The notes below the pieces were generated by a model. It made no database searches, was not told where the DNA came from, and worked only from the letters and a program-made list of their open reading frames with translations. Below, one piece after another: positions 1 to 64,000 of a stretch of DNA of 64,000 nt. The position numbers and the translations under genes were made by a program. The stretch is from a phage: the NCBI GenBank assembly GCA_014435945.1, contig GCA_014435945.1_4088.1. The stretch is one strand, 5' to 3'. How positions within the stretch are numbered: position 1 is the first letter of the stretch; every line of letters starts with the position of its first letter.

Positions 1-11
1 AGCACTTTGAG

Positions 12-221
12 GTGCAATGCTTAAATGAAGGAATGAATCGTTTAGTACAAATTTACATGAAATCATTTATAGGTGTTGACACCGCACGTCTACCAGTATA
101 TAATTACTTCATTGAAAGCGAAGAAGGTGAATCACTTCGTGATTATGGTGAAAGATTTAATAATAAAGTTTTCACTGCAATCGCAAACGAGATTCATTAC
201 TATAAACCGTATGTAATTTAA
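12..221 (+). CDS. hypothetical protein (GTG start; frame is open to the window edge, so possibly 5'-truncated)
   Basis: ORF track; no in-frame stop between position 3 and 12. Confidence 0.35.
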   Translation: MQCLNEGMNRLVQIYMKSFIGVDTARLPVYNYFIESEEGESLRDYGERFNNKVFTAIANEIHYYKPYVI

Positions 222-235
222 TTAGAGGATATATC

Positions 236-418
236 ATGCAAATCATCATTCTTATCGTAGGTATCATTCTTGGTGTATATGGTCACTCCTGGATGAACGA
301 GAAGTTTCCTAATACCCGTCCTGAGTATTGCAGTACTAATGTATTCCAGAATAGTGATAAACCAAAGGATAGTATTGGTAAGAAACTGGACAAAGTACTT
401 GACGTAATCAACGAATAA
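236..418 (+). CDS. hypothetical small protein with N-terminal hydrophobic segment
   Basis: ORF track; GAGG-like SD upstream; co-oriented compact gene run. Confidence 0.45.
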   Translation: MQIIILIVGIILGVYGHSWMNEKFPNTRPEYCSTNVFQNSDKPKDSIGKKLDKVLDVINE

Positions 419-427
419 GGGTAAAGT

Positions 428-628
428 ATGTTTAAATCAAATTCGAATGTTGGTAAGAAGGTTCAATTACTTGAGGATGTATCCACCTTGAGTGGAATTT
501 TCCCAAGAGGTCACATCATGACTATTATTGCCGAAACATCCCGTGGGTGGGATTTAGAAGATGCTGACGGTAATCGCATCCTTGAGGCTGGATTCTATGG
601 TCATCGTGAATATAAAATCATTGATTAA
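428..628 (+). CDS. hypothetical protein
   Basis: ORF track; SD-like AAGGG upstream. Confidence 0.45.
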   Translation: MFKSNSNVGKKVQLLEDVSTLSGIFPRGHIMTIIAETSRGWDLEDADGNRILEAGFYGHREYKIID

Positions 629-637
629 GGATGTAAC

Positions 638-721
638 ATGACTTTAGAGATTATCTTTGGTATTGTTAGCTTAGTCATCTGTGTGGGTTGGTTTGGGTAT
701 CTGATGATTTTTGGTGATTAA
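638..721 (+). CDS. putative 27-aa hydrophobic peptide (MTLEIIFGIVSLVICVGWFGYLMIFGD)
   Basis: Read manually; AAGGA upstream; below ORF-track cutoff. Confidence 0.25.
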   Translation: MTLEIIFGIVSLVICVGWFGYLMIFGD

Positions 722-724
722 TAC

Positions 725-755
725 TTGACATAAGATATCAGTACTGTATAATGTT
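725..755 (+). promoter_or_regulatory. sigma70-like promoter TTGACA-N17-TATAAT (spacer contains AGTACTG)
   Basis: ttgacataagatatcagtactgtataat seen directly. Confidence 0.55.
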
Positions 756-845
756 TATATCAAAGGGAATGCAGTGAAAGGAAAGACAGCATAATCGTAC
801 TCGTCACTGCGTTCCCGCCCTTTTAAATTAAATGAGGAATTAACT

Positions 846-1154
846 ATGTTTCAAACTAACACTCAAGGTTTTGTAATCATCGATTTGAACCAAAACAGCG
901 GTTATTGGATGAAACCTACTGACGCATGTATGCAGTTTGATTTTTTAGGTTACAGGATTAGTGTAAGTACTGGTGCTTCTGTACTGAGAGGTGGTTGTAT
1001 CGTTGAACATCTGGTAACTGATCCAGAAGGTCGTGAGTATGAAATCGCAGGTTCAGTACAAGATGCCATTATGTTTGTATGTCAGCGTGAAATGAATGGT
1101 TCGAATTCAAATGCACTGACTCATGCTCTTTCTCAAGAAGTGGAGGTTCGTTAA
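846..1154 (+). CDS. hypothetical protein
   Basis: ORF track; promoter and structured leader upstream. Confidence 0.5.
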   Translation: MFQTNTQGFVIIDLNQNSGYWMKPTDACMQFDFLGYRISVSTGASVLRGGCIVEHLVTDPEGREYEIAGSVQDAIMFVCQREMNGSNSNALTHALSQEVEVR

Positions 1155-1399
1155 TGAAATATATCGTAGCAGTACTCGTAGCATTTTTACTCACTGCATG
1201 TGATGCTTCAACCAAAGAACGCACAAGTGATTTTATTCTCCCGACTGAATTAAAAGAAGCCGGATGTAAGATTTATCGTATGCAAAAGGACGGTGCTGAC
1301 GTAACCTTGTATACAGTTTATTGTCCTAATGCAAATACAAGTACTGGATACACTAGCGGTAAAACACGAATCAACACTTCCGTAATTCATGGAGAATAA
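1154..1399 (+). CDS. putative lipoprotein (signal peptide with LTAC lipobox)
   Basis: N-terminus MKYIVAVLVAFLLTAC; start overlaps upstream stop. Confidence 0.5.
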   Translation: MKYIVAVLVAFLLTACDASTKERTSDFILPTELKEAGCKIYRMQKDGADVTLYTVYCPNANTSTGYTSGKTRINTSVIHGE

Positions 1400-1401
1400 C
1401 A

Positions 1402-1770
1402 ATGAGCCTTGATACAACACGTGTAGCAGGTGATTTAACTCGTCTGAATAATGAAGAATTTCTTGCTGAAATAAAGTACAAGCTTGAAAAACTGGCACGA
1501 AGTGCTGAAGTAATTGAAGTTGAAGGTCACTTACCAATGGACCAATTCCATACGTTCAACGAAGATATGGTTTATTATCCAAATGAAATTTGGATTGAGT
1601 GGGAGTCATGGACTAACAATGTTCTCCGAATCGAAGGGTATTGTGTGAATTATGAATCTGAACCTGGTGATGTTACAAAAACTCTCTCAATTTGGTGTAC
1701 AAAAACACATGAACTAGTTGAGGTGAATTTGAATTATATGAAGGGCTTCCGTTGGGGTGATGTTCAATGA
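1402..1770 (+). CDS. hypothetical protein
   Basis: ORF track. Confidence 0.5.
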   Translation: MSLDTTRVAGDLTRLNNEEFLAEIKYKLEKLARSAEVIEVEGHLPMDQFHTFNEDMVYYPNEIWIEWESWTNNVLRIEGYCVNYESEPGDVTKTLSIWCTKTHELVEVNLNYMKGFRWGDVQ

Positions 1771-2042
1771 TTAAAAAACTATTGACTGTGGTCTTTGTAT
1801 TCTGTACAATGTTTCTTACAGCATGTAATGATGACGGCAGGTTTAGTGCAAAAGACTTAGTTCGTCAGGATTGTACATTCACAGGTAAGTCTTTTATTAA
1901 CGAGTATGAAATATGTACACAATCAGGTCGTATCTGTGGTGGTTGGGAAAAACGTCAGGAGCGATTGTATGTATATGAATGCCCTGGACATCTCAACAAA
2001 GTACTAAGCACACACAAACTTGTTTATGATAAGGTTGAATAA
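1767..2042 (+). CDS. putative lipoprotein (LTAC lipobox)
   Basis: N-terminus MIKKLLTVVFVFCTMFLTAC; overlapping start/stop. Confidence 0.5.
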   Translation: MIKKLLTVVFVFCTMFLTACNDDGRFSAKDLVRQDCTFTGKSFINEYEICTQSGRICGGWEKRQERLYVYECPGHLNKVLSTHKLVYDKVE

Positions 2043-2257
2043 TGACTACCAATGAAATGATGCAGGTTATTTGGGATAAAGGTTGTGATATTAAAATCAC
2101 TAGTACTGATGTTCGTGTATTCAAAACTGAATACATGGAGTACTTGGACCTTGATACTTATAATAATATTGTATCAATTGAACACAAAGGTGCAGTACTG
2201 GAAACAATTGACGTAGTACTGAAGAAAGCTACCGACCTATTAGGAGTGGCAGTGTGA
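2042..2257 (+). CDS. hypothetical protein
   Basis: ORF track; overlapping start/stop coupling. Confidence 0.45.
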   Translation: MTTNEMMQVIWDKGCDIKITSTDVRVFKTEYMEYLDLDTYNNIVSIEHKGAVLETIDVVLKKATDLLGVAV

Positions 2258-2400
2258 ATAACAAAGAGTGGGAAGATTACCGCAAGAAGTGCAGGGAGTT
2301 TGATAAAGAACTTACTGGTGCAGTGAATGCGGTAATGTGGGTATCTTCAATTATTGCAGTACTTGGTTTGGGTTCTATTATTATTAATAAATTTTTATAG
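2254..2400 (+). CDS. putative 48-aa protein with C-terminal TM helix (GTG start)
   Basis: Read manually; fills gap between neighbours; GTG overlaps upstream stop. Confidence 0.3.
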   Translation: MNNKEWEDYRKKCREFDKELTGAVNAVMWVSSIIAVLGLGSIIINKFL

Positions 2401-2408
2401 GAATTCCC

Positions 2409-2609
2409 ATGCTTACTTTATATCTCGCAGTAGTTCTCACCAATGGTGAGATCACTCGTACTATTGGTGAAGGTGTATATAAAACACCTGACCAGTGCTA
2501 CTCTGCTACTCATTGGCCTCGCGATAGTGGGGATGAAACTCGCACTGAATTCAAATGCATGAAAGTAAAAGGTGATTTTGTTAACCTTAAGGTTATCGAG
2601 GCGAAATAA
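2409..2609 (+). CDS. hypothetical protein
   Basis: ORF track. Confidence 0.45.
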   Translation: MLTLYLAVVLTNGEITRTIGEGVYKTPDQCYSATHWPRDSGDETRTEFKCMKVKGDFVNLKVIEAK

Positions 2610-3124
2610 TGGATATTAATGAGTTGTTGATCTTATTGTTTAATCGTGGAAATGATGTAAGACGTTCTGAATATCAAGACAAAATTCACATTGAAACTGA
2701 TAAATGTTATGGTAAAACAACTCATGAGATTTTGAAGCCAAATGGCAAACGATATGCCGATGTATGTTTTCATGAACGAAGTGATGGTAGTGAAATAATC
2801 AGTACTGAAATTGTGTTTTATGATAGATCCTCGGCAGGTTCGTATGAAATAGAACTTATATATTGTCCTGGTTCAGAAACACACAATAAACGTCAGATAT
2901 TATATGATGTTTATTCACCACCAGGTGTAGCTGAATATTTTGTTATTGATTACAGTACTGAAGAAAGTGTGTTTCAACAGAGCTTGATTCATAACTTCCA
3001 GTTGAATGACCCAAATGTACCAAAGTTGTTCAAACTACTCGATACTATCGATGTTGATTTTGAATTTGTTATGTGCATTAGAACTTCCTTGATCGATGAA
3101 TTTATGGAACTACTTAATATATGA
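2609..3124 (+). CDS. hypothetical protein
   Basis: ORF track. Confidence 0.5.
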   Translation: MDINELLILLFNRGNDVRRSEYQDKIHIETDKCYGKTTHEILKPNGKRYADVCFHERSDGSEIISTEIVFYDRSSAGSYEIELIYCPGSETHNKRQILYDVYSPPGVAEYFVIDYSTEESVFQQSLIHNFQLNDPNVPKLFKLLDTIDVDFEFVMCIRTSLIDEFMELLNI

Positions 3125-3342
3125 ATCGTTACTACATTGTTTATGAGCATGTGTCTGAGTTTAATAATGTACGTGGCTATAAGAAAGAAGTACAGAAGAT
3201 TGATGTATTTGTTCGTGCATTAAGTCCAACACATGCACTATTTAAATTGTTTGATGAAGTAACTAAGTACAACACACCAAAAACACAACGCTATGTTGAA
3301 ACAGTACATAGTGTAATACTCACAGAATATGATGGAGAATGA
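3121..3342 (+). CDS. hypothetical protein
   Basis: ORF track. Confidence 0.45.
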   Translation: MNRYYIVYEHVSEFNNVRGYKKEVQKIDVFVRALSPTHALFKLFDEVTKYNTPKTQRYVETVHSVILTEYDGE

Positions 3343-3345
3343 CAA

Positions 3346-3564
3346 ATGAATTTATATCTAGTTGAAGGGTCAGTACAAGTATCCAAGCAAGACGGAGACG
3401 GGTATCGTTTTTCACATGTGGAAAATTTTAAGTACGTAGTAAAGGCCGATGGTCAGTACGACGCAGAAATTCAGGTTGAAGAATCATTCCGTAAGAAGAA
3501 TGATATTGGTAAATTCGAATACCAGAACTTACAATTCACTGTATGGCCTAGCATTAATGACTAA
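3346..3564 (+). CDS. hypothetical protein
   Basis: ORF track. Confidence 0.45.
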   Translation: MNLYLVEGSVQVSKQDGDGYRFSHVENFKYVVKADGQYDAEIQVEESFRKKNDIGKFEYQNLQFTVWPSIND

Positions 3565-3565
3565 A

Positions 3566-3769
3566 ATGTGGTGGTGTCATGGTGTCTACAATGTCTATGA
3601 ATATGGTAGATTCAAAATGAGCAGCACCTATGCCAGACGTGTTAATGCGAAAAACCAAGTTGATGCTGCTTGTGAGATTGTAGAGTGGTATGCAGAGTTC
3701 AATGCAATTGATTTTATGTACGAAATAGTTACAATAAATGTTGTACAAATTGACACGTCTTTGATATAA
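3566..3769 (+). CDS. hypothetical protein (internal ATG of track ORF 3449..3769 chosen to avoid overlap)
   Basis: ATG directly after upstream stop. Confidence 0.35.
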   Translation: MWWCHGVYNVYEYGRFKMSSTYARRVNAKNQVDAACEIVEWYAEFNAIDFMYEIVTINVVQIDTSLI

Positions 3770-3803
3770 TAACTGTATCAAAACAACCGCAACTGAGGAT
3801 ACT

Positions 3804-4466
3804 ATGTTAGTTAATCTTAATTTCATCACTTCTCCTGATTGGGCATTGCGTGGTGTTTCTTTGAACTTTAAAGAAACTAATTTCGACTACATTGGTGATT
3901 GTACTTTAGTTAATGCTACATTTGATCCTCATCATCCTTTTTGGGCTGAGATTCATGATCCTAATGTAAACAATAGTACATCTGTTATGACTATTGTACA
4001 GACGAAACATACAGGTATCCTCTCAGGTTACAGACCTGAACATGCCATCGAGCACTTCACTGATTATGATGTAGTAGATGCATATCCAATGATCCATGAA
4101 GATGGAAGTTTATACACGTCAGAAGACTTCCGTGCTATCTTTAATAGTACTGATAACATTCTACCAAGTGGTCGTCCACGCCCTGAGTCTTATCTTATGC
4201 ACCCGTCTTATGGTGTAGCAGATACGCTTGAACAGATTTTGACGAAGTACAAGAACCTTATTGAAGGTCCAGAAGAAATTGTCTTGTGCTATCATCCAGT
4301 ACTGAAGTCTGACCAACCAGAGAGTGGTGGGTGGCGTTGGCATAAGAATGGTGAGTACATCGGTACTAAGCGTAGTAAAGAACGCTTTGAGTACTTGTAT
4401 GATGAGCCAGATGTTGAGGTTGTTTTATGTTATAATTTTCTTAAGGTGAAAAAGAAATGTATCTAG
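3804..4466 (+). CDS. hypothetical protein (220 aa)
   Basis: ORF track; SD GAGGA upstream. Confidence 0.55.
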   Translation: MLVNLNFITSPDWALRGVSLNFKETNFDYIGDCTLVNATFDPHHPFWAEIHDPNVNNSTSVMTIVQTKHTGILSGYRPEHAIEHFTDYDVVDAYPMIHEDGSLYTSEDFRAIFNSTDNILPSGRPRPESYLMHPSYGVADTLEQILTKYKNLIEGPEEIVLCYHPVLKSDQPESGGWRWHKNGEYIGTKRSKERFEYLYDEPDVEVVLCYNFLKVKKKCI

Positions 4467-4699
4467 TATTGAGTTTTGTAGTCGCATTATTGTTTATGTT
4501 CTACCCTACACTAGTAGCAGTAGCCACTAAACGAAAGCTGGTGGATATCACTACGGTATTCTTGCTAAACGTGGCACTCGTTCTAGTGTCTATTATCATT
4601 CCCGTGAACTTTACGGTTATTGACATGGCATCTGTATTACTATTCGTCTTCAGTTATCTTATGCTTATTGAAGAAAAACCTGTTGACAAACGTTTGTAG
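4457..4699 (+). CDS. small membrane protein (2 predicted TM)
   Basis: Hydrophobic composition. Confidence 0.45.
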   Translation: MYLVLSFVVALLFMFYPTLVAVATKRKLVDITTVFLLNVALVLVSIIIPVNFTVIDMASVLLFVFSYLMLIEEKPVDKRL

Positions 4700-4712
4700 T
4701 ACTGTATAATGG
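4682..4712 (+). promoter_or_regulatory. sigma70-like promoter TTGACA-N16-TATAAT (AGTACTG before -10)
   Basis: ttgacaaacgtttgtagtactgtataat. Confidence 0.5.
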
Positions 4713-4757
4713 TTCTTGTAGTCTGAAACTTAACACTTAAACTTGAGGATATAAAAC

Positions 4758-5084
4758 ATGTTATCAGTTCTAATTTCAATTCCTGCTCTAATTCTGTTAT
4801 GGGTTATGGTTTTCGAATTCTTCATTAAAGACGAAACCGAGCGTGATGAGTTTCGTGAGTTGTTTATGTTAGACTCACCCATTGCACGAATCTTCTTCGT
4901 TGTAGTACTTATTTCAGTACTGTCATGGTTAGTAAGTTTTGTATTACCAATTGGACCATTTGTTTCAATTATGAATTTAGTTGAGAACATTGTTGGTATT
5001 GTATGGTTTACTAATGCATTGTTTGCTGGTAAAGTTTCCATTTGGTTTGATATCTTGAAAGATAAACTAACTAGTAAGAAGTAA
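4758..5084 (+). CDS. small membrane protein (about 3 TM)
   Basis: Hydrophobic composition; SD GAGGA. Confidence 0.5.
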   Translation: MLSVLISIPALILLWVMVFEFFIKDETERDEFRELFMLDSPIARIFFVVVLISVLSWLVSFVLPIGPFVSIMNLVENIVGIVWFTNALFAGKVSIWFDILKDKLTSKK

Positions 5085-5162
5085 CGTTCAAAAAGTCTCT
5101 AATAGTATTAAATACTTCTGTACAAATAATATGTGCAGAAGTATTGCTCGTTAGAGGTTATA

Positions 5163-5528
5163 ATGAAAAAATATATAAGAATGATAATGGTGTTTGTAGT
5201 ATTCATGCTTTATTCAAGGTTCAGTACAGCCGTACCTGCTTACCTTGATTGTATGGGAAACGATGGAACATGGCATGTACTTTCTAATGACCCACAAAAT
5301 GGAAACAATATTGTCGTAGATGATGAGGTTTACCGTTTCAGGGCCGAGAGTTTGATTGGGAATAAAAAGGTATCGACATATAAATCAGATGCTGGTATAA
5401 TAGCAAATGTAATATTGATAGTGGACCCCAAGACAAAGGATGGGGATATTTACATAGTCATTTATCAAGATTCGTCGAATAAACGCGATCAGGACATTGA
5501 TAAATTGAATATTCATTGTGAACTGTAA
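5163..5528 (+). CDS. secreted protein (signal peptide); start moved to internal ATG with SD
   Basis: N-terminus MKKYIRMIMVFVVFMLYS; GAGG upstream. Confidence 0.5.
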   Translation: MKKYIRMIMVFVVFMLYSRFSTAVPAYLDCMGNDGTWHVLSNDPQNGNNIVVDDEVYRFRAESLIGNKKVSTYKSDAGIIANVILIVDPKTKDGDIYIVIYQDSSNKRDQDIDKLNIHCEL

Positions 5529-5538
5529 GGTATAACAA

Positions 5539-5922
5539 ATGATAAACGATGTAATGCTTTATGTATTAATTACTCCGATTCTTATTAACTCAGTAATAAC
5601 TATTTCAATGGCATTATTTGGTATAGTAGCAATTGTTTATGCTGTTAGTACTGGAAAGTATACTTTAATTAGTAAGGTTGATTCATGGTTCGCATCTGAT
5701 AGTGTACCATATTCAGCTAGTATGATTACGATTGGTATTCTAATCGTTGCATTTACACTGCACTGTATTGGTTTTATTAATACAAGTATTTTTTCAGTTT
5801 TTATTGGTCTATCATTATATCCATCACTTTGGTACTTGATTTATGTAACCGATGTTTGGTATAATAACTACAAGCAGTACAAAGTGAAGAAATCCATTTT
5901 ATCCAAAGGAAACAAATCATGA
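5539..5922 (+). CDS. multi-pass membrane protein
   Basis: Hydrophobic composition. Confidence 0.5.
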   Translation: MINDVMLYVLITPILINSVITISMALFGIVAIVYAVSTGKYTLISKVDSWFASDSVPYSASMITIGILIVAFTLHCIGFINTSIFSVFIGLSLYPSLWYLIYVTDVWYNNYKQYKVKKSILSKGNKS

Positions 5923-6269
5923 AAGTAATTTTGTTTTTTGTTTGTATGATTATATGTGGTATGTCTTATGCAGAACCATTACCTGGACTAGTCTGTACTG
6001 AAGGTGATATTAAACACATTTACCAAGGTGATAGCGATGACCATACTATCGTTTATATCGACGGTGAAGTGTATAATTTTGTTAAAGAACATACCGTAGG
6101 TGACATTAGTTTTACGCAGTACTCGAACGATACTGATCCCAATATGCTTGCATTTCTTCAAGTTGATGTATATGAAGATAGTAATGGCGAACAGTATGTT
6201 AAACTTGTGATGATGCGTAAGGCAGCAAAACAGGCAACATTCGGTGGCTTGTGTAAATATGAGGACTAA
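5919..6269 (+). CDS. secreted protein (signal peptide)
   Basis: N-terminus MKVILFFVCMIICGMSYA. Confidence 0.5.
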   Translation: MKVILFFVCMIICGMSYAEPLPGLVCTEGDIKHIYQGDSDDHTIVYIDGEVYNFVKEHTVGDISFTQYSNDTDPNMLAFLQVDVYEDSNGEQYVKLVMMRKAAKQATFGGLCKYED

Positions 6270-6273
6270 ACAT

Positions 6274-6465
6274 ATGTTGATTTATCAATGTGATAACATT
6301 CGTGTTATGCAGCATCCCTACTTACAAATCTTTGATGTGCAGCAGTATATGGAAGGTGATGACCCAAGAACCTATGGTCGTAAGTATGATTACTTCACTG
6401 TAAAGCAGTGTCGTAACATCAAAGAAGTACGACAATTAGTTCAAGAACTTCAAAATAAAGGTTGA
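6274..6465 (+). CDS. hypothetical protein (internal ATG with GAGG SD)
   Basis: Avoids 26-nt overlap of track start 6244. Confidence 0.4.
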   Translation: MLIYQCDNIRVMQHPYLQIFDVQQYMEGDDPRTYGRKYDYFTVKQCRNIKEVRQLVQELQNKG

Positions 6466-6500
6466 CTTCGGTCAGCCTTTTTTGTTATAATTATTTCATC
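6458..6500 (+). promoter_or_regulatory. PeSL-like cassette: terminator hairpin (UUCG loop) with embedded TTGACT -35, T-run, TATAAT -10
   Basis: ggttgacttcggtcagccttttttgttataat; resembles RB49-type promoter-early stem-loops. Confidence 0.7.
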
Positions 6501-6520
6501 AAATACTGGGGATTTTAATT

Positions 6521-6961
6521 ATGTACGTATATCGTTTTGAACTTAAATTCAGTTATATTGAACCTAACTTAGATCCAGCAAAAACAGTAGGTCCGTTCGC
6601 ACGGTACTCTTCACGATACAGTACTAAAAATGGATTTGACCGTTTGTGCATGACCACGCCTTCGCAATTCCAACCAGAACCAACTGAAGATGGAATCTAT
6701 TCAATCAAACGTGGCTGGGCATTTGGCTGTCAGAGTTTGAATGATTTGTTTAAGTTCTTTACTATGGACTTGGGTAAATTACATCGTGCAGGGTTTGCTG
6801 TATCAGTATATGAAGTTCCTGATAATCATGTTGACATTGGTCGTAGTCAGGTTCAGTACTATTGTGGTAGTGCCAATCTGGTTCGTATCATGTCAGTGAG
6901 AGAAGCAAAGGATGAGTACCGCCAAAGTAAAAGAGTAATACATGAGGCTGTATATGGATAA
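6521..6961 (+). CDS. hypothetical protein
   Basis: ORF track; downstream of PeSL-like promoter. Confidence 0.5.
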   Translation: MYVYRFELKFSYIEPNLDPAKTVGPFARYSSRYSTKNGFDRLCMTTPSQFQPEPTEDGIYSIKRGWAFGCQSLNDLFKFFTMDLGKLHRAGFAVSVYEVPDNHVDIGRSQVQYYCGSANLVRIMSVREAKDEYRQSKRVIHEAVYG

Positions 6962-7298
6962 GACTCAAATAGAATTAAAAAAATTTGTATCGTTTTATCT
7001 ACCCAATGACCCACGTTGTACACAATATGATGTTGCATATTACAATGCATTGACTACACAGTTAATGAAGAAATTCAAACAGTGTTTGACTGTATTCAAT
7101 GATGATGGTAGACGTAGATATAGAATCATTCCAATGAATGATGAAAACGATAACTACTTTGACTTTGATGTTGTTTTTCGAGCATACAATGATGATAGAA
7201 TAAAATTAAATTATGAGCAAATAATGCTTGACCTGAGTGTTATCTGTGTTATAATTACTCACATAGCCGAACTTGATGGTTTAAAAGAATGGTATTAA
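6954..7298 (+). CDS. hypothetical protein
   Basis: Internal ATG with GAGG SD. Confidence 0.45.
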   Translation: MDKTQIELKKFVSFYLPNDPRCTQYDVAYYNALTTQLMKKFKQCLTVFNDDGRRRYRIIPMNDENDNYFDFDVVFRAYNDDRIKLNYEQIMLDLSVICVIITHIAELDGLKEWY

Positions 7299-7312
7299 CT
7301 TAGAGGATAATC

Positions 7313-7579
7313 ATGAAGCTTAAATTACAATACAATGGTTTTACTTTGCGTAACGACACTGAGTTTGTCAATCGTTCACCAGGTGCTGAGTTGTTTTTGC
7401 GAGAGATGAACATTCCTTTTGTCATCACTACTGTTGGTGACCGTGAAGTGCTACAATACGCAGAGCATCCTGAGATTGATGTTCCGTGGTATTCTGAGCA
7501 TATGTACATGGATATGGCCCGTCGCTACGACTGTAAGTTCGTAGTTGAAGGTGATAAAATTACAGTCCAATTCAAATAA
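7313..7579 (+). CDS. hypothetical protein
   Basis: ORF track; SD GAGGA. Confidence 0.5.
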   Translation: MKLKLQYNGFTLRNDTEFVNRSPGAELFLREMNIPFVITTVGDREVLQYAEHPEIDVPWYSEHMYMDMARRYDCKFVVEGDKITVQFK

Positions 7580-7590
7580 GGTAACTTAAA

Positions 7591-7884
7591 ATGATCAGTA
7601 CTTCAGTAAATGCAAGCATCGTGGCAGACGTAGAAATGGTTAAAGAATGTACAGACGAAACCCTTCGCAACATGTACATCAATGATTTGATTTCAGAGTA
7701 CGGAAGTCGTGGTGTTCATGAGTTTGTTCGCCTAAGCGGTGAATTGATGAAGAATCGCATTCGTATGAAGCTTAATGTGCATCCAAAAGCATGGGCGTTT
7801 ACAATGAAGTACGCTGAAGATATTGTTGAGTTGCGTCGCAATGATGTGTATAATCGTTTACACAATGGTACATTAAAGGACTAA
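7591..7884 (+). CDS. hypothetical protein
   Basis: ORF track. Confidence 0.5.
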   Translation: MISTSVNASIVADVEMVKECTDETLRNMYINDLISEYGSRGVHEFVRLSGELMKNRIRMKLNVHPKAWAFTMKYAEDIVELRRNDVYNRLHNGTLKD

Positions 7885-7890
7885 ATTATA

Positions 7891-7921
7891 GGAATCCGTA
7901 AAAGGATTCCTGTTCTTGTTT
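7891..7921 (+). terminator. intrinsic terminator (GGAATCC-N6-GGATTCC plus T-rich tail)
   Basis: Inverted repeat and T-run seen directly. Confidence 0.55.
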
Positions 7922-7934
7922 ATAAGGTAATAAA

Positions 7935-8159
7935 ATGAAATATCTAGTACTAGTACTGCTATTCTTGAGTACTGTTGTATGTGCTAAACCAAAGTATCAT
8001 GTAGTGTGTATCAACGAGATGGAAGGATATACTGAAACATATAAGAACCATATTGTTGAAGTTGCAGCCCAAGGTTCCTATGGGACCATCATCTTCCTTA
8101 AGAACAATGTGATTGTTCAGTACAAAAAAGATTCAAATTGTAAAGTGACTAAAAATTGA
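7935..8159 (+). CDS. small secreted protein (signal peptide)
   Basis: N-terminus MKYLVLVLLFLSTVVCA. Confidence 0.5.
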   Translation: MKYLVLVLLFLSTVVCAKPKYHVVCINEMEGYTETYKNHIVEVAAQGSYGTIIFLKNNVIVQYKKDSNCKVTKN

Positions 8160-8229
8160 TCTAGATCAATTTTTCAGATATTCTCTGTAAATAATAGCAG
8201 TACAGAACATTATTTTACGGAGGTGTAAT

Positions 8230-8466
8230 ATGGAAACTATAATCATCATATGTGCGTTGTTTGCATTTTTGGTAATGTGGTCACCAACATTCATTGCATA
8301 TAAAATGAAAAATAAAAATGCAGAAGCAATTATGTACGTAAACTTATGTTGCATACTAACTTATGGAATACTTTTATTCTTTACTGAATTTACATTAATC
8401 CCAGTAGTAGTTTGTTCATCAATGTTTATTTGGTTGTTTCTGCTTTATGAATCTATTAAAAAATAA
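8230..8466 (+). CDS. small membrane protein
   Basis: Hydrophobic composition; SD GGAGG. Confidence 0.45.
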   Translation: METIIIICALFAFLVMWSPTFIAYKMKNKNAEAIMYVNLCCILTYGILLFFTEFTLIPVVVCSSMFIWLFLLYESIKK

Positions 8467-8520
8467 AAGATATAGGGTTGGTAATATGCCATCCCTTTTA
8501 CTTTATGTGGGGTTTAATTA

Positions 8521-9093
8521 ATGAATAGAAAAGGTAAGTTCAAAGTATCAAAGAAGAACAAAAGTTCTAGATTTAGACCTATAACTTTAACTTTTAAGGC
8601 TAAAGAAGAATTAACTGCACTTAGTAAAAAGATAATTTCATCTAAGATTAAAGTATCATACGTAAATTCGTTAAAATTTCAGAAGGTTAAACCACAAGAC
8701 AAACTCATTTCACTTATATTTGAACGTAATGATTTTGAGATATTAGTAGATGATTATAGAGCCTATAATGCTGGATTCATCCATGTCACTTGTAATACCG
8801 AACTAACTGAGTTGGAACATTTGACATGTATCATAAGTGTAGATAACGGTGTGGTGAAGTACAAATTTTTACATTTTACCAATATCAATAATGGAATGGG
8901 TGTACAATCCAGAACTATAGTACCTACATGTGATGTGACTAATTTAGCAAAGCTCAATGAAGAAGAATATTTTCAAGAAAGCATTGTAACTGAGCATTTA
9001 GATGCTATAATAGCAACTTACAAAGAATGCATATGGGTTTTGAATGCGATAAAGCCCAAATTGTGTTTAATGAATGTCGTTCGTGATTTATAA
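8521..9093 (+). CDS. hypothetical protein (190 aa)
   Basis: ORF track. Confidence 0.5.
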   Translation: MNRKGKFKVSKKNKSSRFRPITLTFKAKEELTALSKKIISSKIKVSYVNSLKFQKVKPQDKLISLIFERNDFEILVDDYRAYNAGFIHVTCNTELTELEHLTCIISVDNGVVKYKFLHFTNINNGMGVQSRTIVPTCDVTNLAKLNEEEYFQESIVTEHLDAIIATYKECIWVLNAIKPKLCLMNVVRDL

Positions 9094-9106
9094 CTGGAGA
9101 TGTAGT

Positions 9107-9550
9107 ATGGGTTGGATTAACGTTAATAGCATTGAGCTAAATGAGCAAGACATATTTGCCTTTGTTAATTTGGTAGAGAACATTGCTATTAAAGGTCGTC
9201 TGTTTAGTTCATCGGACGGTAAAAAATGGATCTCTCTTATGAACGACAATGGCGAGATTTATGACGTTATGCAACTACCTCATTGGGCTTATAAGAATAC
9301 ATCTGATGATGTGATGGCTGCTGTTATGCGTGAGTTTGAGAAGCTGCCAGGTGGTGATATTAAGAACATCGTATTCAATGCAGAACGCATGAACTACACA
9401 CCAGAGCAGCTTCAACAGTTGGCAATTGCTGCCTATCAAGCTGCCATTAAGAAACCTGAATGTGTGATATTAAAGTACACACCGGACTTGAAGTTAACAC
9501 TAGAAGATATGGATTCCTTTATCTTCAGTTCAGAACTTAAACAGTACTGA
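9107..9550 (+). CDS. hypothetical protein
   Basis: Internal ATG after GGAG SD. Confidence 0.5.
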   Translation: MGWINVNSIELNEQDIFAFVNLVENIAIKGRLFSSSDGKKWISLMNDNGEIYDVMQLPHWAYKNTSDDVMAAVMREFEKLPGGDIKNIVFNAERMNYTPEQLQQLAIAAYQAAIKKPECVILKYTPDLKLTLEDMDSFIFSSELKQY

Positions 9551-9661
9551 TTTGACTTTGGGACAACCATTTCTTACGTGATATAATCTTAAGTGTCTGT
9601 AGAAATAAACAGCACATGAAGTATAAATATTAAAGTAATTTATCTCTTTAAGGAGTATGAA

Positions 9662-10045
9662 ATGGTTGATAAATGGAATAAGAAAGATCCATCGCATGAT
9701 GTGGATATTTCTGGAATTGATAATGCACATAAGCATAAGTATCTTGATTCACTAGGTCTACTAAAGCCTGACCAAAGTCTTGCACATGATCGTCCTTCAC
9801 GTGAAAAAGCTTTCAGTCTAGAATCACTAGGCCATGAATTGAATCGTGTATTTGAAGATCATCCAATTTATGTACGTGATATCATTGAGAAACTTAAAGT
9901 GACTCCTAAAGAGCACTTCAAGGCAACAGTACACGCAGCATTCCGTGCACTACATGAAGCACTAAAGAAAACTCATAACCTTCGCAAGATTCATGATGAC
10001 ATCGTGAACTCTATTGAAGGCGAAAAACATAAGTTTAAAAAATAA
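9662..10045 (+). CDS. hypothetical protein; shares an SLGLL motif with 10893..12404
   Basis: ORF track; SD AAGGAG. Confidence 0.5.
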   Translation: MVDKWNKKDPSHDVDISGIDNAHKHKYLDSLGLLKPDQSLAHDRPSREKAFSLESLGHELNRVFEDHPIYVRDIIEKLKVTPKEHFKATVHAAFRALHEALKKTHNLRKIHDDIVNSIEGEKHKFKK

Positions 10046-10051
10046 TTAAAA

Positions 10052-10085
10052 GGGGTTGACTTCAGTCAGCCCTTTGTCGTATAAT
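10052..10085 (+). promoter_or_regulatory. PeSL-like terminator-promoter cassette
   Basis: ggggttgacttcagtcagccctttgtcgtataat. Confidence 0.65.
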
Positions 10086-10132
10086 ATTTTCATCAAGTGA
10101 TACAAAATACAAACAACGTGAGGTATTAAATT

Positions 10133-10246
10133 ATGCAAGGTACTAAATTCATCATCGCTGCCCTAATCGCTGCTGTTGTAGTGGGTACAGTATGTTATTC
10201 AATTGACACCTATATCAATACACCTAGTGTTGAACAAACCAAATAA
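10133..10246 (+). CDS. putative 37-aa membrane peptide
   Basis: Read manually; SD GAGG; hydrophobic. Confidence 0.3.
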   Translation: MQGTKFIIAALIAAVVVGTVCYSIDTYINTPSVEQTK

Positions 10247-10254
10247 GGGATATC

Positions 10255-10518
10255 ATGGCTGAAACATTATCACTATATGCGTTAGTACTGTTATTTGTCG
10301 GATTTCTTCCTGCACTCATTACAGCCATTCGTGTTGTTAAACATGAAGCTGCATTGATTGTATGTAGTATTGGGTCGAACATTCTATTGTATTTCTTTTT
10401 GACAAATACTATTGTACTGTTTGCTTTCTTTATCATGATTCTGTGGGTACTTGTAATTCTCGGATTCTTCATTTGGTCATTGGTTGATCCTAAGAAAAAA
10501 ACAGGAGAAGTGAAATGA
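10255..10518 (+). CDS. small membrane protein
   Basis: Hydrophobic composition. Confidence 0.45.
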   Translation: MAETLSLYALVLLFVGFLPALITAIRVVKHEAALIVCSIGSNILLYFFLTNTIVLFAFFIMILWVLVILGFFIWSLVDPKKKTGEVK

Positions 10519-10811
10519 AATTAATTATAGCAATGATGATGTGTTTGGCTTTCCCTGTACTGGCTACTCCTAATCTGGACTGCACACTGTTGCGTTCAGA
10601 TGGTGACACACTTGAAATCAACACATATGAACTCTTTGGTCCAAGTGTAGTGGAGAATGAAACCACCTACAATTTCAAAGCTATTGACTTTGAAGGTAAT
10701 GTTCCAGTACTAACTACAATGACTATTGACAAAACTACTTTACTCGGACGAATCACCACACAACGCGGAGAAAGTAAAACATTCACAGCGAAAGCTGACT
10801 GTAACTACTAA
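10515..10811 (+). CDS. small secreted protein (signal peptide)
   Basis: N-terminus MKLIIAMMMCLAFPVLA. Confidence 0.5.
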   Translation: MKLIIAMMMCLAFPVLATPNLDCTLLRSDGDTLEINTYELFGPSVVENETTYNFKAIDFEGNVPVLTTMTIDKTTLLGRITTQRGESKTFTAKADCNY

Positions 10812-10830
10812 TGGTATAGTACAGTGAAAA

Positions 10831-10866
10831 TAGGGTTGACTTCGGTCAACCTTTTCTTTATACTAT
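10831..10866 (+). promoter_or_regulatory. PeSL-like terminator-promoter cassette
   Basis: gggttgacttcggtcaaccttttctttatact. Confidence 0.6.
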
Positions 10867-10892
10867 AAATATAGTCATAGAGAATAAACAAT

Positions 10893-12404
10893 ATGAAATC
10901 TATGGAGAGAAATCAAATGCCAGGTCAATTTACTGATAAAAATGGCGGGAACATGGCAGGTCACTCTGATAAATGGAGTGAACGCAATCGTCGTCAAAAT
11001 AGCTACCAAGCAGGACAGGGGTCACGTGGATCACGTAATCAAGGGACAGGTTTAGCTGGTAAGGCAAACGCAGAAGCAGGTGAAGTTAAGAGTACTGAGA
11101 ACATGACTGAGCTAGAAAAGCTACGTTATGTTAACTCATTAGGTCTTCTTAACGCAACACAGAAACAACGCCTTGCTGATATGGAACGTGCTGAGAAAGA
11201 ACAAGCAGTTCCTAAAGAAGAACCAAAACCAGAAGCTCCTAAAGCAGCTAACCCTGTTAAAGAGTTATCTGATAACTTAGGTAAGATCTTTGCTAACAAA
11301 CCACAGTTGATTCAGGGTATTGTCAAAGCACTACAGGCAGTTCCTAAAGAAGAACTCAAAGGTAAAGCACAAGCTGTACTTGATGCAATGAAAGGTAATA
11401 AGAGCACTGAACCCACTGAAGTATTCAGTACTATCATGCGTGCACTTGAAGGTACACACAAAGAAGATTCGAAAGAACCTGAACAGGGTGAAGCAAGTCT
11501 TGATGGTATTCTTAAAACTTTTGATAGTATTGGTAAAGCAGACCGTGCTAATGCCCAGCAAATCAAGAATGTACTGGCTAAACTTGAAAACCGTTTAGAA
11601 GGTAAAGACGATAAGGTTAAGCTCGTATCAGATGCAGTTAACAGTGCACTTAAATCTTATGTACAAGGTGAGAAAAGTCGCTTCGTAACAGCTATGGATG
11701 CTGCATTCAACACTATGAAAAAGTATGAAGCAGAACATGGTGAGAAGGTAACACCAGATGGTTATCTAAAGCGTGCAGATGAAGAAGGTGCAGTTGAACA
11801 GAAAGATGTAGAACCTGAACAAGAAGATCTACCTGATACCGTTGATATGGATGGATATATTCATCGTCCTGAGATGGAAGAGTTTGGGTCAGATAAAGAA
11901 GGTTTTGAACATGCAATGGCAGTATATAAAGCATTAGTTAAAAATCCAGATTATGCTAACCGTTTTGTTGACGAGTTTGATAGTGCATGGAATAACTACA
12001 AAGACAAAGGTTATGACTTCCCTGCTGAAGCTGCATTCTTTGAACTTGGTAAACTATTAGCTAAACATGGAATTGACGTTGGTTCATCTGATTCCGAAGG
12101 TATGGAAGAAGAACATCTTGAAATGACCGATAAATCAATTCATGAACTTCAAAAGCTAATGATGTGGATATCCGAGATTGGTAAAAAAGCAGGTGCTGAT
12201 AGTAAAAGTATCAACAAAAACATTAGTTGGATTAAAGATAATGTTGGTAACAATGCTCGTAAACTACAAAAGGCGTGGGCTGATTTAGTAAATGGTGCAG
12301 ATGATGTTGACATTGAATCACCAGAAGCATATGAGTATGCACTAACTACACTTGATAACTCATTCAAAGAGTACGACCGTGGTGTTGGAAAAGATAAAAA
12401 ATAA
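10893..12404 (+). CDS. large charged, low-complexity protein (503 aa; start could be ATG 10917)
   Basis: ORF track; K/E-rich. Confidence 0.55.
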   Translation: MKSMERNQMPGQFTDKNGGNMAGHSDKWSERNRRQNSYQAGQGSRGSRNQGTGLAGKANAEAGEVKSTENMTELEKLRYVNSLGLLNATQKQRLADMERAEKEQAVPKEEPKPEAPKAANPVKELSDNLGKIFANKPQLIQGIVKALQAVPKEELKGKAQAVLDAMKGNKSTEPTEVFSTIMRALEGTHKEDSKEPEQGEASLDGILKTFDSIGKADRANAQQIKNVLAKLENRLEGKDDKVKLVSDAVNSALKSYVQGEKSRFVTAMDAAFNTMKKYEAEHGEKVTPDGYLKRADEEGAVEQKDVEPEQEDLPDTVDMDGYIHRPEMEEFGSDKEGFEHAMAVYKALVKNPDYANRFVDEFDSAWNNYKDKGYDFPAEAAFFELGKLLAKHGIDVGSSDSEGMEEEHLEMTDKSIHELQKLMMWISEIGKKAGADSKSINKNISWIKDNVGNNARKLQKAWADLVNGADDVDIESPEAYEYALTTLDNSFKEYDRGVGKDKK

Positions 12405-12410
12405 ACATTT

Positions 12411-12447
12411 AAAAGGTTGACTTCGGTCAACCTTTTTTTGTAAATAT
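12411..12447 (+). promoter_or_regulatory. PeSL-like terminator-promoter cassette (weaker -10)
   Basis: aggttgacttcggtcaacctttttttgtaaat. Confidence 0.5.
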
Positions 12448-12475
12448 TGTAGAGGGTTTTATAAGAGGTAATGCA

Positions 12476-12727
12476 ATGTTTAAATATGTTTTATTTTCAC
12501 TTGTATTGTTTGCTGATATAGTTTATAGTACTGAATACCAGTGCTCCATTGCTAGACAGGAGTTTAGAAACGGTGAGTTCTATACCAAGTCTTACACTAG
12601 AGGATTGGTACATGACAATAATAAAACTATAGGGTTCAATGCATTTGATAACAAAGATCGATATACGTCTGGAATACTATCTGAACGTAAGTCGGATATA
12701 CTAGGTATCGAGCGTGAATTCCGGTGA
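12476..12727 (+). CDS. secreted protein fragment (signal peptide); possibly one gene with 12714..13055
   Basis: N-terminus MFKYVLFSLVLFADIVYS. Confidence 0.4.
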   Translation: MFKYVLFSLVLFADIVYSTEYQCSIARQEFRNGEFYTKSYTRGLVHDNNKTIGFNAFDNKDRYTSGILSERKSDILGIEREFR

Positions 12728-13055
12728 CACGGTTGCAATGTGTAATGATATTGAGAGTACTAAGAAAGTATATACTAATGGTGAAACTACCTTTAGATTC
12801 CACAATCTTACTACTAATGAAAGTTTATACTTCTACAACTGTAAAGAGTTCATTAAACCTGTGGATAACTCATGTGATATGCCGGAGCCAAAAGCTGCTG
12901 TATGTGAGGAACCACAATCCAAAGCTGACAAATCGGATAAAAAAGAAAACAAAAAGAAAGCTAAAGATGATAAAGATAAAAAGTCCCCTAAGCCAAATCC
13001 ATTTGAAAAGCCAAAGAATGAAAAGCCAAAACCAGACATGACATGTAAAATATAA
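12714..13055 (+). CDS. hypothetical protein with Lys-rich tail; overlaps 12476..12727 in another frame
   Basis: ORF track; overlap suggests frameshift or split gene. Confidence 0.35.
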   Translation: MNSGDTVAMCNDIESTKKVYTNGETTFRFHNLTTNESLYFYNCKEFIKPVDNSCDMPEPKAAVCEEPQSKADKSDKKENKKKAKDDKDKKSPKPNPFEKPKNEKPKPDMTCKI

Positions 13056-13060
13056 AAGAA

Positions 13061-13096
13061 AAGGGTTGACTTCGGTCGGCCCTTTTTGCTATAATC
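13061..13096 (+). promoter_or_regulatory. PeSL-like terminator-promoter cassette
   Basis: gggttgacttcggtcggccctttttgctataat. Confidence 0.7.
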
Positions 13097-13121
13097 ATTT
13101 CATCAACTACTGGAGGCAAAC

Positions 13122-13535
13122 ATGTTAAAAGTTATTTTCCGTTCTATCAGTTCATTACTTCTTATGATTAGTTCAGTTTGTTATGCAAATGAAGTATCTG
13201 ATTTATTTGAGAAGAATTACCCAACTGCACAAGAGATGGGTGTTTTAAAATGCAAGCTAACTTCGTACAACATCATCGGCAGTAAACTTGTACTGGAACA
13301 TGAACGTAGTACACCAATCCCTCTAGTAGAAGAAGGCAGTACCTTTAGCTTCAAGTACGGGGTGAACGTAACATCTGGTGTAATGAACAATGTTGATGCA
13401 GAGACTGGTTCAACATGGAGTACTAGCGGTAAAGATGTGTTTCATCGTATGCGTGAAAATGGTAAACTGAAGTACGTATATGAAAGTTCATTCATGAAAC
13501 GTGTATTCATTATAAAAAATTGTGTACCAGCATAA
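13122..13535 (+). CDS. secreted protein (signal peptide)
   Basis: N-terminus MLKVIFRSISSLLLMISSVCYA. Confidence 0.5.
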   Translation: MLKVIFRSISSLLLMISSVCYANEVSDLFEKNYPTAQEMGVLKCKLTSYNIIGSKLVLEHERSTPIPLVEEGSTFSFKYGVNVTSGVMNNVDAETGSTWSTSGKDVFHRMRENGKLKYVYESSFMKRVFIIKNCVPA

Positions 13536-13546
13536 GGAACAACATC

Positions 13547-13822
13547 ATGCGTTCATTTGAAAACTTAATCGGTAAACTTCGCTTACAAGAAATTGAAGCT
13601 GATGTGAAGGAATTATCTGAAACTAAGAGTTACATTCATTTAGATGAACTGTTTATTAAGTACGGTGAGATTGGTTTTAAGTCATTATTTGTTTTTGTCA
13701 TGAAGGTGCATAGTTTAAAGTACTTTGATTTGAGTTCAAAAGACGGACAACCAAATCTGTATTACATGTATTATCTTAAGAACATAGACGAAGCTAATAC
13801 ATTATTCTTAGAATATATGTAG
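13547..13822 (+). CDS. hypothetical protein
   Basis: Internal ATG with AAGGA SD. Confidence 0.45.
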   Translation: MRSFENLIGKLRLQEIEADVKELSETKSYIHLDELFIKYGEIGFKSLFVFVMKVHSLKYFDLSSKDGQPNLYYMYYLKNIDEANTLFLEYM

Positions 13823-13831
13823 GGGGTAAAA

Positions 13832-14170
13832 ATGGAACATCATTTTGAATTAATTAATAAGGTATCATTTTATATAGTATCGTTAGTTTGGGTGTATTAC
13901 ATGTTTGGTTACATTATTGCATTCTTCCGATACACGACCTTGTATCAACGCATATACTACGATGCACCAATTTCATTTTTGATGTTCTGTGCATGTACGT
14001 GGGGGATAATTGAAGCACTGGTATGTGGATATAGTACGGACGAATTAAATCTCGTATCGGTGTTGACATTACTAACAATTGCTACTATGATAGCTACAGT
14101 TCCAATATTTTTGCTCTTTAAACTGCTTCATCGCATCGATGAGTGGCGTAATAAAATCCCTGAAAAGTAA
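13832..14170 (+). CDS. small multi-pass membrane protein, paralog family M
   Basis: 3-4 hydrophobic segments; basic C-terminus RNKIPEK. Confidence 0.5.
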   Translation: MEHHFELINKVSFYIVSLVWVYYMFGYIIAFFRYTTLYQRIYYDAPISFLMFCACTWGIIEALVCGYSTDELNLVSVLTLLTIATMIATVPIFLLFKLLHRIDEWRNKIPEK

Positions 14171-14179
14171 GGATTGATA

Positions 14180-14521
14180 ATGATTTTTTACACTAATGCG
14201 TTTGCTTATGCCGTTGCATCAATCTACATTGTGTACTTCTTATTTGGTGGAGTACTGTACTTCTTTAAGTACAAAACATTGTTTAACCGAATGTATCCAA
14301 ATCATCCAATTGTAGTAGTACTTTTGATTATTTCTGTTGCTCACATCATTGTAGAAACAATAATGGGTATTAGTGCAGTACATTACAGTCTAGGTACTAT
14401 TGTGATTATTACTATGATCATCGCATACATTTTAGTAATGGGTTCTGGTTTATTTGGGAATGTAGCAATGAAATTGTATAATCGAATTAAAACCTTACGT
14501 GATAATCTACCGGAGCGTTGA
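14180..14521 (+). CDS. small multi-pass membrane protein, family M
   Basis: C-terminus LRDNLPER; shared FKYKTLFNRMYP-type motif. Confidence 0.5.
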   Translation: MIFYTNAFAYAVASIYIVYFLFGGVLYFFKYKTLFNRMYPNHPIVVVLLIISVAHIIVETIMGISAVHYSLGTIVIITMIIAYILVMGSGLFGNVAMKLYNRIKTLRDNLPER

Positions 14522-14522
14522 G

Positions 14523-14867
14523 ATGTATAATTTAAATTTAATATCATATATCATAACAACACTGTTTACTTTCTATGCCTTTGTTGGTATACTCCTACTG
14601 TACTTTAAATTTTATAAACTCTTTGACCGTTTTTATCCGTCATTAGAACATGAATTCTTATTGGTGATGTACATCTGTCTAACGTTTATGTCTACATTTT
14701 TCACTGCATCTGATGGTATCATTGGTATTAAAGCTGAAGAACCAAATGGGAGTACGCTTGTTGCCTTTATTCTGGTAGGATTTTTCAGTACTTATATTAC
14801 CTTTATTTCAGGATGTACCGTGATTGATTATCTTGTGAAATTACGAGATAAAATGCCAAATCGATAG
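14523..14867 (+). CDS. small multi-pass membrane protein, family M
   Basis: C-terminus LRDKMPNR; ATG after upstream stop. Confidence 0.5.
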   Translation: MYNLNLISYIITTLFTFYAFVGILLLYFKFYKLFDRFYPSLEHEFLLVMYICLTFMSTFFTASDGIIGIKAEEPNGSTLVAFILVGFFSTYITFISGCTVIDYLVKLRDKMPNR

Positions 14868-14876
14868 GGGATTGCT

Positions 14877-15134
14877 ATGTTTGCATTGCGTAATAAAAAT
14901 ACAAAAGAGATTCTATGTATCTCAACAGTATGGGATTGTGCAGGAAGTGAAATGATTCTCGAAGAAGGTTCAGGTGATTGTGTTTATGTTGTTCAGGATC
15001 GTCGCGAACTGGAATCATTACTTGACGAATTTAATGCTGGTGGAAATCCTAAAAGTACTCAATTCCCTGAGATCAGGAATCCAGCACCACCAGGCTCTTA
15101 TGAAATTCTACAACTGTGGGAGATGGATAAGTAA
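14877..15134 (+). CDS. hypothetical protein
   Basis: ORF track. Confidence 0.45.
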   Translation: MFALRNKNTKEILCISTVWDCAGSEMILEEGSGDCVYVVQDRRELESLLDEFNAGGNPKSTQFPEIRNPAPPGSYEILQLWEMDK

Positions 15135-15514
15135 TGCGTCAAATGCACAAAGTAACCGAGCTAAACAAGCGTCTGATTAAACAATCAATGTTTGAGGATA
15201 AAGAGTCTTACTATAACTTCAAACGTGCTGTAGAGGCTGCTATCCACATTCAGAAGCTTAAAGAACGTGGTTGTATTATTCTCGAAAATGGTTCTGACGT
15301 TGTGACGAATGACTTCAGTGTAGCGTTTGATGTTTCACCTGATGGTTCGCTATCAATGCCACGCTTAGGGACTGGTAACATGACTGTGTGGGTAGGTTTC
15401 ACTATGGGAAATGTACCAGGTACTGTGTATGTAGATGATGCTGAGTTGAAAGAAAGCTTCAAAAACTTATCGTATCTTGAACCACAACACGCACATGAAA
15501 TGAATTTATTTTGA
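15134..15514 (+). CDS. hypothetical protein
   Basis: ORF track; overlapping start/stop. Confidence 0.5.
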   Translation: MRQMHKVTELNKRLIKQSMFEDKESYYNFKRAVEAAIHIQKLKERGCIILENGSDVVTNDFSVAFDVSPDGSLSMPRLGTGNMTVWVGFTMGNVPGTVYVDDAELKESFKNLSYLEPQHAHEMNLF

Positions 15515-15524
15515 GTTGACAAAC

Positions 15525-15575
15525 TCATTCAGTACTGTATAATGTTTATCAAGGGGATGAACTTCTCATCCCCAC
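15525..15575 (+). promoter_or_regulatory. sigma70-like promoter (TTGACA..AGTACTG-TATAAT) followed by leader hairpin GGGGATGA/TCATCCCC
   Basis: Seen directly. Confidence 0.55.
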
Positions 15576-15590
15576 AATCGAGGAATTGTC

Positions 15591-16145
15591 ATGATTACTT
15601 TTAAGAAAACTGCTAACCACATCCATGAGATCTACATTAACGGTCACAAAGCTGGCCTTCTTCGTTTACTCGCCCATCATCCGAATATTACCGTATCTGA
15701 TAATGAACCTAAAGATTGGCGTGTATTTTTCTTTGGAAAGTACAGTGATTTTCAAGTATCAAACCTGAAGAACATTCGTTCAGTATGCACGTTAACTGAA
15801 ATTAAAGAAAAGTTAACCAAAGCATTGAAAACTAATCCAGATAGTGTTCTTCCACCTGATAACTTTGTAGAGAAAGGATATGCCTTAGCTCATTTCAAAG
15901 ATGGTACTATTCAATCTATCAGTACTGAATATGAATATCAATGGACTGAGTACTTCACTTATGGATCGCGTAATACATTGATGGCTTCACGTAGTAAATT
16001 GGAAGAAGTACTGACTCGTATGAATGAACGCGAGCGTCAATTATATGACAAACCAGAAATGTGGAGTTCAACTTACATTGACCGTATTGACTATGTTATT
16101 ATGACTCCAATCTTTGACACTGCTTACTATGATTCTTTGAAATAA
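15591..16145 (+). CDS. hypothetical protein (184 aa)
   Basis: ORF track; promoter and SD GAGG upstream. Confidence 0.55.
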   Translation: MITFKKTANHIHEIYINGHKAGLLRLLAHHPNITVSDNEPKDWRVFFFGKYSDFQVSNLKNIRSVCTLTEIKEKLTKALKTNPDSVLPPDNFVEKGYALAHFKDGTIQSISTEYEYQWTEYFTYGSRNTLMASRSKLEEVLTRMNERERQLYDKPEMWSSTYIDRIDYVIMTPIFDTAYYDSLK

Positions 16146-16156
16146 GGATAACTTAT

Positions 16157-16333
16157 ATGAAACTACGTACTCGTAATCGACTGATGGATGCACTGTACCA
16201 TGAACAGCTTTCACTGAATGAAGTGAAGCGACAGTTAATGTACACATATCTGTTACCCGCTCGCATTGCAAAACAACGTGCTAAAGAATTGCTGAAAGAA
16301 GCAATCGAGTACTGGGAATCTGATTCGTACTAA
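16157..16333 (+). CDS. putative 58-aa basic helical protein (MKLRTRNRLMDALYHEQ...)
   Basis: Read manually; SD AAGGA; below ORF-track cutoff. Confidence 0.35.
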   Translation: MKLRTRNRLMDALYHEQLSLNEVKRQLMYTYLLPARIAKQRAKELLKEAIEYWESDSY

Positions 16334-16361
16334 TTGTCACGTTAATTAAATGAGGCGATAA

Positions 16362-16613
16362 ATGAAAATTTTATTAGTTCTAATACTACTAATTGTTTTA
16401 CCATTTACGTTAGTATCCCCTGAACTTGCATGGAATGTGTTTGTGTACTTACTATGTACTATTGTAGTAAATGGTATCTTGTTCTTAGTTCTATTCATAA
16501 ATGGAATAGGACACGGTGGAGGATGGACCAGTACTGCTGATATTGTACATAAAACCACTATGTCTTTATTTGTAGTGTGGAATTTATTCTGGACTTGGTT
16601 TGTGTTCTTCTAA
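16362..16613 (+). CDS. small membrane protein
   Basis: Hydrophobic composition. Confidence 0.45.
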   Translation: MKILLVLILLIVLPFTLVSPELAWNVFVYLLCTIVVNGILFLVLFINGIGHGGGWTSTADIVHKTTMSLFVVWNLFWTWFVFF

Positions 16614-16622
16614 TTAAAAAAT

Positions 16623-16994
16623 ATGAATATAGATTTGAAAGGTGCAACACGAACTGTCATACTCATTGGGGAATATGCTATCAAGATTCCAACCTTTAAA
16701 AGTTGGAAGCTATTCTTAACAGGGATGATAGCTAACCTCAATGAACGTTCGTGGATGCAGTACTCCAAGCGTAGTGATACTGGTATCTGTCCTACTTTGT
16801 GGTCATCATGTACTGGACTAGTAACTGTACAGAAACGTTGTAAGCCAGTACAACATAGGGGTTTATTTTGGGTGGAGTTGTGTGCTTTAGCATTGAATTC
16901 AGAGTTAAGTACTGACTTCTTCTATTCAGATGCGAAGCCAGAAAACTTTGGGTATCTGTGTGGTAAGTTGGTTAAACTTGATTATGGAGATTAA
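16623..16994 (+). CDS. hypothetical protein
   Basis: ORF track. Confidence 0.45.
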   Translation: MNIDLKGATRTVILIGEYAIKIPTFKSWKLFLTGMIANLNERSWMQYSKRSDTGICPTLWSSCTGLVTVQKRCKPVQHRGLFWVELCALALNSELSTDFFYSDAKPENFGYLCGKLVKLDYGD

Positions 16995-16995
16995 T

Positions 16996-17265
16996 ATGTA
17001 CGCATTGTATAATAAAGAAAAGAAACGATTTGCTAAGGTTGAAATTTCGATTGATACATTTGACATGTTGGAGTACTGTATTGTAACGGATTTATATGCT
17101 AACTTGTATTACGTTCTTGATGACGTATCAGTACTGCAACGATTGCTTGAGAATTCCAAAAGCCAATGCCAGGGCATCTATGATGGTTCATCTTATGAAA
17201 CACCTGAGTGTTCCTACGGCTATCTGGACGGGTATGAGATTGTGAAGTTGGGGATTGTTGAATAA
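16996..17265 (+). CDS. hypothetical protein
   Basis: Internal ATG with GGAGA SD. Confidence 0.45.
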   Translation: MYALYNKEKKRFAKVEISIDTFDMLEYCIVTDLYANLYYVLDDVSVLQRLLENSKSQCQGIYDGSSYETPECSYGYLDGYEIVKLGIVE

Positions 17266-17356
17266 ATGGATTAAACAATGAAGAAGTGTATCATTCTTTG
17301 TTCTAATCACCATCGCATGGTACATTCTGGTAGACTATGTTTGATTGAAAGAAAAA

Positions 17357-17393
17357 AAGGGTTGACTTCAGTCGGCCCTTTTTGCTATAATCA
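17357..17393 (+). promoter_or_regulatory. PeSL-like terminator-promoter cassette
   Basis: gggttgacttcagtcggccctttttgctataat. Confidence 0.7.
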
Positions 17394-17419
17394 TTTCATC
17401 GAAACGAGAGGATGAATAC

Positions 17420-17935
17420 ATGACACGCATTAACTTAGTACACGTTAAAGAACTTGCTGACCAACATCTGATGGCTGAATATCGTGAACTCCCACGTGTG
17501 TTTGGTGCTGTACAAAAACATGTTCAAGCACGTAAGCGAGTCCGTGATTTCAAAATTAACAGTACTTACCTGTTAGGTTCAGGTCATGTAACATTCTTCT
17601 ACAACAAGTTATTGTACTTACAGAAGCGTCATATTGATATTGTTAACGAATGTTTGCGTCGTGGTATGAAGATTCAAAACACTGAAGTAAACGACATTAG
17701 CGGATTCCCTGCTGAGTTTTGTAATGACTACGTACCATCGGAGTCAGAGATTAAAATGTCTCGTGAGCGTTTGATTGAGAAGCTACAGATGAAGCCTACG
17801 TGGTATAAATTTACTGACGTTGAACGCCCACAGTATGTTAAAGATATGCAGGACGTAAGTAGTAATATAGAATCTAGTACTGATATGTTCGACGAAATTG
17901 AAGAACAAATCAAAGATGAAATGAATAATTATTAA
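17420..17935 (+). CDS. denV: endonuclease V / pyrimidine-dimer DNA glycosylase (DenV family), with about 35-aa acidic C-terminal extension
   Basis: Near-identical to T4 DenV over the N-terminal 60 aa ([42 protein letters not shown]), with weaker similarity through ..PTWYK; catalytic Thr2 and Glu23 conserved. Confidence 0.9.
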
Positions 17936-17940
17936 AGGAA

Positions 17941-17976
17941 AGGGTTGACTTCGGTCAGCCCTTTTTGCTATAATTA
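17941..17976 (+). promoter_or_regulatory. PeSL-like terminator-promoter cassette
   Basis: agggttgacttcggtcagccctttttgctataat. Confidence 0.7.
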
Positions 17977-18000
17977 TTTTATCGAAACGAGAGGTAATAC

Positions 18001-18213
18001 ATGAAACTATCTTTTATACGTTTAGCAGAATTCTTCGGTACTGATATTATTACTTTACAACAAATTGCAGACAATACTTCATTAAGTACACAAGAAGTAC
18101 TTGACTTAGATGTAATTCAGTGCGATAATACTTCCATTGATTTCAAAGAAGGTCTTGTCGAAAAAGATAAGATTCAAGCTAAGATTAATGGTGCTGGACG
18201 GGTTCAGTACTGA
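18001..18213 (+). CDS. hypothetical protein
   Basis: ORF track; downstream of PeSL-like promoter. Confidence 0.45.
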   Translation: MKLSFIRLAEFFGTDIITLQQIADNTSLSTQEVLDLDVIQCDNTSIDFKEGLVEKDKIQAKINGAGRVQY

Positions 18214-18229
18214 AAAGGAGTATTGAGTA

Positions 18230-19378
18230 ATGTTTGAAAAGTACTATTTAAATGAAGATGGTGAGAAAGTTTATATTATTGAAGAATTATGTACTAAATT
18301 TGAGTACATGAAAATAGAAAATGTTCCTGTAAAAAATAAAAAAACTATCGTTAGAATTGATGAAATTAAACTAAAAGCCATTGAAAAAGAAGATACTATT
18401 TTTGGCTTACAGATATCAAACAGTAATCAATTTTTTGGACTAGAAAAGAATAAAGTTCTGTTTAGATGTGGAACATGCAGCACTTTATGTACAAGTTCAC
18501 TGAAAAGTTATCTTATCTCTGGTGGATGTCAGATATGTGGTAAGAAGAAAAGAAAAGAGTACCAAAACACTATCAAAATATCTGAATCTGATGCATTAAA
18601 AGAAATACAAAAAGAGTGTAAACGCGAATCTATTACATTTATCAAATTTGAAGGTGAATTTACTACAAAATTCAAATCTAAATTTTGGTACAAATGTAAA
18701 AACAACCATACTCGTTTATGTGAGAACATTTATGATTTTCTTAATGGTCATAATTGTGTTGAATGTCGTGATTACAGCTCGGCAAAAAAGATTCGTTTGA
18801 ATATTCTAGTAGTCAAATATGAAATAGATAAAAGAAACGCAGTTTGTAATAATACCTTTATTGGATTTGTGGGAGGTGTTTATGAAACATCAAAAACAAA
18901 ATTACATTTACAGTGTAATGATTGTAATAACCCATTTTATCCATCATATCATAACTATATATCATCTGAGTCTTCATGTCCTACCTGTTCATCAGGTGAG
19001 AGTAAGAATTTAGTTGATATTGATGGTATGTTAGAAGATGATACCATAAAAGAGAAACGCTTCATTGATTGTAAGTTCAAAAAGCCATTACCTTTTGATC
19101 GATTTATTGAAAGTAAACGAATCCTTCTGGAATATGATGGAGTACAACATTTTCAATCAATCAAATTATGGGGCGGCAAAAGTGCTTTTGAACAAAGAAA
19201 GATAAAAGACGCAATAAAAACTGAGTACGCCATCAACAACGGTTACAACTTCATTAGGATTGCATACTATGAAGACCACGTTGCAGTACTGAAATCTTTT
19301 CTAAAACTTATCGAAGATAATCCAGAAAAGCAAATCGTACAGATTTATGGTGAAGTACAAATCTTAGACAAGAAATAA
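18230..19378 (+). CDS. Cys-rich multi-Zn-ribbon protein with C-terminal Vsr/DUF559-like (PD-(D/E)xK) endonuclease motif; candidate homing-type endonuclease
   Basis: Several CxxC pairs; C-terminal EYDGxQH..D..K..A...GY.FIRI pattern. Confidence 0.5.
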   Translation: MFEKYYLNEDGEKVYIIEELCTKFEYMKIENVPVKNKKTIVRIDEIKLKAIEKEDTIFGLQISNSNQFFGLEKNKVLFRCGTCSTLCTSSLKSYLISGGCQICGKKKRKEYQNTIKISESDALKEIQKECKRESITFIKFEGEFTTKFKSKFWYKCKNNHTRLCENIYDFLNGHNCVECRDYSSAKKIRLNILVVKYEIDKRNAVCNNTFIGFVGGVYETSKTKLHLQCNDCNNPFYPSYHNYISSESSCPTCSSGESKNLVDIDGMLEDDTIKEKRFIDCKFKKPLPFDRFIESKRILLEYDGVQHFQSIKLWGGKSAFEQRKIKDAIKTEYAINNGYNFIRIAYYEDHVAVLKSFLKLIEDNPEKQIVQIYGEVQILDKK

Positions 19379-19387
19379 CAATACAAA

Positions 19388-19423
19388 AGGGTTGACTTCG
19401 GTCAGCCCTTTTTGCTATAATTA
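19388..19423 (+). promoter_or_regulatory. PeSL-like terminator-promoter cassette
   Basis: gggttgacttcggtcagccctttttgctataat. Confidence 0.7.
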
Positions 19424-19449
19424 TTTCATCAACTGATGAGGATAACGAA

Positions 19450-20220
19450 ATGACCAGAGAAGCACGTAGCATTCAAATCCAGAAAAACTTCAACTCCATG
19501 ATGGTTGCTCTTGAGTGTTTGCTCGATGATAGCAGTACTGTAAAAAGTATGGTTGTCAGTGGTGCACCTGGTGTTGGTAAGACTTACACCCTGTCACAAC
19601 GCCTCCAGAAAGCTCATGACGCAGCAGAATGGAACGTAGCTACTATCAGTGGTAAGATGACTACTCTTGCTCTGTATGAAGTTCTGTACAAGAATCGTCA
19701 CAGCACTAACGTATTAGTACTGGATGATATGGACAGCATCTTTGATTCAGAAGACGGTATGAACCTGCTCAAAGCAGTACTGGACAGCGGTAAACGTACT
19801 GTGTCTTACATGACTAGCTCTAAGTACTTAACTACCAACGGTATCCCTAACAGCTTTGATTTTAACGGTCGTATCGTATTCATTACTAACAAAGATTTAG
19901 CACTGAATGCTAAAGCTAAAACCAAAATGTCTGCTCACTATGCTGCTCTTATGTCTCGCTCTGTGTATGTTGACTTACAGATCCAGACTAAAAGCGATAT
20001 CATGATTCACATTGAAAACGTAATGAACAAGACCAACATCCTGTCAACTAAAGGTGTTAATAGTAATGGTAGCAAAGCAATCCTGAATTGGATGCTGAAA
20101 CATGAAGATGCACTTCGTGCCCCTTCACTGCGTATGCCTCTGTTGATTTCAGCAGTATACAACAACAACCCGTATGATTGGGAAGAGCAGTGCGAAAATT
20201 TGTTCCTTGAGAAAATTTAA
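19450..20220 (+). CDS. P-loop NTPase (Walker A GAPGVGKT, Walker B VLVLDD)
   Basis: Motifs read directly; codon usage looks less AT-biased than neighbours. Confidence 0.65.
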   Translation: MTREARSIQIQKNFNSMMVALECLLDDSSTVKSMVVSGAPGVGKTYTLSQRLQKAHDAAEWNVATISGKMTTLALYEVLYKNRHSTNVLVLDDMDSIFDSEDGMNLLKAVLDSGKRTVSYMTSSKYLTTNGIPNSFDFNGRIVFITNKDLALNAKAKTKMSAHYAALMSRSVYVDLQIQTKSDIMIHIENVMNKTNILSTKGVNSNGSKAILNWMLKHEDALRAPSLRMPLLISAVYNNNPYDWEEQCENLFLEKI

Positions 20221-20287
20221 TTACATGTATTGACAGTACTACCATAGTGTAGTACTATAACTTAATATTCACCACCGGAGATACGAT

Positions 20288-20626
20288 ATGCTTGAGTTTT
20301 TTAATTCAGATACAATGCTTAGTATTACTTTGATTTATCTGTTTGGTTTTTTCTTTTATCATGCACTAGTTGTAGTACTATGGTATTTTAAAAAGAAAAT
20401 CGTTTTCAAACTGTATCCTGATGGAAACATTTCACTACTTCTTTTCACTATTATCCAAGGTATGTTTGCAATTGTTGGTCTTATCGCACACTTAATTTAT
20501 TGTGCTAATCCACAGTTGAACTCAATATCACAATATATTGTATTCCTTGGATTACTAATTTGGGTGCTGATATACTTGTTTAATCTCATCATCAATGGTA
20601 GAGCAAAAATTCGTGGGGACTTCTAA
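20288..20626 (+). CDS. small multi-pass membrane protein, family M
   Basis: Hydrophobic composition; tandem paralog run. Confidence 0.5.
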   Translation: MLEFFNSDTMLSITLIYLFGFFFYHALVVVLWYFKKKIVFKLYPDGNISLLLFTIIQGMFAIVGLIAHLIYCANPQLNSISQYIVFLGLLIWVLIYLFNLIINGRAKIRGDF

Positions 20627-20973
20627 TGTTTGAATCTTATCTTGAGTTTTTAAAGAGTAGTTCTGTTGCACATTCAATTGCAGGGATTATTCTAACAGGT
20701 TATGTAACATTTTGGGTAGTTATGTTTCTAGGATGGTATTTTAAACGACAATTCTATAAGCGTAATGGTGAAGATTTTATGAATTCTTTCATTAATCAAT
20801 CGTTGTTTGCATCAACATTGATAGCATCTATTGTAGCAACACTCACTGGAAAGGTACTGCCAGCATTCTCCGCAGTTTACGGTACATTGGGTATGATATG
20901 TGTAGTTTTTTACTTGATCATTAAACTTTGTTGTGTTATGATTGACCTTCGAAACAAGATACCGGAGGAATGA
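20626..20973 (+). CDS. small multi-pass membrane protein, family M
   Basis: C-terminus LRNKIPEE; overlapping start/stop. Confidence 0.5.
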   Translation: MFESYLEFLKSSSVAHSIAGIILTGYVTFWVVMFLGWYFKRQFYKRNGEDFMNSFINQSLFASTLIASIVATLTGKVLPAFSAVYGTLGMICVVFYLIIKLCCVMIDLRNKIPEE

Positions 20974-21308
20974 TGGAATATTTTTTACACTTACTGCCGT
21001 GGTATATGAAAGTTAGTACTATGTACTATATTCTTAGTGCTGGATTCTACTTTCTGATGTGGTTCTTCAAACGACCAATTTCAGTATTCATCTCTGATAA
21101 CATGCTGCAATTAAAATTACACGCATGGTTTGGTATGGCGATGATTATGCCAATTATTCACTACTCAATGATTAGTAGAGGGTTCCGTTCCAATGGTGAA
21201 CCAATTGTATTAGTATTCTATTGGGGTTCAACTATTGCATATGTAAGTTTGTTGTTGTTCCCAGTCGTTCATAAATTACGTGCTAAAGTTCCTGATGCGA
21301 GGTACTAA
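20970..21308 (+). CDS. small multi-pass membrane protein, family M
   Basis: C-terminus LRAKVPDARY. Confidence 0.5.
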   Translation: MMEYFLHLLPWYMKVSTMYYILSAGFYFLMWFFKRPISVFISDNMLQLKLHAWFGMAMIMPIIHYSMISRGFRSNGEPIVLVFYWGSTIAYVSLLLFPVVHKLRAKVPDARY

Positions 21309-21622
21309 TGGATATCGTAACATTGATTTACACGCTTTATTCATTCTATTTTATTATGTGTTGGGTTGGATTTTTATTTGTATTGAAGATGTTTGATTAT
21401 GTTGAAAAACAGATAAAAGAATTTTGTATTCCTTTTATTGGGTCAACCATAATTAGTATTACTTGTTTGTATTATTTGGTATGTGATCCACCTGTTAATA
21501 CAGCAATGATTGACTTCATGTTATTACCAACAACTGTTATTTTTTTATGTAGTCTGATGCCACCGATTAGTCGTGGGCTAACCGAATTTAGACGCAATCA
21601 AAAGCGTAAACGAGGGATGTGA
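21308..21622 (+). CDS. small multi-pass membrane protein, family M
   Basis: Hydrophobic; basic C-terminus. Confidence 0.5.
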   Translation: MDIVTLIYTLYSFYFIMCWVGFLFVLKMFDYVEKQIKEFCIPFIGSTIISITCLYYLVCDPPVNTAMIDFMLLPTTVIFLCSLMPPISRGLTEFRRNQKRKRGM

Positions 21623-21990
21623 TGGAAATTACACTTATTATATTAACTGCTATGTTGTTTATTAGTACAATTGTTATTATTGGCAAGTTCTTCTGTGTAT
21701 CCTTCTTGGAAACCGTATACGATGAAATTGCTGATGATTATGAATTACATGCGGGATTTTTTACTACGTATTGGATTAGTTTATTACTACTTATCACTGT
21801 ATGGATTTTACATATATTCAAATGGGGTATGGTAGATGGTGATCCAGTACTGGCAATTATCTGTGTAGTGTTTGGTCTACTCGGTGGTGCTGTCCATAAT
21901 CTGATGGTAATTTGGCAAACCGTACAATATGTATTAGTTCCACATTTTCAGAGAATGCACCAAAGCATCAAATACCGCAAACGAGGATAA
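21619..21990 (+). CDS. small multi-pass membrane protein, family M
   Basis: Hydrophobic; basic C-terminus. Confidence 0.5.
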   Translation: MMEITLIILTAMLFISTIVIIGKFFCVSFLETVYDEIADDYELHAGFFTTYWISLLLLITVWILHIFKWGMVDGDPVLAIICVVFGLLGGAVHNLMVIWQTVQYVLVPHFQRMHQSIKYRKRG

Positions 21991-21991
21991 C

Positions 21992-22354
21992 ATGAATAAT
22001 ATTGAATTATCTTTTATTGGTCAATTAATGGTAATGGCGTATACATTTATCTTCTCACTGAATGCATTCGTGTGCATTGGGAAGTACTTCCATAAGCGAC
22101 CATTATCAAATATATATGATGTAATACAAAGGAGATATAGCCCAGCATATACTGTGTTGAGTACAGCATTCAATTTTGGTTTTATTCTAATGCTGGTTGC
22201 ATTATTAACATCGAGTTTAAATTTTATAACATTTGGTATTATGGTATGTTCACTAACACTGAGTGTGGTTATTCTCTGTGCATCCGTTGAGTTGATGGCG
22301 TGGATGTATTATAAGATTTCCGAAATCCATGACCGTTTAGGTAAGAGGAACTAA
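21992..22354 (+). CDS. small multi-pass membrane protein, family M
   Basis: Hydrophobic; basic C-terminus. Confidence 0.5.
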   Translation: MNNIELSFIGQLMVMAYTFIFSLNAFVCIGKYFHKRPLSNIYDVIQRRYSPAYTVLSTAFNFGFILMLVALLTSSLNFITFGIMVCSLTLSVVILCASVELMAWMYYKISEIHDRLGKRN

Positions 22355-22355
22355 A

Positions 22356-22727
22356 ATGAGTTATCGTGAAATATTTTCGATCATTACTATTATTGTTTTT
22401 AGTTTAGGTTCTTTGGTGTGGTTATTGTATTACTTCTGTGTAACCCCAGTATATAATATGCTAAATTCAGTACGCTCTGATGTTGGTATTGTTTCTTTTA
22501 TTATCTTCATGGCATATTATATGCTAAGTATCACAGGTTTGGTTTTGGTTGTTATCTTTGACCTTGGACCGAATCAAGATGGTATGGAGGTGTGGGAATT
22601 GATAACGATGTTTGCATGTATGATACCTGCATTTGGTGTATGTGCTGGTGTATTTTATGGGTTATGTAAAGGTGTGAACTACTTAAAAAATATCCACAAT
22701 ACTATTCGTAAAAAACGTATGTTATAA
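22356..22727 (+). CDS. small multi-pass membrane protein, family M
   Basis: Hydrophobic; basic C-terminus. Confidence 0.5.
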   Translation: MSYREIFSIITIIVFSLGSLVWLLYYFCVTPVYNMLNSVRSDVGIVSFIIFMAYYMLSITGLVLVVIFDLGPNQDGMEVWELITMFACMIPAFGVCAGVFYGLCKGVNYLKNIHNTIRKKRML

Positions 22728-22732
22728 TAAAA

Positions 22733-22757
22733 ATCCAGTACTATTATAGTACTGGAT
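22733..22757. terminator. bidirectional terminator hairpin (ATCCAGTACTA-tta-TAGTACTGGAT) between convergent genes
   Basis: Perfect 11-bp inverted repeat with A/T runs on both sides. Confidence 0.6.
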
Positions 22758-22762
22758 TAATT

Positions 22763-23887
22763 TTAATTATCTAAGCCACCAATTACACTGAACTGTGTGG
22801 TAACGTCTGAACTATTATCTATGTAAGTTCTTCTACCAACATAATATAGTTGTCCTTTTGCTTGTATAAAAGTTACTGTCCCTGTATTGAATGTTATAAT
22901 ATCATTGTATGTAATGTCAGGTGGTAGTGCTGCTGATAACGCAGTAACTTTACTTAATGCAGCACTAGTACTACCATTTATACCAGCAGCAATACTACCA
23001 GTACCATAGAACTTATTATCTTTACCAATGAATACGTTGGCTGATGCTTGTGTAGCTGATGTTATTGCCTTACCAATTTGGAATGCGGTTCCTATGGTGT
23101 ATGGTGTGCTCCTGGCTGCGTCTATGCTTTGTGTATATCCATCCCCTAGCTGACCATTAACTTTGTCACCACATGAGTATAGAGTACCATTGAGGCTGTA
23201 TATGATCCCACGGTTAGAGAAGCTAACAGCTTCTGCATTAGTCCATACTGGTGCGGTGTATGAGTTTACACGACTAGCGGTAGTTCCTAGACCTAGTATA
23301 CCATATGTGTTATCACCACATCCAAACCATTGCCCAGAACTGTTTTGATAGAACACTGAACGTTCTGTTGATTCCATGCGTACAGCATCCACAGCACCAC
23401 TTTTAACGAACGAAGTGGATGAGGATGTAGTACCAGTACCCAATGCACCATAAGTGTTTGTACCAATCGCATAGATTGATCCTAGTGGTGTCATAACACG
23501 TATGCAGTTATATCCCAATTGAACTTTACATTCAAATAGGTTGTCCCATATTTCAGGAACAGCAGAAAATAAATTTGTAATTTCGAACCATGATGTTGTC
23601 GAACCAGTTAATCCTATACTGCTTTTGTTTCCTAAAATGAAAACAGTTTTGTCCTTCTTAATTATCCATGATGATAGGAAACCTATCTCACAGCTATGAA
23701 CATTTGATTCTATTTGGGTAATATAATACTTAACTGTGTTATCACCCATGAATGCCGCAGCACCGGATGCAAAAAGGTTTCCAGTTTGTTTATTTAAAAT
23801 GTAGTTATTGTTTCCATATACTCTAACATCATAAGAACTTTCTTGTTTTTCGTTCCCATAATCAAATAACAATACGAAAGGTAACAT
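22763..23887 (-). CDS. RCC1-like repeat protein, array member 17 (divergent leader MLPFVLLFDYGN)
   Basis: Repeated G-x-N-x-x-GQLG-x-G-like motifs; paralog of array. Confidence 0.7.
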   Translation of the reverse strand: MLPFVLLFDYGNEKQESSYDVRVYGNNNYILNKQTGNLFASGAAAFMGDNTVKYYITQIESNVHSCEIGFLSSWIIKKDKTVFILGNKSSIGLTGSTTSWFEITNLFSAVPEIWDNLFECKVQLGYNCIRVMTPLGSIYAIGTNTYGALGTGTTSSSTSFVKSGAVDAVRMESTERSVFYQNSSGQWFGCGDNTYGILGLGTTASRVNSYTAPVWTNAEAVSFSNRGIIYSLNGTLYSCGDKVNGQLGDGYTQSIDAARSTPYTIGTAFQIGKAITSATQASANVFIGKDNKFYGTGSIAAGINGSTSAALSKVTALSAALPPDITYNDIITFNTGTVTFIQAKGQLYYVGRRTYIDNSSDVTTQFSVIGGLDN

Positions 23888-23964
23888 GATAAAATCTCCT
23901 TGTGTTATACTTTATTTAATCATTTTATAATGTACAATTTTACAGCGATTTAATTGAGGTACTC

Positions 23965-24615
23965 ATGAATAAAAGAAGTAAGTTCTATCAAGAATATTTC
24001 ACTAAACAGAAACGATTCACAAAAAAATACTTTACATCATCCCACCGACCAGTTGCAAGTTACAAACGTCCTAATACTAACTATCTTACTGGTGGCAAGT
24101 TTAGTGCAAAGTTCGAATTACTTATGCGTGAAAAGAATATCAAGATGCATTACGCAGAGACGAGAAAAAACTCATCAATTATTTGCTCTGATTTTCTTGA
24201 GTACGGTTGCTTAACTTATAAATTCAACGATGTATATTTGTATATTGATGTTGATTGTAACAGTACTCGTATGTTTGAGATTTCAATTCACCCAAATCAC
24301 AACCGTTATATAAACATTAACTTGGTTGATAAAGTACTGATTGGTATATCTAGTACTGATGGTGGTGGATTTGAATTTATTGCTTCAAAATATGATGAAG
24401 ATTTCGTACTTTACCCAGTACTTGATGATGTGAAAGATATTCTCAATTCATTAAAAGGAAGTCAATACAAATTATCTGAAGAACAGCTATTCCAGTACTC
24501 ACTTATTCATGATGATATCGAGATATACTTAGAGTGTGCGAGAATCTTGGAGTATCTTTATAATGAACTAACAACAACTGGTAAAGTGACTGCATTCACA
24601 TTATATAATATGTAA
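23965..24615 (+). CDS. hypothetical basic protein (216 aa), opposite strand, embedded inside the RCC1-like array
   Basis: ORF track; SD GAGG; TATAAT upstream. Confidence 0.5.
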   Translation: MNKRSKFYQEYFTKQKRFTKKYFTSSHRPVASYKRPNTNYLTGGKFSAKFELLMREKNIKMHYAETRKNSSIICSDFLEYGCLTYKFNDVYLYIDVDCNSTRMFEISIHPNHNRYININLVDKVLIGISSTDGGGFEFIASKYDEDFVLYPVLDDVKDILNSLKGSQYKLSEEQLFQYSLIHDDIEIYLECARILEYLYNELTTTGKVTAFTLYNM

Positions 24616-24622
24616 AAGAAAA

Positions 24623-24641
24623 GCCAGTACATAGTACTGGC
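24623..24641. terminator. bidirectional terminator hairpin GCCAGTAC-ata-GTACTGGC
   Basis: Inverted repeat between convergent genes. Confidence 0.55.
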
Positions 24642-24647
24642 ATTATA

Positions 24648-25784
24648 TTAAACTGGTGGAGAATTATATGGCTCAAATTTATAAGTTGTCGTAGCAGTAC
24701 CAGCAATGGCGTTGTTAGCTAGTATGTACATAGTCCTGTAGTCGATTACCACCACAGTAATACTACCACCAAAAGCATAGTCTGTTATGTTATTAGTGTT
24801 GAATGGTAAATTAGATGAACTGGTCCATGTATTAGCTGTTGTGCTATTTGTACCATTGGAATAGCCGACACTAGATGCACCAGTTGTCCATAAGTTTCCA
24901 TCATTGAACAACGATACATGGTTAGCTGTATATGATTTATTAGGTATAGAACTATCAATTGGTGTATTCCAAACTTTAGTAACCCATGTTGTAACTGCTG
25001 TATTATTAGTAACGCCATTACCTAATGAACCATTTATTGGTATACCTCTTATATAAGAAGTGTTAGTACTAGGGTCAACATATCCAAATGTATATGTATC
25101 AAATGCAAATTGAAAACAATCAGAACTCGGTAATGTGTACAGTAATGTATATGAAGACGTGTTTATTGATGAATTTGTACCGTTCACGCCTTGGTATAAA
25201 ATACCACTAGCCAATATTTGATTATTATTTTTTGTTATAGTGTTCATTGACGGATATGTTTTCACATCACGCACATCATTAGTCACATATGTTTGTGTTG
25301 ATAATGCAACATTACTACCATTACCTATAACTCCTGTATTTGCACCACTCCCATAAAGTGAACCATCATTCAAAAGAACCATTGTGACATTACCATTTCC
25401 CGTAATTGTTTTAATATTACTAACATCCACCGCAGCAAATACAGTTGATGTTAAATCAGTGAAACGTGTATAATGTGATGTTGTGCCATTGATTGGTGTC
25501 GCAAAACCAGAATACAAAATTCTATTTTCTTTGGTAATAAGGAATGTGCCAGTAACACCATTTGAATGGATATCAACAATATTATCGCCCATTAATACCC
25601 AATCACTTACGAATGTTGTTGTGCCAGTACCTAACCCATATGTAGTGTTGTAACCACGTCCATATACTCTACCATCACTGAGTAATGTTACCACACATTG
25701 ACCACCACCACCAAGTATAACTTTTTGTATAGTACTCTTTACTTTTATATTCCCGTACTTAACCATTCTTGCAAAAGGTAACAT
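24648..25784 (-). CDS. RCC1-like repeat protein, array member 16 (leader MLPFARMVKYGN)
   Basis: Conserved N-terminus; GQLG-type repeats; own promoter/SD cassette. Confidence 0.75.
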   Translation of the reverse strand: MLPFARMVKYGNIKVKSTIQKVILGGGGQCVVTLLSDGRVYGRGYNTTYGLGTGTTTFVSDWVLMGDNIVDIHSNGVTGTFLITKENRILYSGFATPINGTTSHYTRFTDLTSTVFAAVDVSNIKTITGNGNVTMVLLNDGSLYGSGANTGVIGNGSNVALSTQTYVTNDVRDVKTYPSMNTITKNNNQILASGILYQGVNGTNSSINTSSYTLLYTLPSSDCFQFAFDTYTFGYVDPSTNTSYIRGIPINGSLGNGVTNNTAVTTWVTKVWNTPIDSSIPNKSYTANHVSLFNDGNLWTTGASSVGYSNGTNSTTANTWTSSSNLPFNTNNITDYAFGGSITVVVIDYRTMYILANNAIAGTATTTYKFEPYNSPPV

Positions 25785-25856
25785 AATTCCCTCCTTTATT
25801 CATTATACTATATTTAATCAAAAAAGAAAAGCCAGTACTCAAGTACTGGCATTATT
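25785..25856 (-). promoter_or_regulatory. array intergenic cassette: hairpin terminator (25831-25850), T-run, TATAAT, AAGGAGG SD
   Basis: Near-identical sequence recurs between array genes. Confidence 0.65.
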
Positions 25857-27017
25857 TTAAATTGGTGAATCTTCAACAAATATAGTACTAGCAGTACCAC
25901 CAGATACTAGGTTAGTACCACTTGAATATATTTTGTTTCCATCTGTCATATATGTTTTACCATAGCAACTTTGGATTTTAACATCATTGAAATTTAAATC
26001 AGGAGTAATAGACTTAGTGTAAGTTAATACGTTAGTAGTTGAACCTGTACTTAATTGTCCATAGTATGAAGTCGCTGAGTTATTACCAGCAACGTATACA
26101 CCTGTGTCAGTAATAACAAAGTTAGAGTAATATCCGTACCCATATCCTATATCTAATATATTTCCTTGTGGTTGATTTGCCACAACAGTTGTCAATATGT
26201 TGGTTGATGCTGCTGTATTAGTAGCAGTCTGTCCATATGATTGGTCACCACCAGTATACACAGTAACAACAGACGTACTTTTGTTTCTAGCAATACCTTG
26301 AACCATACCATTAACAGTACTTATAAATGCTATAGTACTAACAGTTGCTGGTAATCCATCTGATAATGCGAATACATTATAAAAACTCACGGTTGAAGTA
26401 CTGTTAGTATCACCTTTAACTTCACCTGTGTAATATAATCTACCACTTTCGGCAATAAATGAACACATGTTTATACCTGCAATAATCCTTTTCGGAACCG
26501 CACCACTTGGTATAATTGATTTTACTAATGTAGTAAAACTGTTAGAATAAGAAGCATTGCCAAGCTGTCCTCCTGTGTTATAACCACCACTCCAAATAGT
26601 TCCATTACTCATAAGTATTGAAATGAAGTTATTTCCTAATGATATTTCAGTAATTGTTCCTTGAGAATTAACTTGATTAATAAGAGTTTGCATAGAAGTC
26701 CATGCATTAACAGATGATGTACCCATACACACATTGTATTGTCGCCCTGTGTATTGATATGTACCATCTGATTTGTGAATCATTGTAGCATACTGACCAC
26801 ACCATACATCAATGACATCCGATGCAGTTACTGTCCATGATGTTCTGGTTGTATTGTCTCCTAAACCCAACTGACCACTTGAATTGGCACCACGGGTATA
26901 TAATTTACCATTATTACCCAATACCATAACCCAGTTATACCCTGCAACTAATTTTTTAATGGCAGCAGGGGATGGTGCAATGTTTCCGTAATCAAACATT
27001 CTAACAAAAGGTAACAT
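25857..27017 (-). CDS. RCC1-like repeat protein, array member 15 (MLPFVRMFDYGN)
   Basis: As above; 12-nt gap to upstream gene. Confidence 0.75.
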   Translation of the reverse strand: MLPFVRMFDYGNIAPSPAAIKKLVAGYNWVMVLGNNGKLYTRGANSSGQLGLGDNTTRTSWTVTASDVIDVWCGQYATMIHKSDGTYQYTGRQYNVCMGTSSVNAWTSMQTLINQVNSQGTITEISLGNNFISILMSNGTIWSGGYNTGGQLGNASYSNSFTTLVKSIIPSGAVPKRIIAGINMCSFIAESGRLYYTGEVKGDTNSTSTVSFYNVFALSDGLPATVSTIAFISTVNGMVQGIARNKSTSVVTVYTGGDQSYGQTATNTAASTNILTTVVANQPQGNILDIGYGYGYYSNFVITDTGVYVAGNNSATSYYGQLSTGSTTNVLTYTKSITPDLNFNDVKIQSCYGKTYMTDGNKIYSSGTNLVSGGTASTIFVEDSPI

Positions 27018-27029
27018 AATTATTCTCTC

Positions 27030-28148
27030 CTATATTACTATTTTTTCTTCAGTATATATTAATGCTTTATCTGAGGTAGTGTATCCAGGTAAAGGATACA
27101 ATCTACCTGCAACATAACATATGTCATTTTCTATATAATATGATGAATATGTACTGTCAAAGAATATAGGCTCTATTGAAGTTGGTGCATTGATCATCTT
27201 AGTAAATGCTGGAACCGGTCCAGGTGCAAAACTTGCATTTGTACTGGTAAACCCATAATTATCGGAAACTGCTGACGCATAATAATCGGTTCCATTCTGG
27301 ATTATTATTCTTGCTGCAACCGAACTACTATTATGAACGATTTTAGGAAATGCAAATGTAGCTGCATTATATGTGAATGGTAACGAACAAGAAACTAAAG
27401 TTGCAGTTGCACCAGACACTGATGTTCCATATGTATTGTTGACGTTTCCTCTGGCAAATACACCACTAGCTGTATTAAGCACTACAACAGCAACTGTTGC
27501 TGAATAACCCAAAACCCCTGTTGCAATTTGGGTAAACCCAGTGGAACTAGGTATTTGACTAGCGTTTGGGTTTCCAGAACCATAAAGAACCCCAGAATTA
27601 GTTAATGCCCATACGTTTGCATACATTAATTTGAATGACTTGACATCACTGACTATTGTATTTTTAACAAAAGATGTACTACTACTTGGTGTGCTCATTC
27701 CAAATATATATTGCGTATTCGTACCAATGAACCACAATTCTCCTAAATTTGTTAGCACACCTATACAGTTACGTAACACATTAACTTGAACATCAATTAT
27801 TGTACCAGTTATTGCATTAAAAATCGAACTACAATTAACAAATATATTACTTGTTGGATAACCAAATGCAGTAGTTACACCGCTACACATATACTGACCG
27901 TCTTTGAGTTTTAAAAATGTCCACGTAGGTGAATTGTAAAAGTCATCAACATTTTCATATATCAAAGTCCACTTATCAGCAGATGTAGTAACATCACCAA
28001 ACTGACCATTTGTATTTGGTCCAGTAGCATATAATTTCCCACTTGTTGTTAGTAATAAAACTCCATTACTACCATCCGTGACCAATTTGCGTATTTTCGT
28101 AACTTCTCTTACATTCCCGAACTTAACCATTCTTGCAAAAGGTAACAT
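27030..28148 (-). CDS. RCC1-like repeat protein, array member 14 (MLPFARMVKFGN)
   Basis: As above; 9-nt gap, SD only. Confidence 0.75.
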   Translation of the reverse strand: MLPFARMVKFGNVREVTKIRKLVTDGSNGVLLLTTSGKLYATGPNTNGQFGDVTTSADKWTLIYENVDDFYNSPTWTFLKLKDGQYMCSGVTTAFGYPTSNIFVNCSSIFNAITGTIIDVQVNVLRNCIGVLTNLGELWFIGTNTQYIFGMSTPSSSTSFVKNTIVSDVKSFKLMYANVWALTNSGVLYGSGNPNASQIPSSTGFTQIATGVLGYSATVAVVVLNTASGVFARGNVNNTYGTSVSGATATLVSCSLPFTYNAATFAFPKIVHNSSSVAARIIIQNGTDYYASAVSDNYGFTSTNASFAPGPVPAFTKMINAPTSIEPIFFDSTYSSYYIENDICYVAGRLYPLPGYTTSDKALIYTEEKIVI

Positions 28149-28157
28149 ATTTCCCTC

Positions 28158-29315
28158 CTAATTTATATTCAATTTGATTTCTGTGTAGTTCATCAGTTTT
28201 GGATTATTACCTGGAAAATAAGTTAAAGAATCATCATTAAAAGGCCCACTACCAAATACTTTCCCATCAGAGTTTATAAGAGTTGTATAATTACTTGCAC
28301 TAACAACTGTCTCAATATTACCATCCACTGAACTGAAATCCTGTAATGTAAAGTTTGAACCAGCACCTGGCACAGTTGGGTTGGTGAATCCCATTCTGTT
28401 AGTACTACTGCTATTTGCACCAACACCATAATGAACGACTGAATTGGAAATCCACACACTGACGGTCGCTGTCTGTTCATCTGTTAGAATCTTAAATGTA
28501 CTTACATCATAAGAAAACGGCAATGTAATCTTGCTATTAATTGCACGCTGTTCTGCACTGAATGAATAACCATATCTGTTCGACGATAAACCACGGAAAT
28601 ATAAACCATCACTTTTTGTGTATAACAATTCACCATTTAAACCATTACCGTAGATATTAAGTATAGCAGTATCACCAAGGTTCGTAAATGTAGTCACATC
28701 AGTATTACCACTAATAAACTGATAATTACCACAGAACCACGCTGTATTATCATTCTTAAGAGCCACTATAGTCTCATAAGAACAACTTACAAAATTCCTG
28801 CAATTGGTGTTTATCTTCGTAAATGTTCCTAAACTATTACTTTTGCCTAACCCCAATTGACCACGGTTTCCATATCCAATACCATATAAATCACCATCAG
28901 TGTTTAATGCATATACTGTGTACGAAGCATTATTCCTTCTGGTAAAATCAATCTTCTTGATAGTTCCTAATGCAGAGAACGTAGAACTAACATCAATATA
29001 ATTCAATCCTGAACTACCACCCAGTACTGTAGAGTCGCCAGCAGCAAGATAACGTCCATCAGACATTATTAATAATGTACATCTGGGATGACATATCATA
29101 TCCGATACACCCTGCATTACCATCTGCGGAACTCCCCCACTAATCTCACTAGAACTACCACTACCAAATCTCCAGTTGGTGTTTTGACCATATGCATACA
29201 CGTCACCTGTATTCGTCAATATCATCTGACTAGTACCGAAAGAGTTTATCTTCTTAATCCCAGCAGGTACTGGTGCAATATTCCCGTACTTAACCATTCT
29301 TGCAAAAGGTAACAT
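28158..29315 (-). CDS. RCC1-like repeat protein, array member 13 (MLPFARMVKYGN)
   Basis: As above. Confidence 0.75.
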   Translation of the reverse strand: MLPFARMVKYGNIAPVPAGIKKINSFGTSQMILTNTGDVYAYGQNTNWRFGSGSSSEISGGVPQMVMQGVSDMICHPRCTLLIMSDGRYLAAGDSTVLGGSSGLNYIDVSSTFSALGTIKKIDFTRRNNASYTVYALNTDGDLYGIGYGNRGQLGLGKSNSLGTFTKINTNCRNFVSCSYETIVALKNDNTAWFCGNYQFISGNTDVTTFTNLGDTAILNIYGNGLNGELLYTKSDGLYFRGLSSNRYGYSFSAEQRAINSKITLPFSYDVSTFKILTDEQTATVSVWISNSVVHYGVGANSSSTNRMGFTNPTVPGAGSNFTLQDFSSVDGNIETVVSASNYTTLINSDGKVFGSGPFNDDSLTYFPGNNPKLMNYTEIKLNIN

Positions 29316-29324
29316 ATTTCCCTC

Positions 29325-30500
29325 CTATTCTGGTAAAATCATTTTCTTCATTTTAACTTGTTGTGTACCTGGACTCTGTTCCTGAAACATAGAGCCGTTC
29401 CCACACCAGTACACCTCATTAGTCCCCACTAACGCGTATAACACACCAGAACCACCTTGAACTGAAAATGCATTAACATCTGGTGCAACATCCATATCCT
29501 CATATTGTACCTGGTGGTAATAAGATCTTTCTGATGCAGTAGTAACAGGCCAACCAAGAGGAACACCACTACCACATGTATAAAGTTTACCATTCTGTGT
29601 CATTGCCATTATAAAATAATTCAAACTGTGATTGTTCATCGACCCAGCATCTGGTATAATACCACTAATTGCGGGAGTGGCACTAAATGGACTCATGATA
29701 CTAGTAGTGTCGCCATAACCAATACCTAAAGTATAATCAGTGTTTATACCAGCAGTATATACTCTAATATTACCATTATTAGATGTAAGTACTAAAGTCG
29801 TTAATGTAGTACATGAAATACCAATAACTGTTCCCGATATATCAGTACTTACCGTAAATGTCGAAAGTTTAGAAGAACCTGACCCTAAGTTGTAACTTGC
29901 GTTATTCCCACATCTGTAGTATTGATTATTTTTAACATAATGGAAAGCATCCCCAGCCGTTGTTCCCGCAATTATAGTAACTCCAGTAGCAATCTGAATT
30001 GGCGTTGTTTTTCTACCAGTAACACCCAATGCACCTCCTGTATTACGCCCAATCCCATATAAGTCCCCATTACTTAACAAAATCAATAACGCACCATTTG
30101 ATGCAGTAGTTTCAGTAGCAGCTATATCTACTACTGTAGTAAGTGCTGGTATTGTAGACAATAAAGATGTGATATTAGTCCATCCAGGAACTGGTGATGC
30201 AGATACACCGACATAACCCATTTGACCAGCTAAGTAAAATGCTCCGTCAGTCGTAAGTATAATTGTTGCTGCAAAGAAGCACCAAACATTAGAAACTTTA
30301 TATGGACACTGTACCCACCCATTTTGCACATACGCAGTGCTATTATTTCCTAGCATATAGTTTGCACCATTTCCACGTAGATATAAGTTACCACTATCAA
30401 ATAACATACCCATATGTGATGGAGATGTACTTATCTTCATAACACCTGAAGGTGCTGGAACTCTGTTTCCGTACTTAACCATTCTTGCAAAAGGTAACAT
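29325..30500 (-). CDS. RCC1-like repeat protein, array member 12 (MLPFARMVKYGN)
   Basis: As above; first gene of an apparent 4-gene operon. Confidence 0.75.
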   Translation of the reverse strand: MLPFARMVKYGNRVPAPSGVMKISTSPSHMGMLFDSGNLYLRGNGANYMLGNNSTAYVQNGWVQCPYKVSNVWCFFAATIILTTDGAFYLAGQMGYVGVSASPVPGWTNITSLLSTIPALTTVVDIAATETTASNGALLILLSNGDLYGIGRNTGGALGVTGRKTTPIQIATGVTIIAGTTAGDAFHYVKNNQYYRCGNNASYNLGSGSSKLSTFTVSTDISGTVIGISCTTLTTLVLTSNNGNIRVYTAGINTDYTLGIGYGDTTSIMSPFSATPAISGIIPDAGSMNNHSLNYFIMAMTQNGKLYTCGSGVPLGWPVTTASERSYYHQVQYEDMDVAPDVNAFSVQGGSGVLYALVGTNEVYWCGNGSMFQEQSPGTQQVKMKKMILPE

Positions 30501-30571
30501 ATTTCCCTCCTTTATTCATTATACTATATTTAATACAAATAAGAAAGCCAGTATCAAGTACTGGCCTATAT
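30501..30571 (-). promoter_or_regulatory. array intergenic cassette (hairpin 30546-30564, TATAAT, AAGGAGG)
   Basis: Seen directly. Confidence 0.65.
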
Positions 30572-31741
30572 TTAAACTGGTGAATCTAATATAAATTCTA
30601 AACTACTAATGCCACCATATGTGACATCTGTTCCCGTGCTATATACAAAATTACCATCAGTTATATAAGTTCGGTGATAACTACCTGCCATCTGTGACTT
30701 ACTATAATCAAACCCATCAGGTACGATTGCTTTGGTATATACTAATGCATTAGTAGATGTACCAATACCTAACATACCAGCTTGTGTAGATTTATTGTAA
30801 CCGCAACAATATATACCATCTGTTGTAGCAATAACTTGGTTATAATATGAAGTATTGTTAGCAATGCTTACTACATCACCAGGTGGCATTAGTGATGCTG
30901 TTTGTACCTCAAATGCTCTATAATCGTTGAGAGAACCATCGTTCCCATCTGCTTGTGCACCAAATATTCTTGAACCACCATTTGCGATGATAGTTTTACC
31001 AGTGGGATCAGTGCCTATTGCCATTGCCATTGAAGTACCATTATTCACATAGTATTTTATATTAATTGTATTACTTAAGCTGGTAGGAGCACCATAATAT
31101 ATATTATATAACTTACTTCCTGAACTTGTAACTGCATTGACTCTTCCTGTATAAAATAGCCATCCTTGGTTTGTAACATAACCGTGCATTAAATTACTTG
31201 CAAACAATTTAACAGGTAATTGATTTGCTGCGGTCGGGACAGTACTTTTGACGAATCTACCAGAAACATAGTTAGTTGTTGTCCCATCACCCAACTGACC
31301 ATCCGACCCTACTCCAGTACTCCATATTGTTTGGTCTGATAGTAACACACTTGTAGTCTGATAACTAACGGCTATATCTAATATTGGTAATGTTAATGTA
31401 TTGAATATAGGCATAGCAGATGTCCATATTGATACTCCTGCCCCTTTCATACCAACAGTTGTTGAACTTCCACTGTACCATATTTCATTATTGCTTTTCT
31501 TAACAACTATCGACGTGGTTCCCATCCAAAAATCTTCAACACCAGAAGTACTAAAAGTCCATGTAGTAACAGTATTTTCGTGACCTAAACCCAAAAGACC
31601 ATATGCATTATCACCACGCACATATAAATCACCACTGTTTGTTAAAACAGCAACATTATAGTTGTTAGCAAGTATTTTTTTAATATTTGGTTTAGTAGGT
31701 GCAATATTCCCGTAATCAAACATTCTAACAAAAGGTAACAT
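30572..31741 (-). CDS. RCC1-like repeat protein, array member 11 (MLPFVRMFDYGN); track start 31777 is translated promoter
   Basis: Start set at conserved MLPF codon after AAGGAGG. Confidence 0.75.
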   Translation of the reverse strand: MLPFVRMFDYGNIAPTKPNIKKILANNYNVAVLTNSGDLYVRGDNAYGLLGLGHENTVTTWTFSTSGVEDFWMGTTSIVVKKSNNEIWYSGSSTTVGMKGAGVSIWTSAMPIFNTLTLPILDIAVSYQTTSVLLSDQTIWSTGVGSDGQLGDGTTTNYVSGRFVKSTVPTAANQLPVKLFASNLMHGYVTNQGWLFYTGRVNAVTSSGSKLYNIYYGAPTSLSNTINIKYYVNNGTSMAMAIGTDPTGKTIIANGGSRIFGAQADGNDGSLNDYRAFEVQTASLMPPGDVVSIANNTSYYNQVIATTDGIYCCGYNKSTQAGMLGIGTSTNALVYTKAIVPDGFDYSKSQMAGSYHRTYITDGNFVYSTGTDVTYGGISSLEFILDSPV

Positions 31742-31811
31742 ATTTCCTCCTTTATTCATTATACTATATTTAATCAAAAAGAAAAGCCAGTATCAAGTAC
31801 TGGCATTATTG
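31742..31811 (-). promoter_or_regulatory. array intergenic cassette (hairpin 31786-31804)
   Basis: Seen directly. Confidence 0.65.
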
Positions 31812-33002
31812 TTATAGTTGTCTTGGAGTATCAAGTACATATCTATTTGTACTAGGACCACCATCATCATAAGTTCCGGTTGAATATATATTTTTCATAT
31901 CAGCAGTTAGGAAAGTACGTAACGACCCTCGATATATTTTTATTTTATCATACATAGAATATGTTATTTCTGACGGCAATGGACATGCAGTAAATTTACC
32001 AATGGTAACATTAGAACCAACACCCAATGAACCAGCATAACTACTCGCATTTAAACCTGTTGCATATACACCAGAACTCGTAACTAGTATACTAGATTGT
32101 GCTGGGTATCCAGTATGAATTGAATACAAAGTACCGGGTGGTAAGGTTGTACTATTATTTCCTAATACTGCTCGTGCTGTACTAGACGTAGTGTTATTAC
32201 CCCATGCCCCATTATTGGCGTTCCCACCCACTAGGAACTGACGTGCTCCTGTACTTGGATTCTCCACTAAAGCACTGACTGCACCAATTGTACATACAAC
32301 ATATTGTAATGTTTTTGTATATGTTGTACTTGGCTGATATAAAGTATATTGATTGTATGGAGTCCATGTATCAGTAGTACTTATACCTGATGTACTACCA
32401 CCAATATATAAATTATTTTGTGTATCATAAAACATTACACAGCTATTTGTTGACTGTATTCGTGCAATATCAACATTAGGCGTGACAGCTTTTACAAATG
32501 ATCCATCTGTTATTTGTTGAGTACTACCAGTACCATCAGCGAATTGTCTAGCCCCACTCCAACCAGTACTCCATATTGTATTATTATCCATTAAGAAAGT
32601 AAACCAAGTAGTACCTGCATACATCTGTTTAATTGAAGTACCTGAACTTTGTGTGTACAAATTTTCAATATATTGGTTATAACTTAAAAATGATGTAGTA
32701 CTAGTTTCTAAACCAATATGACCACCATATCCACAATAAAAATAATTTAAGTCCTTATCTTGAACTAACAAAGTTCCTTGTGTCATCCAGCAATCTTTGA
32801 CATTTTCTCTAATTAATGTCCACGACCTTACTGCATTATTATTTCCGCGACCGAACTTCCCATAACTATTATTTCCTCGTGCGTATAGTTGACCGTCAGT
32901 ATAAAGTACAACCACATCAGTATCAGTTGGTATTATTTTCTTAATTAGAAGAGGTTCAGGTGTGATATTCCCATAATCAAACAATCTAACAAAAGGTAAC
33001 AT
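31812..33002 (-). CDS. RCC1-like repeat protein, array member 10 (MLPFVRLFDYGN)
   Basis: As above. Confidence 0.75.
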   Translation of the reverse strand: MLPFVRLFDYGNITPEPLLIKKIIPTDTDVVVLYTDGQLYARGNNSYGKFGRGNNNAVRSWTLIRENVKDCWMTQGTLLVQDKDLNYFYCGYGGHIGLETSTTSFLSYNQYIENLYTQSSGTSIKQMYAGTTWFTFLMDNNTIWSTGWSGARQFADGTGSTQQITDGSFVKAVTPNVDIARIQSTNSCVMFYDTQNNLYIGGSTSGISTTDTWTPYNQYTLYQPSTTYTKTLQYVVCTIGAVSALVENPSTGARQFLVGGNANNGAWGNNTTSSTARAVLGNNSTTLPPGTLYSIHTGYPAQSSILVTSSGVYATGLNASSYAGSLGVGSNVTIGKFTACPLPSEITYSMYDKIKIYRGSLRTFLTADMKNIYSTGTYDDGGPSTNRYVLDTPRQL

Positions 33003-33073
33003 ATTTTCCTCCTTTATTCATTATACTATATTTAACCAAAAAGAAAAGCCAGTGCTCAAGTACTGGAGTAATG
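33003..33073 (-). promoter_or_regulatory. array intergenic cassette (hairpin 33049-33066)
   Basis: Seen directly. Confidence 0.65.
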
Positions 33074-34216
33074 TCAATAAGTATCCCAAGGTAATGGTGT
33101 CTTCCTAAATCCATACCTGGTTGTGCTCGCACCATCACCAGCAATGTATCTACCTATACCACATTGGTATAACTCTGTACTACTACATATAGCACCACCT
33201 ATAGTACCACTACTCCACTGAATTATATTAGAATATGTTATTGGTAAATCACTACATTTAGTATATATCCCAACGGTAGCACCACCACTAATACCACCAA
33301 ACATACTTCGGTTAGCACCAGTGTAATATATACCATCTGGACTCATAAATGCAGAGGTGTAAGTTGTACTGCAATCCACTGGACTTCTTATTGTATTAAG
33401 ATCGCCTGGGTATGTCCTGACACCAAAGGTGTATACATTACCATCAGTTGTAATACCATTACCTAACTGTCCACTGTTTTGTCCACCACATGTAAGCAAC
33501 AATGCAGAACCAGAAACAATTGCAGTAGCATTATACGAAGTACCCATTGCAATAGAAGCACCAGACAATAGTTTTGGAGTAACAATAGCTGTTGTATTAC
33601 CCTGGCCTAATTCACCATTGATATTTCGTCCCCATGCGTATATAGAAGTCGTATCCAATCGACATAGTACTGAACCATAACTAAACGTATATCGCATGTC
33701 ATTTACAGCAGAAGGCAAATTAACCTTAGTTGCAACACTAATAACACCACCAGTAACACCACTGTTTGCGTACATGTTACGACCATATGCATATAAAGAA
33801 CCATCTGAAGTTTTAATATGCATCATACCATCTGTACAATATAATGCATCTATACTCTCCACCGCAACCGGACCCATACTGGTAGTTATATCGGTCCACC
33901 CAAGCGTGGTAGTACTAGAAATTAAGTTATTTCCGGCGTATAGTATTCTATTATTATTAGTAACTACAACTGTATATCTGGCAGTAACACCAATTAATCG
34001 AACATCAGTATATATCTTAGACCACGCACCTAATGAATTGGTGTTTGCATCCAAAAAGCCCAACTGCCCATCTGTATTGTATCCAATACCCCATACATCA
34101 CCTGCACTGTCCAATAACACTTCATGTGAAAATCCAATCTTAAAATCTTTTATTGTAGGAACTACCGGAACTGGTGCAATATTCCCGTACTTAACCATTC
34201 TTGCAAAAGGTAACAT
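33074..34216 (-). CDS. RCC1-like repeat protein, array member 9 (MLPFARMVKYGN)
   Basis: As above. Confidence 0.75.
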   Translation of the reverse strand: MLPFARMVKYGNIAPVPVVPTIKDFKIGFSHEVLLDSAGDVWGIGYNTDGQLGFLDANTNSLGAWSKIYTDVRLIGVTARYTVVVTNNNRILYAGNNLISSTTTLGWTDITTSMGPVAVESIDALYCTDGMMHIKTSDGSLYAYGRNMYANSGVTGGVISVATKVNLPSAVNDMRYTFSYGSVLCRLDTTSIYAWGRNINGELGQGNTTAIVTPKLLSGASIAMGTSYNATAIVSGSALLLTCGGQNSGQLGNGITTDGNVYTFGVRTYPGDLNTIRSPVDCSTTYTSAFMSPDGIYYTGANRSMFGGISGGATVGIYTKCSDLPITYSNIIQWSSGTIGGAICSSTELYQCGIGRYIAGDGASTTRYGFRKTPLPWDTY

Positions 34217-34281
34217 AATTCCCTCCTTTATTCATTATACTATATTTAATACAAATAAGAATGCCAGTATCAAGTACTGGC
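34217..34281 (-). promoter_or_regulatory. array intergenic cassette; hairpin 34263-34281 overlaps last codons of upstream gene
   Basis: Seen directly. Confidence 0.6.
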
Positions 34282-35466
34282 ATTAATTGTTGGGAGTGGG
34301 AATTCTTTCATGACAGATGAACTACTTGCTGAAATATTATCAGGAGATTTCCCCGCGTAGTATAATTTATTATTAATGTACATATACAACGTTGCATCGT
34401 TCCCTGCTACAAGGGATTCACTTTTCTTAAAGTTAACACCAGCAGGTAAAATTGCTTCAACAAATGATCCTGAATCGCGTGTGGTATTATTTGCTAACTG
34501 ACCATTGTTATTATAACCAGTACTATAAATTTTACCTGAACTATAATATACAAGACCACGTGTACTAGTGTTTTCTATTCGAATGAATTCACTATCATCT
34601 GGGACTGTAGTTGATAGTACTGCGTTTAACCTATAAGCAGTTGATACATTATTATTGCCCAGTTGTCCATAACCTTGAAAACCTAGTGCATACATAGGAC
34701 ATGATTCTGGTGATGTTGGTGTTCCTTTTGTTATAATACCAATATAATTCGCACTACAAAAAATATCTACTGCTTCTACAACAGGTGTACCCTTATATTG
34801 AACCCAAGGGAATACATACGATTGTTGTCTGCCATCTGCCAAAGTACCAGAAGATGTTGTTCCTGTACGCCACATTGTATCATCAAGTTTAATAATCCAG
34901 TTAGCTGATGTAATTGATGAACAGAATTTTTTAACATTATCTACTACAAATGTAAATCTATTATAATATGATGCCGTGTTTATACCAAACTTAGCACCAG
35001 TATTATCACCTAACACATATAAACTATTATCAGTTCCTAAAATCACAGCATAATTATAACCTACGTATATCTCTTTAATTCTTGAAATTCCAAATTGTGT
35101 AAAATAGCTTGTACATTCAGTGAATGTTGTTACATTATTGGTGGTATTATTACCCAGCCAAGTATCCAAACCACTATAAAAGAATCTATCATCATTAGTG
35201 CGTATTAGACAAAAAGCGTTCATAGTACTGCACCAAAAATCTTTAACATTGCTATATATTTTTGTCCATTCAGTTACTTGATTAGTATGACCTAAACCAA
35301 AAATTCCACCATTCTGAAGACCCATAGCCCATACTGAACCATTTACATCAAGTAGCATTGTACATGTATATGAATAACCACCCGATGGGGTGACTAATTT
35401 AGTAAAATTTGGTACATATGGAATGACTACATTCCCGTACTTAACCATTCTTGCAAAAGGTAACAT
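34270..35466 (-). CDS. RCC1-like repeat protein, array member 8 (MLPFARMVKYGN)
   Basis: As above. Confidence 0.75.
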   Translation of the reverse strand: MLPFARMVKYGNVVIPYVPNFTKLVTPSGGYSYTCTMLLDVNGSVWAMGLQNGGIFGLGHTNQVTEWTKIYSNVKDFWCSTMNAFCLIRTNDDRFFYSGLDTWLGNNTTNNVTTFTECTSYFTQFGISRIKEIYVGYNYAVILGTDNSLYVLGDNTGAKFGINTASYYNRFTFVVDNVKKFCSSITSANWIIKLDDTMWRTGTTSSGTLADGRQQSYVFPWVQYKGTPVVEAVDIFCSANYIGIITKGTPTSPESCPMYALGFQGYGQLGNNNVSTAYRLNAVLSTTVPDDSEFIRIENTSTRGLVYYSSGKIYSTGYNNNGQLANNTTRDSGSFVEAILPAGVNFKKSESLVAGNDATLYMYINNKLYYAGKSPDNISASSSSVMKEFPLPTINAST

Positions 35467-35537
35467 ATTTCCCTCCTTTATTCATTATACTATATTTAAT
35501 TCAAAAAGAAAAGCCAGTATCAAGTACTGGCATTATG
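35467..35537 (-). promoter_or_regulatory. array intergenic cassette (hairpin 35513-35531)
   Basis: Seen directly. Confidence 0.65.
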
Positions 35538-36647
35538 TTATTTTGGTAAATCAATTTTAGTAAAGACTGCAACATCCTCGCTTGCCCCTGGGATGGCGTA
35601 ATAAGAACCAGTACTATATACATCTCCGTCTTTTGTTAATATTGATGTCAAACCATCACTAAAAAGAACATCCCTAATTGCACTAACTTCAACGGGTAAT
35701 TGTAAATTTGTAGCACTATATATAGCACCAGTTTGAGAATTGTTTAATCCCAAACCACGGTTCGCCCCAACACCCTTCTGATATGTACTAGTAATTACCA
35801 TTTGTGTCGCAGTATTTAAGGCAGGTGAATTCGTCATAAACAACGGAGAACTATTCGGCAAAGTACTTACAGGAACTGCACGGAATGTAGTTGTATCTGA
35901 ACTAAGAAAGTTTGGCGTTTGACCACATACGAAATATGATGTACCATTATAGTAATTAAATGCATTACCACCTATAGCTGCATCTATTACTCCAGTACTA
36001 CGTAATCCCCACGTGTTAATTTGTGTTCGGTTCCCCGTGCCATGCTGACCCCTGTCATTCCACCCAGAACTATATAACTTATTATCTAATGTAATATACA
36101 TACTGTCATTTGCATTCGTCATTACTTTACGCACATTAGTAGCACATTGAGTTAATGTGTAAATTGATGATGAACCAATACCTAAAGCACCACGATATCC
36201 ATTAGCCCCTGCACCATAGAGTACTGAACTAGTGCTAAGTACAAATATTAAACCATACGAACATACTATATCAGCAATTTCATTTACCGATAGTACACTC
36301 GTAAACCACGCAGTCCTATCAACTAATACAGTACTGTAAGAAGTCCCAGTAGAAGACGAAAACCAATAAGTCTCACCAGCAGTCCATATAGTATTGTCAC
36401 TCTTAATAACAACAACTGTACGATCACCAGCAAAAAAATTAGTAACTCCTGTACTCACTAATCTCCATGAAGATACAGTGTTGGTATTACCATTACCAGA
36501 TTCACCACCTTGATTTCTTCCTATGTAATATAAATCATGTGAATCAGTCAATAAGAATTGACCCTGTGTGGAAGCACCAACTTTAATTATATTTTTAGGA
36601 CCAGGTGCAACATTCCCATACTCCAACATCCTTACAAAAGGTAACAT
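35538..36647 (-). CDS. RCC1-like repeat protein, array member 7 (MLPFVRMLEYGN)
   Basis: As above. Confidence 0.75.
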   Translation of the reverse strand: MLPFVRMLEYGNVAPGPKNIIKVGASTQGQFLLTDSHDLYYIGRNQGGESGNGNTNTVSSWRLVSTGVTNFFAGDRTVVVIKSDNTIWTAGETYWFSSSTGTSYSTVLVDRTAWFTSVLSVNEIADIVCSYGLIFVLSTSSVLYGAGANGYRGALGIGSSSIYTLTQCATNVRKVMTNANDSMYITLDNKLYSSGWNDRGQHGTGNRTQINTWGLRSTGVIDAAIGGNAFNYYNGTSYFVCGQTPNFLSSDTTTFRAVPVSTLPNSSPLFMTNSPALNTATQMVITSTYQKGVGANRGLGLNNSQTGAIYSATNLQLPVEVSAIRDVLFSDGLTSILTKDGDVYSTGSYYAIPGASEDVAVFTKIDLPK

Positions 36648-36657
36648 ATTTCTCTCC

Positions 36658-37788
36658 TTAATTTAATAATGCCCCTGGCAAATCCACTTTGACGAATTGT
36701 GCATATGCTGAGGAATTTTGATCAAAGTTTGGTCCCAATCCATAAAATGAGCTAATGCCGTCTTCATTTGTGTATATGATATAAACGTTCTTTACATCAT
36801 TTCCGCATATAAATCGAATGTCTTTCGTTTGTGTTCCCGCTGGAACATTACGAAGGTTCACAACGCCATTACTTGCATTGTTATCAGCCGCCGCAATTGG
36901 TAATTGATTTTGACCATATTGACCACGCATATTTTTTGCATCTAAACCAAACACAGTATCTGATACCGCACCAACTTTCAAAAATGAACCAAAACTATTA
37001 TTGAATGACTTTGGAAATGTACCACTATAAACACTTCTCCCATCTGATAATACCGCTGAACTGAATTTCCCGCTATTCGATATGGCAAATTCATTGTAAG
37101 GAAGTGTACCCATTTTGGTATATACAGAATATGAATTAGTGGAAGTATTATCAATAATCTTATTACCATTATATCCAATACCATACTGGTATCCGTCTGC
37201 ATCTTGAACTATACACAAAGGACCACTTGGGGTTTGTGTCAACGAAACAACACGTTCAACTTGTATATCACCAAATGTATTTCTTCGCCATGTTCTATCT
37301 ATTATAGTACTAGTATTACCCAAAGATAATGCCACACTATATAATAGATTGTTTTCAGTAAAAATGGCAACATAATATGCGTGGTTAATAACTTGCTTCA
37401 TCCCAGCATCAATAACTTCCTGTGGAATATGATCAGTAACATCCAACCAATCAAGGTTAGATGATGCAATATCTGGAGTACTGAATTTGTCAAATCTAGT
37501 TGAGCCACAAACTAGCACTCTATCATCATTTGTCAAAGCCACTGTGCTAGTCTGCATATTAGAACTGAATGATTTAACATTACTAATGTTAGACTTGTAC
37601 CAACCCTTATCAGCAGCACCCACCGTGAATCCGGTTCCCATTGATCCACTTGTACTTGTACCATAAGCCCACATCTCACCACTATATGTTAGTGCCATAC
37701 AGTGGCTTCCATTTGCTTGGAAATCCTTTATACCAGTGGGAGCAACCACTGTATTCCCATAATCAAACATTCTAACAAAAGGTAACAT
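36658..37788 (-). CDS. RCC1-like repeat protein, array member 6 (MLPFVRMFDYGN); start at conserved MLPF codon
   Basis: Track start 37803 adds MEILV. Confidence 0.7.
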   Translation of the reverse strand: MLPFVRMFDYGNTVVAPTGIKDFQANGSHCMALTYSGEMWAYGTSTSGSMGTGFTVGAADKGWYKSNISNVKSFSSNMQTSTVALTNDDRVLVCGSTRFDKFSTPDIASSNLDWLDVTDHIPQEVIDAGMKQVINHAYYVAIFTENNLLYSVALSLGNTSTIIDRTWRRNTFGDIQVERVVSLTQTPSGPLCIVQDADGYQYGIGYNGNKIIDNTSTNSYSVYTKMGTLPYNEFAISNSGKFSSAVLSDGRSVYSGTFPKSFNNSFGSFLKVGAVSDTVFGLDAKNMRGQYGQNQLPIAAADNNASNGVVNLRNVPAGTQTKDIRFICGNDVKNVYIIYTNEDGISSFYGLGPNFDQNSSAYAQFVKVDLPGALLN

Positions 37789-37803
37789 AACTAAAATCTC
37801 CAT

Positions 37804-37863
37804 ATAATAATTATAATGTATTTACAAAAAAATACCAGTACGTATTTCAGTACTGGTATAATG
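37804..37863 (-). promoter_or_regulatory. array intergenic cassette variant (hairpin ACCAGTAC..GTACTGGT, TATAAT, GGAG)
   Basis: Seen directly. Confidence 0.55.
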
Positions 37864-39045
37864 TTATGGTAAAATAATAGCTTGTAACGAACTCATACCC
37901 AATGTTGGGACACTCGCCTGTGGTGCTGGTGAATTCAATTTTGGTGATGAAACCGCATATGACATTCCTGAACCCAAATCTGGATCAAAAACTACAGCAC
38001 AATAATTCCCACTATATATAAGTCCATTCTTGTATCCTTGTGCACTTTGAATGCATTTCGTGAACGTACCAATATCTGTAGTGGCATTTATTAAGTTCCT
38101 CCCACGATAACCGCAGGTGTATATGAAATTATCATCGCCTATGTACATACTAGAATCCCCAGAAGAACTACATAGATACGACATATAAGCACGCATGTTT
38201 TTAGGAGCAACTGACAATGTACCTGCATAGAATTTATTATTCGAACCCGTAATATCACCATCACCCAATGCACCAAAACTTCCCCAGCCAGTACCGTAAT
38301 ATCTCTTATCACTCAAAAATATAATACAGTTGTTATTACACATCTTGATTTGATATATCAATGAAGGATCAACCCCAGGGAATGATTCAGTGAATGTTAG
38401 AACAGCCGGATCAGTACTAGCATTACATTGATGATATGTATTAGTACCAGCGGACAAGATTGTTCCATTAGCTAACAGAATTCTCGCAGTACCAGTACCA
38501 GCAGTACAAGCAACTGCACTTCCTGCACTTCCGGTGTATATTTGTCTGAAAGTAAAGAAACCAACAGTTTTACTTCCCTGCCCACTCCAACCAGTATTAT
38601 CAACTCCACACGCCCATACTGAACCATCTTGCATGATCATCATTACACCAAAGCGTTCTATTGAAATATAAACAATCTTCGTTGTATCAACTGCACTAAA
38701 TCTAGAAGTTATATCAGTCCATACCTTAACACTTACCGCCGTCGCACTGGAAGTAGGATCTTCACCAGCTATCATTATCCTCCCATTGTTAGTAAGATAC
38801 ATTGTCTGACTATAACCAGTACTACAAAACTTAACACTATTAGTCTCTGGAACTTTTAACCACTCGTTGTAACGTGTTACGTTAGTGTTATTACCTAACT
38901 GATAATAGTTATTCATCCCAGATACATATAACACACCATCCTTTATTAAACTATAAGTCGCACTATAGTCACTACAGGTATAACGTGTACCCACAGGTCG
39001 CTCAACGACGTTCCCATAATCAAACATTCTAACAAAAGGTAACAT
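37864..39045 (-). CDS. RCC1-like repeat protein, array member 5 (MLPFVRMFDYGN)
   Basis: As above. Confidence 0.75.
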   Translation of the reverse strand: MLPFVRMFDYGNVVERPVGTRYTCSDYSATYSLIKDGVLYVSGMNNYYQLGNNTNVTRYNEWLKVPETNSVKFCSTGYSQTMYLTNNGRIMIAGEDPTSSATAVSVKVWTDITSRFSAVDTTKIVYISIERFGVMMIMQDGSVWACGVDNTGWSGQGSKTVGFFTFRQIYTGSAGSAVACTAGTGTARILLANGTILSAGTNTYHQCNASTDPAVLTFTESFPGVDPSLIYQIKMCNNNCIIFLSDKRYYGTGWGSFGALGDGDITGSNNKFYAGTLSVAPKNMRAYMSYLCSSSGDSSMYIGDDNFIYTCGYRGRNLINATTDIGTFTKCIQSAQGYKNGLIYSGNYCAVVFDPDLGSGMSYAVSSPKLNSPAPQASVPTLGMSSLQAIILP

Positions 39046-39118
39046 AATAAAATCTCCGTAATTAAATTATATAGTATTTACAAAAAATACCAGTACATAT
39101 TTCAGTACTGACCTATTA
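39046..39118 (-). promoter_or_regulatory. array intergenic cassette variant
   Basis: Seen directly. Confidence 0.55.
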
Positions 39119-40240
39119 TTAAAAGGGCAACGGTAACTCAGTAAAAGTACTTACGTCCGGTAAACCATACATTGAATTAGCATCACCACAGTAATACCAC
39201 TTCGTAGAATCATGTACCACCGATAAACGCTGTGCACATAACACTTCCTGTATGTCATTAAACACCATCGGGACTAACTCATATGTATCCGCAAATGAAG
39301 ATACACCACCACTCGCATGAAAAGTATTCGTCCCAGCATAAAATAACTGATTAGTGTTCTTACCCACAGCAAATGTCATCAATATCCCATCATTCGCCCA
39401 TAAAGAAGAAAACTTATCAACACTACCAGAAAGCTCTGTGTAAGTACTCGTAATGGCACTCGCAGCCGCCGCATTACCCATCTGTTTATTCAAGTTCTGT
39501 CCAGCAATAAAATATCTCGTGCGTGCACTAGAATCAGTATATAATAACCCAGTGTTCGTAGTCATCATTCCAATGTCCTTAATCGTCATACCAGTCTGTG
39601 AATAACTTAGATACGAAGTTAAATTAACATTATTACCCAACGAACCGTTATCACTCATACCACAACGATGTAATATACCACTTGTATCAACGTAGATTGT
39701 ACTAACTAAACTCGTATACAACTCTTGTACATTATTCGCAATAAACACAGCAGTCGCCTTATTACTAACCCCACCAAATGATAGGTTATTATCAAATCCC
39801 TTAGCGTATAATTGATTATTAGTAGTCAATAATCCAATCGTGAAATAAGACATTTTCATATCCCTTACTGTACTCAAATCTACTGCCCCAAATTGGTGCG
39901 TAACATCTGTCCATGTGAAAATCTGTGCACTACCAACACCACCCGTTTCAAACCATTTGTCACCACAGTACAATATGCGATTACCCTTAGTAAAGATAAC
40001 TGTTACCAATCCACTACCACACGCAAACTTTACATCACTTCTAACCTTCGTCCAATTAAGTACATAGGTAGTGGTGTTATTACCTATACCTAACTTGCCA
40101 TAACGGTTATAACCACGCACCCACAAATCACCACTCTTAGTAATTAATAGTAATGCGTCTCCTGTACTTATTATTCGAAATCCCGAACTAGGATCAGGTG
40201 TAATATTTCCATAATCAAACAATCTAACAAAAGGTAACAT
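39119..40240 (-). CDS. RCC1-like repeat protein, array member 4 (MLPFVRLFDYGN)
   Basis: As above. Confidence 0.75.
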   Translation of the reverse strand: MLPFVRLFDYGNITPDPSSGFRIISTGDALLLITKSGDLWVRGYNRYGKLGIGNNTTTYVLNWTKVRSDVKFACGSGLVTVIFTKGNRILYCGDKWFETGGVGSAQIFTWTDVTHQFGAVDLSTVRDMKMSYFTIGLLTTNNQLYAKGFDNNLSFGGVSNKATAVFIANNVQELYTSLVSTIYVDTSGILHRCGMSDNGSLGNNVNLTSYLSYSQTGMTIKDIGMMTTNTGLLYTDSSARTRYFIAGQNLNKQMGNAAAASAITSTYTELSGSVDKFSSLWANDGILMTFAVGKNTNQLFYAGTNTFHASGGVSSFADTYELVPMVFNDIQEVLCAQRLSVVHDSTKWYYCGDANSMYGLPDVSTFTELPLPF

Positions 40241-40249
40241 GATTTTCTC

Positions 40250-41443
40250 CTATGATTGCCATAACTGCGTTGGCATTAATGTTAATGTTTTAATTACGGA
40301 AGTACCATCCGGTAAGTTACCACCTGAACCGTTAAAGCCCCCACATGCATATAATTTATAATCTTTAGTTATAATTATTGTTCTGGACCAGTCTTTGGAT
40401 GCCATAAGAACATTGTCATATCCACCCTGTATCGCACTTAAAGAAAACGCCCCCCACGAAGTAATTACTGTTGTATTTCCCGTCCCTTCTTGACCATATG
40501 TATTGATGCCTGCACTCCTGACATATGATGGGTATTGAGCCATAGGTGCACCAATTGTTGAGTTACCCATATTACTAGGACACAGGAAACCATCACTAAT
40601 ATTCACTATAACCTGTGAATTCTGAACTGTAGTTAATTGGTTTGTAGTTGAAGTAGTACCATTCCCAGCTTGTCCAGAATTGTTTCTACCACTCCAGTAC
40701 ACCCTACCGGCAGTGAACCACCAGGTAACATCATAAGTAGCACTTATATAATCGACGTTGGATCGTATTAATTTATTAGTAAAAACGTATGAGCTAGTCC
40801 CACCACCACTTTCACCAAAGTTATCCTTACCACAAAACCATGCTTCTTTATTTGTTTTGAGATAGTGCGTACCCTGTAATGAACACGCCAATTGAGAAAC
40901 TTCACCCATACCAGTAACAACTGTTAGTACTGGAATGGAATTTTGGTTACCTGTTCCACATTCGGCATTTGCATTTTTACCACAAACAACTACTCTTCCA
41001 TCGTGTAGTAATATTCTAGTACTTTCACCTATATGTACACTCTTGATTAAATTAGCGTGTACATTTATTTTGTTAAATGCGGCAGTAACATCAGTCCATG
41101 TTCTAAAATAACCATTAACTGGAGTTGCATCTCCATAATCGGGGAATGCTACAGTATTCCCTGTGAAATATATTCTATTATCCAAGTCAATCATCAATGA
41201 GCCATGAACGCCTAACCAAAAGGCTGCACAGTGCGTTGCCAGTACTGTAAAAGTAGAAACTGTCGATTGATTCCCTAGACCTAATTGGCTCAAGTTATTA
41301 CCACCATAACCGTATAGTGTATTCGTGGGCTTATGTAGATACATAGCATTAGTATAATGTTGCTGTAAAACATCAGTGAACTCAACTGGATCAGGAATAG
41401 GCAGTTTATTCCCGTATTTAACCATTCTTGCAAAAGGTAACAT
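40250..41443 (-). CDS. RCC1-like repeat protein, array member 3 (MLPFARMVKYGN)
   Basis: As above. Confidence 0.75.
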   Translation of the reverse strand: MLPFARMVKYGNKLPIPDPVEFTDVLQQHYTNAMYLHKPTNTLYGYGGNNLSQLGLGNQSTVSTFTVLATHCAAFWLGVHGSLMIDLDNRIYFTGNTVAFPDYGDATPVNGYFRTWTDVTAAFNKINVHANLIKSVHIGESTRILLHDGRVVVCGKNANAECGTGNQNSIPVLTVVTGMGEVSQLACSLQGTHYLKTNKEAWFCGKDNFGESGGGTSSYVFTNKLIRSNVDYISATYDVTWWFTAGRVYWSGRNNSGQAGNGTTSTTNQLTTVQNSQVIVNISDGFLCPSNMGNSTIGAPMAQYPSYVRSAGINTYGQEGTGNTTVITSWGAFSLSAIQGGYDNVLMASKDWSRTIIITKDYKLYACGGFNGSGGNLPDGTSVIKTLTLMPTQLWQS

Positions 41444-41513
41444 ATTTCCCTCCTTTATTCATTATACTATATTTAATCAAAAATAAATGCCAGTACACAG
41501 TACTGGCATAATA
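41444..41513 (-). promoter_or_regulatory. array intergenic cassette (hairpin 41489-41507)
   Basis: Seen directly. Confidence 0.65.
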
Positions 41514-42692
41514 TTATCGGTTAAATTTAAAATCTGTTATGTGTGTCCATGTATGATTTAATGGTGTACTCATTGGTGTAAAGCCAGCAGGGTCTGACAA
41601 AGCTGTACCACGTGCGTACATAAATTGATTGCCAGTACAATCCATTATAGCATAAGAACGTTTTGCTGTGCCACATTTGAACCCAACTGCACTACTTGGG
41701 GTCGGTAATACTTCAAATGTAGGTGCATTTGAACTACCACCCCCATCTTTTGTTCCAGCTATGTACAGAACTCCATTAGTATCAATGATTAAGTTAGTCC
41801 AATATACTTGTTCTCGTCCAGCAAAAAAATATGTTAAATCACCTGGTACAAATGGTAACGTTCCTTTATATATTGTGGTATTAACATCCACTGGTGCACC
41901 AGCTACACCCCATGAACTCATATAGTTTCTCCCACTTGCGTAGAATGTAGTTCCTTTACCGTAAAGTATTAATGTTGCTAGACTTGTTCGCATTGCATTA
42001 TATTCAAACTCAGGATCATCAGTAGCGTCCTTAAAAATCTGTGTCCATGTTGTTATATTGCCAGTAGTTGTAACACCCATTTGATAATAATAATTATCAC
42101 CAGTAGCATAGAATTCTTTAGGGCCAGTTTGTACAATTGCATTCCTATTAGTTAACCAAAAATCTAATGTATTAGTCTTGATCTTGGTTGGTGTGTAATT
42201 CGCCACGGTATTTCCTTTTCCGAAATAACCATTAGCGTTATTTCCATGACCCCATAAATCACCATTAGTTGTGCGTAGGAATAATGTACCAATATTGAAT
42301 CCAACTTTTTCTATAGTACTTATGTCAATACCAACAGTCGTGTACTTCGTTGTAAAATCTTGAAAAGTACTCCAATAATTAGATGAACCATTAAACATGG
42401 TTTGTTTACCAGTGTACTTCACTTTATTATCTTTAGTGATAAGTAATGTCCCCCACACTGACGCGAACATCAACTTAACATTTTCCATAACAAAGTATGG
42501 CTTACCGTATGCTGACGCGGTAGAGTTCAAACCTAATAGTTGTCCATTATTACTACAACCCCATACTTCGCCGTTATCCAAAAGCATCAACATAGTAGGT
42601 TTGCCAGATGATACATCCAAAAAGAAATCTTTTGGTGTTGGTACACCAGGTGTAATATTTCCATAATCAAACATTCTAACAAAAGGTAACAT
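41514..42692 (-). CDS. RCC1-like repeat protein, array member 2 (MLPFVRMFDYGN)
   Basis: As above. Confidence 0.75.
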   Translation of the reverse strand: MLPFVRMFDYGNITPGVPTPKDFFLDVSSGKPTMLMLLDNGEVWGCSNNGQLLGLNSTASAYGKPYFVMENVKLMFASVWGTLLITKDNKVKYTGKQTMFNGSSNYWSTFQDFTTKYTTVGIDISTIEKVGFNIGTLFLRTTNGDLWGHGNNANGYFGKGNTVANYTPTKIKTNTLDFWLTNRNAIVQTGPKEFYATGDNYYYQMGVTTTGNITTWTQIFKDATDDPEFEYNAMRTSLATLILYGKGTTFYASGRNYMSSWGVAGAPVDVNTTIYKGTLPFVPGDLTYFFAGREQVYWTNLIIDTNGVLYIAGTKDGGGSSNAPTFEVLPTPSSAVGFKCGTAKRSYAIMDCTGNQFMYARGTALSDPAGFTPMSTPLNHTWTHITDFKFNR

Positions 42693-42764
42693 ATTTCCCT
42701 CCTTTATTCATTATACTATATTTAATCAAAAATAAAAGCCAGTACTCTGTACTGGCATATTAAT
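42693..42764 (-). promoter_or_regulatory. array intergenic cassette (hairpin 42738-42756)
   Basis: Seen directly. Confidence 0.65.
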
Positions 42765-43913
42765 TCATTGTATAAATGACATATCTACTTCTGTATAATT
42801 AAGAACGTTCTGTCCAGAAATACCACCCATTACTACTATTGCAATGCCACAATAATATAATTTTCCAGTATCCGTAAGTATAAGTGAACCAGATGGACTG
42901 CGTACCAAATTACACGAAGTATTAAACGAAGTATATGAAGGAGTATAGGAGTACTGATTATTATTATTACCAACACCTAATTGCCCAAACCCATTCGATC
43001 CAGAAGCATATAGAACTTCATCTGCTTTGACAATATGTGATGCCATGTTACCAACACAAGTATATAGAGTATAAACTCCTGAACTCAATAATGTCGGAGT
43101 TTTATATTGTATATCTGTAGATGTAGAAGTACCACCTGTACCAAATTCGTTCCCATATTGTGCACCGAACTGTTTACCACAAGCGTACAAATTATTATCC
43201 GATTTGATAAAAAATGTACTCTGATAACTTACATTAAAATCTATAACATCCGAAGAAATCATCGTCACCCCAGTAATAGAAGTTTGATTACCCGTGCCCA
43301 ACTGGTAGTAATAGTTAAAACCACAACCCCATAAAGTATTATCTTCTCGCAAATAAATGTTACCAACTGCCTTTTTAACCGAAGTTATAGTATCTACTCT
43401 TTTGAATGTGTTAAAAGAATTAATGTTTGTGCCATCACCAAATGATGATATGTTCGATATATTGTTAGCTCCACAACAATACAATGTACCATCGTTTGTT
43501 ATCAAATTCACCTTCATATCATAAAAACTACTCATGTATTTTATATCAGAAACATTAATACCACTTGATGTTATCCACGTAGTACAGTCCGTCCACAAAG
43601 TTTTTCTATCAGTTACACCAGTGAATGCCTTCGTGTTACCAGTGATAAAAACTTTTCCAGTACCTTTCTCTTCATACAATTGACAATCACTACTGTTATC
43701 TTCCAATAGAACTCGTTTAACATTCTCCGCACAAAGAATAAATTTACTCGATGCTACACCTGTACCAGTACCCCAATTCGTCGCAGAAGATGCATACAAC
43801 TTATCAGTATAAGTATCATGAAGATACATAGAATCACTGGAATATATTTTAAAACGCCCTTCTTTCTCAGGTATAATATTCCCATAATCAAACATTCTAA
43901 CAAAAGGTAACAT
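42765..43913 (-). CDS. RCC1-like repeat protein, array member 1 (MLPFVRMFDYGN); track start 43931 is translated SD region
   Basis: Start at conserved MLPF codon. Confidence 0.75.
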   Translation of the reverse strand: MLPFVRMFDYGNIIPEKEGRFKIYSSDSMYLHDTYTDKLYASSATNWGTGTGVASSKFILCAENVKRVLLEDNSSDCQLYEEKGTGKVFITGNTKAFTGVTDRKTLWTDCTTWITSSGINVSDIKYMSSFYDMKVNLITNDGTLYCCGANNISNISSFGDGTNINSFNTFKRVDTITSVKKAVGNIYLREDNTLWGCGFNYYYQLGTGNQTSITGVTMISSDVIDFNVSYQSTFFIKSDNNLYACGKQFGAQYGNEFGTGGTSTSTDIQYKTPTLLSSGVYTLYTCVGNMASHIVKADEVLYASGSNGFGQLGVGNNNNQYSYTPSYTSFNTSCNLVRSPSGSLILTDTGKLYYCGIAIVVMGGISGQNVLNYTEVDMSFIQ

Positions 43914-44015
43914 ATTTCCTCCTTTATTCATTATATCATATTTACCCCATAAACAAAACCCTTGACATCCTTTCAGTACTGGTGTACTATAGAAGGAATA
44001 TAAGGAGAACTGTAC
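43914..44015. promoter_or_regulatory. divergent promoter region: -10/SD cassette for the minus array and TTGACA-N17-TACTAT plus AAGGAG for the + strand mini-gene array
   Basis: cccttgacatcctttcagtactggtgtactat on + strand; TATAATGAATAAAGGAGG on - strand. Confidence 0.55.
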
Positions 44016-44243
44016 ATGACAACTACACTTAAGTACTACCTCAATACTCTAAATGAACTAGAGTACGCGAAGTTTCTCGCGGATAGTTCGTGGCTAATTG
44101 AGCTAAAAACACATAACAGTACTGGATGTAACCTTATGCTGAACAATGCACTTGATACCCTTGTAGTGAGTATTTTACACAGCAACATCTGCGGGGATAG
44201 CAATAAACAATTATCAAAAATCTTAGTACTGGTAGCTCTATGA
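44016..44243 (+). CDS. mini-protein family S member
   Basis: ORF track; SD AAGGAG. Confidence 0.5.
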   Translation: MTTTLKYYLNTLNELEYAKFLADSSWLIELKTHNSTGCNLMLNNALDTLVVSILHSNICGDSNKQLSKILVLVAL

Positions 44244-44452
44244 ACACTATGAACATTGAACAGTACTACATTGATGCACTACCAACAAAAGGTCTACGAG
44301 AAAGCCTACTGTATACACAAAATAATTATATAAACCTCAAACATTGTCCTAAACTCTTGAACTCGTACAGGAATAATAAAATAAGAAATGCTGTACAAGG
44401 GGTAGAAAGTATGCAATACTATTACATCCTAACCCTTTTAATCGAACACTAA
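44240..44452 (+). CDS. mini-protein family S member (N-terminal ..QYYIDALP, Tyr/Leu-rich C-terminus)
   Basis: ORF track; tandem paralogs. Confidence 0.5.
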   Translation: MNTMNIEQYYIDALPTKGLRESLLYTQNNYINLKHCPKLLNSYRNNKIRNAVQGVESMQYYYILTLLIEH

Positions 44453-44453
44453 T

Positions 44454-44639
44454 ATGTATAAAGAATTCTACTGTAGTAAGCTGCACAAACAATACAGAGA
44501 TTCATTTCCCAATGAACCTATGGATATGAATAGTCCCTTTTATAAATTTGACTTCAGACTGGAGACACGTTATGCAATAGAACATCAATTTCCTGAAACT
44601 AAGTACTTATCTATCATGAACCTCATCTTTAAGTTCTAA
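44454..44639 (+). CDS. mini-protein family S member
   Basis: ORF track. Confidence 0.45.
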   Translation: MYKEFYCSKLHKQYRDSFPNEPMDMNSPFYKFDFRLETRYAIEHQFPETKYLSIMNLIFKF

Positions 44640-44650
44640 AAGAGTACTAT

Positions 44651-44863
44651 ATGAAAACTATGAACATACACCAGTACTACTTAGATATTCTCCCTAAAGA
44701 TGTACAGTTCATCCTTAAACAAGAATACAGTACTTTAAAAAACCTTAAAAGAACCGCACCGAATGTATTAATCCTGCACCAAGAAAATGTAGTTGATAAT
44801 ATTCTACAAGGTGTACCAGGGACCGAGTACTTTAACATAATAAGGCTAATTACATTACCATGA
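44651..44863 (+). CDS. mini-protein family S member
   Basis: ORF track. Confidence 0.5.
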   Translation: MKTMNIHQYYLDILPKDVQFILKQEYSTLKNLKRTAPNVLILHQENVVDNILQGVPGTEYFNIIRLITLP

Positions 44864-45045
44864 ATCATATATTATACTATTACCAAAATCTATCCGACAG
44901 GGACAAGTACACCCACAACTCCAATGTATGGTACTACAAACGCGGTAGTATAAGAGACAAACAACATTACTTCTGTATTGCTATAAAAGAAGCACTAACA
45001 ACTAAGTACACGTACAGAGCAGTACTGAAACTTATTGATATGTAA
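44860..45045 (+). CDS. mini-protein family S member
   Basis: ORF track. Confidence 0.5.
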   Translation: MNHILYYYQNLSDRDKYTHNSNVWYYKRGSIRDKQHYFCIAIKEALTTKYTYRAVLKLIDM

Positions 45046-45055
45046 AGAGAATACT

Positions 45056-45238
45056 ATGAGCATTGAATTGTACTTAAGTAAATTACAGCCTGGCGATAGA
45101 TTCATCTACAATAAGTTCGAATTCAACTACAAGAACGGGAGCAACAAATATCGTCGAGGATACCTATATACAAGCACAAGAGATGCACAAAACGAAAAGT
45201 ACACATACAGAGAAGTACTTAAACTAATCTCTATTTGA
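45056..45238 (+). CDS. mini-protein family S member (C-terminus YTYREVLKLISI)
   Basis: ATG after upstream stop. Confidence 0.5.
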   Translation: MSIELYLSKLQPGDRFIYNKFEFNYKNGSNKYRRGYLYTSTRDAQNEKYTYREVLKLISI

Positions 45239-45246
45239 GGTAATAT

Positions 45247-45432
45247 ATGAACACATTTGAGTACTATACAAATAAACTATCTATGCCTGAAAGATCTCAT
45301 CTCTATGTGTGGAGAAATGCGTATAAAAGCGGCAATAAACTTATACAAAGAAATTCCCTTACAGTGTGTACAAATTTAATTAAAGCAGAGTACCGCACAT
45401 ATATTGAAGTACTCAAACTGATAGCAATATAA
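45247..45432 (+). CDS. mini-protein family S member
   Basis: ORF track. Confidence 0.5.
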   Translation: MNTFEYYTNKLSMPERSHLYVWRNAYKSGNKLIQRNSLTVCTNLIKAEYRTYIEVLKLIAI

Positions 45433-45440
45433 GGTACTCT

Positions 45441-45620
45441 ATGCAAGAATTCTATATCTATAACCTCCAGCACAAAGATAGATACAACTATAATAAATTC
45501 CAAAGGTACTACACAGTCGGGAACAAAAGAGATAAAAAACGTTATCTACTCTCGTGTACAGTAGAAGCACAAAACGAAAAGTACAGGTACAGAGAAGTAC
45601 TTAAACTAATCTCAATCTAA
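45441..45620 (+). CDS. mini-protein family S member (59 aa, missed by 60-aa cutoff)
   Basis: Read manually; MQEFYIYNL...YRYREVLKLISI. Confidence 0.5.
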   Translation: MQEFYIYNLQHKDRYNYNKFQRYYTVGNKRDKKRYLLSCTVEAQNEKYRYREVLKLISI

Positions 45621-45627
45621 GGTAGAC

Positions 45628-45816
45628 ATGAACACTTTTGAGTACTACTTCAATAAACTAAACCACATAGAACAAAGTATGCACAACTCATTTATTCAGC
45701 ACCATCAATCATCTGCATCTGGAATTAAAAATATATCGATTGAGATTATAACTACCCGTGTACTGTCATCTGAACGTTATATGTATATTGATGTACTGAA
45801 ACTCATCTCTATGTAA
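45628..45816 (+). CDS. mini-protein family S member
   Basis: ORF track. Confidence 0.5.
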   Translation: MNTFEYYFNKLNHIEQSMHNSFIQHHQSSASGIKNISIEIITTRVLSSERYMYIDVLKLISM

Positions 45817-45824
45817 GGAATAAT

Positions 45825-46004
45825 ATGCAAGAATACTATATAGAACACATAAACATTAAAGACCGTTTCATGTACGACACCTTCGTGAAGTACTACAACC
45901 TGGCAACTAACAGTACTAAAAATATTAATCTCAATAGCTGCATTCATCACGCACTAACAAAAGATAATCCCTTCAGGGAAATCCTCGCTCTCGCATCTGT
46001 ATAA
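45825..46004 (+). CDS. mini-protein family S member (59 aa, missed by cutoff)
   Basis: Read manually; MQEYYIEHI... Confidence 0.45.
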   Translation: MQEYYIEHINIKDRFMYDTFVKYYNLATNSTKNINLNSCIHHALTKDNPFREILALASV

Positions 46005-46014
46005 AGGAAACCAA

Positions 46015-46674
46015 ATGAAACTTAATGCACACAGCAAACAATACCTTAAGCACTTTAAGTACCTCAACAGTATTCAAGCAGAATCTTTTACATCTGCATA
46101 TACGTATCACCCAAATGTACTAAAGAAACGAAATAAAAAGAAAAAATCCAGAAATGTTCTCGTATCTAAGAACCTCAAATCGTACTTGAAGAAAAATAAT
46201 ATAGCTCTTGCTTTTATTAATATCTATAATACTGATTTAAAAGTATTGAGTACTAATACCAGCACAAAAGCACTAAAGAATGCATCTATCTATATACACA
46301 TGGATAATATCCCGTGTACTATAATTCTATCTTTCGGGAATGTATACTTCTTCGGGAATTGTAATAGCACCCATGATATCAGTACTGCACAATTCCAAAT
46401 CGGAGATATGTACTGCATGGGTTCAGAAAAAATACACGATAACATGCACTTCTTCCAAAAGCAACGTACTAACGAAACTGATACAGTACTGCAATTCCTC
46501 AAAGAACTACAAAACAAAGAATTAACACCAGAAGAAGAATTCATGTACAGTACTGTAATCGATAATCCAGAACTCTATAAAAACGCGTACAAACTAACAA
46601 AACATGTACAGGAACTTATCAGTACTGATAAGAAATTTCATAACCTCATTACGTATATTACAAACTATGTATAA
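46015..46674 (+). CDS. hypothetical protein (219 aa) interrupting the mini-gene array
   Basis: ORF track. Confidence 0.5.
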   Translation: MKLNAHSKQYLKHFKYLNSIQAESFTSAYTYHPNVLKKRNKKKKSRNVLVSKNLKSYLKKNNIALAFINIYNTDLKVLSTNTSTKALKNASIYIHMDNIPCTIILSFGNVYFFGNCNSTHDISTAQFQIGDMYCMGSEKIHDNMHFFQKQRTNETDTVLQFLKELQNKELTPEEEFMYSTVIDNPELYKNAYKLTKHVQELISTDKKFHNLITYITNYV

Positions 46675-46849
46675 AGAATACTACAAAGATAAAATCCCAA
46701 TGCATCTACAACACCATATACCAAACGTTGCATTGGGTATCAAAGATCACACAAAGATAATGTTCCAACAATGTACTAAGTACACGCTCATATACGATGA
46801 TAATCCATATATGCTGTACTACGTAGTAATGCTAACATTCAGGTACTAA
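46667..46849 (+). CDS. mini-protein family S member (MYKEYYKDKIP...)
   Basis: ATG overlapping upstream stop. Confidence 0.5.
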   Translation: MYKEYYKDKIPMHLQHHIPNVALGIKDHTKIMFQQCTKYTLIYDDNPYMLYYVVMLTFRY

Positions 46850-46850
46850 T

Positions 46851-47030
46851 ATGCACAAATATAAAGAATTCTACCTCTCGTACCTTAATTCCGATATAGT
46901 AACATCCAATACATTCAGTACTAAAATTATCTATAATGAAGTAATGAAAGAATGTATTAAAGGTGCTATTAACCCTAAAGATACGTATGACTTGTACTAT
47001 GCAGTACTAACCCTTGTTTTCACGAAATAA
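46851..47030 (+). CDS. mini-protein family S member (59 aa, missed by cutoff)
   Basis: Read manually; MHKYKEFYLSYL... Confidence 0.5.
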   Translation: MHKYKEFYLSYLNSDIVTSNTFSTKIIYNEVMKECIKGAINPKDTYDLYYAVLTLVFTK

Positions 47031-47038
47031 CACATAAT

Positions 47039-47230
47039 ATGAATAACCACAAAGAATACTACATAGAGAAACTCCCAATGTATCTACAACACCTTGTACC
47101 AACAGAACCATTGCGTATAGAAAAAGACTACGAAAAAGACTATTTCATTAAGTGCACTAAATCCTCGATAGATATTGAGGACTATAATAGAGTACTGTAT
47201 CACATCCTTTTACTAATATATAAGTACTAA
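47039..47230 (+). CDS. mini-protein family S member (MNNHKEYYIEKLP...)
   Basis: ORF track. Confidence 0.55.
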   Translation: MNNHKEYYIEKLPMYLQHLVPTEPLRIEKDYEKDYFIKCTKSSIDIEDYNRVLYHILLLIYKY

Positions 47231-47240
47231 AGAGAACAAT

Positions 47241-47429
47241 ATGAATAACCACAAAGAATACTACACACAATTTCTCCCCAGCATTTTTGAACACTACGCC
47301 AGATATAAAGTCCCCCTGGATAACGATTTGGCAGTACTGGGATTCAATAATTGCATAGAACGCAGTATAGAAAATAGTAGTAGCTATGACCAATTATATA
47401 ACACTATCCTACTTATATTCAGGTACTAA
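47241..47429 (+). CDS. mini-protein family S member
   Basis: ORF track. Confidence 0.55.
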   Translation: MNNHKEYYTQFLPSIFEHYARYKVPLDNDLAVLGFNNCIERSIENSSSYDQLYNTILLIFRY

Positions 47430-47430
47430 T

Positions 47431-47619
47431 ATGCATAAAGAATACTACACAAAATATTTCCCAATGTACCTCAGTACTAATCTATTAGATAAACCTCGCG
47501 GTATCAATGCACAAAACGATAAAGTGTACTTTACTATGTGCACTAAAGCATGTATACTAGATTTTGATAGCTATCATCGAGTACTATACCACACTCTGTA
47601 CCTCGCGTTCGTGTACTAA
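47431..47619 (+). CDS. mini-protein family S member (MHKEYYTKYFP...)
   Basis: ATG immediately after upstream stop. Confidence 0.55.
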   Translation: MHKEYYTKYFPMYLSTNLLDKPRGINAQNDKVYFTMCTKACILDFDSYHRVLYHTLYLAFVY

Positions 47620-47629
47620 AGAGGCCAAT

Positions 47630-47836
47630 ATGAACGAACAGAAAGAATTTTACACCAAATACCTCAGCAACGAAGAACAATTGTTTCTAAGGAGTGTATC
47701 ACCTTTAAGTTTAGATACACCACACGCCAGACATTGCTTTAATAATTGTATACGTAGTACTCTAGAAGCTTTAGAAAACAATAACAAAAAGATTCAGTAC
47801 TCAGGTGTAATAGGACTAATATTCTTCTATGAATAA
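47630..47836 (+). CDS. mini-protein family S member (MNEQKEFYTKYL...)
   Basis: Internal ATG of track ORF. Confidence 0.55.
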   Translation: MNEQKEFYTKYLSNEEQLFLRSVSPLSLDTPHARHCFNNCIRSTLEALENNNKKIQYSGVIGLIFFYE

Positions 47837-48008
47837 CTATAAAGAATTCTACATAAGCCATCTGGATATAAACTCCCAAATGCTTATACCACTAAAACCA
47901 ATAGATTTCAAGGATAAGAAAAATACCCAACAATTTATTGACCATACTGACTGTGCGGTGAACCAAAATTATATGTACTACATTCTCGCCCTAATATACA
48001 GGTACTAA
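47829..48008 (+). CDS. mini-protein family S member (59 aa, missed by cutoff)
   Basis: Read manually; MNNYKEFYISHL... Confidence 0.5.
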   Translation: MNNYKEFYISHLDINSQMLIPLKPIDFKDKKNTQQFIDHTDCAVNQNYMYYILALIYRY

Positions 48009-48009
48009 T

Positions 48010-48195
48010 ATGCATAGAGAATACTACACACAATTTGTTAAAGGGAACTACAAACACGCCGTCCCCGTAAACCCCTTAAATTCTAATGACCCAAGTACTA
48101 TATTCTTGTTCCATGACGCAATACGTACAGTACTCAATACTAAAGATGAACAGGTGCAGTACGTATTCTTACTTTTACTTATATACAGACACTAA
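48010..48195 (+). CDS. mini-protein family S member
   Basis: ORF track. Confidence 0.55.
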   Translation: MHREYYTQFVKGNYKHAVPVNPLNSNDPSTIFLFHDAIRTVLNTKDEQVQYVFLLLLIYRH

Positions 48196-48200
48196 CTAAT

Positions 48201-48410
48201 ATGAATAATGAACATAAAGAATTCTATTCCAAACACCTCAGCCAATCAGAACAAATGTTTCTAAGGACTACACCACCTTTAAGTACTAATACATATTTCG
48301 GCAGAGTATGCTACAATAATTGTATTCAAATGACTTTAAACGCAAACGCCAATGGTAACAGTACTAACCTGTACTCAGGCATCATAGGTATACTATTTCT
48401 ATATGAATAA
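48201..48410 (+). CDS. mini-protein family S member
   Basis: ORF track. Confidence 0.55.
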   Translation: MNNEHKEFYSKHLSQSEQMFLRTTPPLSTNTYFGRVCYNNCIQMTLNANANGNSTNLYSGIIGILFLYE

Positions 48411-48585
48411 AGAACATAAAGACTTCTATATAAGAAAACTAACATTCGTCCCCGTAAGAATATACAAAGAATGCGACCCAAGATTATACCTATGGCACTT
48501 CAATGAGTGCATAAAAGATTCTATATACCCTAAGAACTATAAAGAACAATTGATCTCAGTACTAACACTAGTACTATCATATTAA
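48403..48585 (+). CDS. mini-protein family S member
   Basis: ORF track; ATGA overlap. Confidence 0.55.
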   Translation: MNKEHKDFYIRKLTFVPVRIYKECDPRLYLWHFNECIKDSIYPKNYKEQLISVLTLVLSY

Positions 48586-48598
48586 TAGAGATAATACT

Positions 48599-48781
48599 AT
48601 GTATAAAGACTTCTATATAAGTAAACTAAAAGAAAACGAACAAGCATGGGTTAACAATTTAATCCCCTTGGCAATGACTCAATACGAATTTAATATGTGT
48701 ACAAAGATTGTTTTAACTACTAATGATATCTCTAATACGTACTACTTCCTAGTAAGAGTACTATATGGTACTTTGAAATAA
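48599..48781 (+). CDS. mini-protein family S member
   Basis: ORF track. Confidence 0.5.
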   Translation: MYKDFYISKLKENEQAWVNNLIPLAMTQYEFNMCTKIVLTTNDISNTYYFLVRVLYGTLK

Positions 48782-48792
48782 TAAGGTATACT

Positions 48793-48999
48793 ATGCAGAA
48801 CATAAAAAATTATAAAGAGTACTATATAAGTAAACTACCACCGACTGACCAAGCATGGATTAGATCTATAATAGTACTTGCATTTAATAGATATGCATTT
48901 AACAGATGTACCGAGATTGCTATAGACCCTTATAATATTAAAGAGAATGTACAGCATAATCAGTACTACTATATGTTAATGCTTATATATAGGAAGTAA
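48793..48999 (+). CDS. mini-protein family S member
   Basis: ORF track. Confidence 0.55.
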   Translation: MQNIKNYKEYYISKLPPTDQAWIRSIIVLAFNRYAFNRCTEIAIDPYNIKENVQHNQYYYMLMLIYRK

Positions 49000-49124
49000 T
49001 TCAACATATAGACAGGGGAAGCTCCGCAGGGAAAGCATTGGACAGGCTTTAACATATGTTATATATGTTAAAATTCAGCCTGGACAAATGCGATCACTAG
49101 GATTCTCCCCAGGCTAAACCCCGT

Positions 49125-49410
49125 AATCATATGTAGTCATAAGTAATCATATATAAACATTTAAGTAATCATTTATAATCACAGTAGTGATCAGTAGTGA
49201 GTACTAGAGTGTAATAGAGTGTAATAGAGTACAGGAATGTGCACGTTTAATCAAGAACGTAGCAGTACTGCCCCAAAAGTATTCAGTACTGAAGGTGTCG
49301 ATATGCCACTAAGTAGGCAGAGGAAGTCTGCCGTACTTTGTAGTTTCCAAGCTCCTTTTCCATTTTGCAAATTACATCAAATGTAATCAAAAGTAATCAC
49401 GCAATGATTA
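49125..49410. repeat. cluster of short direct repeats (GTAATCA about 6 times; AGTGTAATAGAGT twice)
   Basis: Read directly in ORF-free region. Confidence 0.5.
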
Positions 49411-49448
49411 GTACTGAATTATTACTTTCACCTTAATTACAATTACCC

Positions 49449-49468
49449 TTTTACCCTTCGGGGTAAAA
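49449..49468 (+). other. perfect hairpin TTTTACCC-TTCG-GGGTAAAA (UUCG tetraloop) with no T-run
   Basis: 8-bp inverted repeat. Confidence 0.5.
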
Positions 49469-49686
49469 TTCCATTACCCCTTGAGGCTCCAGCAAAAAGT
49501 TGGTTAGTACTCCATCCTAAATCTCGATCCTAAAAATTTTGGAGTACCTATGAAATAAAAGTTGGATCTTCGAAAGTTGAAATTTACGTTGGGACGTTTA
49601 TGATTTGTGGGATATAATGATGTTTGTAGTCGGGTAGTTCTCAAGAATATCAGTACTGAATGGTGAAAGAAAGTTATTGACATTAT

Positions 49687-49716
49687 GATTCAGTACTGTA
49701 TAATGTTCTACATAGA
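49687..49716 (+). promoter_or_regulatory. orphan sigma70-like promoter (TTGACA-N17-TATAAT) with no ORF for over 1 kb
   Basis: ttgacattatgattcagtactgtataat. Confidence 0.45.
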
Positions 49717-50029
49717 GAGATGAGTTGCTGCGAACAATTCATTTACTCTACCTCCTGTCGTGAGACAGTACAGAAAAGATAGTTCCTCCTATTGGTGGTG
49801 CATCTTTTTGAACCTCATATGAAAATCGTAATAACAGTACTGATATTAACAGAATGGTATTAGTACTGATTTTAATCTAAAGCATTATGCCACCAGCTTG
49901 TGCTGGTGGATTCCCTCTAACAGTATTCAGTACTACATGATGGTCTTCATCCTCCTAGGGTAACATAGTGAGGGCTATGATGGCAGTACTGAATACTCCT
50001 TTCACAAGATAGATCTATGGTATAGTACT

Positions 50030-50225
50030 GACGGATTTTGGGCGTAGTTACCCTGGGTGGATTTTGGACGTAGATATGTCTAGCCCTCCAGAAGTCTGGA
50101 AGTAAAGATGGCTATCCATCTAGACGGCTAAACGGCTAGATTTCTAGATGGCTGTATGGCTAGACGTTTGGACGGCTAAACGGCTAGATGGTTACACGTC
50201 TGGATGTATAGACGGCTAAATCAAA
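50030..50225. repeat. iteron-like direct repeats: GACGGCTAAACGGCTAGAT twice (50123-50141, 50171-50189), partial copy at 50211, and GGATTTTGG(G/A)CGTAG twice
   Basis: Read directly. Confidence 0.6.
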
Positions 50226-50916
50226 ATTTTTATTTTGTTTTTTCCAATAGTTCCCCTACCGCGTGGGGATAGTTTCCCCGCAGTATCTGGAGTTAGATTT
50301 TTCTGAATCTGGAATCATTATCCCCGTTTTAGCCTGGTATGTCAACCGCCTGGATGAATATTTTTAAAAAATAATCTAGTACTGAATTTTGGGCGTAACT
50401 ATGCACCCGGTGGGCTTGAGTCTTTCTCGACTTGATGGAACTATTATACAGTACTGGAAAAATAAAGCAATACCCTGGAAGCAAAAAAGTTTTAATTAAT
50501 TTGCTTGCTATCCTGGGCCGGACTATGGTACTATATTTCAGTACTGAGAAAGTGCGTTTACCTGCTAGGGTGCGGGAGTGTATCCTTTTTAAATTTACTG
50601 AATTTTGGGCGTAATTCCGCACCCCCAGGGGTATCCGCTTTCTCGCGTCTATGTAGTAATTATACGCTTTTTCGGTGCTGAGTCAATAGCTAAAAACAAA
50701 ATAATTGAAAATAATTTAACGCGTTTAAACGGCCCGTAAAGCCCTGGTTAGCTGGTGGCGGTGCAAATGTATAGCTTAGGTGTATTAATGCGTTAGAATG
50801 CGATTGAGGACGTTTTACGGGGTATAGTACTGATTCAGTACTGAAAGATTGTTCTCCCTGGATTGTTCCAGTACTCCTATATAGAAAGAAAACTATTTTA
50901 AAAGTATTTGTAGAAA

Positions 50917-50950
50917 GTACTTGCAAAGTATTGGGAAAGGTGTAGAATGT
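50917..50950 (+). promoter_or_regulatory. sigma70-like promoter (TTGCAA-N16-TAGAAT) followed by leader hairpin
   Basis: Seen directly. Confidence 0.5.
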
Positions 50951-51005
50951 TTTACATCGAGACGGGGGATACGCTCCCGACTCACTTTTAAAAGAGATTA
51001 AAACG

Positions 51006-51368
51006 ATGGCGACTCAAATCAATACTATCATGCTTAACCTGGTTTCTTTCCGTGAAGAGATGAAAGATCTTCCCGCTGAGACTGTACGGATTCACATTGC
51101 AGCTTATCGGGAATTGATTGCAATGCTGCCGCTTAAGCGTGAACAGTACGCCGCTACTGCAATGCTGGACGCAATGATACATAAGATGATCCAGACTGAT
51201 TTAACGATGGCTTATCAGTACATGGGCGAAATGTTTGCAGTGTATAGCAAGCCAGTACCAGGAATGGAAAGTACAGAAGTATTACACGGCTTAAACTTAA
51301 AACAAGATGCATGGGATAATATGCCTCGTTTCCTGGTATGGGCTGATAGTGGAAAGATTTACGAATAA
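51006..51368 (+). CDS. hypothetical protein
   Basis: ORF track; promoter and hairpin upstream. Confidence 0.5.
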   Translation: MATQINTIMLNLVSFREEMKDLPAETVRIHIAAYRELIAMLPLKREQYAATAMLDAMIHKMIQTDLTMAYQYMGEMFAVYSKPVPGMESTEVLHGLNLKQDAWDNMPRFLVWADSGKIYE

Positions 51369-51375
51369 GTTTTTA

Positions 51376-51440
51376 AAAGTACTTGCAAAGTAAGTTTAAA
51401 GGCGTATAATACTTTACATCAGGTGGGGAATAGTTCCCCA
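51376..51440 (+). promoter_or_regulatory. right-region promoter unit: AGTACTTGCAA(-35)-N16-TATAAT then leader hairpin GTGGGGAA-tag-TTCCCCAC
   Basis: Same unit recurs before most genes from 51 to 64 kb. Confidence 0.6.
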
Positions 51441-51461
51441 CTATATAAGAGGATTAAAAAA

Positions 51462-51701
51462 ATGGCTAAATCAAAAATGTTCTTAGGTCACAAAAACAAA
51501 ACTCAATGGAATGTAAGCCTTTGGATTAATAACGACGAATCATTATACCGGTTGGCCCAGGACTTTATTGCCGCTAACACTAATCGTAATGATGCGGCCC
51601 GTCATATGATGCTATTTTTAGAACAGACTGGACAAGATAAAACGCCGGACGGCTTTAAGTATAGCACTACTGCGATCCGTGCGGCGATGGTTGGAATGTA
51701 A
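51462..51701 (+). CDS. hypothetical protein; paralog of 53854..54093
   Basis: Shared GHKNKTQWNVSLWINN..ESLYRLAQ...TPDGFKYSTTAIRAAMVGM. Confidence 0.55.
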   Translation: MAKSKMFLGHKNKTQWNVSLWINNDESLYRLAQDFIAANTNRNDAARHMMLFLEQTGQDKTPDGFKYSTTAIRAAMVGM

Positions 51702-51784
51702 TAGAATATATTAAAAGTACTATTGCACGGTGATAGTACTTTATAATAGTGTTTTATTCATACACCAACGATAAGGGTAACAGC

Positions 51785-52051
51785 ATGAATATTATATATT
51801 TTGCGACGCGTGAACAAGCTCGGATCGCCGCACGCCAGGACGGGGCGACGTTTAAAGATATGGGCGTACAATCGGAACGTGGTAAACGTTGGGCCATTGT
51901 AAAGCGTAGTACCGCCAGATCATTACAGTACTGGTTAGCGGCCTTAAAAAGACCCGATAGTGTATCGCGACGAGTGGTAGAAATAAAGCTCGACCGAAAG
52001 GGCAACCGCGTGACCGTGTACCGTACTAAAAAGATTGCAGTACTTGAATAA
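51785..52051 (+). CDS. hypothetical basic protein
   Basis: Internal ATG with AAGGG SD. Confidence 0.45.
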   Translation: MNIIYFATREQARIAARQDGATFKDMGVQSERGKRWAIVKRSTARSLQYWLAALKRPDSVSRRVVEIKLDRKGNRVTVYRTKKIAVLE

Positions 52052-52138
52052 AAAGTACTTGCAAACTAAGTTTAAAAGCGTATAATGTTTTACATCGAGA
52101 GCGGGAATAGTTCCCGCCTATAACCTGGAGTAATAAAA

Positions 52139-52369
52139 ATGACTAATATGTATATGACTGAAGTTAAAACCGTAAAAGATACTACCACTAATAAAACTAC
52201 TTACTTACAGCGGATCTGTGGTGTATGGCAACGTATCAGAAAATCAAAGTACTTTAAATTAACATCATATGCAAACCGTTCGGATTCATTCAGTACTGAA
52301 ATAAAAGGTAATAAAGTACACCAATACGGCACTTATTATTATTATAGCCTGGACGCGATTGCAGTATAA
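52139..52369 (+). CDS. hypothetical protein
   Basis: ORF track; promoter unit at about 52061. Confidence 0.45.
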   Translation: MTNMYMTEVKTVKDTTTNKTTYLQRICGVWQRIRKSKYFKLTSYANRSDSFSTEIKGNKVHQYGTYYYYSLDAIAV

Positions 52370-52639
52370 GCAGTTTACAAATCTTTACAATTGCCAGTAT
52401 TGACTTATTTTGTCAGTACTGGCATAATGTATTCATTGGCAGATAAGCCGTAGCCCATAGGGTGCGGAAGTGTATCTATAGAAAAAGTAGTTTAGTACAG
52501 TTACAATTGTGCACCCGGTGGGTTAGCTGTTGTCATGGGGTATATTATACCAGTACTGGATAGTGCTGTCAATACTTTTTTTACTATTCAGTACTGAAAA
52601 ACTATTTGATAAAAAGTACTTGCAAACTATGTTTAAAGG

Positions 52640-52735
52640 CGTATAATGTTTTACATCAGGACGGGGAACGAAATAAGTAACTTCCCGTTAAGTAGCCCAG
52701 GAGTAAGGCACACGAAAAACTCCCCTGATAAAATA
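52640..52735 (+). ncRNA. candidate structured RNA element between tandem promoters (copy 1)
   Basis: About 90-nt segment nearly identical to 63797-63885; compensatory change in ACGGGG/CCCCGT stem. Confidence 0.35.
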
Positions 52736-52797
52736 GTTTGACAATTGTTTTTAAAAGCGTATAATACTTACATAAACTACTGAATGAGGGTTACAAA

Positions 52798-53409
52798 ATG
52801 AAAACTATCACTACTACTACTTATGTTATGGATTTTTCTGAATTGAACGCAGAACAAAAAACGTCAGCTATCGAACTAGTTCGGGAACGTGAAAAAAACT
52901 CAAACGACGATTATTTTTCTGAAAGTGAAATTGAACACTATAAAGAAACAGTATTGCCGGAATATGGCATTAATGACGCTGAAATACAATTCAGTGGTTT
53001 TTGGTCCCAGGGTGACGGTGCATCAATCAGTACTGACCACGTTGACGCAGTGAAGTTTTTACGCAAGGTAAGAGCATTAACTAAGTATCGCTCAATCCGT
53101 CACCTGCTGAATGAAGATGATTTGGCGATGAGTGTAAAGCGTTCGCACTCCCACTACTCGCATGAGAATACTGTAAGCGGGTACATTGAATCGGCTTACA
53201 CTGATTTAACCGCAAAACAAGAAACGTTAGTTAATGAGCTTGAGGAACTACTCACTGACACTATTCGTGAATTATCCCGCAAGTTGTACCGTGATTTAGA
53301 GAATGCATATGAGGATCAATTCACTACTGAAAACATTACGGCACTGATTGAGGGTAACGAATATCAATTCAATGTTATTGATGGCGTAGTAGAATCAATC
53401 GAATATTAA
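52798..53409 (+). CDS. hypothetical acidic protein (203 aa)
   Basis: ORF track; SD GAGGG. Confidence 0.5.
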   Translation: MKTITTTTYVMDFSELNAEQKTSAIELVREREKNSNDDYFSESEIEHYKETVLPEYGINDAEIQFSGFWSQGDGASISTDHVDAVKFLRKVRALTKYRSIRHLLNEDDLAMSVKRSHSHYSHENTVSGYIESAYTDLTAKQETLVNELEELLTDTIRELSRKLYRDLENAYEDQFTTENITALIEGNEYQFNVIDGVVESIEY

Positions 53410-53502
53410 TTTAAAAAGTACTTGCAAACTAAGTTTAAAGGCGTATAATACTTTATATCGAGGCGGGGAGTGGTTCCCCGCTCATACTAAAAGGGTAACA
53501 AA

Positions 53503-53769
53503 ATGAAAACTTTAAATATCACAACTGCACATCAATTGGTTCGGGATGCGATGGATCATGTGCAAGATTTCTTCCCTGATGTAAGTGTAGTGACTTATGA
53601 AAAAGGTACTTGGACTTATTCAACAATTAACGGTTATGAGCCTGATTTTGATGATCTGGAAGAAATGGAATTTAATTTTGATCTGCTGAATGATGCCGCC
53701 CGTGAAGTGGGAAACGATGTTCAATACATTGATGGAGTAGTCGCACCTGATGCCGTAAAAGGATTATAA
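53503..53769 (+). CDS. hypothetical acidic protein
   Basis: ORF track; promoter unit upstream. Confidence 0.5.
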   Translation: MKTLNITTAHQLVRDAMDHVQDFFPDVSVVTYEKGTWTYSTINGYEPDFDDLEEMEFNFDLLNDAAREVGNDVQYIDGVVAPDAVKGL

Positions 53770-53853
53770 AAGTACTTGCAAACTAAGTTTAAAGGCGTAT
53801 AATACTTTATATCGAGGCGGGGAGTGGTTCCCCGCTCAAACGAGGATTAAAAA

Positions 53854-54093
53854 ATGGCTAGTACTAAAACTTACAACGGGCACAAAAACAAAACTCATTG
53901 GAATGTTTCCTTATGGATTAATAACGGTGAGTCATTGTATCGGCTTGCTCAAAGTTGCATCGCACAAAGTAGAACTAAAGATATTGCTGCGGAATGTATG
54001 TACCGCAGATTAAAAGCCAACGGTACTACTACAACGCCGGACGGATTCAAGTATAGCACTACGGCGATCCGTGCTGCAATGGTTGGAATGTAA
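53854..54093 (+). CDS. hypothetical protein; paralog of 51462..51701
   Basis: Shared motifs; identical promoter unit. Confidence 0.55.
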   Translation: MASTKTYNGHKNKTHWNVSLWINNGESLYRLAQSCIAQSRTKDIAAECMYRRLKANGTTTTPDGFKYSTTAIRAAMVGM

Positions 54094-54151
54094 TATTCAG
54101 TACTGTAACAATGGCGGGGAATGGTTCCCGCCTTTATTGAGGGTTTATCTA

Positions 54152-54412
54152 ATGAGTAAAGTAATTAACTATACAGTACTAAGCAAGTCATTATCTATTA
54201 GCCAGTGCACCGATGGTTATTGGTTTTATGATGAAACGCGTGGAATGAATTTAGCTATGCGTGCAAAAACTGCTGAGGCGGCGTATCTTGAGGCACTGGA
54301 ATACTACCAGGAACGTTTAACGGAAGTAGAAGAAGATTATAAAAGCCTCAAAGCGAAAGTAGATCATTTCGTCGGTCAATTCATCGAGGAAGACGCCGAC
54401 AAACAATATTGA
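54152..54412 (+). CDS. hypothetical protein
   Basis: Internal ATG with GAGGG SD. Confidence 0.45.
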   Translation: MSKVINYTVLSKSLSISQCTDGYWFYDETRGMNLAMRAKTAEAAYLEALEYYQERLTEVEEDYKSLKAKVDHFVGQFIEEDADKQY

Positions 54413-54498
54413 AAAAGTACTTGCAATTAGTTTTCAGTACTGTATAATGGTTTACATCAAAGGGAGAAATGGTTCTCCCTGGTAATGAGGAAAATAAA

Positions 54499-54720
54499 AT
54501 GGCTAATATCACTACTCTTTCCCAACTGGAAGCACTGGTTAAATCTATGCGGGAACATGCCGACAAAATCGGCGTACAAGATCCAGCCGTTTGCTTCTGC
54601 GACGAATTGAATGATGATACCCTGGTAATAGCAGAAGTCCAGGACGTTTCTAACTATTCCTCGCGTTACACTGGCGGCGTAGCAAATAAAGGTGACTTCT
54701 GTTTATACCTTACAAAATAA
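54499..54720 (+). CDS. hypothetical protein
   Basis: ATG after SD GAGGA. Confidence 0.5.
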   Translation: MANITTLSQLEALVKSMREHADKIGVQDPAVCFCDELNDDTLVIAEVQDVSNYSSRYTGGVANKGDFCLYLTK

Positions 54721-54963
54721 CAACGCGGGGAGATAATAACTCCCCGTTACTTTTTCAGTACTGAATCATTTAATAGACGGATCTCGGCACCCGGTGGGTT
54801 AGTGACTGTTTCGTCTTGATGTAGTAATTATGCCAGTACTGGATGCACTTGTCAACAATTATTTTCCAAATACTTTTTATTAAAATACTTGCTATTAGTT
54901 TTTAAACGCGTATAATGTTTTGCATAGGGGGAGCGGTTCCCCTGGTAACTAAGGAATAAGAAA

Positions 54964-55200
54964 ATGGTCGAACAAATCAAATCAACGTCTTCGAATGTAA
55001 CGGGAACGGTAGCACACTTTACTAGTGATGAATCGCGGGGCGTTCCCTATTGTGCTGTACATGTAAACACTGAGGGTAACTACTGGTTTACGGTTTACGG
55101 ATCATATTCATTTGGACGGCCAGGGCATCAAAAAATTCTGGATAAAGTACAACCAACGGGTAAAAATATCACTGCCGAAATGTTTTATAAAAAATCATAA
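54964..55200 (+). CDS. hypothetical protein
   Basis: ORF track. Confidence 0.5.
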   Translation: MVEQIKSTSSNVTGTVAHFTSDESRGVPYCAVHVNTEGNYWFTVYGSYSFGRPGHQKILDKVQPTGKNITAEMFYKKS

Positions 55201-55284
55201 AGTACTTGCAATTAGTTTTTAGTACTGTATAATATTTTACATCGCAAGGGGAAACGGTTTCCCCTGGTAACTAAGGATAATCAA

Positions 55285-55584
55285 ATGAAAGTAGCAATCA
55301 TCGCCCTGGCTTTATCTGTTTCCTCTTTCGCTGTTAATGCGTCGTTAGATGTACCTGGTGATAAATTCATTCAGTGCACCGTAGCAATGACAGATGAAAG
55401 TACTGGCGAGATTGTATTAAAGGATTTAGAGATCCAGCCGGAAGCATTTAAAAACGGCCCGTTCCATGAAGAAGACGAAAACGGTAGCACAACAATTTAT
55501 TATGATGCCAGTACTAAACGTGGTTCTGTCACTGTAATGGATACGGAGAAAGTAACTCACACCGGAGTAATTAACTGTTTATAA
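55285..55584 (+). CDS. secreted protein (signal peptide)
   Basis: N-terminus MKVAIIALALSVSSFAVNA. Confidence 0.55.
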   Translation: MKVAIIALALSVSSFAVNASLDVPGDKFIQCTVAMTDESTGEIVLKDLEIQPEAFKNGPFHEEDENGSTTIYYDASTKRGSVTVMDTEKVTHTGVINCL

Positions 55585-55666
55585 TAGTTTGACTATGTAT
55601 TACAGTACTGTATAATAGATACATAAGGGGCGAATAGTTTGCCCCTGGCATAAAGGGGAAAACATT

Positions 55667-55897
55667 ATGACAGCACGAATTGTTTTACTTAACGCTGGAA
55701 GTACTACACAACTCCTTAACGCCGTGCATTATGATATTGAAACGAGCGTTAATCTTATCAGTACTGTAGTACTATTGGACACTGGAAAGGTCGCCAATGA
55801 TAAAGCGATTGCAGGTATACTAACTGATCTCAAGCCTGGTAGCAGTACGCCAATAACGTTAAATGGCAAAGTGTTTAATATTTTACTTACTGATTAA
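55667..55897 (+). CDS. hypothetical protein
   Basis: ORF track. Confidence 0.45.
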   Translation: MTARIVLLNAGSTTQLLNAVHYDIETSVNLISTVVLLDTGKVANDKAIAGILTDLKPGSSTPITLNGKVFNILLTD

Positions 55898-55903
55898 GTA
55901 CAT

Positions 55904-55926
55904 AGCCCACCTGGTGGGCTTTTTTG
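55904..55926 (+). terminator. intrinsic terminator AGCCCAC-ctg-GTGGGCT plus T5
   Basis: Inverted repeat and T-run. Confidence 0.65.
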
Positions 55927-55994
55927 TTTTTGTAGTATCGTAGTACTGAGATACTTTAAAAATAGTTTTAAAAAAGTAGTTGACATTACCACAA

Positions 55995-56085
55995 AAAGGC
56001 GTAGAATGTATTACATCAAGACGGGGAGCACTAAGTAGACCGCCAGTAAGTCGAACGAAAAACTGGACACGTCGAGAAAACTTTG
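55995..56085 (+). ncRNA. candidate structured RNA element, divergent copy
   Basis: Shares acgggga...aagtag.cc..cagtaag..acgaaaaact with 52640 and 63797. Confidence 0.25.
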
Positions 56086-56130
56086 ATACACTAATAAACG
56101 TAAACTAAACTTTAATTGAGGATTTATAAA

Positions 56131-56613
56131 ATGGCTAATGTAAAATCATTCATCAAAGCACTGGTAGCAAATGAAACTAACGTCGCGGCAGAGATCCTGG
56201 CTGAACTGGATAACGATACCATGAAAGCGGTACGCAATAATTTTAACATCGCGTACAGTACTGCGAAAGAACTACAAGCAAATAAAGCGGCAGAAATTGA
56301 AGCGGCAAAGGCGGCCCGTGAAGCAGAACTACAAGCAACAATCGAAAGTATTCAGGCGGCAGTAGTTGGATTGGATCTGGAAGTAGTTACAGAGATGGCA
56401 CAAAAAGCCCTGGCGGTTAAGTATGGGGAAGACAAGCCAGAAGTAAAAGCCAAAAAATGGATTCAGGAACGCGTAGCGGTAGTACTGGACAACGGGGAAG
56501 AATATCTGATTCCGGTGCGTGGTAACTGCATTGCGGTAGTACTGGATGCGATTAACTCCAGTGGTATGACTCGCGAGGAATGGATCGAAGCTCATCGCAA
56601 AGTTGAAGCATAA
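56131..56613 (+). CDS. hypothetical Ala/Glu-rich protein
   Basis: ATG after SD GAGGA; track start 56116 is TTG. Confidence 0.5.
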   Translation: MANVKSFIKALVANETNVAAEILAELDNDTMKAVRNNFNIAYSTAKELQANKAAEIEAAKAAREAELQATIESIQAAVVGLDLEVVTEMAQKALAVKYGEDKPEVKAKKWIQERVAVVLDNGEEYLIPVRGNCIAVVLDAINSSGMTREEWIEAHRKVEA

Positions 56614-56634
56614 CAATTAAAGTACTGAATCACT

Positions 56635-56662
56635 AGCCCACCTTAAACGGTGGGCTTTTTTG
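56635..56662 (+). terminator. intrinsic terminator AGCCCACC..GGTGGGCT plus T6
   Basis: Inverted repeat and T-run. Confidence 0.65.
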
Positions 56663-56898
56663 TGTTTATCGTTTACCAGCTCCACATCACCGCCTAGAAA
56701 CGATTCTAACGCATTAAACTGATTATCTGATGCATTGCCCTAGCTGGTGGCGTTAAGGTCGTTGTAATGCGATTGAGAGCGTTTAAAGTATTTTGCAAAA
56801 AGTAATAAAAAGTACTTGCACGATTAAGAGATTAGCGTATAATGTTTTACATCGAGAGGGGGAAACGGTTCTCCTTCCAAATCAAAGGAATAAAAACA

Positions 56899-57126
56899 AT
56901 GGCTATTATCATTACTCGCGTATCTGGTACTACTGGCAACGAACAAGTAGTTGCAGTCATTACCAACAAGGAAGGTGCGGAATTGCAAAATGCAATGAAT
57001 ACCTGGGCCGTTAATGAGTTCGGTCAGTGGGCAAGTGTAGCATACATTGAAACCTATCAAGTGCCGTCGATTAGTTTAACTGATTTGGGCGTTGAGCGTA
57101 TCCTTTGCCTGGATGAATTAAATTAA
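56899..57126 (+). CDS. hypothetical protein
   Basis: ATG after SD AAGGAA. Confidence 0.5.
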   Translation: MAIIITRVSGTTGNEQVVAVITNKEGAELQNAMNTWAVNEFGQWASVAYIETYQVPSISLTDLGVERILCLDELN

Positions 57127-57212
57127 AAAAAGTACTTGCAAAGTAAATCGAATAAAGTATAATACATTACATCAAGGGGAGAAATGGTTCTCCCCACTAC
57201 AAGGAAACTAAA

Positions 57213-57356
57213 ATGAAAACTTGTCAATGTGGTCAGAAATCTATTACGGGTTTAAAGCGGGGCGTTGCTCTTTGCCAGTACCATTATAATTTACAAGTAT
57301 GGGGTAAAGAATGGGCCGACCAGGTGGAAGCAGCAAAGAAAGCAAAAAGTAAGTAA
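57213..57356 (+). CDS. putative 47-aa Cys-containing basic protein (MKTCQCGQKS...KAKSK)
   Basis: Read manually; promoter, hairpin and SD upstream. Confidence 0.4.
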   Translation: MKTCQCGQKSITGLKRGVALCQYHYNLQVWGKEWADQVEAAKKAKSK

Positions 57357-57435
57357 AAATATTATCACAGTACTATTGACATAGTTTGATAGTACTGGCA
57401 TAATAGATTTTATCAAGACAACTGAGGAAAATAAA

Positions 57436-57648
57436 ATGGCTATCATCACTAAAATCAAAGTTAACAAATCACTGGTTAAGCTGGAAGAAGTGAAAGAAGG
57501 TTATAAAGTATCTTGGTGCGGCATGTATCGGATATTCACTGATATTGATGACGCAATCAATTATTACAGCGACACGGTTAAAAACTTTGTTCGTGCTGAT
57601 GTGGTTATGGCAGTGGCAACGCACAAAGCAGCGAAAGAAAGTAAGTAA
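57436..57648 (+). CDS. hypothetical protein
   Basis: ORF track; same 3' end and downstream promoter as 57213..57356. Confidence 0.5.
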   Translation: MAIITKIKVNKSLVKLEEVKEGYKVSWCGMYRIFTDIDDAINYYSDTVKNFVRADVVMAVATHKAAKESK

Positions 57649-57737
57649 AAATATTATCACAGTACTATTGACATAGTTTGATAGTACTGGCATAATAGAT
57701 TTTATCAAGACAACATATTAATTTAAGGAATACAAAA

Positions 57738-58061
57738 ATGGCTAAAACTATCATTAACACCGTTTCCCTGGCTGCAATCCGTGCAATCAATGTTGACGGT
57801 AAACGTTGGACTGATTCATATGGCAATACTTATCATTCTTGTCATGTAAGCGTTGAACTGGATAACGGTTTGAATGATCTGGCGGTTGAATCATTTACTT
57901 ATGGCTATGAAGATGCATATCAACAAACGGCGTTATCTCTCTTAAAGGAATCAGTAGACGGGCTTAATACTGATGAAACCTCCCTTACTCGTGTGTGCAA
58001 TGATCTTAATATCCCGTTGCATTGTACTGTACAGAATGTTAAACGCAAAAAAGATCTTTAA
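57738..58061 (+). CDS. hypothetical protein
   Basis: ORF track. Confidence 0.5.
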   Translation: MAKTIINTVSLAAIRAINVDGKRWTDSYGNTYHSCHVSVELDNGLNDLAVESFTYGYEDAYQQTALSLLKESVDGLNTDETSLTRVCNDLNIPLHCTVQNVKRKKDL

Positions 58062-58141
58062 TTAGCTTTACTTTATGCAGATACTTTGATATAGTGTCTG
58101 CATAGGGGAAAGAAATTAAATTAACTTAAGAGGATCGTATA

Positions 58142-58411
58142 ATGAAAAATATCAGTACTTTAATCGATGCAGGTACTCATGTTCGTCGGTCTATGGTTGC
58201 AACCAGTACTACAAAACAAGTAGCGAGCGGTTATCTTGTATTTGTGCACGATGGTAAACTCCTGGAACGTTCAATCAATTTTGATGTTAAAAACAATTGC
58301 CGTTTTATTATCTTTAAGCGTGAGCAATATAAAATTGATTTACCAGCAAAGCCCATTAGTGGGGCGTACAACGTGCAATCATTGTTTGAACGTCAACCAT
58401 ACACCTATTAA
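58142..58411 (+). CDS. hypothetical protein
   Basis: ORF track; SD GAGGA. Confidence 0.5.
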   Translation: MKNISTLIDAGTHVRRSMVATSTTKQVASGYLVFVHDGKLLERSINFDVKNNCRFIIFKREQYKIDLPAKPISGAYNVQSLFERQPYTY

Positions 58412-58462
58412 TCAAAACATCGTTAGCGGTCGATTCAGGCCGCTTATATTGGGGATTATACC

Positions 58463-58735
58463 ATGAACGTTAATCAAGTACTGAATGAGATCGAAAGCAT
58501 CATTAAACCGATGAAGCGTACTGATGCTATGTTAACACCGGAAGAATGCCGCCTTTATGAGCGTTACAGCGTCGAACAAGTCCAGGCAATGGCTATGGCT
58601 ACCCCAGCCGTTAAACCGCCTGAGAATGCGTTACAGGACGTTACAGGGGATTATATCATCAATCCAGTACTAGGGAAGATGGCTGCAATCACCGAAGATC
58701 AACAAGACTACTTAAGCCAGTACTTAAAAGGTTAA
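58463..58735 (+). CDS. hypothetical protein
   Basis: ORF track. Confidence 0.5.
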   Translation: MNVNQVLNEIESIIKPMKRTDAMLTPEECRLYERYSVEQVQAMAMATPAVKPPENALQDVTGDYIINPVLGKMAAITEDQQDYLSQYLKG

Positions 58736-58740
58736 TTAAT

Positions 58741-58950
58741 ATGCTTACTGTACAGGATAAGATCGACATCTTAAAGGTTAATATGTATGTGATTGATGCC
58801 GTACCTGGTAAAGTATTTGCATACGATGACACTACTGTAAGCGATTTCTACTATAGCCAGGCCGTGGGGGATCTTTCTGTACAGTCGGTTATTGAAAACG
58901 TAGTTAATGCAGCGTATGAGCATTTACTTTCAAATAGTACTTGCAATTAG
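58741..58950 (+). CDS. hypothetical protein
   Basis: ORF track. Confidence 0.45.
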   Translation: MLTVQDKIDILKVNMYVIDAVPGKVFAYDDTTVSDFYYSQAVGDLSVQSVIENVVNAAYEHLLSNSTCN

Positions 58951-59019
58951 TTTTTAAACGCGTATAATGTTTTACATGAAGGGGAGAAATGATTCTCCCC
59001 ACTAATTAAGGAATATGAA

Positions 59020-59166
59020 ATGAAAGCATCAAAAAAGAGTACTAACAAGAAAGCACGTTCAACCTTAGATGGGGTATTCCCTTTACGTTTTGTTGATGAA
59101 GTAGTTTCCTACCCGCCGGGCCTTACTCCTGAGATGGTAGAAAGTTTGCGTAAATCTAAAAAATAG
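59020..59166 (+). CDS. putative 48-aa basic protein (MKASKKSTNKKARS...)
   Basis: Read manually; promoter, hairpin and SD AAGGAA upstream. Confidence 0.4.
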   Translation: MKASKKSTNKKARSTLDGVFPLRFVDEVVSYPPGLTPEMVESLRKSKK

Positions 59167-59248
59167 TACTTGCAATTAGTTTTTAGTACTGTATAATAGT
59201 TTACATGAAGGGGAAAACGTTCCCCTTACACCTAACGAGGAAAGTATA

Positions 59249-59500
59249 ATGGAAACAATTTTAATCAAAGACACTGCTACTACTGTAACTTATGATAATG
59301 ATTGCATTATCCCAGGGACTGAGTACGGCGAACGTGTACCCGTTCAAGTAGAGATTGATACCACATACATCGACAAGGCTGACCAGTGTATCACTATTGT
59401 AATTGGTGAATATCGTTTTCTACCAGAAGAGATCCAAAAATGGCAGAATATGATTGACCGTGCGAAATTAGTCGCACAAAGTTTAAAATACAAAGTTTAA
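59249..59500 (+). CDS. hypothetical protein
   Basis: ORF track. Confidence 0.5.
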   Translation: METILIKDTATTVTYDNDCIIPGTEYGERVPVQVEIDTTYIDKADQCITIVIGEYRFLPEEIQKWQNMIDRAKLVAQSLKYKV

Positions 59501-59586
59501 AATAATACTTGCAATTAGTTTTTAAACGCGTATAATGTTTTACATGAAGGGGAGAAATGATTCTCCCCAATAACAGGAGAAACAAA

Positions 59587-59739
59587 ATGAAACAATACAA
59601 CGCTCGGTTTGATGTTACTATCGGTAACGGCAAAGGTCAATTCTCTTTCAGTACTCGCAAAAGTTATACAGAAAACTTCCTGCGTAATTGTGCACTGACC
59701 GCCGCACAAATTAAACATTACTTTCAGGCTAAAAAATGA
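59587..59739 (+). CDS. putative 50-aa protein
   Basis: ATG after SD AGGAGA. Confidence 0.4.
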   Translation: MKQYNARFDVTIGNGKGQFSFSTRKSYTENFLRNCALTAAQIKHYFQAKK

Positions 59740-59825
59740 AATCATTAGCTTATTACAGTTCGGCCCTGGTCGGTGCATTGATCGCGGCATTGTTAGTAAC
59801 CTATCTATTCTTTATGGTGATTTAA
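59736..59825 (+). CDS. putative 29-aa single-TM peptide (MKSLAYYSSALVGALIAALLVTYLFFMVI)
   Basis: Read manually; ATGA overlap with upstream stop. Confidence 0.3.
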   Translation: MKSLAYYSSALVGALIAALLVTYLFFMVI

Positions 59826-59969
59826 ATGAATCCAACAGGCTTAAATTATAAAAGTTGTTCGGCGTTTACGAAAGCAAATAAAGCGAATGCACGTAAAGCG
59901 AAAGTACAGGAATACATCAAGCAAGGCATGACGCGAAAGGCGGCGATTCTAAAAGCTAAAAATAAATGA
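59826..59969 (+). CDS. putative 47-aa basic protein
   Basis: Read manually; directly follows previous stop. Confidence 0.35.
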   Translation: MNPTGLNYKSCSAFTKANKANARKAKVQEYIKQGMTRKAAILKAKNK

Positions 59970-59974
59970 AAAAA

Positions 59975-60010
59975 GTGGTTGACTCCGGTCAGCCATTTTG
60001 CTATTATATA
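59975..60010 (+). promoter_or_regulatory. PeSL-like terminator-promoter cassette
   Basis: gtggttgactccggtcagccattttgctattat. Confidence 0.6.
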
Positions 60011-60179
60011 TTCATTGAGAGATAGCTCACTAGCCCACAGGGTGCATAAGTGTATCTATTATATAAGTATTGAGTACTGAAAACTATTTTTAAAAAGTAC
60101 TTGCAAACTATCTCAATAAGCGTATAATGTTTTACATCGCAAGGGGAAATGGTTTCCCCTGGTAATAAGGAAACGAATC

Positions 60180-60521
60180 ATGACTATCTCAATTGCTCAA
60201 TCTAACTTTGAAAATGAAATCATCGCCCAGGCACTGCGTTTAAATGATGGTCGGGCCGAAATTAATTACGGTTTCAATTCAGGCGGTTGTGAAAAATATC
60301 AGTACTTTGTAACGGCTGATGGCGGTGTCCTGGGGATCAATACAGTTATTGTAAACATTCAGAAAATTAATTTCAATGATCCAGAAGATAGCCAGTTTTA
60401 CATCACGGGCGTGAACGTGAACTATGAGGATGATTATCTAACTGATGATCACACTGGCGAGAAGTTAGAAAGTGCATACGGTGAAGATGATTATCAGTCC
60501 GGTCCAGAAGATTTCGAATAA
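60180..60521 (+). CDS. hypothetical acidic protein
   Basis: ORF track. Confidence 0.5.
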   Translation: MTISIAQSNFENEIIAQALRLNDGRAEINYGFNSGGCEKYQYFVTADGGVLGINTVIVNIQKINFNDPEDSQFYITGVNVNYEDDYLTDDHTGEKLESAYGEDDYQSGPEDFE

Positions 60522-60616
60522 TATAAAAAATAGTTTGACAATAGATTATAGTACTGTATAATAGTTTACATCAAGGGGAGAGATGATTCTCCCCACTAAC
60601 AGAGAGAGAAAACAAA

Positions 60617-60799
60617 ATGGCTGAATTAATCGCTCGGAATACAATTGAAGGCATTGAAGATGTAACGTTGTCCTATGATTCAGATAAAAAAGTTTATGTT
60701 GTTCGTTATGGTTTGATTGGTGTTAACGTTGATTATATTGATGAAGCCTTTGAAAAATACTTTGAATTTATTAATATGGCTTATAATGATTATCGTTAA
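60617..60799 (+). CDS. hypothetical protein
   Basis: ORF track. Confidence 0.5.
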   Translation: MAELIARNTIEGIEDVTLSYDSDKKVYVVRYGLIGVNVDYIDEAFEKYFEFINMAYNDYR

Positions 60800-60889
60800 A
60801 AAATAGTTTGACAATAGTTTTAAGTACTGTATAATAGTTTTCATCAAGGGGAGAAAAACTTCTCCCCACTAACAGAGAGAGAAAGCAAA

Positions 60890-61102
60890 ATGGCTAATAT
60901 CTGCACTGTACTGAAAAATGCAAAACAAGTTTTATTTTCTGATCACGATCATTTAAACAAGGATATTACGGGCGTTCGGAATATCAAAGATGTAAAAAGT
61001 GTTATGGGTATCTATTGCAATATGAAACGTGTTGGTACGTTCGGCGACAAAGTACTATACCAGGCAGGGGATTATAACTTTACATTAACCATTATCAATT
61101 AA
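60890..61102 (+). CDS. hypothetical protein
   Basis: ORF track. Confidence 0.5.
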   Translation: MANICTVLKNAKQVLFSDHDHLNKDITGVRNIKDVKSVMGIYCNMKRVGTFGDKVLYQAGDYNFTLTIIN

Positions 61103-61192
61103 AATATATTACCAGTACTATTGACAACGTTTGATAGTACTGTATAATAAGTTTTATAAACAGTAGTTAACTTAACCTAAGAGAGAAACAAA

Positions 61193-61336
61193 ATGATCGC
61201 ACTGGATTCATTCATCGACGCAGTACTGGCAAAAACTGGCGAGGATCTGACCGCAGAACAATACGCGATGATCGAGCAATGTCAGCAAAACGGTAAATCG
61301 GTGAAAGATACTGTTAAGATTATCCGCAAGATGTAA
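61193..61336 (+). CDS. putative 47-aa protein (MIALDSFIDAVLAK...)
   Basis: Read manually; promoter at 61120-61150; SD GAGAGA; terminator follows. Confidence 0.4.
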   Translation: MIALDSFIDAVLAKTGEDLTAEQYAMIEQCQQNGKSVKDTVKIIRKM

Positions 61337-61342
61337 GATTAT

Positions 61343-61370
61343 AGCCCACTGGTTAACGCTGGTGGGCTTT
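61343..61370 (+). terminator. probable terminator hairpin AGCCCAC..GTGGGCT with short T tail
   Basis: Inverted repeat. Confidence 0.45.
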
Positions 61371-61441
61371 AATCATTTACCCTATACAATGCCAGTACTA
61401 AACCGTTTATCTCGTTAGAATGCGTTACAGGACGTTTAACA

Positions 61442-61639
61442 ATGATTAGCATGAAATCAGTACAAAAACAAATAGAAACATTATCAAAAATTAAACGTAA
61501 ACAATACTCCTTAGAATATACAATCAATGGTAACTATCATCTAATGAAAGAAAATAATTTTATAGTCATTGATGAATCATTGCAAATTATTAGTATAGTA
61601 CTGAAAGCATTAATCAATGACAGAAAAAAATTAAAATAA
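61442..61639 (+). CDS. hypothetical protein
   Basis: ORF track. Confidence 0.4.
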   Translation: MISMKSVQKQIETLSKIKRKQYSLEYTINGNYHLMKENNFIVIDESLQIISIVLKALINDRKKLK

Positions 61640-61968
61640 TCTATTGACAATATCCTCCAGTACTGGCATAATACTTACATCAAGACGAGAACGTCACTAA
61701 CCCATAGGGTGCACAAATGTAACTATATAATATCGATCAATAAATGATCAAAAAAGTACTGGATCAATTTAGCATAAGGAGTATAATTCTGATCAATTCT
61801 TGATCAAAGGCAATAAACGCAGTTGAATTTATATAGACAATACAAAGGCGTTACTATCCGTGGTAATGCTGGTGGATATGTAGTATCATATGGTTTGAAT
61901 AAGATAAACACTAGTAGTATTATTGTAGCATTACAGTACTATAGTATTTTTATAATGAGGTTAAAATA

Positions 61969-62226
61969 ATGGCTGTAGGATTTGCGAAGGACGGGGCCGA
62001 ACAAGACGAGATTAACGCAGTGATTCAGGCCGCTGTAAACCACGCTAGAAAGCAAATTAACGCACAAAGAGAATCACTGGTACATTGCCTCGACTGCGGC
62101 GATAAAATTCCTGAGAATCGACGCCAGGCCGTTATAGGGTGCATGTATTGTATTACTTGCCAGGAGGATCATGATAGTACTTTTAAAAGAGATCCGCGTA
62201 ATTGTTGGCATAGATCTATGAGATAA
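61969..62226 (+). CDS. TraR/DksA-family C4 zinc-finger protein
   Basis: CLDCGDKIPENRRQAVIGCMYCITCQ matches the CxxC-N17-CxxC DksA/TraR signature. Confidence 0.7.
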   Translation: MAVGFAKDGAEQDEINAVIQAAVNHARKQINAQRESLVHCLDCGDKIPENRRQAVIGCMYCITCQEDHDSTFKRDPRNCWHRSMR

Positions 62227-62290
62227 AAAGTAATTGACAGTACTGAAAGATAGTGTATAATGTTTTATATCTTAACTGAGGATAGAAATC

Positions 62291-62647
62291 ATGGGAATAC
62301 AACATATCACGCGTACTACTGACAATGGCGAGATCACTGGTTATCAAGTACAGGGCAAAGTAGCACAATTGCAGTACTGGTTTGTTAAACGTGGAATCAT
62401 TGCACCGGATCTTGATTATGACCGTGTAGCGTTTATTGATTCTCTTTATGTTGATCCTGATAGTCGGGGCAATGGTGAAGGTAACGAATTAATGAATGCC
62501 TTTATCGATGCCGCCGATGATTCAGATTGTATCATCTTAGAATGCGATACGGGAGAAGATAACGCCTTTAATCTTAAAGAATGGTACGAAGGTTTCGGAT
62601 TCGAGGTATTGATAGATAGTGAATATCCTATCATGATTTTATCATAG
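62291..62647 (+). CDS. possible small GNAT-like acetyltransferase
   Basis: Weak motif-A-like segment VDPDSRGNGEGNELMNAF. Confidence 0.35.
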   Translation: MGIQHITRTTDNGEITGYQVQGKVAQLQYWFVKRGIIAPDLDYDRVAFIDSLYVDPDSRGNGEGNELMNAFIDAADDSDCIILECDTGEDNAFNLKEWYEGFGFEVLIDSEYPIMILS

Positions 62648-62725
62648 TACTTGCATTTAGTTTTCAGTACTGTTATAGTACTTGCATCAAGGGGAAACAT
62701 CTTCCCCTACTAAGAGGAAATAAAA

Positions 62726-62914
62726 ATGGAAAACTTATCAAGTATTTTAGTACAAGATGATTTCGGTAATCCTGGAAGTGCTATCATTGTTCGGGGTAAT
62801 AAAGCAACGTTTGTTATTGCTGGTGGACCCGTACAGCGTAGCATTAAAAATAATGCTGTTACCATTAATAATGTACGCTATCGCTTAGATAAAGAATTAA
62901 TTCATAAACTGTAA
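62726..62914 (+). CDS. hypothetical protein
   Basis: ORF track. Confidence 0.5.
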   Translation: MENLSSILVQDDFGNPGSAIIVRGNKATFVIAGGPVQRSIKNNAVTINNVRYRLDKELIHKL

Positions 62915-62999
62915 AAAAGTACTGGACAATAGATTATAGTACTGTATAATAAGTTACATGAAGGGGAGAAATGATTCTCCCCACTAAGAGGAAAGAAAA

Positions 63000-63212
63000 A
63001 TGCAAGGTCAACTAATCGTTCGTAAATGGTCTGATACTAACGCTAAACCGTGGGATGTACAATACATCGCCCCCAATGGTGAATCACGTTATCAGCCAGG
63101 TGTAACGCATAGTACTGAGCAATTCGCCGCCGCTCACCGTGAACGCCTGTTACAATCAATGCAGCAAGGTTTCGGTGAAAAATTCATTCAGGATCATTGG
63201 CTGAAAGATTAA
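63000..63212 (+). CDS. hypothetical protein
   Basis: ORF track. Confidence 0.5.
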   Translation: MQGQLIVRKWSDTNAKPWDVQYIAPNGESRYQPGVTHSTEQFAAAHRERLLQSMQQGFGEKFIQDHWLKD

Positions 63213-63298
63213 AAAGTACTTGCACTGTACTGAATAAAGTGTATAATGTTTTATATCGGAAGGGGAATAGTTCCCCTCCGAACAAAGAGGAAAGTATA

Positions 63299-63472
63299 AT
63301 GGTCCAGGTAGAATTAACAGTACTGAAAGATCTGTTTTATCGGATTGGTACTACTGGCGAATATCCGAAGGGTGATAATGCAAAACTTTACGTATCACTC
63401 GACTTATGGCAACGCGAACAATTAGCAACGGCCTGGCGTAAAGGCAAAGCAGATAGCGAGGTGAAAGCATGA
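63299..63472 (+). CDS. hypothetical 57-aa protein
   Basis: ATG after SD AGAGGAAAG. Confidence 0.45.
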   Translation: MVQVELTVLKDLFYRIGTTGEYPKGDNAKLYVSLDLWQREQLATAWRKGKADSEVKA

Positions 63473-63618
63473 AAGAATTCTTATTTGAAGTAGTGTTTCA
63501 AGGTGTCGGTAGTAACCAACTGATTCGCTCAAGTGGTTATAATGTTAACCAGGCATGGAATAACATTAAACAAATGTACCCGAACGCTATCACATATCGC
63601 AACCCGAAAGAAGTTTAA
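63469..63618 (+). CDS. putative 49-aa protein
   Basis: Read manually; ATGA overlap with upstream stop. Confidence 0.35.
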   Translation: MKEFLFEVVFQGVGSNQLIRSSGYNVNQAWNNIKQMYPNAITYRNPKEV

Positions 63619-63634
63619 AAATAATTGAAAAAGG

Positions 63635-63668
63635 GATTGACTCCGGTCAGTCCCTTTGCTATTATATA
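63635..63668 (+). promoter_or_regulatory. PeSL-like terminator-promoter cassette
   Basis: gggattgactccggtcagtccctttgctattat. Confidence 0.6.
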
Positions 63669-63796
63669 CGCATAGAAACAAATCAGCCCACAGGGTGCAT
63701 AAATGTATCTATTGTTTGCTGGTGGCTAGTACTGAAAACTATTTTTAAAAAGTACTTGCATTGTACTTAGAATAAAGTATAATGTTTTACATCAGG

Positions 63797-63885
63797 ACGG
63801 GGAACGAAACAAGTAACCCCGTTAAGTAGTCCAGGAGTAAGACATACGAAAAACTCCCCTGATAAAATAGTTTGACAATAGAAAG
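63797..63885 (+). ncRNA. candidate structured RNA element between tandem promoters (copy 2)
   Basis: Near-identical to 52640-52735. Confidence 0.35.
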
Positions 63886-63931
63886 TAAAAGAGTATAATA
63901 CTTACATCAACCACTGATAAGGAAACATAAA

Positions 63932-64000
63932 ATGCGGATTCTACTGACAGCTAACGAAATCGAACAAGTACTGACTACTAACCTGGAAGACTGGAAACGT
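63932..64000 (+). CDS. hypothetical protein, 3'-truncated by window end
   Basis: ATG after SD AAGGAAA; open to the edge. Confidence 0.35.
   Translation, partial: MRILLTANEIEQVLTTNLEDWKR

Follow-up and report, generated by a model that had tools for sequence, protein, structure and literature searches.

The stretch of phage DNA analysed here (the window, 64,000 nucleotides) belongs to a jumbo coliphage of the Asteriusvirus type, with about 90-93% identity to the 121Q/PBECO4/G17 group. Between the last of its genes for a 60-aa paralogue and the first gene of a direct terminal repeat (DTR) lies a non-coding region, which a first-pass annotation had regarded as a candidate replication origin, packaging site, or non-coding RNA locus. 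The features listed there are all present in the sequence, with the details of some corrected below, and the positions are compiled in Table 1. As the record ends of seven DTR-bearing relatives fall on position 49312, the region is taken to consist of 312 bp of spacer on the unique side, a terminase cut site, and a 1694-bp leader of the DTR. The neighbouring genes fall in PHROGs without an assigned function, and none of them is identified as an initiator; the first DTR gene, from a family without known function, is intact in 14 of 15 relatives. GenBank phage records were used as the comparative set, and a search of IMG/VR with a conserved 17-mer gave RaK2 and 121Q alone.

Table 1. Features of the non-coding region and its borders, with positions in the window (^ marks the cut)
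Feature	Position	Strand	Remarks
Non-coding spacer, unique side of genome end	49000-49311		3' of the last 60-aa paralogue gene (48793-48999)
GTAATCA-type heptamer cluster, candidate recognition repeats	49123-49181	+	Three exact and additional degenerate copies
Predicted terminase cut context, GATATGCCACTA ^ AGTAGGCAGAGGAAGTC	49300-49328	+	Cut at 49311/49312, DTR from 49312 on
Direct terminal repeat, by homology	49312-64000	+	Extends past the window end; PMC6563267, PMC13070987, PMC11895373
Hairpin GGCAGA-ggaag-TCTGCC	49316-49332	+	Begins 5 nt inside the end; kept in most Asteriusvirus sequences
Two GTAATCA and an inverted TAATCA	49383-49410	+	72-98 bp inside the cut
Perfect 8-bp hairpin, TTCG loop	49449-49468		In most Asteriusvirus sequences; missing in EJP2 and CMSTMSU
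43-nt element AGTACTCCATCCTAAATCTCGATCCTAAAAATTTTGGAGTACC	49506-49548	+	Two ATCCTAAA half-sites within an 8-bp inverted repeat
Sigma-70 consensus promoter	49677-49704	+	Directed into the DTR, 366 nt from the end
Candidate structured RNA T1, about 195 nt	49711-49905	+	Five hairpins, one with a GUGA loop at 49755-49768; putative start and end
Perfect hairpin CCACCAGC-TTGT-GCTGGTGG	49881-49900		Inside the T1 coordinates
14 tandem head-to-tail 8-bp units A(C/T)GGCTA(A/G)	50108-50219	+	Copy number varies among relatives
Conserved element TTTTCCAATAGTTCCCCTACCGCG	50240-50263	+	3' of the T-rich stretch after the array
Promoter-like TTGACA-17-GATAAT	50317-50345	-	11/12; directed towards the end
Unit A: TATAAT, stem-GAGAAA-stem (GTC/GAC), GGGTG...CGCCC	50380-50449	-	-35 weak in the window
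Unit C: weak promoter TTGCTA-18-TACTAT, GAGAAAGTG, hairpin 50567-50586, TTTTT	50505-50590	+	Terminator-like end
Unit B: stem-GAGAAA-stem (CGC/GCG), then GGGTG...CGCCC	50596-50686	-	Promoter TTGACT-16-TATAAT (50686-50659), 11/12
First DTR gene: promoter AGTACTTGCAA-16-TAGAAT, 5' hairpin 50963-50979, gene 51006-51368	50921-51368	+	120 aa, phrog_7352

The view that the region has no credible ORF holds, since 11 of the 12 ORFs of at least 30 aa are broken or absent in most of 14 relatives, and the indels there would often shift a reading frame, their lengths not being divisible by three. One ORF, of 44 aa with a TTG start (50605-50739), is open in the relatives only because the DNA hardly varies at that place, and every substitution in it is non-synonymous. 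That unrecognised small protein genes occupy the gap is highly improbable: PHANOTATE/Pharokka-style annotation does put 6-10 tiny ORFs here in some relatives, but these calls are inconsistent between the relatives' records, and no Shine-Dalgarno sequence was seen by eye 5' of the two longest ORFs. Small ORFs were ruled out as the content of the region by conservation across relatives. A scan of the window with ARAGORN found no tRNA or tmRNA genes, and Rfam 15, used at the gathering score on the window and in E-value mode on the region, gave only chance-level matches to eukaryotic snoRNA and miRNA families. A search of 5,426 complete E. coli genomes gave no match to the leader, which makes it unlikely that the phage mimics or has captured host DNA.

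Conservation along the region was followed in 15 aligned Asteriusvirus sequences. Identity to the window is lowest at 49180-49300 (0.51-0.64, with many indels) and rises to 0.87 from 49300 onward; the leader reaches 0.87-0.98, against 0.75-0.86 in the first DTR gene. The record ends of all seven DTR-bearing relatives (G17, BF17, fEgEco12, vB_Ec-M-J, WPEC5, CRJP21, and E9.1), some of which may have been re-oriented to G17 instead of mapped independently, align to 49312. The ends of fEgEco12 were determined by PhageTerm and confirmed by restriction digests (PMC13070987), the Sharanji DTR was also defined by PhageTerm (PMC11895373), and the repeat of G17 is visible in read coverage (PMC6563267). 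The DTR length is 20,668 bp in G17 and Sharanji, 20,993 bp in fEgEco12, and 21,525 bp in vB_Ec-M-J. In G17, positions 1-20668 equal 350150-370817 with zero mismatches between the two copies, and a repeat_region is annotated in vB_Ec-M-J (1..21525, direct terminal repeats), Muenster, and fENko-Kae01. The presence of the same sequence at both ends was established in these relatives, while the window has one copy, which spans the junction; the placement of the cut at 49311/49312 for the window phage is supported by homology to the mapped relatives (about 90% identity).

Among the options of the first-pass annotation, the packaging site is supported, since the physical genome end of close relatives lies inside the region and different genera share the cut motif. 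Klebsiella phage RaK2 has exactly the same cut context, gatatgccacta^AGT...AAGTC, at the end defined by PhageTerm in Muenster; the 12 nt outside the cut are identical between Asteriusvirus and Alcyoneusvirus, and AAGTC stands at +13 to +17 in RaK2/Muenster too. CC(A/G)CTA^ is found directly before the end in GAP32, 7t3, and Kaldavass (as ccacta^ or ccgcta^), and the right ends of G17, fEgEco12, Muenster, and fENko-Kae01 read gcta^AG as the reverse complement. RCTA^(A/T)(G/A) is present at every reported end examined, left and right, in five lineages, and the two DTR boundaries, left and right, have no extended similarity to each other except for a few bases where the cut is made. CCACTA-N12-AAGTC occurs a single time in the window. 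A different DTR of 8.3 kb, given in the UE-S1 paper, speaks against a fixed end at 49312, but it was judged to be mis-assigned by the authors of fEgEco12 (PMC13070987).

As a whole, the region is probably the junction between the unique part and the DTR of about 21 kb of an Asteriusvirus, with the packaging cut and a non-coding, cis-acting leader. The end is known already, having been mapped in the papers on relatives, and what is new is the contents of the leader, which is without description in the published accounts of G17, UE-S1, fEgEco12, Sharanji, phAPEC6, and CBB. According to this reading, terminase would cut replicating concatemers between 49311 and 49312, so that one virion end would begin at 49312. 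Its specificity may come from the sequences flanking the cut, namely the 12 conserved outer nucleotides, AAGTC at +13, the GTAATCA repeats on either side, and the 43-nt element, with the 8-bp array as a further possibility.

The GTAATCA repeats described earlier are clustered, with five of the 17 copies in the window located within 277 bp (49123-49399), all on the + strand, although the heptamer is not enriched window-wide (15.1 copies expected). The outer cluster, 130-190 bp outside the cut, has a block identity of about 0.85 across relatives, and vB_Ec-M-J carries one additional copy at the inner cluster. Both of the perfect hairpins that had been proposed are there, the first being TTTTACCC-TTCG-GGGTAAAA. 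Hairpins of the region could work at the DNA level, and inverted repeats longer than 23 nt are absent from it. The 43-nt element has about 0.98 identity inside the genus, is tandemly duplicated in EJP2, and is recognisable at about 75-240 nt from the end in XbC2, Munch/fENko-Kae01, and GAP32.

The earlier count of at least 15 AGTACTG motifs is slightly high; 49000-50990 contains 14, together with 19 AGTACT and 11 AGTACTGA. Over the entire window no hexamer exceeds its expectation more strongly than AGTACT (266 against 21.7 expected, 12-fold). As a local signal AGTACTG was rejected because the motif is genome-wide and clade-wide. A literature search for CAGTACTG in phages gave nothing beyond primer sequences.

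An orphan promoter had been placed at 49687. It is indeed found as a full consensus (TTGACA-16-TATAAT, 12/12), at the corrected position given in Table 1, and both hexamers are invariant in 15 of 15 sequences, EJP2 included; the Muenster counterpart is TTGACA-17-TATAAT at +271. Promoter density was dropped as a signal, since the 10 promoter-like sites of the region are no excess over the 9.4 in shuffles, and conserved high-scoring sites alone serve as evidence. This host-type promoter would fire inward and produce the structured RNA T1. The + strand of T1 folds at -66.4 kcal/mol (z = -5.8), against -51.6 kcal/mol (z = -3.3) for the - strand, and RNAalifold detected compensatory changes in 7 of 53 pairs. 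No ORF is conserved across relatives in this stretch, and a U-tract terminator is absent; the hairpin at 49881-49900 is annotated as a terminator in G17, yet no T-run comes after it, and its loop is ACAA in several relatives, which corresponds to a flip of the whole hairpin. Candidate T1 thus has the promoter, the structure, and the lack of an ORF that a generic bacterial small RNA gene would show.

Further inside, two copies of (G/A)AATTTTGGGCGTAA had been reported. They are present, and are now understood as the starts of a 70-nt repeat (50380-50449 and 50596-50665, 71% identical) that forms part of units A and B. The motif TTTTGGRCG, also pointed out earlier, has four copies in the whole 64-kb window, all in the region and on the + strand (50036, 50062, 50387, and 50603). 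For unit B, pairing is kept in 96.5% of cells, compared with 83.3 +/- 2.3% in shuffles; the unit structure was drawn by hand from the same sequences that were scored, and the score against slid controls is therefore inflated. Helix 1 has two-sided changes in three of three pairs, and a third, central hairpin (CCCC-N3-GGGG) was left unscored because of its ambiguous register and too short loop. Unit B is found in Muenster, Munch, XbC2, GAP32, and Kaldavass. Unit C is nearly invariant inside the genus and has versions in GAP32, Serratia BF, Yersinia, XbC2, and Munch, while in Muenster TTGCAA-18-TATAAT stands 5' of the same CAGTACTGAGAAAGTGC...GCTAGGGTGC. Among T1 and the units, C alone has a hairpin with a U-run, and its predicted product is a 50-nt RNA (approximate length) convergent with unit B. 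Munch/fENko-Kae01 has the same type of site as the promoter at 50317-50345 at the corresponding position. These three small paralogous units, two leftward and one rightward, would yield short, partly antisense RNAs.

The conserved consensus promoter, the strand-asymmetric folding, and some compensatory changes make a non-coding RNA locus plausible. A wider proposal, that the region chiefly encodes a group of non-coding RNAs (T1 and the three units) acting in trans in host takeover, with its position at the genome end incidental, is possible but on balance doubtful. T1 folding, compensatory pairs in T1 and the units, and conserved promoters of 12/12 and 11/12 are consistent with it, and the pairing of helix 2 of the units is kept through G-U and U-A changes that are valid on the promoter-proximal strand only; the relative PA5oct also has two highly expressed non-coding RNAs in its DTR (PMC7318152). 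However, the unit stems have just 3-5 bp, Rfam gave no match for the region, and RNA genes leave the conserved cut context, the tandem array, and the 43-nt element unexplained.

The tandem array concerns the iteron-like repeats of the first-pass annotation. Both copies of GACGGCTAAACGGCTAGAT exist (50123 and 50171), but they lie inside the longer array of 14 units, whose unit is 8 bp, not the classical 17-22 bp of iterons, and whose copy number differs among relatives, mainly by 8-bp steps. Super-periods of 16, 24, and 48 bp are weaker than that of 8 bp. XbC2, GAP32, Serratia BF, and Kaldavass carry an array of the same motif between +680 and +900 relative to the end, and Yersinia fHe-Yen9-04, whose record begins within the leader, has one too. 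Directly 3' of the array is a T-rich stretch of about 23 nt (50220-50245), and TTCCAWTAG-YTCCCCTWCCGCG after it is recognisable in six lineages, with a more diverged version in Muenster. At 800 bp from the cut the array is more distant than the recognition sites known from pac systems, which counts against a role as a terminase site.

These elements may also be read as a replication origin, in which a phage initiator would bind the array as iterons, the T-rich stretch would unwind, and the convergent promoters would be a source of primer RNA or R-loops. The + strand GC skew changes from about -0.2 to +0.12 exactly at 49000-49500, where it has its cumulative minimum (within 64 kb of about 350 kb), though the genes on both sides are on the + strand. 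Moreover, TCAAAATTTTTATTTTGTTTTTT comes after the tandem array, the array and the element behind it are conserved in several genera, and the dense, partly antisense promoters are similar to what is generally known of the RNA-primed origins of ColE1 and T4 oriF/oriG. The skew boundary could, however, just separate two gene modules that differ in composition. Both the 8-bp period and the free variation in copy number are unlike classical iterons, the array position is occupied by a different repeat in Klebsiella and Salmonella relatives, no initiator gene adjoins, and DnaA boxes (TTWTNCACA) are absent from 48900-51100 and not enriched in the window. An origin is hinted at by the skew flip and the repeat array; we consider it unlikely, and it would not exclude the terminus.

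The leader of the terminus can be followed far beyond the genus. Patches of it match at 67-82% in jumbo phages of Klebsiella, Salmonella, Serratia, Yersinia, Cronobacter, Erwinia, and Xanthomonas, near record starts or annotated DTR starts, and each of these records has a non-coding leader of 1.1-1.8 kb. The modules (promoter, array, and units) recur in several genera at similar distances from the end. The leader may be a control region that acts in cis and is more strongly constrained than the genes beside it, and its 1694 bp would come ahead of about 60 small early genes that have individual promoters. A joint reading takes it as an ancient cis-acting module common to the sampled Rak2-like jumbo phages, with hosts from E. 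coli to Xanthomonas, in which the order of parts and their distances from the end are kept: a shared terminase cut motif (RCTA^WR plus AAGTC at +13), an 8-bp array that docks a small terminase ring or stalls DNA entry, and a family of convergent antisense small RNAs, the genome-saturating CAGTACTG palindrome being the site of a putative phage-encoded global DNA-binding protein at early promoters and beside the cut. In its full extent this reading is rather unlikely to hold.

Most deposited genomes of the group (121Q, PBECO4, RaK2, GAP32, and many more) are arbitrary circular permutations without a terminal repeat. By using CCACTA^AGT-N9-AAGTC for Asteriusvirus and Alcyoneusvirus, or CCRCTA^TATCT for the others, true ends can be placed from sequence alone, and doubtful assignments such as that of UE-S1 are exposed. 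No other non-coding DNA near the end of this 350-kb genome, more than 80% of which is without known function, is as constrained as the leader. This makes the leader an obvious experimental target for the choice of packaging start, the first transcription by host polymerase, and stepwise, T5-like delivery of DNA, and in phage engineering the region has to stay intact.

For comparison with known systems, the T4 ori regions suggested earlier are not relevant; the proper references are T7 and those phages whose direct terminal repeats are long, such as T5. Dunn and Studier reportedly described, in 1983, a T7 left end composed of a 160-bp repeat, a short-repeat array (SRL) abutting the repeat, and the early promoters A1-A3. 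T7 shares with the present end a fixed terminus with a tandem array of short (7-8 bp) repeats close by, and several hundred base pairs of non-coding DNA with strong inward host-type promoters before the first gene; it differs in the length of the repeat, which is 21 kb here, there is no homology, and the leader has outward-facing promoters too. Sternberg and Coulby are said to have found, at the pac site of P1, hexamers on both sides of the cleavage (four and three) within 162 bp, with Dam sites. P1 is packaged by a headful mechanism from pac, resulting in permuted ends. Short repeats would flank the cut in a similar manner here, with GTAATCA at -189 to -130 and +72 to +98, although the candidate sites are heptamers instead of hexamers and the P1 ends are permuted.

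In the Pseudomonas jumbo phage PA5oct, a distant Rak2-like relative, early genes likewise lie in a long DTR, together with two highly expressed RNAs that contain no ORF; unlike the leader units, these RNAs are located 8 and 22 kb into the 39-kb DTR, and according to the authors they have no sequence similarity beyond PA5oct/MIJ3 (PMC7318152). High early transcription of the PA5oct DTR genes (PMC7318152) is also in line with an injection stop or pause of the T5 type, in which the other DTR end would enter first and the leader copy at the inner boundary would halt entry after about 21 kb of early genes, the role suggested for T5 repeat region 3. The topology, with 1694 bp inside the DTR and 312 bp outside and the same contrast in conservation, is as in T5. 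However, two-step injection has never been reported in this group, the inward consensus promoter near the end fits a T7-like entry of this end first equally well, and the paired DnaA boxes in large inverted repeats proposed for T5 have no counterpart in a region without DnaA boxes and with inverted repeats of at most 23 nt; such a stop is distinctly unlikely. There is no sequence similarity to T5, the window phage belongs to a T4-related jumbo myovirus lineage, and the DTR of its group is twice as long. By analogy, the closest counterpart of the region would nevertheless be repeat region 3 (iss region) of T5, an untranslated stretch with repeats at the inner boundary of the terminal repeat, which is conserved above the ORFs of the repeat (Davison, bioRxiv 10.1101/866236), as is the leader. 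Like T5, the window phage would carry its small early genes in a long DTR and have about 1.7 kb without coding function across the junction of DTR and unique sequence, and a second copy of this region would form one extremity of the virion DNA, as in T5 (bioRxiv 10.1101/866236).

The gene-free, repeat-dense region at 49000-50990 was compared, with its surroundings (2.2 kb), against other genomes, and 42 phage records matched, every one a jumbo coliphage or Salmonella phage from the 121Q/PBECO4/G17 group (genus Asteriusvirus, 348-386 kb), with identities of 80-95%. In 121Q the counterpart is the gp265/gp266 interval, which carries no annotation. In many relatives of 366-384 kb the query was matched twice, ~19-21 kb from the record end, and the end segments of G17 are an exact direct repeat of 20,668 bp. 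We compared the ends of seven repeat-bearing records (G17, BF17, fEgEco12, vB_Ec-M-J, WPEC5, CRJP21, and E9.1), and all seven align to the window from exactly base 49312, with the repeat extending rightwards. The annotation of vB_Ec-M-J gives direct terminal repeats as 1..21525, and Korf et al. reported a ~20-kb redundancy in G17 visible in read coverage (PMC6563267). PhageTerm has given 20,668 bp for Sharanji, which is nearly identical to G17 (PMC11895373), and 20,993 bp for fEgEco12, where end fragments were confirmed by restriction digests (PMC13070987). By homology to these measured relatives, the region is the junction of unique DNA and the direct terminal repeat (DTR), with the terminase cut at 49311/49312. 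It follows from the seven ends that the region is composed of a 312-bp unique-side spacer and, past the cut site, a non-coding leader of 1694 bp that reaches to the first DTR gene (gene 1). The first-pass annotation had offered an origin, a packaging site or an ncRNA locus, and this was borne out in part, for the packaging site, by the genome end lying inside the region; the end position itself is already known from the relatives. In UE-S1 (ON568341), an intact cut motif (CCACTAAGTAGGCAGAGGAAGTC) is found mid-record at ~1813, which lends support to the fEgEco12 authors, in whose view the 8.3-kb DTR published for this phage was mis-assigned.

Weak matches to the leader were also found near the record starts of Klebsiella phages Muenster, RaK2, K64-1, and fENko-Kae01, Salmonella phages Munch and 7t3, and the Serratia BF, Yersinia fHe-Yen9-04, Cronobacter GAP32, Erwinia, and Xanthomonas XbC2 jumbo phages, and several of these fall inside PhageTerm-annotated repeat regions. 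Ends were transferred from Muenster to the permuted RaK2 record, from XbC2 to GAP32 and Kaldavass, and from Munch to 7t3. The motif RCTA^(A/T)(G/A), where ^ is the cut, is present at every reported end, with opposite orientations at the two ends; four left ends share AAGTC at +13 to +17 (distances are positive inside and negative outside the cut), and CCACTA-N12-AAGTC has one copy in the window. Since left and right ends have no similarity beyond RCTA^(A/T)(G/A), shared ancestry of the flanks does not account for the recurrence, which argues for accurate reported ends and a conserved site-specific cut. Cut specificity may come from the conserved flanking bases, and the heptamers on either side and the 43-nt element may perhaps contribute. 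A limited literature search found no published description of the motif, and, as far as we found, the cut motif, the cross-genus module order of the leader, and the small structured units are undescribed.

Features of the region and its surroundings, with identity to the window and end junctions (^, cut; left ends written outside^inside)
Feature	Position	Remark
RCC1-like gene array	22.7-44 kb	- strand
~60-aa paralogue run	44-49 kb	+ strand
GTAATCA cluster	-189 to -130	outside cut; mirrored by inside copies
Stretch with many indels	49180-49300	identity 0.51-0.64
Following DNA	from 49300 onward	identity 0.87
Hairpin	49316-49332	
GTAATCA x2 and inverted TAATCA	+72 to +98	inside cut
Perfect hairpin	49449-49468	TTCG loop
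43-nt element	49506-49548	
Consensus promoter	49677-49704	TTGACA-16-TATAAT; 12/12 match
T1, candidate structured RNA	49711-49905	+ strand
8-bp array	50108-50219	
T-rich stretch, then TTCCAWTAG-YTCCCCTWCCGCG	3' of array	
Leftward promoter-like site	50345	
Unit A	50380-50449	- strand
Unit C	50505-50590	+ strand
Unit B	50596-50686	- strand
Remaining leader		identity 0.87-0.98 over most length; few lower 40-nt bins, minimum 0.66 at 50300-50340
Gene 1 promoter	50921	
Gene 1	51006-51368	+ strand; identity 0.75-0.86
Many small genes, own promoter each	after gap	+ strand
Early-promoter module, examples	51378, 52054, 52615, 53417, 53771, 57131, 60096	
Fur-box-like repeats, Muenster	780-905 and 1080-1100	
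Fur-box-like repeats, Munch	700-800	
Left end, Asteriusvirus		gatatgccacta^AGTAGGCAGAGGAAGTC
Left end, Alcyoneusvirus		gatatgccacta^AGTCCGTTTATAAAGTC
Left end, Mimasvirus		ccccttccacta^TATCTGTTCCTGAAGTC
Left end, Kaldavass		ccccttccgcta^TATCTGTTCCTGAAGTC
Left end, Munch group		ccccttccgcta^TATCTTCTCTGTATAAG
Right end, reverse complement, G17 and fEgEco12		cgaagtcgcta^AGGTTA
Right end, reverse complement, Muenster		aaaagtgcta^AGCCTA
Right end, reverse complement, fENko-Kae01		cgggtggcta^AGGCAT

Identity to the window was measured over an alignment of 15 Asteriusvirus sequences, in which 49500-49620, 50380-50600, and 50700-50740 are almost invariant, EJP2 (~75% identical overall) included. Judged from this alignment, the constraint on the non-coding leader exceeds that on the surrounding genes. 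As had been claimed, the region holds no credible ORF: comparison with 14 relatives leaves none standing except one 44-codon TTG ORF, which sits in nearly invariant DNA and whose few substitutions are all non-synonymous. Neither tRNA genes nor matches to Rfam families were found in the region. The CMSTMSU record (MH494197, "UNVERIFIED_ORG") has many 1-5-nt deletions against all other relatives, conserved genes included, which are probably sequencing errors, and it was excluded from the structure counts.

All features listed in the first-pass annotation are present in the sequence. The GTAATCA repeats are clustered on one strand, with 5 of the 17 window copies within 277 bp (49123-49399), but have no window-wide enrichment, and all four copies of TTTTGGRCG in the 64-kb window are inside the region. 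XbC2, Munch, and GAP32 also carry a recognisable 43-nt element, within ~75-240 nt of their ends. Both hexamers (-35 and -10) of the consensus promoter are invariant across all relatives, and the Muenster counterpart is TTGACA-17-TATAAT at +271. The leader may recruit host RNA polymerase through this end-proximal promoter and several weaker, partly antisense promoters, and small structured RNAs may be among its products.

Downstream of the consensus promoter, the hairpin-rich T1 (~195 nt) has a predicted folding energy of -66.4 kcal/mol (z = -5.8) as + strand RNA, against -51.6 kcal/mol (z = -3.3) for the - strand. In a 10-sequence alignment, 7 of 53 consensus pairs are retained through two-sided changes, one of them in the GUGA-loop hairpin. 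The last hairpin of T1 (49881-49900; CCACCAGC-TTGT-GCTGGTGG) is perfect; with the same stem, its loop is ACAA in SHEFM2K, BF17, vB_Ec-M-J, CRJP21, E9.1, and WPEC5, where the entire palindrome is inverted. Units A to C are paralogous and consist of a -10-like hexamer, a ~12-nt spacer, a 3-bp stem around a GAGAAA loop, and GGGTG...CGCCC. Over 11 units of six lineages, pairing cells amount to 96.5% vs 83.3 +/- 2.3% in shuffles, and because the structure was drawn from the very sequences scored, the slid-control comparison is generous. In the first stem each of the three pairs varies on both sides (CGC/GCG, GTC/GAC, CGG/CCG, GAG/CTC), and the second stem varies solely via G-U and U-A, a kind of change that works only on the promoter-downstream strand. 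Within the unit set, a hairpin followed by a T-run is found only at the end of unit C, and the convergent units B and C would produce antisense RNAs. The ncRNA reading of the region is plausible.

The direct repeats noted as iterons are real but form part of a more extended array, in which the 8-bp unit A(C/T)GGCTA(A/G) is repeated head-to-tail 14 times. Its length differs between relatives, mostly by 8-bp steps, and its motif is found at +680 to +900 in XbC2, GAP32, Serratia BF, and Kaldavass. The element 3' of it is recognisable across the lineages examined, with a diverged version in Muenster. Fur-box-like tandem repeats (GATAATGATTCTCATTT) occupy the array slot in Klebsiella and Salmonella relatives, which suggests that the leader module can exchange its putative bound protein, possibly for host Fur. 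The array may dock a small terminase subunit ring, serve as origin repeats or contribute to a signal that pauses injection; the first is a speculation raised because 12-14 8-bp units come close to the length proposed to wrap around a ring of this kind. That the region is a replication origin is unproven: the plus-strand GC skew does switch from ~-0.2 to +0.12 exactly at 49000-49500 with + strand genes on both sides, but the array has a period of 8 bp, varies freely in copy number and gives way to Fur-box-like repeats in the Klebsiella and Salmonella relatives, and DnaA boxes are absent from the region.

On the unique side, 17 tandem paralogous genes of ~370-400 aa each occupy 22763-43931 (-); the sole paralogue scanned (42765-43931) matched the RCC1-like family phrog_4219, "regulator of chromosome condensation", and an annotated terminator follows most G17 copies. 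The run of ~60-aa paralogues at 44-49 kb (+) has a GC skew of ~-0.2 and an AT skew of ~+0.2, and the DTR genes, also on the + strand, a GC skew of ~+0.1, the sign change falling exactly at the genome end (profile 43000-54000). A long imperfect inverted repeat at 48991-49111, directly past the last unique-side gene, may be a terminator for the upstream gene run; both of its strands gave chance-level matches to a plant miRNA precursor model.

For AGTACTG, at least 15 copies had been claimed in the region, and 14 were counted (19 of AGTACT). AGTACT is the top over-represented hexamer of the window (266 observed vs 21.7 expected, 12-fold), and in long ORFs it is three-fold enriched in all three frames (74 vs 24.9 +/- 4.3 after synonymous-codon shuffling). 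Since the enrichment spans the whole window, AGTACT was rejected as a local signal. Most copies are within CAGTACT or AGTACTG, and the complete palindrome CAGTACTG occurs 58 times in the window. All loci sampled in six Rak2-like lineages, a Xanthomonas phage among them, show 15-27-fold enrichment, and in 5/5 lineages a copy lies beyond the left cut, 11-21 nt away on its outer side. An early-promoter module, aaAGTACTTGCAA-N16/17-TATAAT-gttttACATC, was observed upstream of at least 15 small DTR genes (50916-63790). In some module copies the first AGTACTG is followed ~20 bp downstream by a second that adjoins the -10, an arrangement to be expected if a regulator site overlaps the promoter.

In PA5oct, a distant relative, early expression of DTR genes and two abundant DTR ncRNAs have been reported (PMC7318152). 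The closest analogue of the region is the terminal repeat of T5, in which a 1662-bp untranslated region, rich in repeats and palindromes, lies across the inner edge of the 10-kb repeat, is conserved above the ORFs of the repeat and has been proposed as an injection stop signal (bioRxiv 10.1101/866236). The topology is equal when the present genome is drawn in the G17 orientation, but because there is no sequence similarity and the paired DnaA boxes of T5 are absent here, the likeness would be a functional analogy rather than membership. A second analogue is the left end of T7, a fixed end where an array of short repeats and early promoters firing inward precede the first gene, and if this analogy is true, the leader end would enter first.

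Follow-up and report, generated by a model that had tools for sequence, protein, structure and literature searches.

Candidate very early small non-coding RNA units in the terminal repeat of RaK2/121Q-like jumbo phages

The 64-kb stretch of phage DNA analysed here (the window) is Asteriusvirus-like jumbo coliphage DNA, and it carries nine copies of a short repeat, each of which has its own promoter. Our best reading of these units is that they are small non-coding RNAs made very early, or promoter-proximal RNA modules, and form a family of their own that is new. In RaK2/121Q-like jumbo phages they are found in the early region of the terminal repeat and nowhere else, at ~10 per genome. Phages infecting at least eight enterobacterial genera have kept them, although the genes around them turn over. 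RaK2/121Q-like jumbo phages are under development for therapy. To our knowledge, their non-coding content is entirely uncharacterised, as are more than 80% of their genes.

Motif copies, genomic setting and distribution

An exact search of the window for RCCCANNGGGTGC returned seven matches, in both orientations, versus 0.06 expected from shuffled sequence (0 of 100 shuffles reached seven). A sequence-only reading of the same DNA had placed these copies correctly to within 0-6 nt but had given the motif a length of 16 bp, whereas it spans 13 nt. Two variant copies, at 50568 (+) (ACCTGCTAGGGTGC) and 50624 (-) (ACCCCTGGGGGTGC), had been overlooked because their stem or loop varies. The total is nine copies, all between 50.4 and 63.7 kb, with none in the window's other 50 kb (Table 1). 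A covariance model built from 68 family members and run on the window with filters off found exactly these nine (26-48 bits, E <= 1.6e-4); the next-best match scored 11 bits (E ~1).

The same reading had described two sequences trailing the motif. One, GTGTATCTAT, is indeed the conserved 3' part of the element (consensus GYRUCUAU). The other, TGTAGTAATTAT, belongs to minus-strand copies: it is their -10 box plus transcription start (TATAAT/CATAAT + TACTACA) written as the reverse complement, which places it upstream of the motif instead of downstream. In that reading, the copies' own promoters had been taken as unrelated or as trailing sequence.

Table 1. The nine units in the window, in order of position, with their promoters, covariance-model scores and predicted RNAs
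Unit	Span	Strand	Exact RCCCANNGGGTGC match, or variant core	Promoter	Score (bits)	Predicted RNA	Remarks
A	50389..50470	-	50403-50415	TTGCTT-16-TATAAT, 50470..50443	31.8	start ~50436, end 50389; AUCAAGUCGAGAAAGACUCAAGCCCACCGGGUGCAUAGUUACGCCCAA	
C	50505..50587	+	variant, ACCU-GCUA-GGGUGC	weak, 50505-50534	27.4	~50542-50587	RNA converges on Unit B
B	50605..50686	-	variant, ACCCC-UG-GGGGUGC	TTGACT-16-TATAAT, 50686..50659	26.2	50652..50605	
D	52400..52479	+	52453-52465	TTGACT-17-TGgCATAAT, 52400-52428	46.3	52435-52479; AUUGGCAGAUAAGCCGUAGCCCAUAGGGUGCGGAAGUGUAUCUAU	
E	52497..52572	-	52511-52523	TTGACA-17-TGgTATAAT, 52572..52544	35	52536..52497	short class, without 5' hairpin
F	54726..54855	-	54787-54799	TTGACA-17-TGgCATAAT, 54855..54827	38.2	54820..54773 (conserved RNA)	antisense to genes; RNA followed by bidirectional intrinsic terminator, 54746..54726
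G	59972..60059	+	60033-60045	TTGACT-17-TGcTATTAT, 59979-60007	48.2	60014-60059	next gene's own promoter, 60101-60128
H	61644..61726	+	61700-61712	TTGACA-17-TGgCATAAT, 61644-61672	41.5	61679-61726	
I	63630..63712	+	63686-63698	TTGACT-17-TGcTATTAT, 63637-63665	41.7	63672-63712	short class; next gene's promoter, ~63750

Alignment to Asteriusvirus vB_Ec-M-J, which has a direct terminal repeat (DTR) annotated at 1-21,525, showed that window positions 49312..64000 are the counterpart of this repeat. The DTR starts at ~49,312 in the window, and all nine units (9/9) lie inside it. This region also holds many small early genes with strong host-type promoters, and the genes around the units are small ORFans. 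Strong promoters and a position in the terminal repeat beside early genes are an indirect sign that the units are among the first products of infection.

The family sample comprised 61-68 distinct copies from phages of Escherichia, Klebsiella, Cronobacter, Pectobacterium, Yersinia and Serratia. The element is conserved in RaK2-like phages of eight host genera. The intergenic placement noted earlier held when full genomes were counted: in the related, complete genome of ECO103 4-12-1 (351,992 bp), 10/10 copies were intergenic and fell within 302,363-321,167 (~19 kb), and in phage G17 10/10 lay between annotated CDSs. Among 185,579 bacterial and archaeal genomes searched, no copies were found beyond 6 chance matches. 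We found neither an annotation of the element nor a paper describing it.

Promoters, orientation and downstream context

A sigma-70 promoter was present 26-35 nt upstream on the same strand in 61/61 copies with distinct upstream sequence, compared with 8.4% of random positions. These promoters are of the near-consensus host type (TTGACw, a 17-bp spacer and often an extended TG -10). The predicted transcription start is the A of 'CAT', and the element stands at a fixed distance from it. Conservation is confined to the first 45-55 nt of the transcript, being strongest at ~+15 to +48, and paralogue similarity ends ~20 nt past GGGTGC. None of the window's nine copies has an ORF downstream.

The earlier placement of the copies between a gene end and the next promoter was half right, as each copy has a promoter of its own and about one third point against genes. 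Unpaired antisense copies typically meet a bidirectional terminator ~45 nt past the GGGTGC anchor; in Unit F, the predicted RNA including this terminator is ~95-100 nt. Units D and E are convergent, with anchors 56 nt apart, and the same 56-bp distance separates inverted pairs in several genera. Anchor-to-anchor spacing is 56-160 nt in clustered or convergent copies and about 1.6-5.2 kb elsewhere. The proposal that the pair at 52455/52511 forms a long inverted repeat was confirmed; its read-through RNA has a folding energy of -38 kcal/mol for the plus strand and -29 kcal/mol for the minus strand (z ~ -4 each). Downstream of co-directional copies, the next gene almost always has a separate promoter. 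Together with the antisense terminators and the convergent pairs, this indicates that the units do not require a gene after them. A conserved terminator or defined 3' end is absent across family copies, and Unit C is the only window copy with a U-tract after the second hairpin (terminator-like, 50567-50586).

This layout bears on the possibility that the element acts in cis on RNA polymerase, through put-like terminator read-through or as a programmed pause or loading site. A cis element acts on the polymerase that made it, so transcripts from the extra promoters would differ at early-region terminators. The fixed distance from the transcription start, the restriction of conservation to the first 45-55 nt and the lack of a terminator belonging to the element all agree with such a role, as do two alternative hairpins that share one G-rich strand (see below). 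Co-directional copies stand just past a terminator and head gene groups with further terminators. They are expected to read into the next gene, and in one case (L021_12623) the copy itself forms the 5' UTR, so that for this class acting in cis would be just as natural. The consensus elemental pause is G-11 G-10 ... Y-1 G+1. The matching pattern GG-N8-YG occurs in 39/66 copies, and U12 is conserved in 95%, but G+1 is found in only ~60%. Furthermore, about one third of copies oppose all genes and run into a strong terminator or a convergent partner, and nearly all downstream genes already have their own promoter. Known signals were likewise missing: the RfaH-type ops sequence (GGCGGTAG; 12-mer GGCGGTAGnnTG) had no match in the window, let alone near a unit, and neither did the lambda nut boxA (CGCTCTTA / TGCTCTTTAACAA), for which three boxA-core matches lie far from the units. 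We rank a cis-acting element second, after a trans-acting abundant RNA, and regard it as not very likely.

RNA architecture and strand-specific constraint

The conserved RNA of each unit is 40-48 nt long and consists of a 5' stem-loop (or only its A/G-rich loop sequence), a CUA linker and an invariant core. A 5' hairpin with an A-rich loop and no fewer than 20 different stems was found in ~38 of 53 distinct 5' segments, in 27 distinct stem combinations, and it covaries through compensatory GC->AU and CG->GC changes. A stem-loop of this type also occurs at the 5' end of early mRNAs of the same phage.

The core has two mutually exclusive folds, RCCC-AYA-GGGU and GGGUGCR-N4-UGYRYCY, which share the G-rich strand. 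GGGU(GC) pairs either leftward with RCCC (4 bp, AYA triloop) or rightward with GYRYCY (7 bp, tetraloop). The RCCC-GGGU helix is paired in 94% and shows two C:G->U:A double changes, while the helix of GGGU with the tail is paired in 88-90% of cells, versus 28-66% in slid controls. The core changes so little that two-sided covariation within it is minimal. What variation there is in the two folds is G-U/wobble-compatible on the transcribed strand only. Tail positions 14 and 15 are Y and R, respectively, in 64/64 copies, and adjacent positions show transversions. These patterns support RNA-level selection on the element.

Among the three roles that had been suggested for the motif, part of a small structured RNA is the one supported by the promoters, the 5' hairpin covariation and the wobble strand bias, whereas a DNA binding site for a regulator or nuclease leaves the strand-specific pattern unexplained. 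The same difficulty extends to any DNA-level element, be it a protein operator, an origin activated by transcription that combines a promoter with an AT-rich unwinding region, or a site specific to the terminal repeat that serves replication, packaging or the protection of ends. Confinement to the terminal repeat, the occurrence of both orientations and the fixed spacing of inverted pairs are in line with this idea, and so is the AT-rich DNA downstream of the element, where AGTAC(T) is present at 20-47 nt in 38/59 copies versus 19% expected. However, the motif is asymmetric and always co-oriented with its promoter, changes that G-U pairing tolerates would produce C-A mismatches in duplex DNA or on the opposite strand, and copies are spread over ~19 kb instead of clustering at the repeat boundary. 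We therefore consider a DNA-level element highly improbable.

Favoured reading and comparison with known systems

We favour the view that the units are very early, abundant small non-coding RNAs acting in trans as a decoy, sponge or regulator, although we hold it tentatively. Each copy would supply the invariant core of a small transcription unit that is complete in itself and driven by a host sigma-70 promoter, and that would be transcribed very early in infection. The 5' and 3' hairpins may stabilise a ~45-100-nt product, and the RNA would accumulate. A partner that is conserved either in Enterobacterales hosts or in the phage clade would recognise the core, and the RNA would exert its effect through this recognition. 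An unlikely but related scenario is a class of bistable promoter-proximal RNA devices in jumbo-phage terminal repeats, which would reprogramme or park host RNA polymerase without a phage protein, or serve as a multi-copy decoy neutralising a conserved enterobacterial factor in the first minutes. Conservation amid gene turnover may be the signature of an RNA-borne core function in host takeover or transcription control. If this is correct, the units would provide a new RNA family for Rfam annotation, precise start sites, mutational targets (GGGUGC, RCCC and the YRYCY tail) and a directly testable choice between a decoy and a polymerase-acting element.

The units fell outside known RNA families. 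Rfam 15 gave no match at the gathering score in the whole window; at E <= 10 on 50-64 kb, nine weak matches appeared, none of which overlapped the conserved RNA of any unit. ARAGORN found no tRNA or tmRNA genes, and the best local match to E. coli ssrA was no better than that to shuffled ssrA. The anticodon stem of E. coli tRNA-Ile(GAU) is identical to the ACCC/GGGUG stem, but the rest of that tRNA does not match. An RNA anti-CRISPR mimicking type I-E or I-F repeats was not supported, as the covariance model had no match in the E. coli K-12 type I-E array (repeat CGGTTTATCCCCGCTGGCGCGGGGAACTC) and I-E/I-F repeat cores are absent from the window. ToxI-like type III antitoxin RNAs are tandem ~36-nt repeats beside a toxin gene, whereas the copies here are dispersed, each with its own promoter. 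A CsrA sponge was also discarded: GGA is found in the second-hairpin loop of only 3/9 window copies and about half of the family, and never in the 5' hairpin loop.

Several of these results count against the favoured trans-acting RNA as well, namely the limited occurrence of GGA and the lack of tmRNA similarity, together with the missing common 3' end and the scarcity of true two-sided core covariation. No partner or target was found: complementary sites to the element were not in excess in the phage genome, and rRNA complementarity was not significant.

In T4-type phages, PeSLs (promoter-early stem-loops) combine a terminator and a promoter in one cassette (Arbiol et al. 2010, PMC2839356; Comeau et al. 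2014, PMC4122927). The units resemble them in having a stem-loop just upstream of or overlapping a near-consensus sigma-70 promoter (TTGACA-N17-TATAAT), and in recurring many times in a plastic early region, where they separate small ORFan genes, with copy numbers that vary among close relatives; Unit H, for example, is present in phage 121Q and absent from G17 and ECO103. In Units G (59972-59999) and I (63630-63657), and in many RaK2-like copies, a terminator-like hairpin contains the -35 box, as in T4-type PeSLs (PMC4122927, PMC2839356). The units might thus be PeSL-type cassettes whose transcribed segment lacks RNA function, with the repeats kept in a hyperplastic early region as substrates for recombination, be it through the shuffling of genes or through concerted evolution. 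However, PeSLs as described in two papers comprise only a stem-loop and a promoter, with no conserved transcribed module reported (PMC2839356, PMC4122927), whereas the conserved part of the units is a 40-48-nt RNA module downstream of the promoter. A PeSL without such a module was ruled out by the location of the strongest conservation within the transcript. Many units, including A, B, F and H, have no such upstream stem-loop; moreover, a third oppose genes, and all lie in the terminal repeat. Phage genera whose flanks have diverged past recognition still share the 13-nt core and the Y/R-restricted tail, and recombination alone does not predict strand-specific, wobble-type constraints. We judge this explanation quite improbable.

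Phage PA5oct, a related jumbo phage, encodes ncRNA001 and ncRNA002 (236 and 451 nt) in its long terminal repeat, and they are strongly expressed, accounting for 2-5% of phage RNA-seq reads (PMC7318152). The units share with them a non-coding nature and a terminal-repeat location, but their 40-48-nt module is far from these lengths. Neither an nhmmer profile HMM nor the covariance model detected the motif in the PA5oct repeat or gave evidence of homology.

The put RNAs of HK022 are short, structured, cis-acting antitermination RNAs just downstream of strong early promoters, and need no ORF; there are two copies, each heading a long operon. Compared by description, the units are likewise stem-loop RNAs that would function through the 5' portion of the nascent transcript. 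Unlike put, they number ~10, are shorter and, in the short class, lack the first hairpin. An operon-head location is true of co-directional copies but false for the 22/58 that are antisense dead-end or convergent.

Finally, the units share with Hfq-type trans-acting sRNAs a promoter of their own, which is always present, a stem-loop at the 5' end and a conserved C-rich segment that is either single-stranded or alternately paired. The unpaired antisense class, such as Unit F, adds a GC-rich intrinsic terminator with a U tail ~45 nt on, for a total of ~95-100 nt, whereas co-directional and paired units have none and no target was identified. Base-pairing sRNAs seldom come in ~10 paralogous copies per genome, a number more typical of decoys or sponges.

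Motif copies and their promoters

The motif is real, highly non-random and strongly conserved. The sequence-only reading had described a 16-bp intergenic repeat between 50390 and 63715, and its motif was borne out: RCCCANNGGGTGC occurs seven times, versus 0.06 expected, and the positions were right within a few bases. Two variant copies, at 50568 (+; ACCU-GCUA-GGGUGC) and 50624 (-; ACCCC-UG-GGGGUGC), were added from a list of every GGGTGC site with its flanking sequence and a subsequent profile-HMM search. A covariance model trained on 68 family members returned exactly nine units (promoter plus conserved motif-bearing RNA; A-I) in the 64 kb, scoring 26-48 bits, and the next match reached 11 bits. 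The reported trailing sequence TGTAGTAATTAT turned out to be the opposite-strand reading of the -10 box and start in minus-strand units.

Coordinates of the units and of other repeated elements in the window
Feature	Position	Strand
Unit A	50389..50470	-
Unit B	50605..50686	-
Unit C	50505..50587	+
Unit D	52400..52479	+
Unit E	52497..52572	-
Unit F	54726..54855	-
Unit G	59972..60059	+
Unit H	61644..61726	+
Unit I	63630..63712	+
Chi GCTGGTGG	4537, 15036, 49902, 50751, 56743, 61358, 61868, 62819, 63718	+
Chi GCTGGTGG	49890	-
Second intergenic repeat	50793-50822, 56762-56790, 61410-61440	
TTTTGGGCGTA	50040, 50063, 50385, 50600	

A consensus scan placed a sigma-70 promoter upstream of each window copy, on the same strand. 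The typical unit promoter consists of TTGACA/T, a 17-bp spacer and then TGnTATAAT, TGnCATAAT or TGnTATTAT. When the count was restricted to the 61 family copies with distinct upstream sequence, TTGnnn-N16-18-NAnnnT ended 26-35 nt before GGGTGC in 61/61, versus 8.4% of positions drawn at random from the same loci; strict TTGACw-17 was present in 39 of the 61 and the extended TG in 41. Transcription is predicted to start at the A of the conserved CAT, and the conserved RNA spans 40-48 nt. The phage's early mRNAs (ACAUCGAG...) share this start context, as do classic strong phage promoters. No ORF with a ribosome-binding site was found after the units. We consider it highly likely that the motif is transcribed from its own promoter and is an element at the RNA level.

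Structure of the predicted RNA

The core consensus is CUA-RCCC-AYA-GGGUGC-RGARRU-GYRUCUAU. Its GGGU:RCCC helix is paired in 94% of cells, the R-U pairs being A-U or G-U, and shows two independent C:G->U:A double changes. An alternative helix, GGGUGCR:UGYRYCY, is paired in 88-90% of cells, versus 28-66% with the partner slid; in 64/64 copies the tail has Y at position 14 and R at position 15, with transversions at the neighbouring positions 13 and 16. The two helices are mutually exclusive and of similar stability (mean dG -3.2 and -4.2 kcal/mol). The G-rich strand hardly varies, so the core is supported by one-sided, wobble-compatible variation rather than classical covariation, and shuffle controls on the core helices agreed with this. 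Such variation makes sense only on the strand set by the promoter, a point in favour of RNA over duplex DNA. A site acting at the DNA level fits such strand-specific constraints poorly, and we regard it as very improbable.

Conservation among paralogues ends ~20 nt past GGGTGC; in orthologues, variability is highest over the 20 nt that come next. In several copies the 5' segment and 3' tail seemed promisingly complementary, but in a permutation test a unit's own tail did no better than the tails of other copies (p = 0.19), and a unit-specific closing stem was rejected. So was an intrinsic terminator or attenuator, as a U-tract after the second hairpin is limited to unit C and a few relatives, the family consensus there being AUWRUAUA. 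A small ORF within the unit was also rejected: in ~60% of copies the gap between an SD-like purine run and NUG is only 1-3 nt, and the variation lacks 3-nt periodicity. By inspection, we judged the units to be non-coding.

The 5' module of ~38 of 53 distinct 5' segments is a hairpin whose stem has 3-7 bp and whose A/G-rich loop has 6-8 nt (GAGAAA, GCGAAA, AGAUAA, AGAACAA). These hairpins have 27 different stem combinations, and RNAalifold detected GC->AU and CG->GC compensations in one subfamily. Short-class copies (e.g. units E and I) keep the A-rich stretch and lack the 5' stem. Since the same CAUCAAG-hairpin-ACUA layout is seen directly in the sequence at the head of the phage's early mRNAs, this is probably a generic 5'-end module.

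Genomic contexts and candidate roles

Co-directional units (e.g. D, G, H and I) often lie right after a terminator-like hairpin containing their -35 box, as in the promoter-early stem-loop (PeSL) cassettes of T4-type phages (PMC4122927). A PeSL-like cassette without RNA function is a poor fit to the strand-specific constraints, and we think it improbable. The next gene's own promoter follows co-directional units within 40-70 nt; in one relative (L021_12623), SD and ATG come directly after the unit. Antisense units (F and many relatives) enter the upstream gene's bidirectional terminator ~45 nt past the anchor, the GGGUGC of the core, with a predicted RNA of ~95-100 nt in a classic sRNA layout. 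In the convergent pairs C/B and D/E, and in pairs at at least four other loci, the anchors are 56 nt apart, and read-through RNAs would form an imperfect ~95-nt hairpin (-38 and -29 kcal/mol, z ~ -4).

The dead-end and paired copies, together with the separate promoters after co-directional copies, indicate that a unit needs no downstream gene. For this reason we tentatively favour a small RNA product acting as a decoy or sponge. It would be made from ~10 gene copies with consensus promoters, and a partner that is conserved among hosts or within the phage clade would recognise its invariant core. The main rival is an element acting in cis on RNA polymerase. In its favour are the constant spacing from the start, the bistable core, the absence of a terminator, and GG-N8-YG, which matches the consensus pause and is present in 39/66 copies. 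The antisense copies speak against it, and we consider it rather unlikely. The units had no matches to ops, boxA or the T7 class II signal.

Several candidate partners or relatives of a small RNA product were rejected. Outside the units, the phage genome contains complements of the core about as often as chance predicts, and with 16S, 23S and 5S rRNA the real and shuffled cores have the same duplex energies. A duplex with tRNA-Ile scored better only because the ACCC/GGGUG stem is shared. This core stem (e.g. 60031-60045) matches the anticodon stem of E. coli tRNA-Ile(GAU), GCGC-ACCC-CUGAUAA-GGGUG, with a loop of 3 nt rather than 7 and no other resemblance; the identity is probably a coincidence. 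The stem also resembles tRNA-Thr(GGU). A CRISPR-repeat mimic (no type I-E or I-F repeat at units), a type III antitoxin (units not tandem) and a CsrA sponge (GGA motifs too irregular) were likewise dismissed.

The terminal repeat, relatives and known systems

By megablast, 50.3-56 kb of the window matches Asteriusvirus jumbo phages of Escherichia (~350-385 kb; WPEC5, G17, Sharanji, PBECO4 and 121Q among them) at 90-96% identity, where overlapping annotations are solely 'hypothetical protein' or 'terminator'. In the vB_Ec-M-J record, 1-21,525 is labelled Direct Terminal Repeats, and alignment of this phage's first 2.5 kb put the left edge at window 49,312; the window from there to its end is therefore terminal-repeat DNA. 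From ~50.9 kb, the repeat holds densely packed + strand genes of 45-200 codons, nearly each with its own strong promoter. Almost every early gene at 50.9-64 kb (e.g. 51383-51450, 53422-53500, 57136-57215) carries one and the same cassette: AAAAGTACTTGCAA-N16-TATAAT and a start at ACAUCRAG are followed by a 5' hairpin of the GGGGA..UCCCC type, ACUA, a ribosome-binding site and ATG. The small RNA units have the 5' part of this cassette in common with the genes. A near-identical duplicate of a gene end and promoter (TTGACA-17-TGgCATAAT; 57340-57414 and 57632-57706) precedes two different small genes and is the source of two spurious sub-threshold mir-1000 Rfam matches.

A big non-coding region, 49,000-50,900, crosses the repeat boundary. 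It contains GGCTAAACGGCTAGA-type iterations (50,100-50,220), four copies of TTTTGGGCGTA and, at 50035-50065, a promoter-less degenerate relic of a unit in minus orientation, missed by the covariance model. Beside unit H, a small ORF (61969-62226, +) encodes a C4 zinc-finger motif (CLDCGDKIPENRR...CITCQ). From the PRK11019 domain annotated in its G17 homologue we read it as TraR/DksA-like, which would make it a candidate RNA-polymerase secondary-channel binder. Further upstream, 24,648-43,931 (-) holds 17 paralogous genes in tandem (~370-400 codons each); the annotation of their G17 homologues gives similarity to 'putative DNA condensation protein' and the conserved domain COG5184 (ATS1), which we take to be RCC1-like.

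Other short sequences were also over- or under-represented. AGTACT occurs 266 times in the window versus 21.7 expected (12-fold), most densely at 44-64 kb, and CAGTACTG 58 times versus 0.7. AGTACT lies in coding and non-coding DNA, very frequently in promoter spacers (CCAGTACTGGCATAAT), and AGTAC(T) falls 20-47 nt past the anchor in 38/59 unit copies versus 19% expected. This pattern suggests a putative recognition site of a phage DNA-binding or DNA-modifying protein. E. coli Chi is strongly enriched and strand-biased (9 on +, 1 on -; 0.2 expected per strand), seven + strand copies lying inside the terminal repeat, and also occurs in unit promoter spacers of RaK2-like relatives; it may protect DNA ends against RecBCD. 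The second intergenic repeat, (T)TAGAATGCGATTGAGGACGTTT(T/A)A, twice comes just after a Chi site. AGCGCT, AGGCCT, CAGCTG and CCATGG are absent from the whole window (~7 expected each), consistent with restriction-site avoidance.

Blastn of one unit against GenBank phages gave 68 records, all RaK2-like jumbo phages, with Escherichia, Klebsiella, Salmonella, Erwinia, Yersinia, Cronobacter, Pectobacterium and Serratia as hosts. The match region is unannotated in most, and otherwise called 'terminator', 'Direct Terminal Repeats' or 'redundant repeat'; those ~370-385-kb records that contain both repeat copies have double the number of sites. An exact-pattern scan of IMG/VR found the element in contigs that we take to be RaK2 (345,809 bp), GAP32 (358,663 bp), 121Q (348,532 bp), CBB (378,379 bp), Yersinia fHe-Yen9-04 (354,378 bp) and Serratia BF (357,154 bp), and in other ~350-kb contigs. 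The complete ECO103 4-12-1 genome (351,992 bp) has 10 units by regex, profile-HMM search and covariance model alike, all within 302,363-321,167 (5% of the genome), and in G17 10/10 units lie between annotated CDSs. A host or prophage origin was rejected: a pattern of 19 specified bases had just 6 matches in 185,579 bacterial and archaeal genomes, about the chance level (~4, estimated from pattern length and database size), all in unrelated metagenome-assembled genomes.

The units had no Rfam match and no significant similarity to tmRNA, and no tRNA or tmRNA was found. We found no description of the element in the literature on Asteriusvirus, PBECO4, 121Q, jumbo phage sRNA or PeSL. RNA-seq supports ncRNAs in the terminal repeat of PA5oct, a related Pseudomonas phage; the motif is absent from them, and no homology was found. 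The element is a new RNA motif family of RaK2-like jumbo phages, located in their terminal repeats and attached to PeSL-like early promoters: the promoter/terminator part of the units is similar to PeSLs, whereas the conserved transcribed module lies outside the PeSL definition.

Follow-up and report, generated by a model that had tools for sequence, protein, structure and literature searches.

Promoter-early stem-loop cassettes (PeSLs) have been described in the phages RB49/phi1, T4/PST and KVP40/nt-1 (PMC2839356, Arbiol et al., 2010; PMC4122927, Comeau et al., 2014). Phage T7 carries tandem strong promoters at its first-entering genome end (A1 and A2; NC_001604, starts 498 and 626), whose RNAs have a GGGA...UCCC-type hairpin at the 5' end; three promoters precede one operon, with RNase III sites between the genes. 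At the lambda nut sites, consisting of boxA and a boxB hairpin bound by N, a small nascent-RNA hairpin forms soon after the early promoters. Finally, 5'-terminal stabilising stem-loops are documented for mRNAs of E. coli and phages, such as the ompA 5' UTR, papA and the T7 gene 10 leader (Emory/Bouvet/Belasco, as cited in PMC3997798).

The window analysed here, a stretch of 64,000 nucleotides (contig GCA_014435945.1_4088.1), comes from an Asteriusvirus-type jumbo coliphage of the PBECO4/121Q group. Its positions 49312..64000 (plus strand, with 49312 aligning to base 1 of vB_Ec-M-J) form the first 14.7 kb of a direct terminal repeat of ~21 kb in total, a setting discussed for these phages elsewhere (PMC13070987). 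A search of the window for AAAAGTACTTGCAA-N16-TATAAT with up to three mismatches returned 20 matches versus 0.02 expected, 19 of them on the plus strand between 50,913 and 63,783, which confirms the array of promoters and leader hairpins reported in the first-pass annotation. That annotation had counted at least 18 genes with such a leader, and we find 20 promoter-hairpin cassettes in the interval 50.9-63.3 kb, plus one outside this region at 15.5 kb. Its wording of almost every gene was too strong, since the full cassette precedes 20 of the 34 ORFs of the interval; the others have a hairpin-less promoter, a long leader upstream or no promoter of their own. The four hairpins it gave as examples were located at 51423, 53463, 55248 and 58981, 0-3 nt from where it had put them, and two of these sequences recur (53463 also at 53817; 58981 also at 59549 and 62963). 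The annotation mentioned neither the terminal-repeat setting, nor the PeSL-like part proposed for the cassettes in recombination and gene shuffling, nor their likeness to T7 A1.

A covariance model built from these cassettes and a promoterless copy of the hairpin matched the window at 23 sites, without exception on the plus strand. Twenty-one lie in 50.9-63.3 kb, the other two being a long-leader variant in that same interval (52640) and the copy at 15.5 kb. Extending the search to the window and five related loci yielded 74 hits, again on the plus strand only. Repeat families of 15-22 copies were found in the region as well. Within the window, the cassette family is restricted to the terminal repeat with a single exception (about 15508..15590, plus strand; TTGACA, hairpin 15553-15573, GGGGATGA/TCATCCCC), and the full repeat of vB_Ec-M-J holds 28 cassettes versus about 20 within the window. 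The genes served are small, mostly ORFans, and occupy the first ~15 kb of the repeat.

All cassettes of the array are on the plus strand, each with a promoter and a hairpin ahead of an ORF. The first one (50913..51005) combines TTGCAA-N16-TAGAAT, a hairpin at 50963-50979 and a Shine-Dalgarno sequence before ORF 51006. It is followed by cassettes 2 (51375..51461, hairpin 51422-51442, ORF 51462 with DUF7249), 3 (52051..52138, hairpin 52101-52117, ORF 52139) and 4 (53414..53502, hairpin 53462-53482, ORF 53503, a gene missing in vB_Ec-M-J). Cassette 5 (53768..53853, hairpin 53816-53836, ORF 53854) is identical to cassette 4 in promoter and hairpin sequence, and the promoterless hairpin copy lies at 54113..54132, in front of ORF 54152. 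Next come cassettes 6 (54413..54498, hairpin 54461-54480, ORF 54499), 7 (54881..54963, TTGCTA promoter, hairpin 54925-54944 with an internal G·U, ORF 54964), 8 (55198..55284, hairpin 55247-55265, ORF 55285) and 9 (55581..55666, TTGACT promoter, hairpin 55626-55646 with GGGGCGAA/TTTGCCCC, ORF 55667), the last of which is missing in vB_Ec-M-J and Ecwhy_1. Cassette 10 (56808..56898, hairpin 56856-56877 with two internal G·U, ORF 56899) precedes cassettes 11 (57128..57212, hairpin 57176-57195, ORF 57213), 12 (58933..59019, hairpin 58981-59000, ORF 59020) and 13 (59162..59248, hairpin 59208-59227), whose ORF 59249 is missing in J, G17, Ecwhy_1 and 121Q. The series continues with cassettes 14 (59501..59586, hairpin 59549-59568, ORF 59587), 15 (60093..60179, hairpin 60142-60160, ORF 60180) and two with a TTGACA promoter, 16 (60527..60616, hairpin 60575-60594, ORF 60617) and 17 (60800..60889, hairpin 60848-60867, ORF 60890). 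It ends with cassettes 18 (62643..62725, TTGCAT and a degenerate -10 TATAGT, hairpin 62690-62708, ORF 62726), 19 (62915..62999, TGGACA promoter, hairpin 62963-62982, ORF 63000) and 20 (63212..63298, hairpin 63261-63277, ORF 63299).

Each cassette of ~85 bp carries an A-rich/AAGTACTT element upstream of a near-consensus sigma-70 promoter; the promoter is followed by a start region resembling that of T7 A1, the stem-loop, a short AU-rich spacer and a Shine-Dalgarno sequence. The G/C-clamped stem of 7-9 bp begins 8-14 nt (median 12) past the -10 hexamer, and its end lies 19 nt (median) upstream of the ATG; folding of the whole leader assigned the hairpin a probability of about 1.0. Like PeSLs, these are repeated intergenic units (~70-100 bp) in which AT-rich DNA precedes a strong sigma-70 early promoter, followed by a stem-loop of a G-run and a C-run that includes G·T pairs and then by a Shine-Dalgarno sequence plus ATG, and they are concentrated in a hyperplastic region rich in small ORFans. 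Unlike PeSLs, they are carried by Rak2-like jumbo phages and rV5-like phages, with the array in a long direct terminal repeat, and their stem-loop is positioned downstream of the inferred start, within the 5' UTR.

This position follows from the comparison with T7. The -10 box is followed by 7 nt and ATCGAGAGGG, the same spacing as in T7 A1, where the start is annotated at position 498; the leader of cassette 10 matches T7 A1 from +1 to +10, as do those of several cassettes. Because the +1 region is identical, the hairpin would start around +4 to +8 in the RNA. As in T7 A1, host RNA polymerase would initiate 8 nt past the -10 box, on the A of 'cATC'; the hairpin would then be a 5'-proximal RNA structure, preceded by an overhang of 3-6 nt and contained in the initial ~30 nt of the RNA. 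Given the homology to T7 A1, whose start has been mapped, transcription initiation downstream of the hairpin looks unlikely. The likeness to T7 A1/A2 extends to the AAAAAG..GTA..TTGAC-type upstream/-35 region, the 5' hairpin, the arrangement of strong promoters in tandem at the genome end that enters first, and the long-leader modules, whose homologue in T7 is the A1-to-A2 segment. In contrast to the T7 arrangement of several promoters for one operon, the window has one promoter per gene, and its hairpins have other sequences and begin at +4 to +8 instead of +1/+2.

We know of no function assigned to the T7 leader hairpins. The shared start region, the homologue of the A1-to-A2 interpromoter segment and the hairpins opening the A1 and A2 transcripts would be in line with a nascent hairpin that acts on RNA polymerase itself, forming behind the enzyme soon after it has left a very strong promoter, blocking backtracking and aiding clearance. 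By analogy with E. coli RNA polymerase starting from T7 A1-A3, it may also contribute to entry of the terminal repeat driven by transcription, and the protein-coding cassettes all face inward from the genome end. However, this support is analogical throughout and hairpin-less promoters are interspersed in the region (51.7 kb, 52738, 57376, 57668, 61121, 62234), so that we regard such a role as improbable. In Serratia phage BF, a more distant phage, most of the early promoters lack the hairpin too, and it is therefore accessory.

The first-pass annotation had proposed that the stems vary but stay complementary, reflecting selection on RNA structure, and had offered DNA operators as the alternative. 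Compensatory changes exceeded shuffled controls in two independent alignments, which upholds the former. In the first alignment, 88% of cells were paired and 36 double-change cells were counted versus 15.9±3.0 after shuffling (0/500). An independent IMG/VR alignment revealed compensatory change at 7 of 8 pairs and 16 such cells versus 5.6 shuffled (0/500), with lower values for slid controls. Because cassette copies share descent, these shuffle statistics overstate independence. Selection on RNA structure is further backed by native arms pairing better than swapped ones (-10.9 versus -7.7±0.23 kcal, 0/2000) and by strand-asymmetric wobble, with 19 internal G·U but one internal A·C on the sense strand of 44 distinct hairpins. 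In a comparison of stability, the sense strand was the more stable in 12 cases, the antisense strand in one. Stem covariation was seen within the genome and across other phage genera.

A palindrome adjoining the start site would suit an operator bound by a dimeric repressor shortly past +1, or a cruciform or ssDNA hairpin promoting recombination between cassettes. A PeSL mini-circle crossover of RB49 was mapped inside the loop (PMC2839356), and arm pairs such as GGGGGAA...TTCTCCC resemble exchange products of two hairpin types. Duplex DNA, however, imposes no asymmetry of 19 to 1 between internal G·T and A·C, and all 100 model hits are on the coding strand. Stem length, loop, sequence and the spacing from GGGG to CCCC all vary between cassettes, and unrelated stems occupy the equivalent position in Serratia phage BF (GGGTAAGC/GCTTACCC and ACAGGAGA/TCTCTTGT), W70 (GGGCGGC/GCCGCCC) and a 345,809-bp RaK2-sized contig (GGGAATGAA/TTCATTCCC and GGGGATACA/TGTATCCCT). 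The sense-strand G·U bias and the variation in stem and loop thus favour selection on RNA structure, and a function at the DNA level, operators included, is rather improbable. A sense-strand ssDNA hairpin is compatible with the G·T asymmetry, the spacing and the strand tests.

Alternatively, a phage or host RNA-binding protein or endoribonuclease could read GGGG(A)...(U)CCCC on all early transcripts as a regulon-wide operator, leading to early shut-off, RNA processing or polymerase modification by analogy with T4 RegB/RegA or lambda N-boxB. The GGGG...CCCC clamp at the stem base and its position are strongly conserved within Asteriusvirus, beyond the needs of folding, the element marks one temporal gene class limited to the terminal repeat, and GGAG is frequent in the 5' arm. 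Removal of the 5' arm in silico freed the 3' arm for pairing to the Shine-Dalgarno sequence, with a small drop in accessibility from 0.68 to 0.58; this occlusion hardly exceeds the shuffled control of 0.62. The hairpins examined have loops of 3-7 nt and of differing sequence, neither GNRA-like nor otherwise conserved, and the stems of BF, W70 and the RaK2-sized contig are wholly different. Unlike lambda nut, the window's hairpins come with neither a conserved loop nor a boxA-like partner, no candidate binding protein was found, and antitermination is scarcely needed where a promoter stands before each gene. We consider such an operator unlikely, yet the foremost of the alternatives. Clamp conservation within Asteriusvirus is also compatible with recognition by a factor.

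By analogy with PeSLs, whose stem-loops lowered read-through in a lacZ assay (PMC2839356), the hairpins might stop transcripts from the upstream cassette as terminators or attenuators and limit read-through along the array. The promoterless copy at 54113 with its TTTATT tail scores terminator-like, and ARNOLD-predicted terminators are annotated in several intergenic gaps of the G17 counterpart, some of which may coincide with leader hairpins. In contrast, a single promoter-linked hairpin (50963) of 20 was called terminator-like, and marginally, and none of the 20 has a clear U-tract after it, whereas the genuine terminators of the region (54725, 55904, 56635, 59972, 63630) carry U-tracts. The same genome also possesses classic terminator-inside-promoter elements (6457, 10050, 13058, 17354, 17937, 19385, 59972, 63630), and the leader stem-loops differ from PeSLs in having no terminator features. 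As a terminator past the promoter would also halt the cassette's own transcript, termination is a doubtful role.

Where relatives differ by the gain, loss or replacement of genes, breaks occur inside cassettes, as for PeSLs: 26 of the 46 unique breakpoints between close relatives fall inside cassettes, which make up 13% of the region, an enrichment judged against a uniform null; selection against breaks within genes would on its own concentrate breakpoints in intergenic DNA. The junctions are indels of one gene plus one cassette, with an alignment overlap of cassette length. No related genome spans at least 80% of the region, although identity is 94-97%. Cassettes and genes are also common to the Vequintavirinae (rV5-like phages), and together with the breakpoints this indicates that the cassettes behave as the PeSLs of T4-like phages do. 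Being repeated, the ~85-bp unit may double as a portable block of homology that shuffles early genes, both inside a phage lineage and from one lineage to another.

We therefore give roughly even odds (about 0.5) to a self-contained early-expression cassette, one per small early gene, that joins a protective 5' hairpin to this shuffling role. The hairpin most likely serves to protect or insulate the mRNA. Like the 5' stabilisers, it is a short, stable, sequence-independent structure near the mRNA 5' end, with an accessible ribosome binding site after it. It would shield the 5' region of early mRNAs, as well as read-through transcripts that have been processed, from 5'-end-dependent decay of the RNase E/RppH type, and by sequestering the pyrimidine-rich arm it would keep the adjacent ribosome binding site open, whatever ORF is joined to it. 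Emory and colleagues (1992) reportedly found that ompA-type protection requires a stem no more than about 2-4 nt away from the 5' end. The predicted overhang of 3-6 nt differs from that of such defined stabilisers, so that protection may be partial if transcription starts as at T7 A1. Promoter/stem-loop cassettes are already known from T4-like phages, and the Asteriusvirus array is a variant of them.

The region between 50.9 and 63.3 kb is organized around repeats of one early-promoter cassette, which consists of a sigma-70 promoter, a G/C-clamped leader hairpin and a Shine-Dalgarno (SD) sequence in front of a single small gene. A search of the window for AAAAGTACTTGCAA-N16-TATAAT gave 20 matches with up to three mismatches (0.02 expected), of which 19 lie in + orientation at 50.9-63.8 kb, and repeat finding resulted in cassette families of 15-22 copies each. 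The promoters are of the consensus-like sigma-70 early type with an AT-rich upstream region. Altogether, 20 cassettes with promoter and hairpin precede 20 of the 34 ORFs; in addition to this array, there is a promoterless hairpin at 54113 and one lone cassette at 15.5 kb (15508-15590). The first-pass annotation had reported such leaders for at least 18 genes, in agreement with our count, and the four hairpins that it had placed at 51421, 53466, 55245 and 58981 are all present, 0-3 nt from these positions. Its wording that almost every gene carries a cassette was too strong, as hairpin-less promoters (51.7 kb, 52738, 57376, 57668, 61121 and 62234), promoters with long leaders and a few promoterless genes are scattered in between.

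The stems comprise 7-9 bp, mostly of the form GGGGA.../...TCCCC, starting 8-14 nt 3' of the -10 hexamer (median 12), with a median of 19 nt from the stem end to the ATG. Folding of whole leaders resulted in a hairpin probability of about 1.0 and a mostly open SD/AUG region. No Rfam family matched at gathering score (only two chance mir-1000 matches, E=0.32), and no tRNAs were found.

To place the array in the genome, we aligned it to related phages. The Asteriusvirus jumbo coliphages vB_Ec-M-J, G17, Ecwhy_1, PBECO4 and 121Q match the region with 90-97% identity (6-kb and 14.7-kb queries). Position 49312 aligns with base 1 of the vB_Ec-M-J record, for which direct terminal repeats of 21,525 bp are annotated; the flagged interval thus corresponds to the ~15 kb at the beginning of the terminal repeat, and the window spans the junction from unique sequence into the repeat, with the physical left genome end of vB_Ec-M-J aligning at 49312. 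Terminal repeats of 20,993 bp have been confirmed experimentally in the related phage fEgEco12 (PMC13070987). Apart from the copy at 15.5 kb, the cassette is confined to this repeat, where small genes are separated by ~85-bp spacers, whereas genes just outside are packed or overlapping. Within the repeat, the initial 1.6 kb (49.3-50.9 kb) are without annotated gene in vB_Ec-M-J, whose first CDS lies at base 1760, and contain an array of 8-bp tandem units (ACGGCTAA / ATGGCTAG / ACGTCTGG) at 50108-50219, ~0.8 kb from the genome end, which may represent iterons for packaging or replication. Pfam analysis of ten early proteins identified only a DksA/TraR zinc finger, a GNAT domain and DUF7249. The genes for the DksA/TraR-type zinc-finger protein (61969-62226) and the GNAT acetyltransferase (62291-62647) stand amid otherwise ORFan early genes and plausibly encode host-takeover functions.

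A comparison with promoter A1 of phage T7 points to the probable transcription start. Several cassettes read TATAAT-gttttac-ATCGAGAGGG, and A1 reads GATACT-tacagcc-ATCGAGAGGG, with the annotated T7 start at the first A of ATCGAGAGGG. This start region is exact in cassettes such as 56808-56898, contains one or two changes in those beginning at 50913, 52051 and 53414, and is replaced by ATCAAGGGG or ATGAAGGGG in the remaining ones. With ATCGAGAGGG 7 nt after the -10 box and a leader hairpin, the cassettes are of the T7 A1 type, and on the basis of this homology the A of 'cATC', 8 nt downstream of the -10 box, would be the first transcribed nucleotide, in line with the general preference for a pyrimidine at -1 and a purine at +1. 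The hairpin would then be transcribed, with the stem beginning at about +4 to +8 (+1 to +7, median +5, when counted from the 8-14 nt distance to the -10 box) and a predicted 5' overhang of mostly 3-6 nt (range 1-7, median 5) for a T7 A1-like start. The A1 and A2 RNAs of T7 likewise carry 5' hairpins, from +2 and +1, respectively, and by analogy an action of the hairpin on polymerase or DNA entry can be considered, although this is speculative. A leader mini-ORF, ATGAAGGGGAGAAATGATTCTCCCCACTAA, was rejected because it is restricted to the ATG variants 58981, 59549 and 62963 and is missing from the ATC variants.

The T7 A1-to-A2 interpromoter segment also has homologues here, namely long leader modules composed of a promoter, a ~100-nt leader and a second promoter, located at 52620-52765, 55980-56110 and 63756-63900 and in the related loci L002 (3563-3700) and L008 (phage W70; 2993-3137). 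In these modules, TAAGTAG-N8/9-TAAG-N-C-NN-ACGAAAAAC is an invariant motif flanked by the two arms of a covarying stem (CCUG/CAGG, CCAG/CUGG, GGAG/CUCC or CUUG/CAAG). A pattern scan of IMG/VR returned 34 loci, of which ~30 are in T7-like genomes, where the motif lies ~0.5 kb from their left end, and the rest belong to jumbo phages. The motif has no Rfam family, and our literature search on the function of the T7 interpromoter motif found none, the full-text search giving only template listings.

Selection on the hairpin was analyzed at the level of base pairing. An alignment with MAFFT and RNAalifold recovered a core of only 5 bp, as the arms can slip along their G- and C-runs, and was replaced by a covariance-model alignment together with folding of each sequence. 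The model, built on 22 window copies, found 74 matches in the window and five related loci, always on the coding strand. In this alignment 88% of the cells are paired, and 36 show changes on both sides compared to 15.9±3.0 in shuffles (0/500); slid controls were lower yet not far off because of slipping G-runs. An independent set of 26 matches from IMG/VR contigs revealed compensatory changes in 7 of 8 pairs and 16 double-change cells compared to 5.6 in shuffles (0/500), with slid controls clearly lower. The excess in both alignments bears out the earlier proposal that stems vary yet stay complementary, for which a covariation analysis had been suggested. Native pairs of 5' and 3' arms average -10.9 kcal/mol in contrast to -7.7±0.23 for swapped arms (43 distinct hairpins folded; 0/2000 permutations). 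Since the copies are related by descent, these statistics overstate independence, but the direction agrees in every test. At the same promoter-relative position, unrelated stems occur in Serratia phage BF (GGGTAAGC/GCTTACCC and ACAGGAGA/TCTCTTGT), in the rV5-like phage W70 (GGGCGGC/GCCGCCC) and in a 345,809-bp contig (GGGAATGAA/TTCATTCCC and GGGGATACA/TGTATCCCT). Together with the covariation, this indicates that the hairpin is conserved by its pairing, independent of its sequence.

The polarity of the changes shows that the stem-loop is maintained on the sense strand by compensatory and G·U changes. Among 44 distinct hairpins, we counted 19 internal G·U pairs and one internal A·C mismatch, and the sense strand was the more stable one in 12 cases, the antisense strand in one. 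Duplex DNA imposes no such asymmetry, which argues for selection on one strand, the sense one, with RNA as the simplest candidate. The alternative, also raised in the first-pass annotation, that the palindromes serve as operators in duplex DNA is therefore disfavoured: besides the wobble asymmetry (19 G·T versus 1 A·C), arm length, loop and spacing vary with no fixed distance between half-sites, and the stem sequence turns over, other genera carrying stems of their own. The palindrome AGTACT, the most over-represented hexamer with 266 copies in 64 kb (about 23 expected, 11.5-fold), is a better candidate for an operator than the leader hairpin. Copies lie in genes as well as in spacers, where AAGTACTT flanks the -35 and CAGTACTG immediately precedes many -10 boxes; the palindrome could be the site of a DNA-binding or modifying factor.

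We propose that the hairpin acts as a 5'-proximal RNA element that would protect the early mRNAs from decay depending on the 5' end, and likewise read-through transcripts at the 5' ends created by processing. Protection by 5' stem-loops is a known principle from work on ompA, papA and RNase E, as cited in PMC3997798. By locking away its own pyrimidine-rich arm, the hairpin might also allow the adjacent ribosome site to work with any ORF. The likeness to an ompA-type stabiliser lies in the fact that pairing matters and sequence does not. In such stabilising stem-loops, which prolong mRNA half-life, no more than about 2-4 nt separate the stem from the 5' end, and the predicted overhang of 3-6 nt is at the edge of this tolerance, which is a weakness of the protection model, as are the hairpin-less promoters in the same region and the conservation of the GGGG/CCCC clamp beyond the demands of folding.

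That the hairpin is instead the target of an RNA-binding regulator or nuclease is less probable, as no conserved loop or partner motif was found and the Pfam analysis of ten early proteins gave no RNA-binding candidate. Lambda nut, for comparison, combines boxA with a 5-bp stem and a conserved purine-rich pentaloop, while the loops here span 3-7 nt without conserved sequence or Rfam match. It is improbable, too, that the hairpins form an RNA tag common to all members of the terminal-repeat early regulon and recognized by a putative phage or host factor; this could be an endoribonuclease or translational repressor silencing early genes, or a factor recruited to RNA polymerase. If so, tag and promoter would travel jointly between Asteriusvirus, rV5-like and T7-like phages as a shared early-expression standard. 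A switch in which the 3' arm, freed by loss of the 5' arm, covers the SD is weakly supported and was not adopted because of the small effect (accessibility 0.68 to 0.58, compared to 0.62 in the shuffled control). A role as terminator or attenuator is unlikely, because U-tracts are absent whereas true terminators nearby have them; only the promoterless copy 54113 and, marginally, hairpin 50963 qualify as intrinsic terminators with an immediate U-tract.

The closest described entity is the promoter-early stem-loop (PeSL) cassette of T4-like phages (PMC2839356, PMC4122927). Both share a consensus-like early promoter with AT-rich upstream region, an adjoining stable stem-loop, often polyG/polyC with G·T pairs, an intergenic position with SD and ATG at the end in a hyperplastic region of small ORFans, and the coincidence of indel and replacement breakpoints between close relatives with cassettes. 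They differ in phage group and in the long-terminal-repeat setting. In the five described PeSL subclasses the stem-loop is located ahead of the promoter, inside it or immediately 5' of its transcription start, a definition that does not apply here if, as the predicted start suggests, the hairpin lies in the 5' UTR. For PeSL stem-loops a terminator or attenuator role has been proposed; here, no clear U-tract follows any of the 20 promoter-linked hairpins, 50963 being marginally terminator-like, so that a terminator signature is missing. PeSLs are further characterized by mini-circles excised through recombination between flanking cassettes. The classic PeSL arrangement, with the -35 hexamer within a terminator stem and the T-run as spacer, occurs in separate composite elements of the form AAAAGGGTTGACttcgGTCAGCCCTTTTTGCTATAAT at 6457-6491, 10050-10085, 13058-13095, 17354-17391, 17937-17974, 19385-19421, 59972-60007 and 63630-63665. 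In the literature on 121Q/PBECO4, CBB, RaK2, phAPEC6, fENko-Kae01, fEgEco12 and rV5, we found neither transcript data nor leader hairpins; PeSLs as such are known, but our search brought up no account of such hairpins in Asteriusvirus, Rak2-like or rV5-like phages.

Genes in the region are shuffled in units bounded by cassettes, the same behaviour described for PeSLs in T4-like phages (PMC2839356, PMC4122927). No related genome spans 80% of the 14.7 kb in one place, while shared parts are 94-97% identical. Chained alignments to vB_Ec-M-J, G17, Ecwhy_1 and 121Q placed 26 of 46 distinct breakpoints inside promoter-hairpin cassettes, which make up 13% of the region, measured against a uniform null although selection alone would favour intergenic breakpoints; several further ones fall into hairpin-less promoter cassettes. 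Typically, one gene and one cassette are inserted or deleted between genomes and the alignment overlap equals the cassette length, as for genes 53503 and 59249 and an extra vB_Ec-M-J gene at 2217. Cassettes 53414-53502 and 53768-53853 flank one such gene and are identical in promoter and hairpin sequence. Paralogous DUF7249 genes 2.4 kb apart (51462-51701 and 53854-54093) and a 77-nt hairpin-less promoter cassette duplicated with 100% identity (57346-57422 and 57638-57714) both point to a recent duplication or gene conversion inside the array. The Vequintavirinae W70 and A7_1, rV5-like coliphages of 137-145 kb, have cassettes and neighbouring genes in common with this region (69-90% identity) and likewise one cassette per gene, which indicates that unrelated phage families have exchanged early modules.

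Two other repeated elements were observed. Eight short ORF-less units, 50414(-), 50631(-), 52454(+), 52522(-), 54798(-), 60034(+), 61701(+) and 63687(+), are candidate small RNAs without Rfam match. Each combines a separate strong promoter with ~25 nt of leader and the motif CCCAYNGGGTGC, after which comes ..GTAnCTAT; 52454 and 52522 are convergent and overlapping, and Serratia phage BF has units of a similar kind. The second, a stereotyped regulatory element with GTAC at its core, is the - strand terminator GCCAGTAC-N3/4-GTACTGGC followed by a T-run, repeated between 24623 and 42756 (24.6, 25.8, 30.5, 31.8, 33.0, 34.3, 35.5, 41.5 and 42.7 kb).

Taken together, ~20-30 co-oriented T7-A1-like promoters in the terminal repeat, with one structured leader each, offer a testable architecture for the expression of the first-entering DNA in Rak2/121Q-type jumbo phages. 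The cassettes are predicted to be of practical use as compact, very strong and insulated expression units, and they mark the most plastic genome part of phages used for therapy. The PeSL idea of regulatory cassettes as recombination modules that shuffle small host-takeover genes is extended past the T4-like phages and now reaches jumbo and rV5-like phages, with the same cassettes crossing family boundaries.
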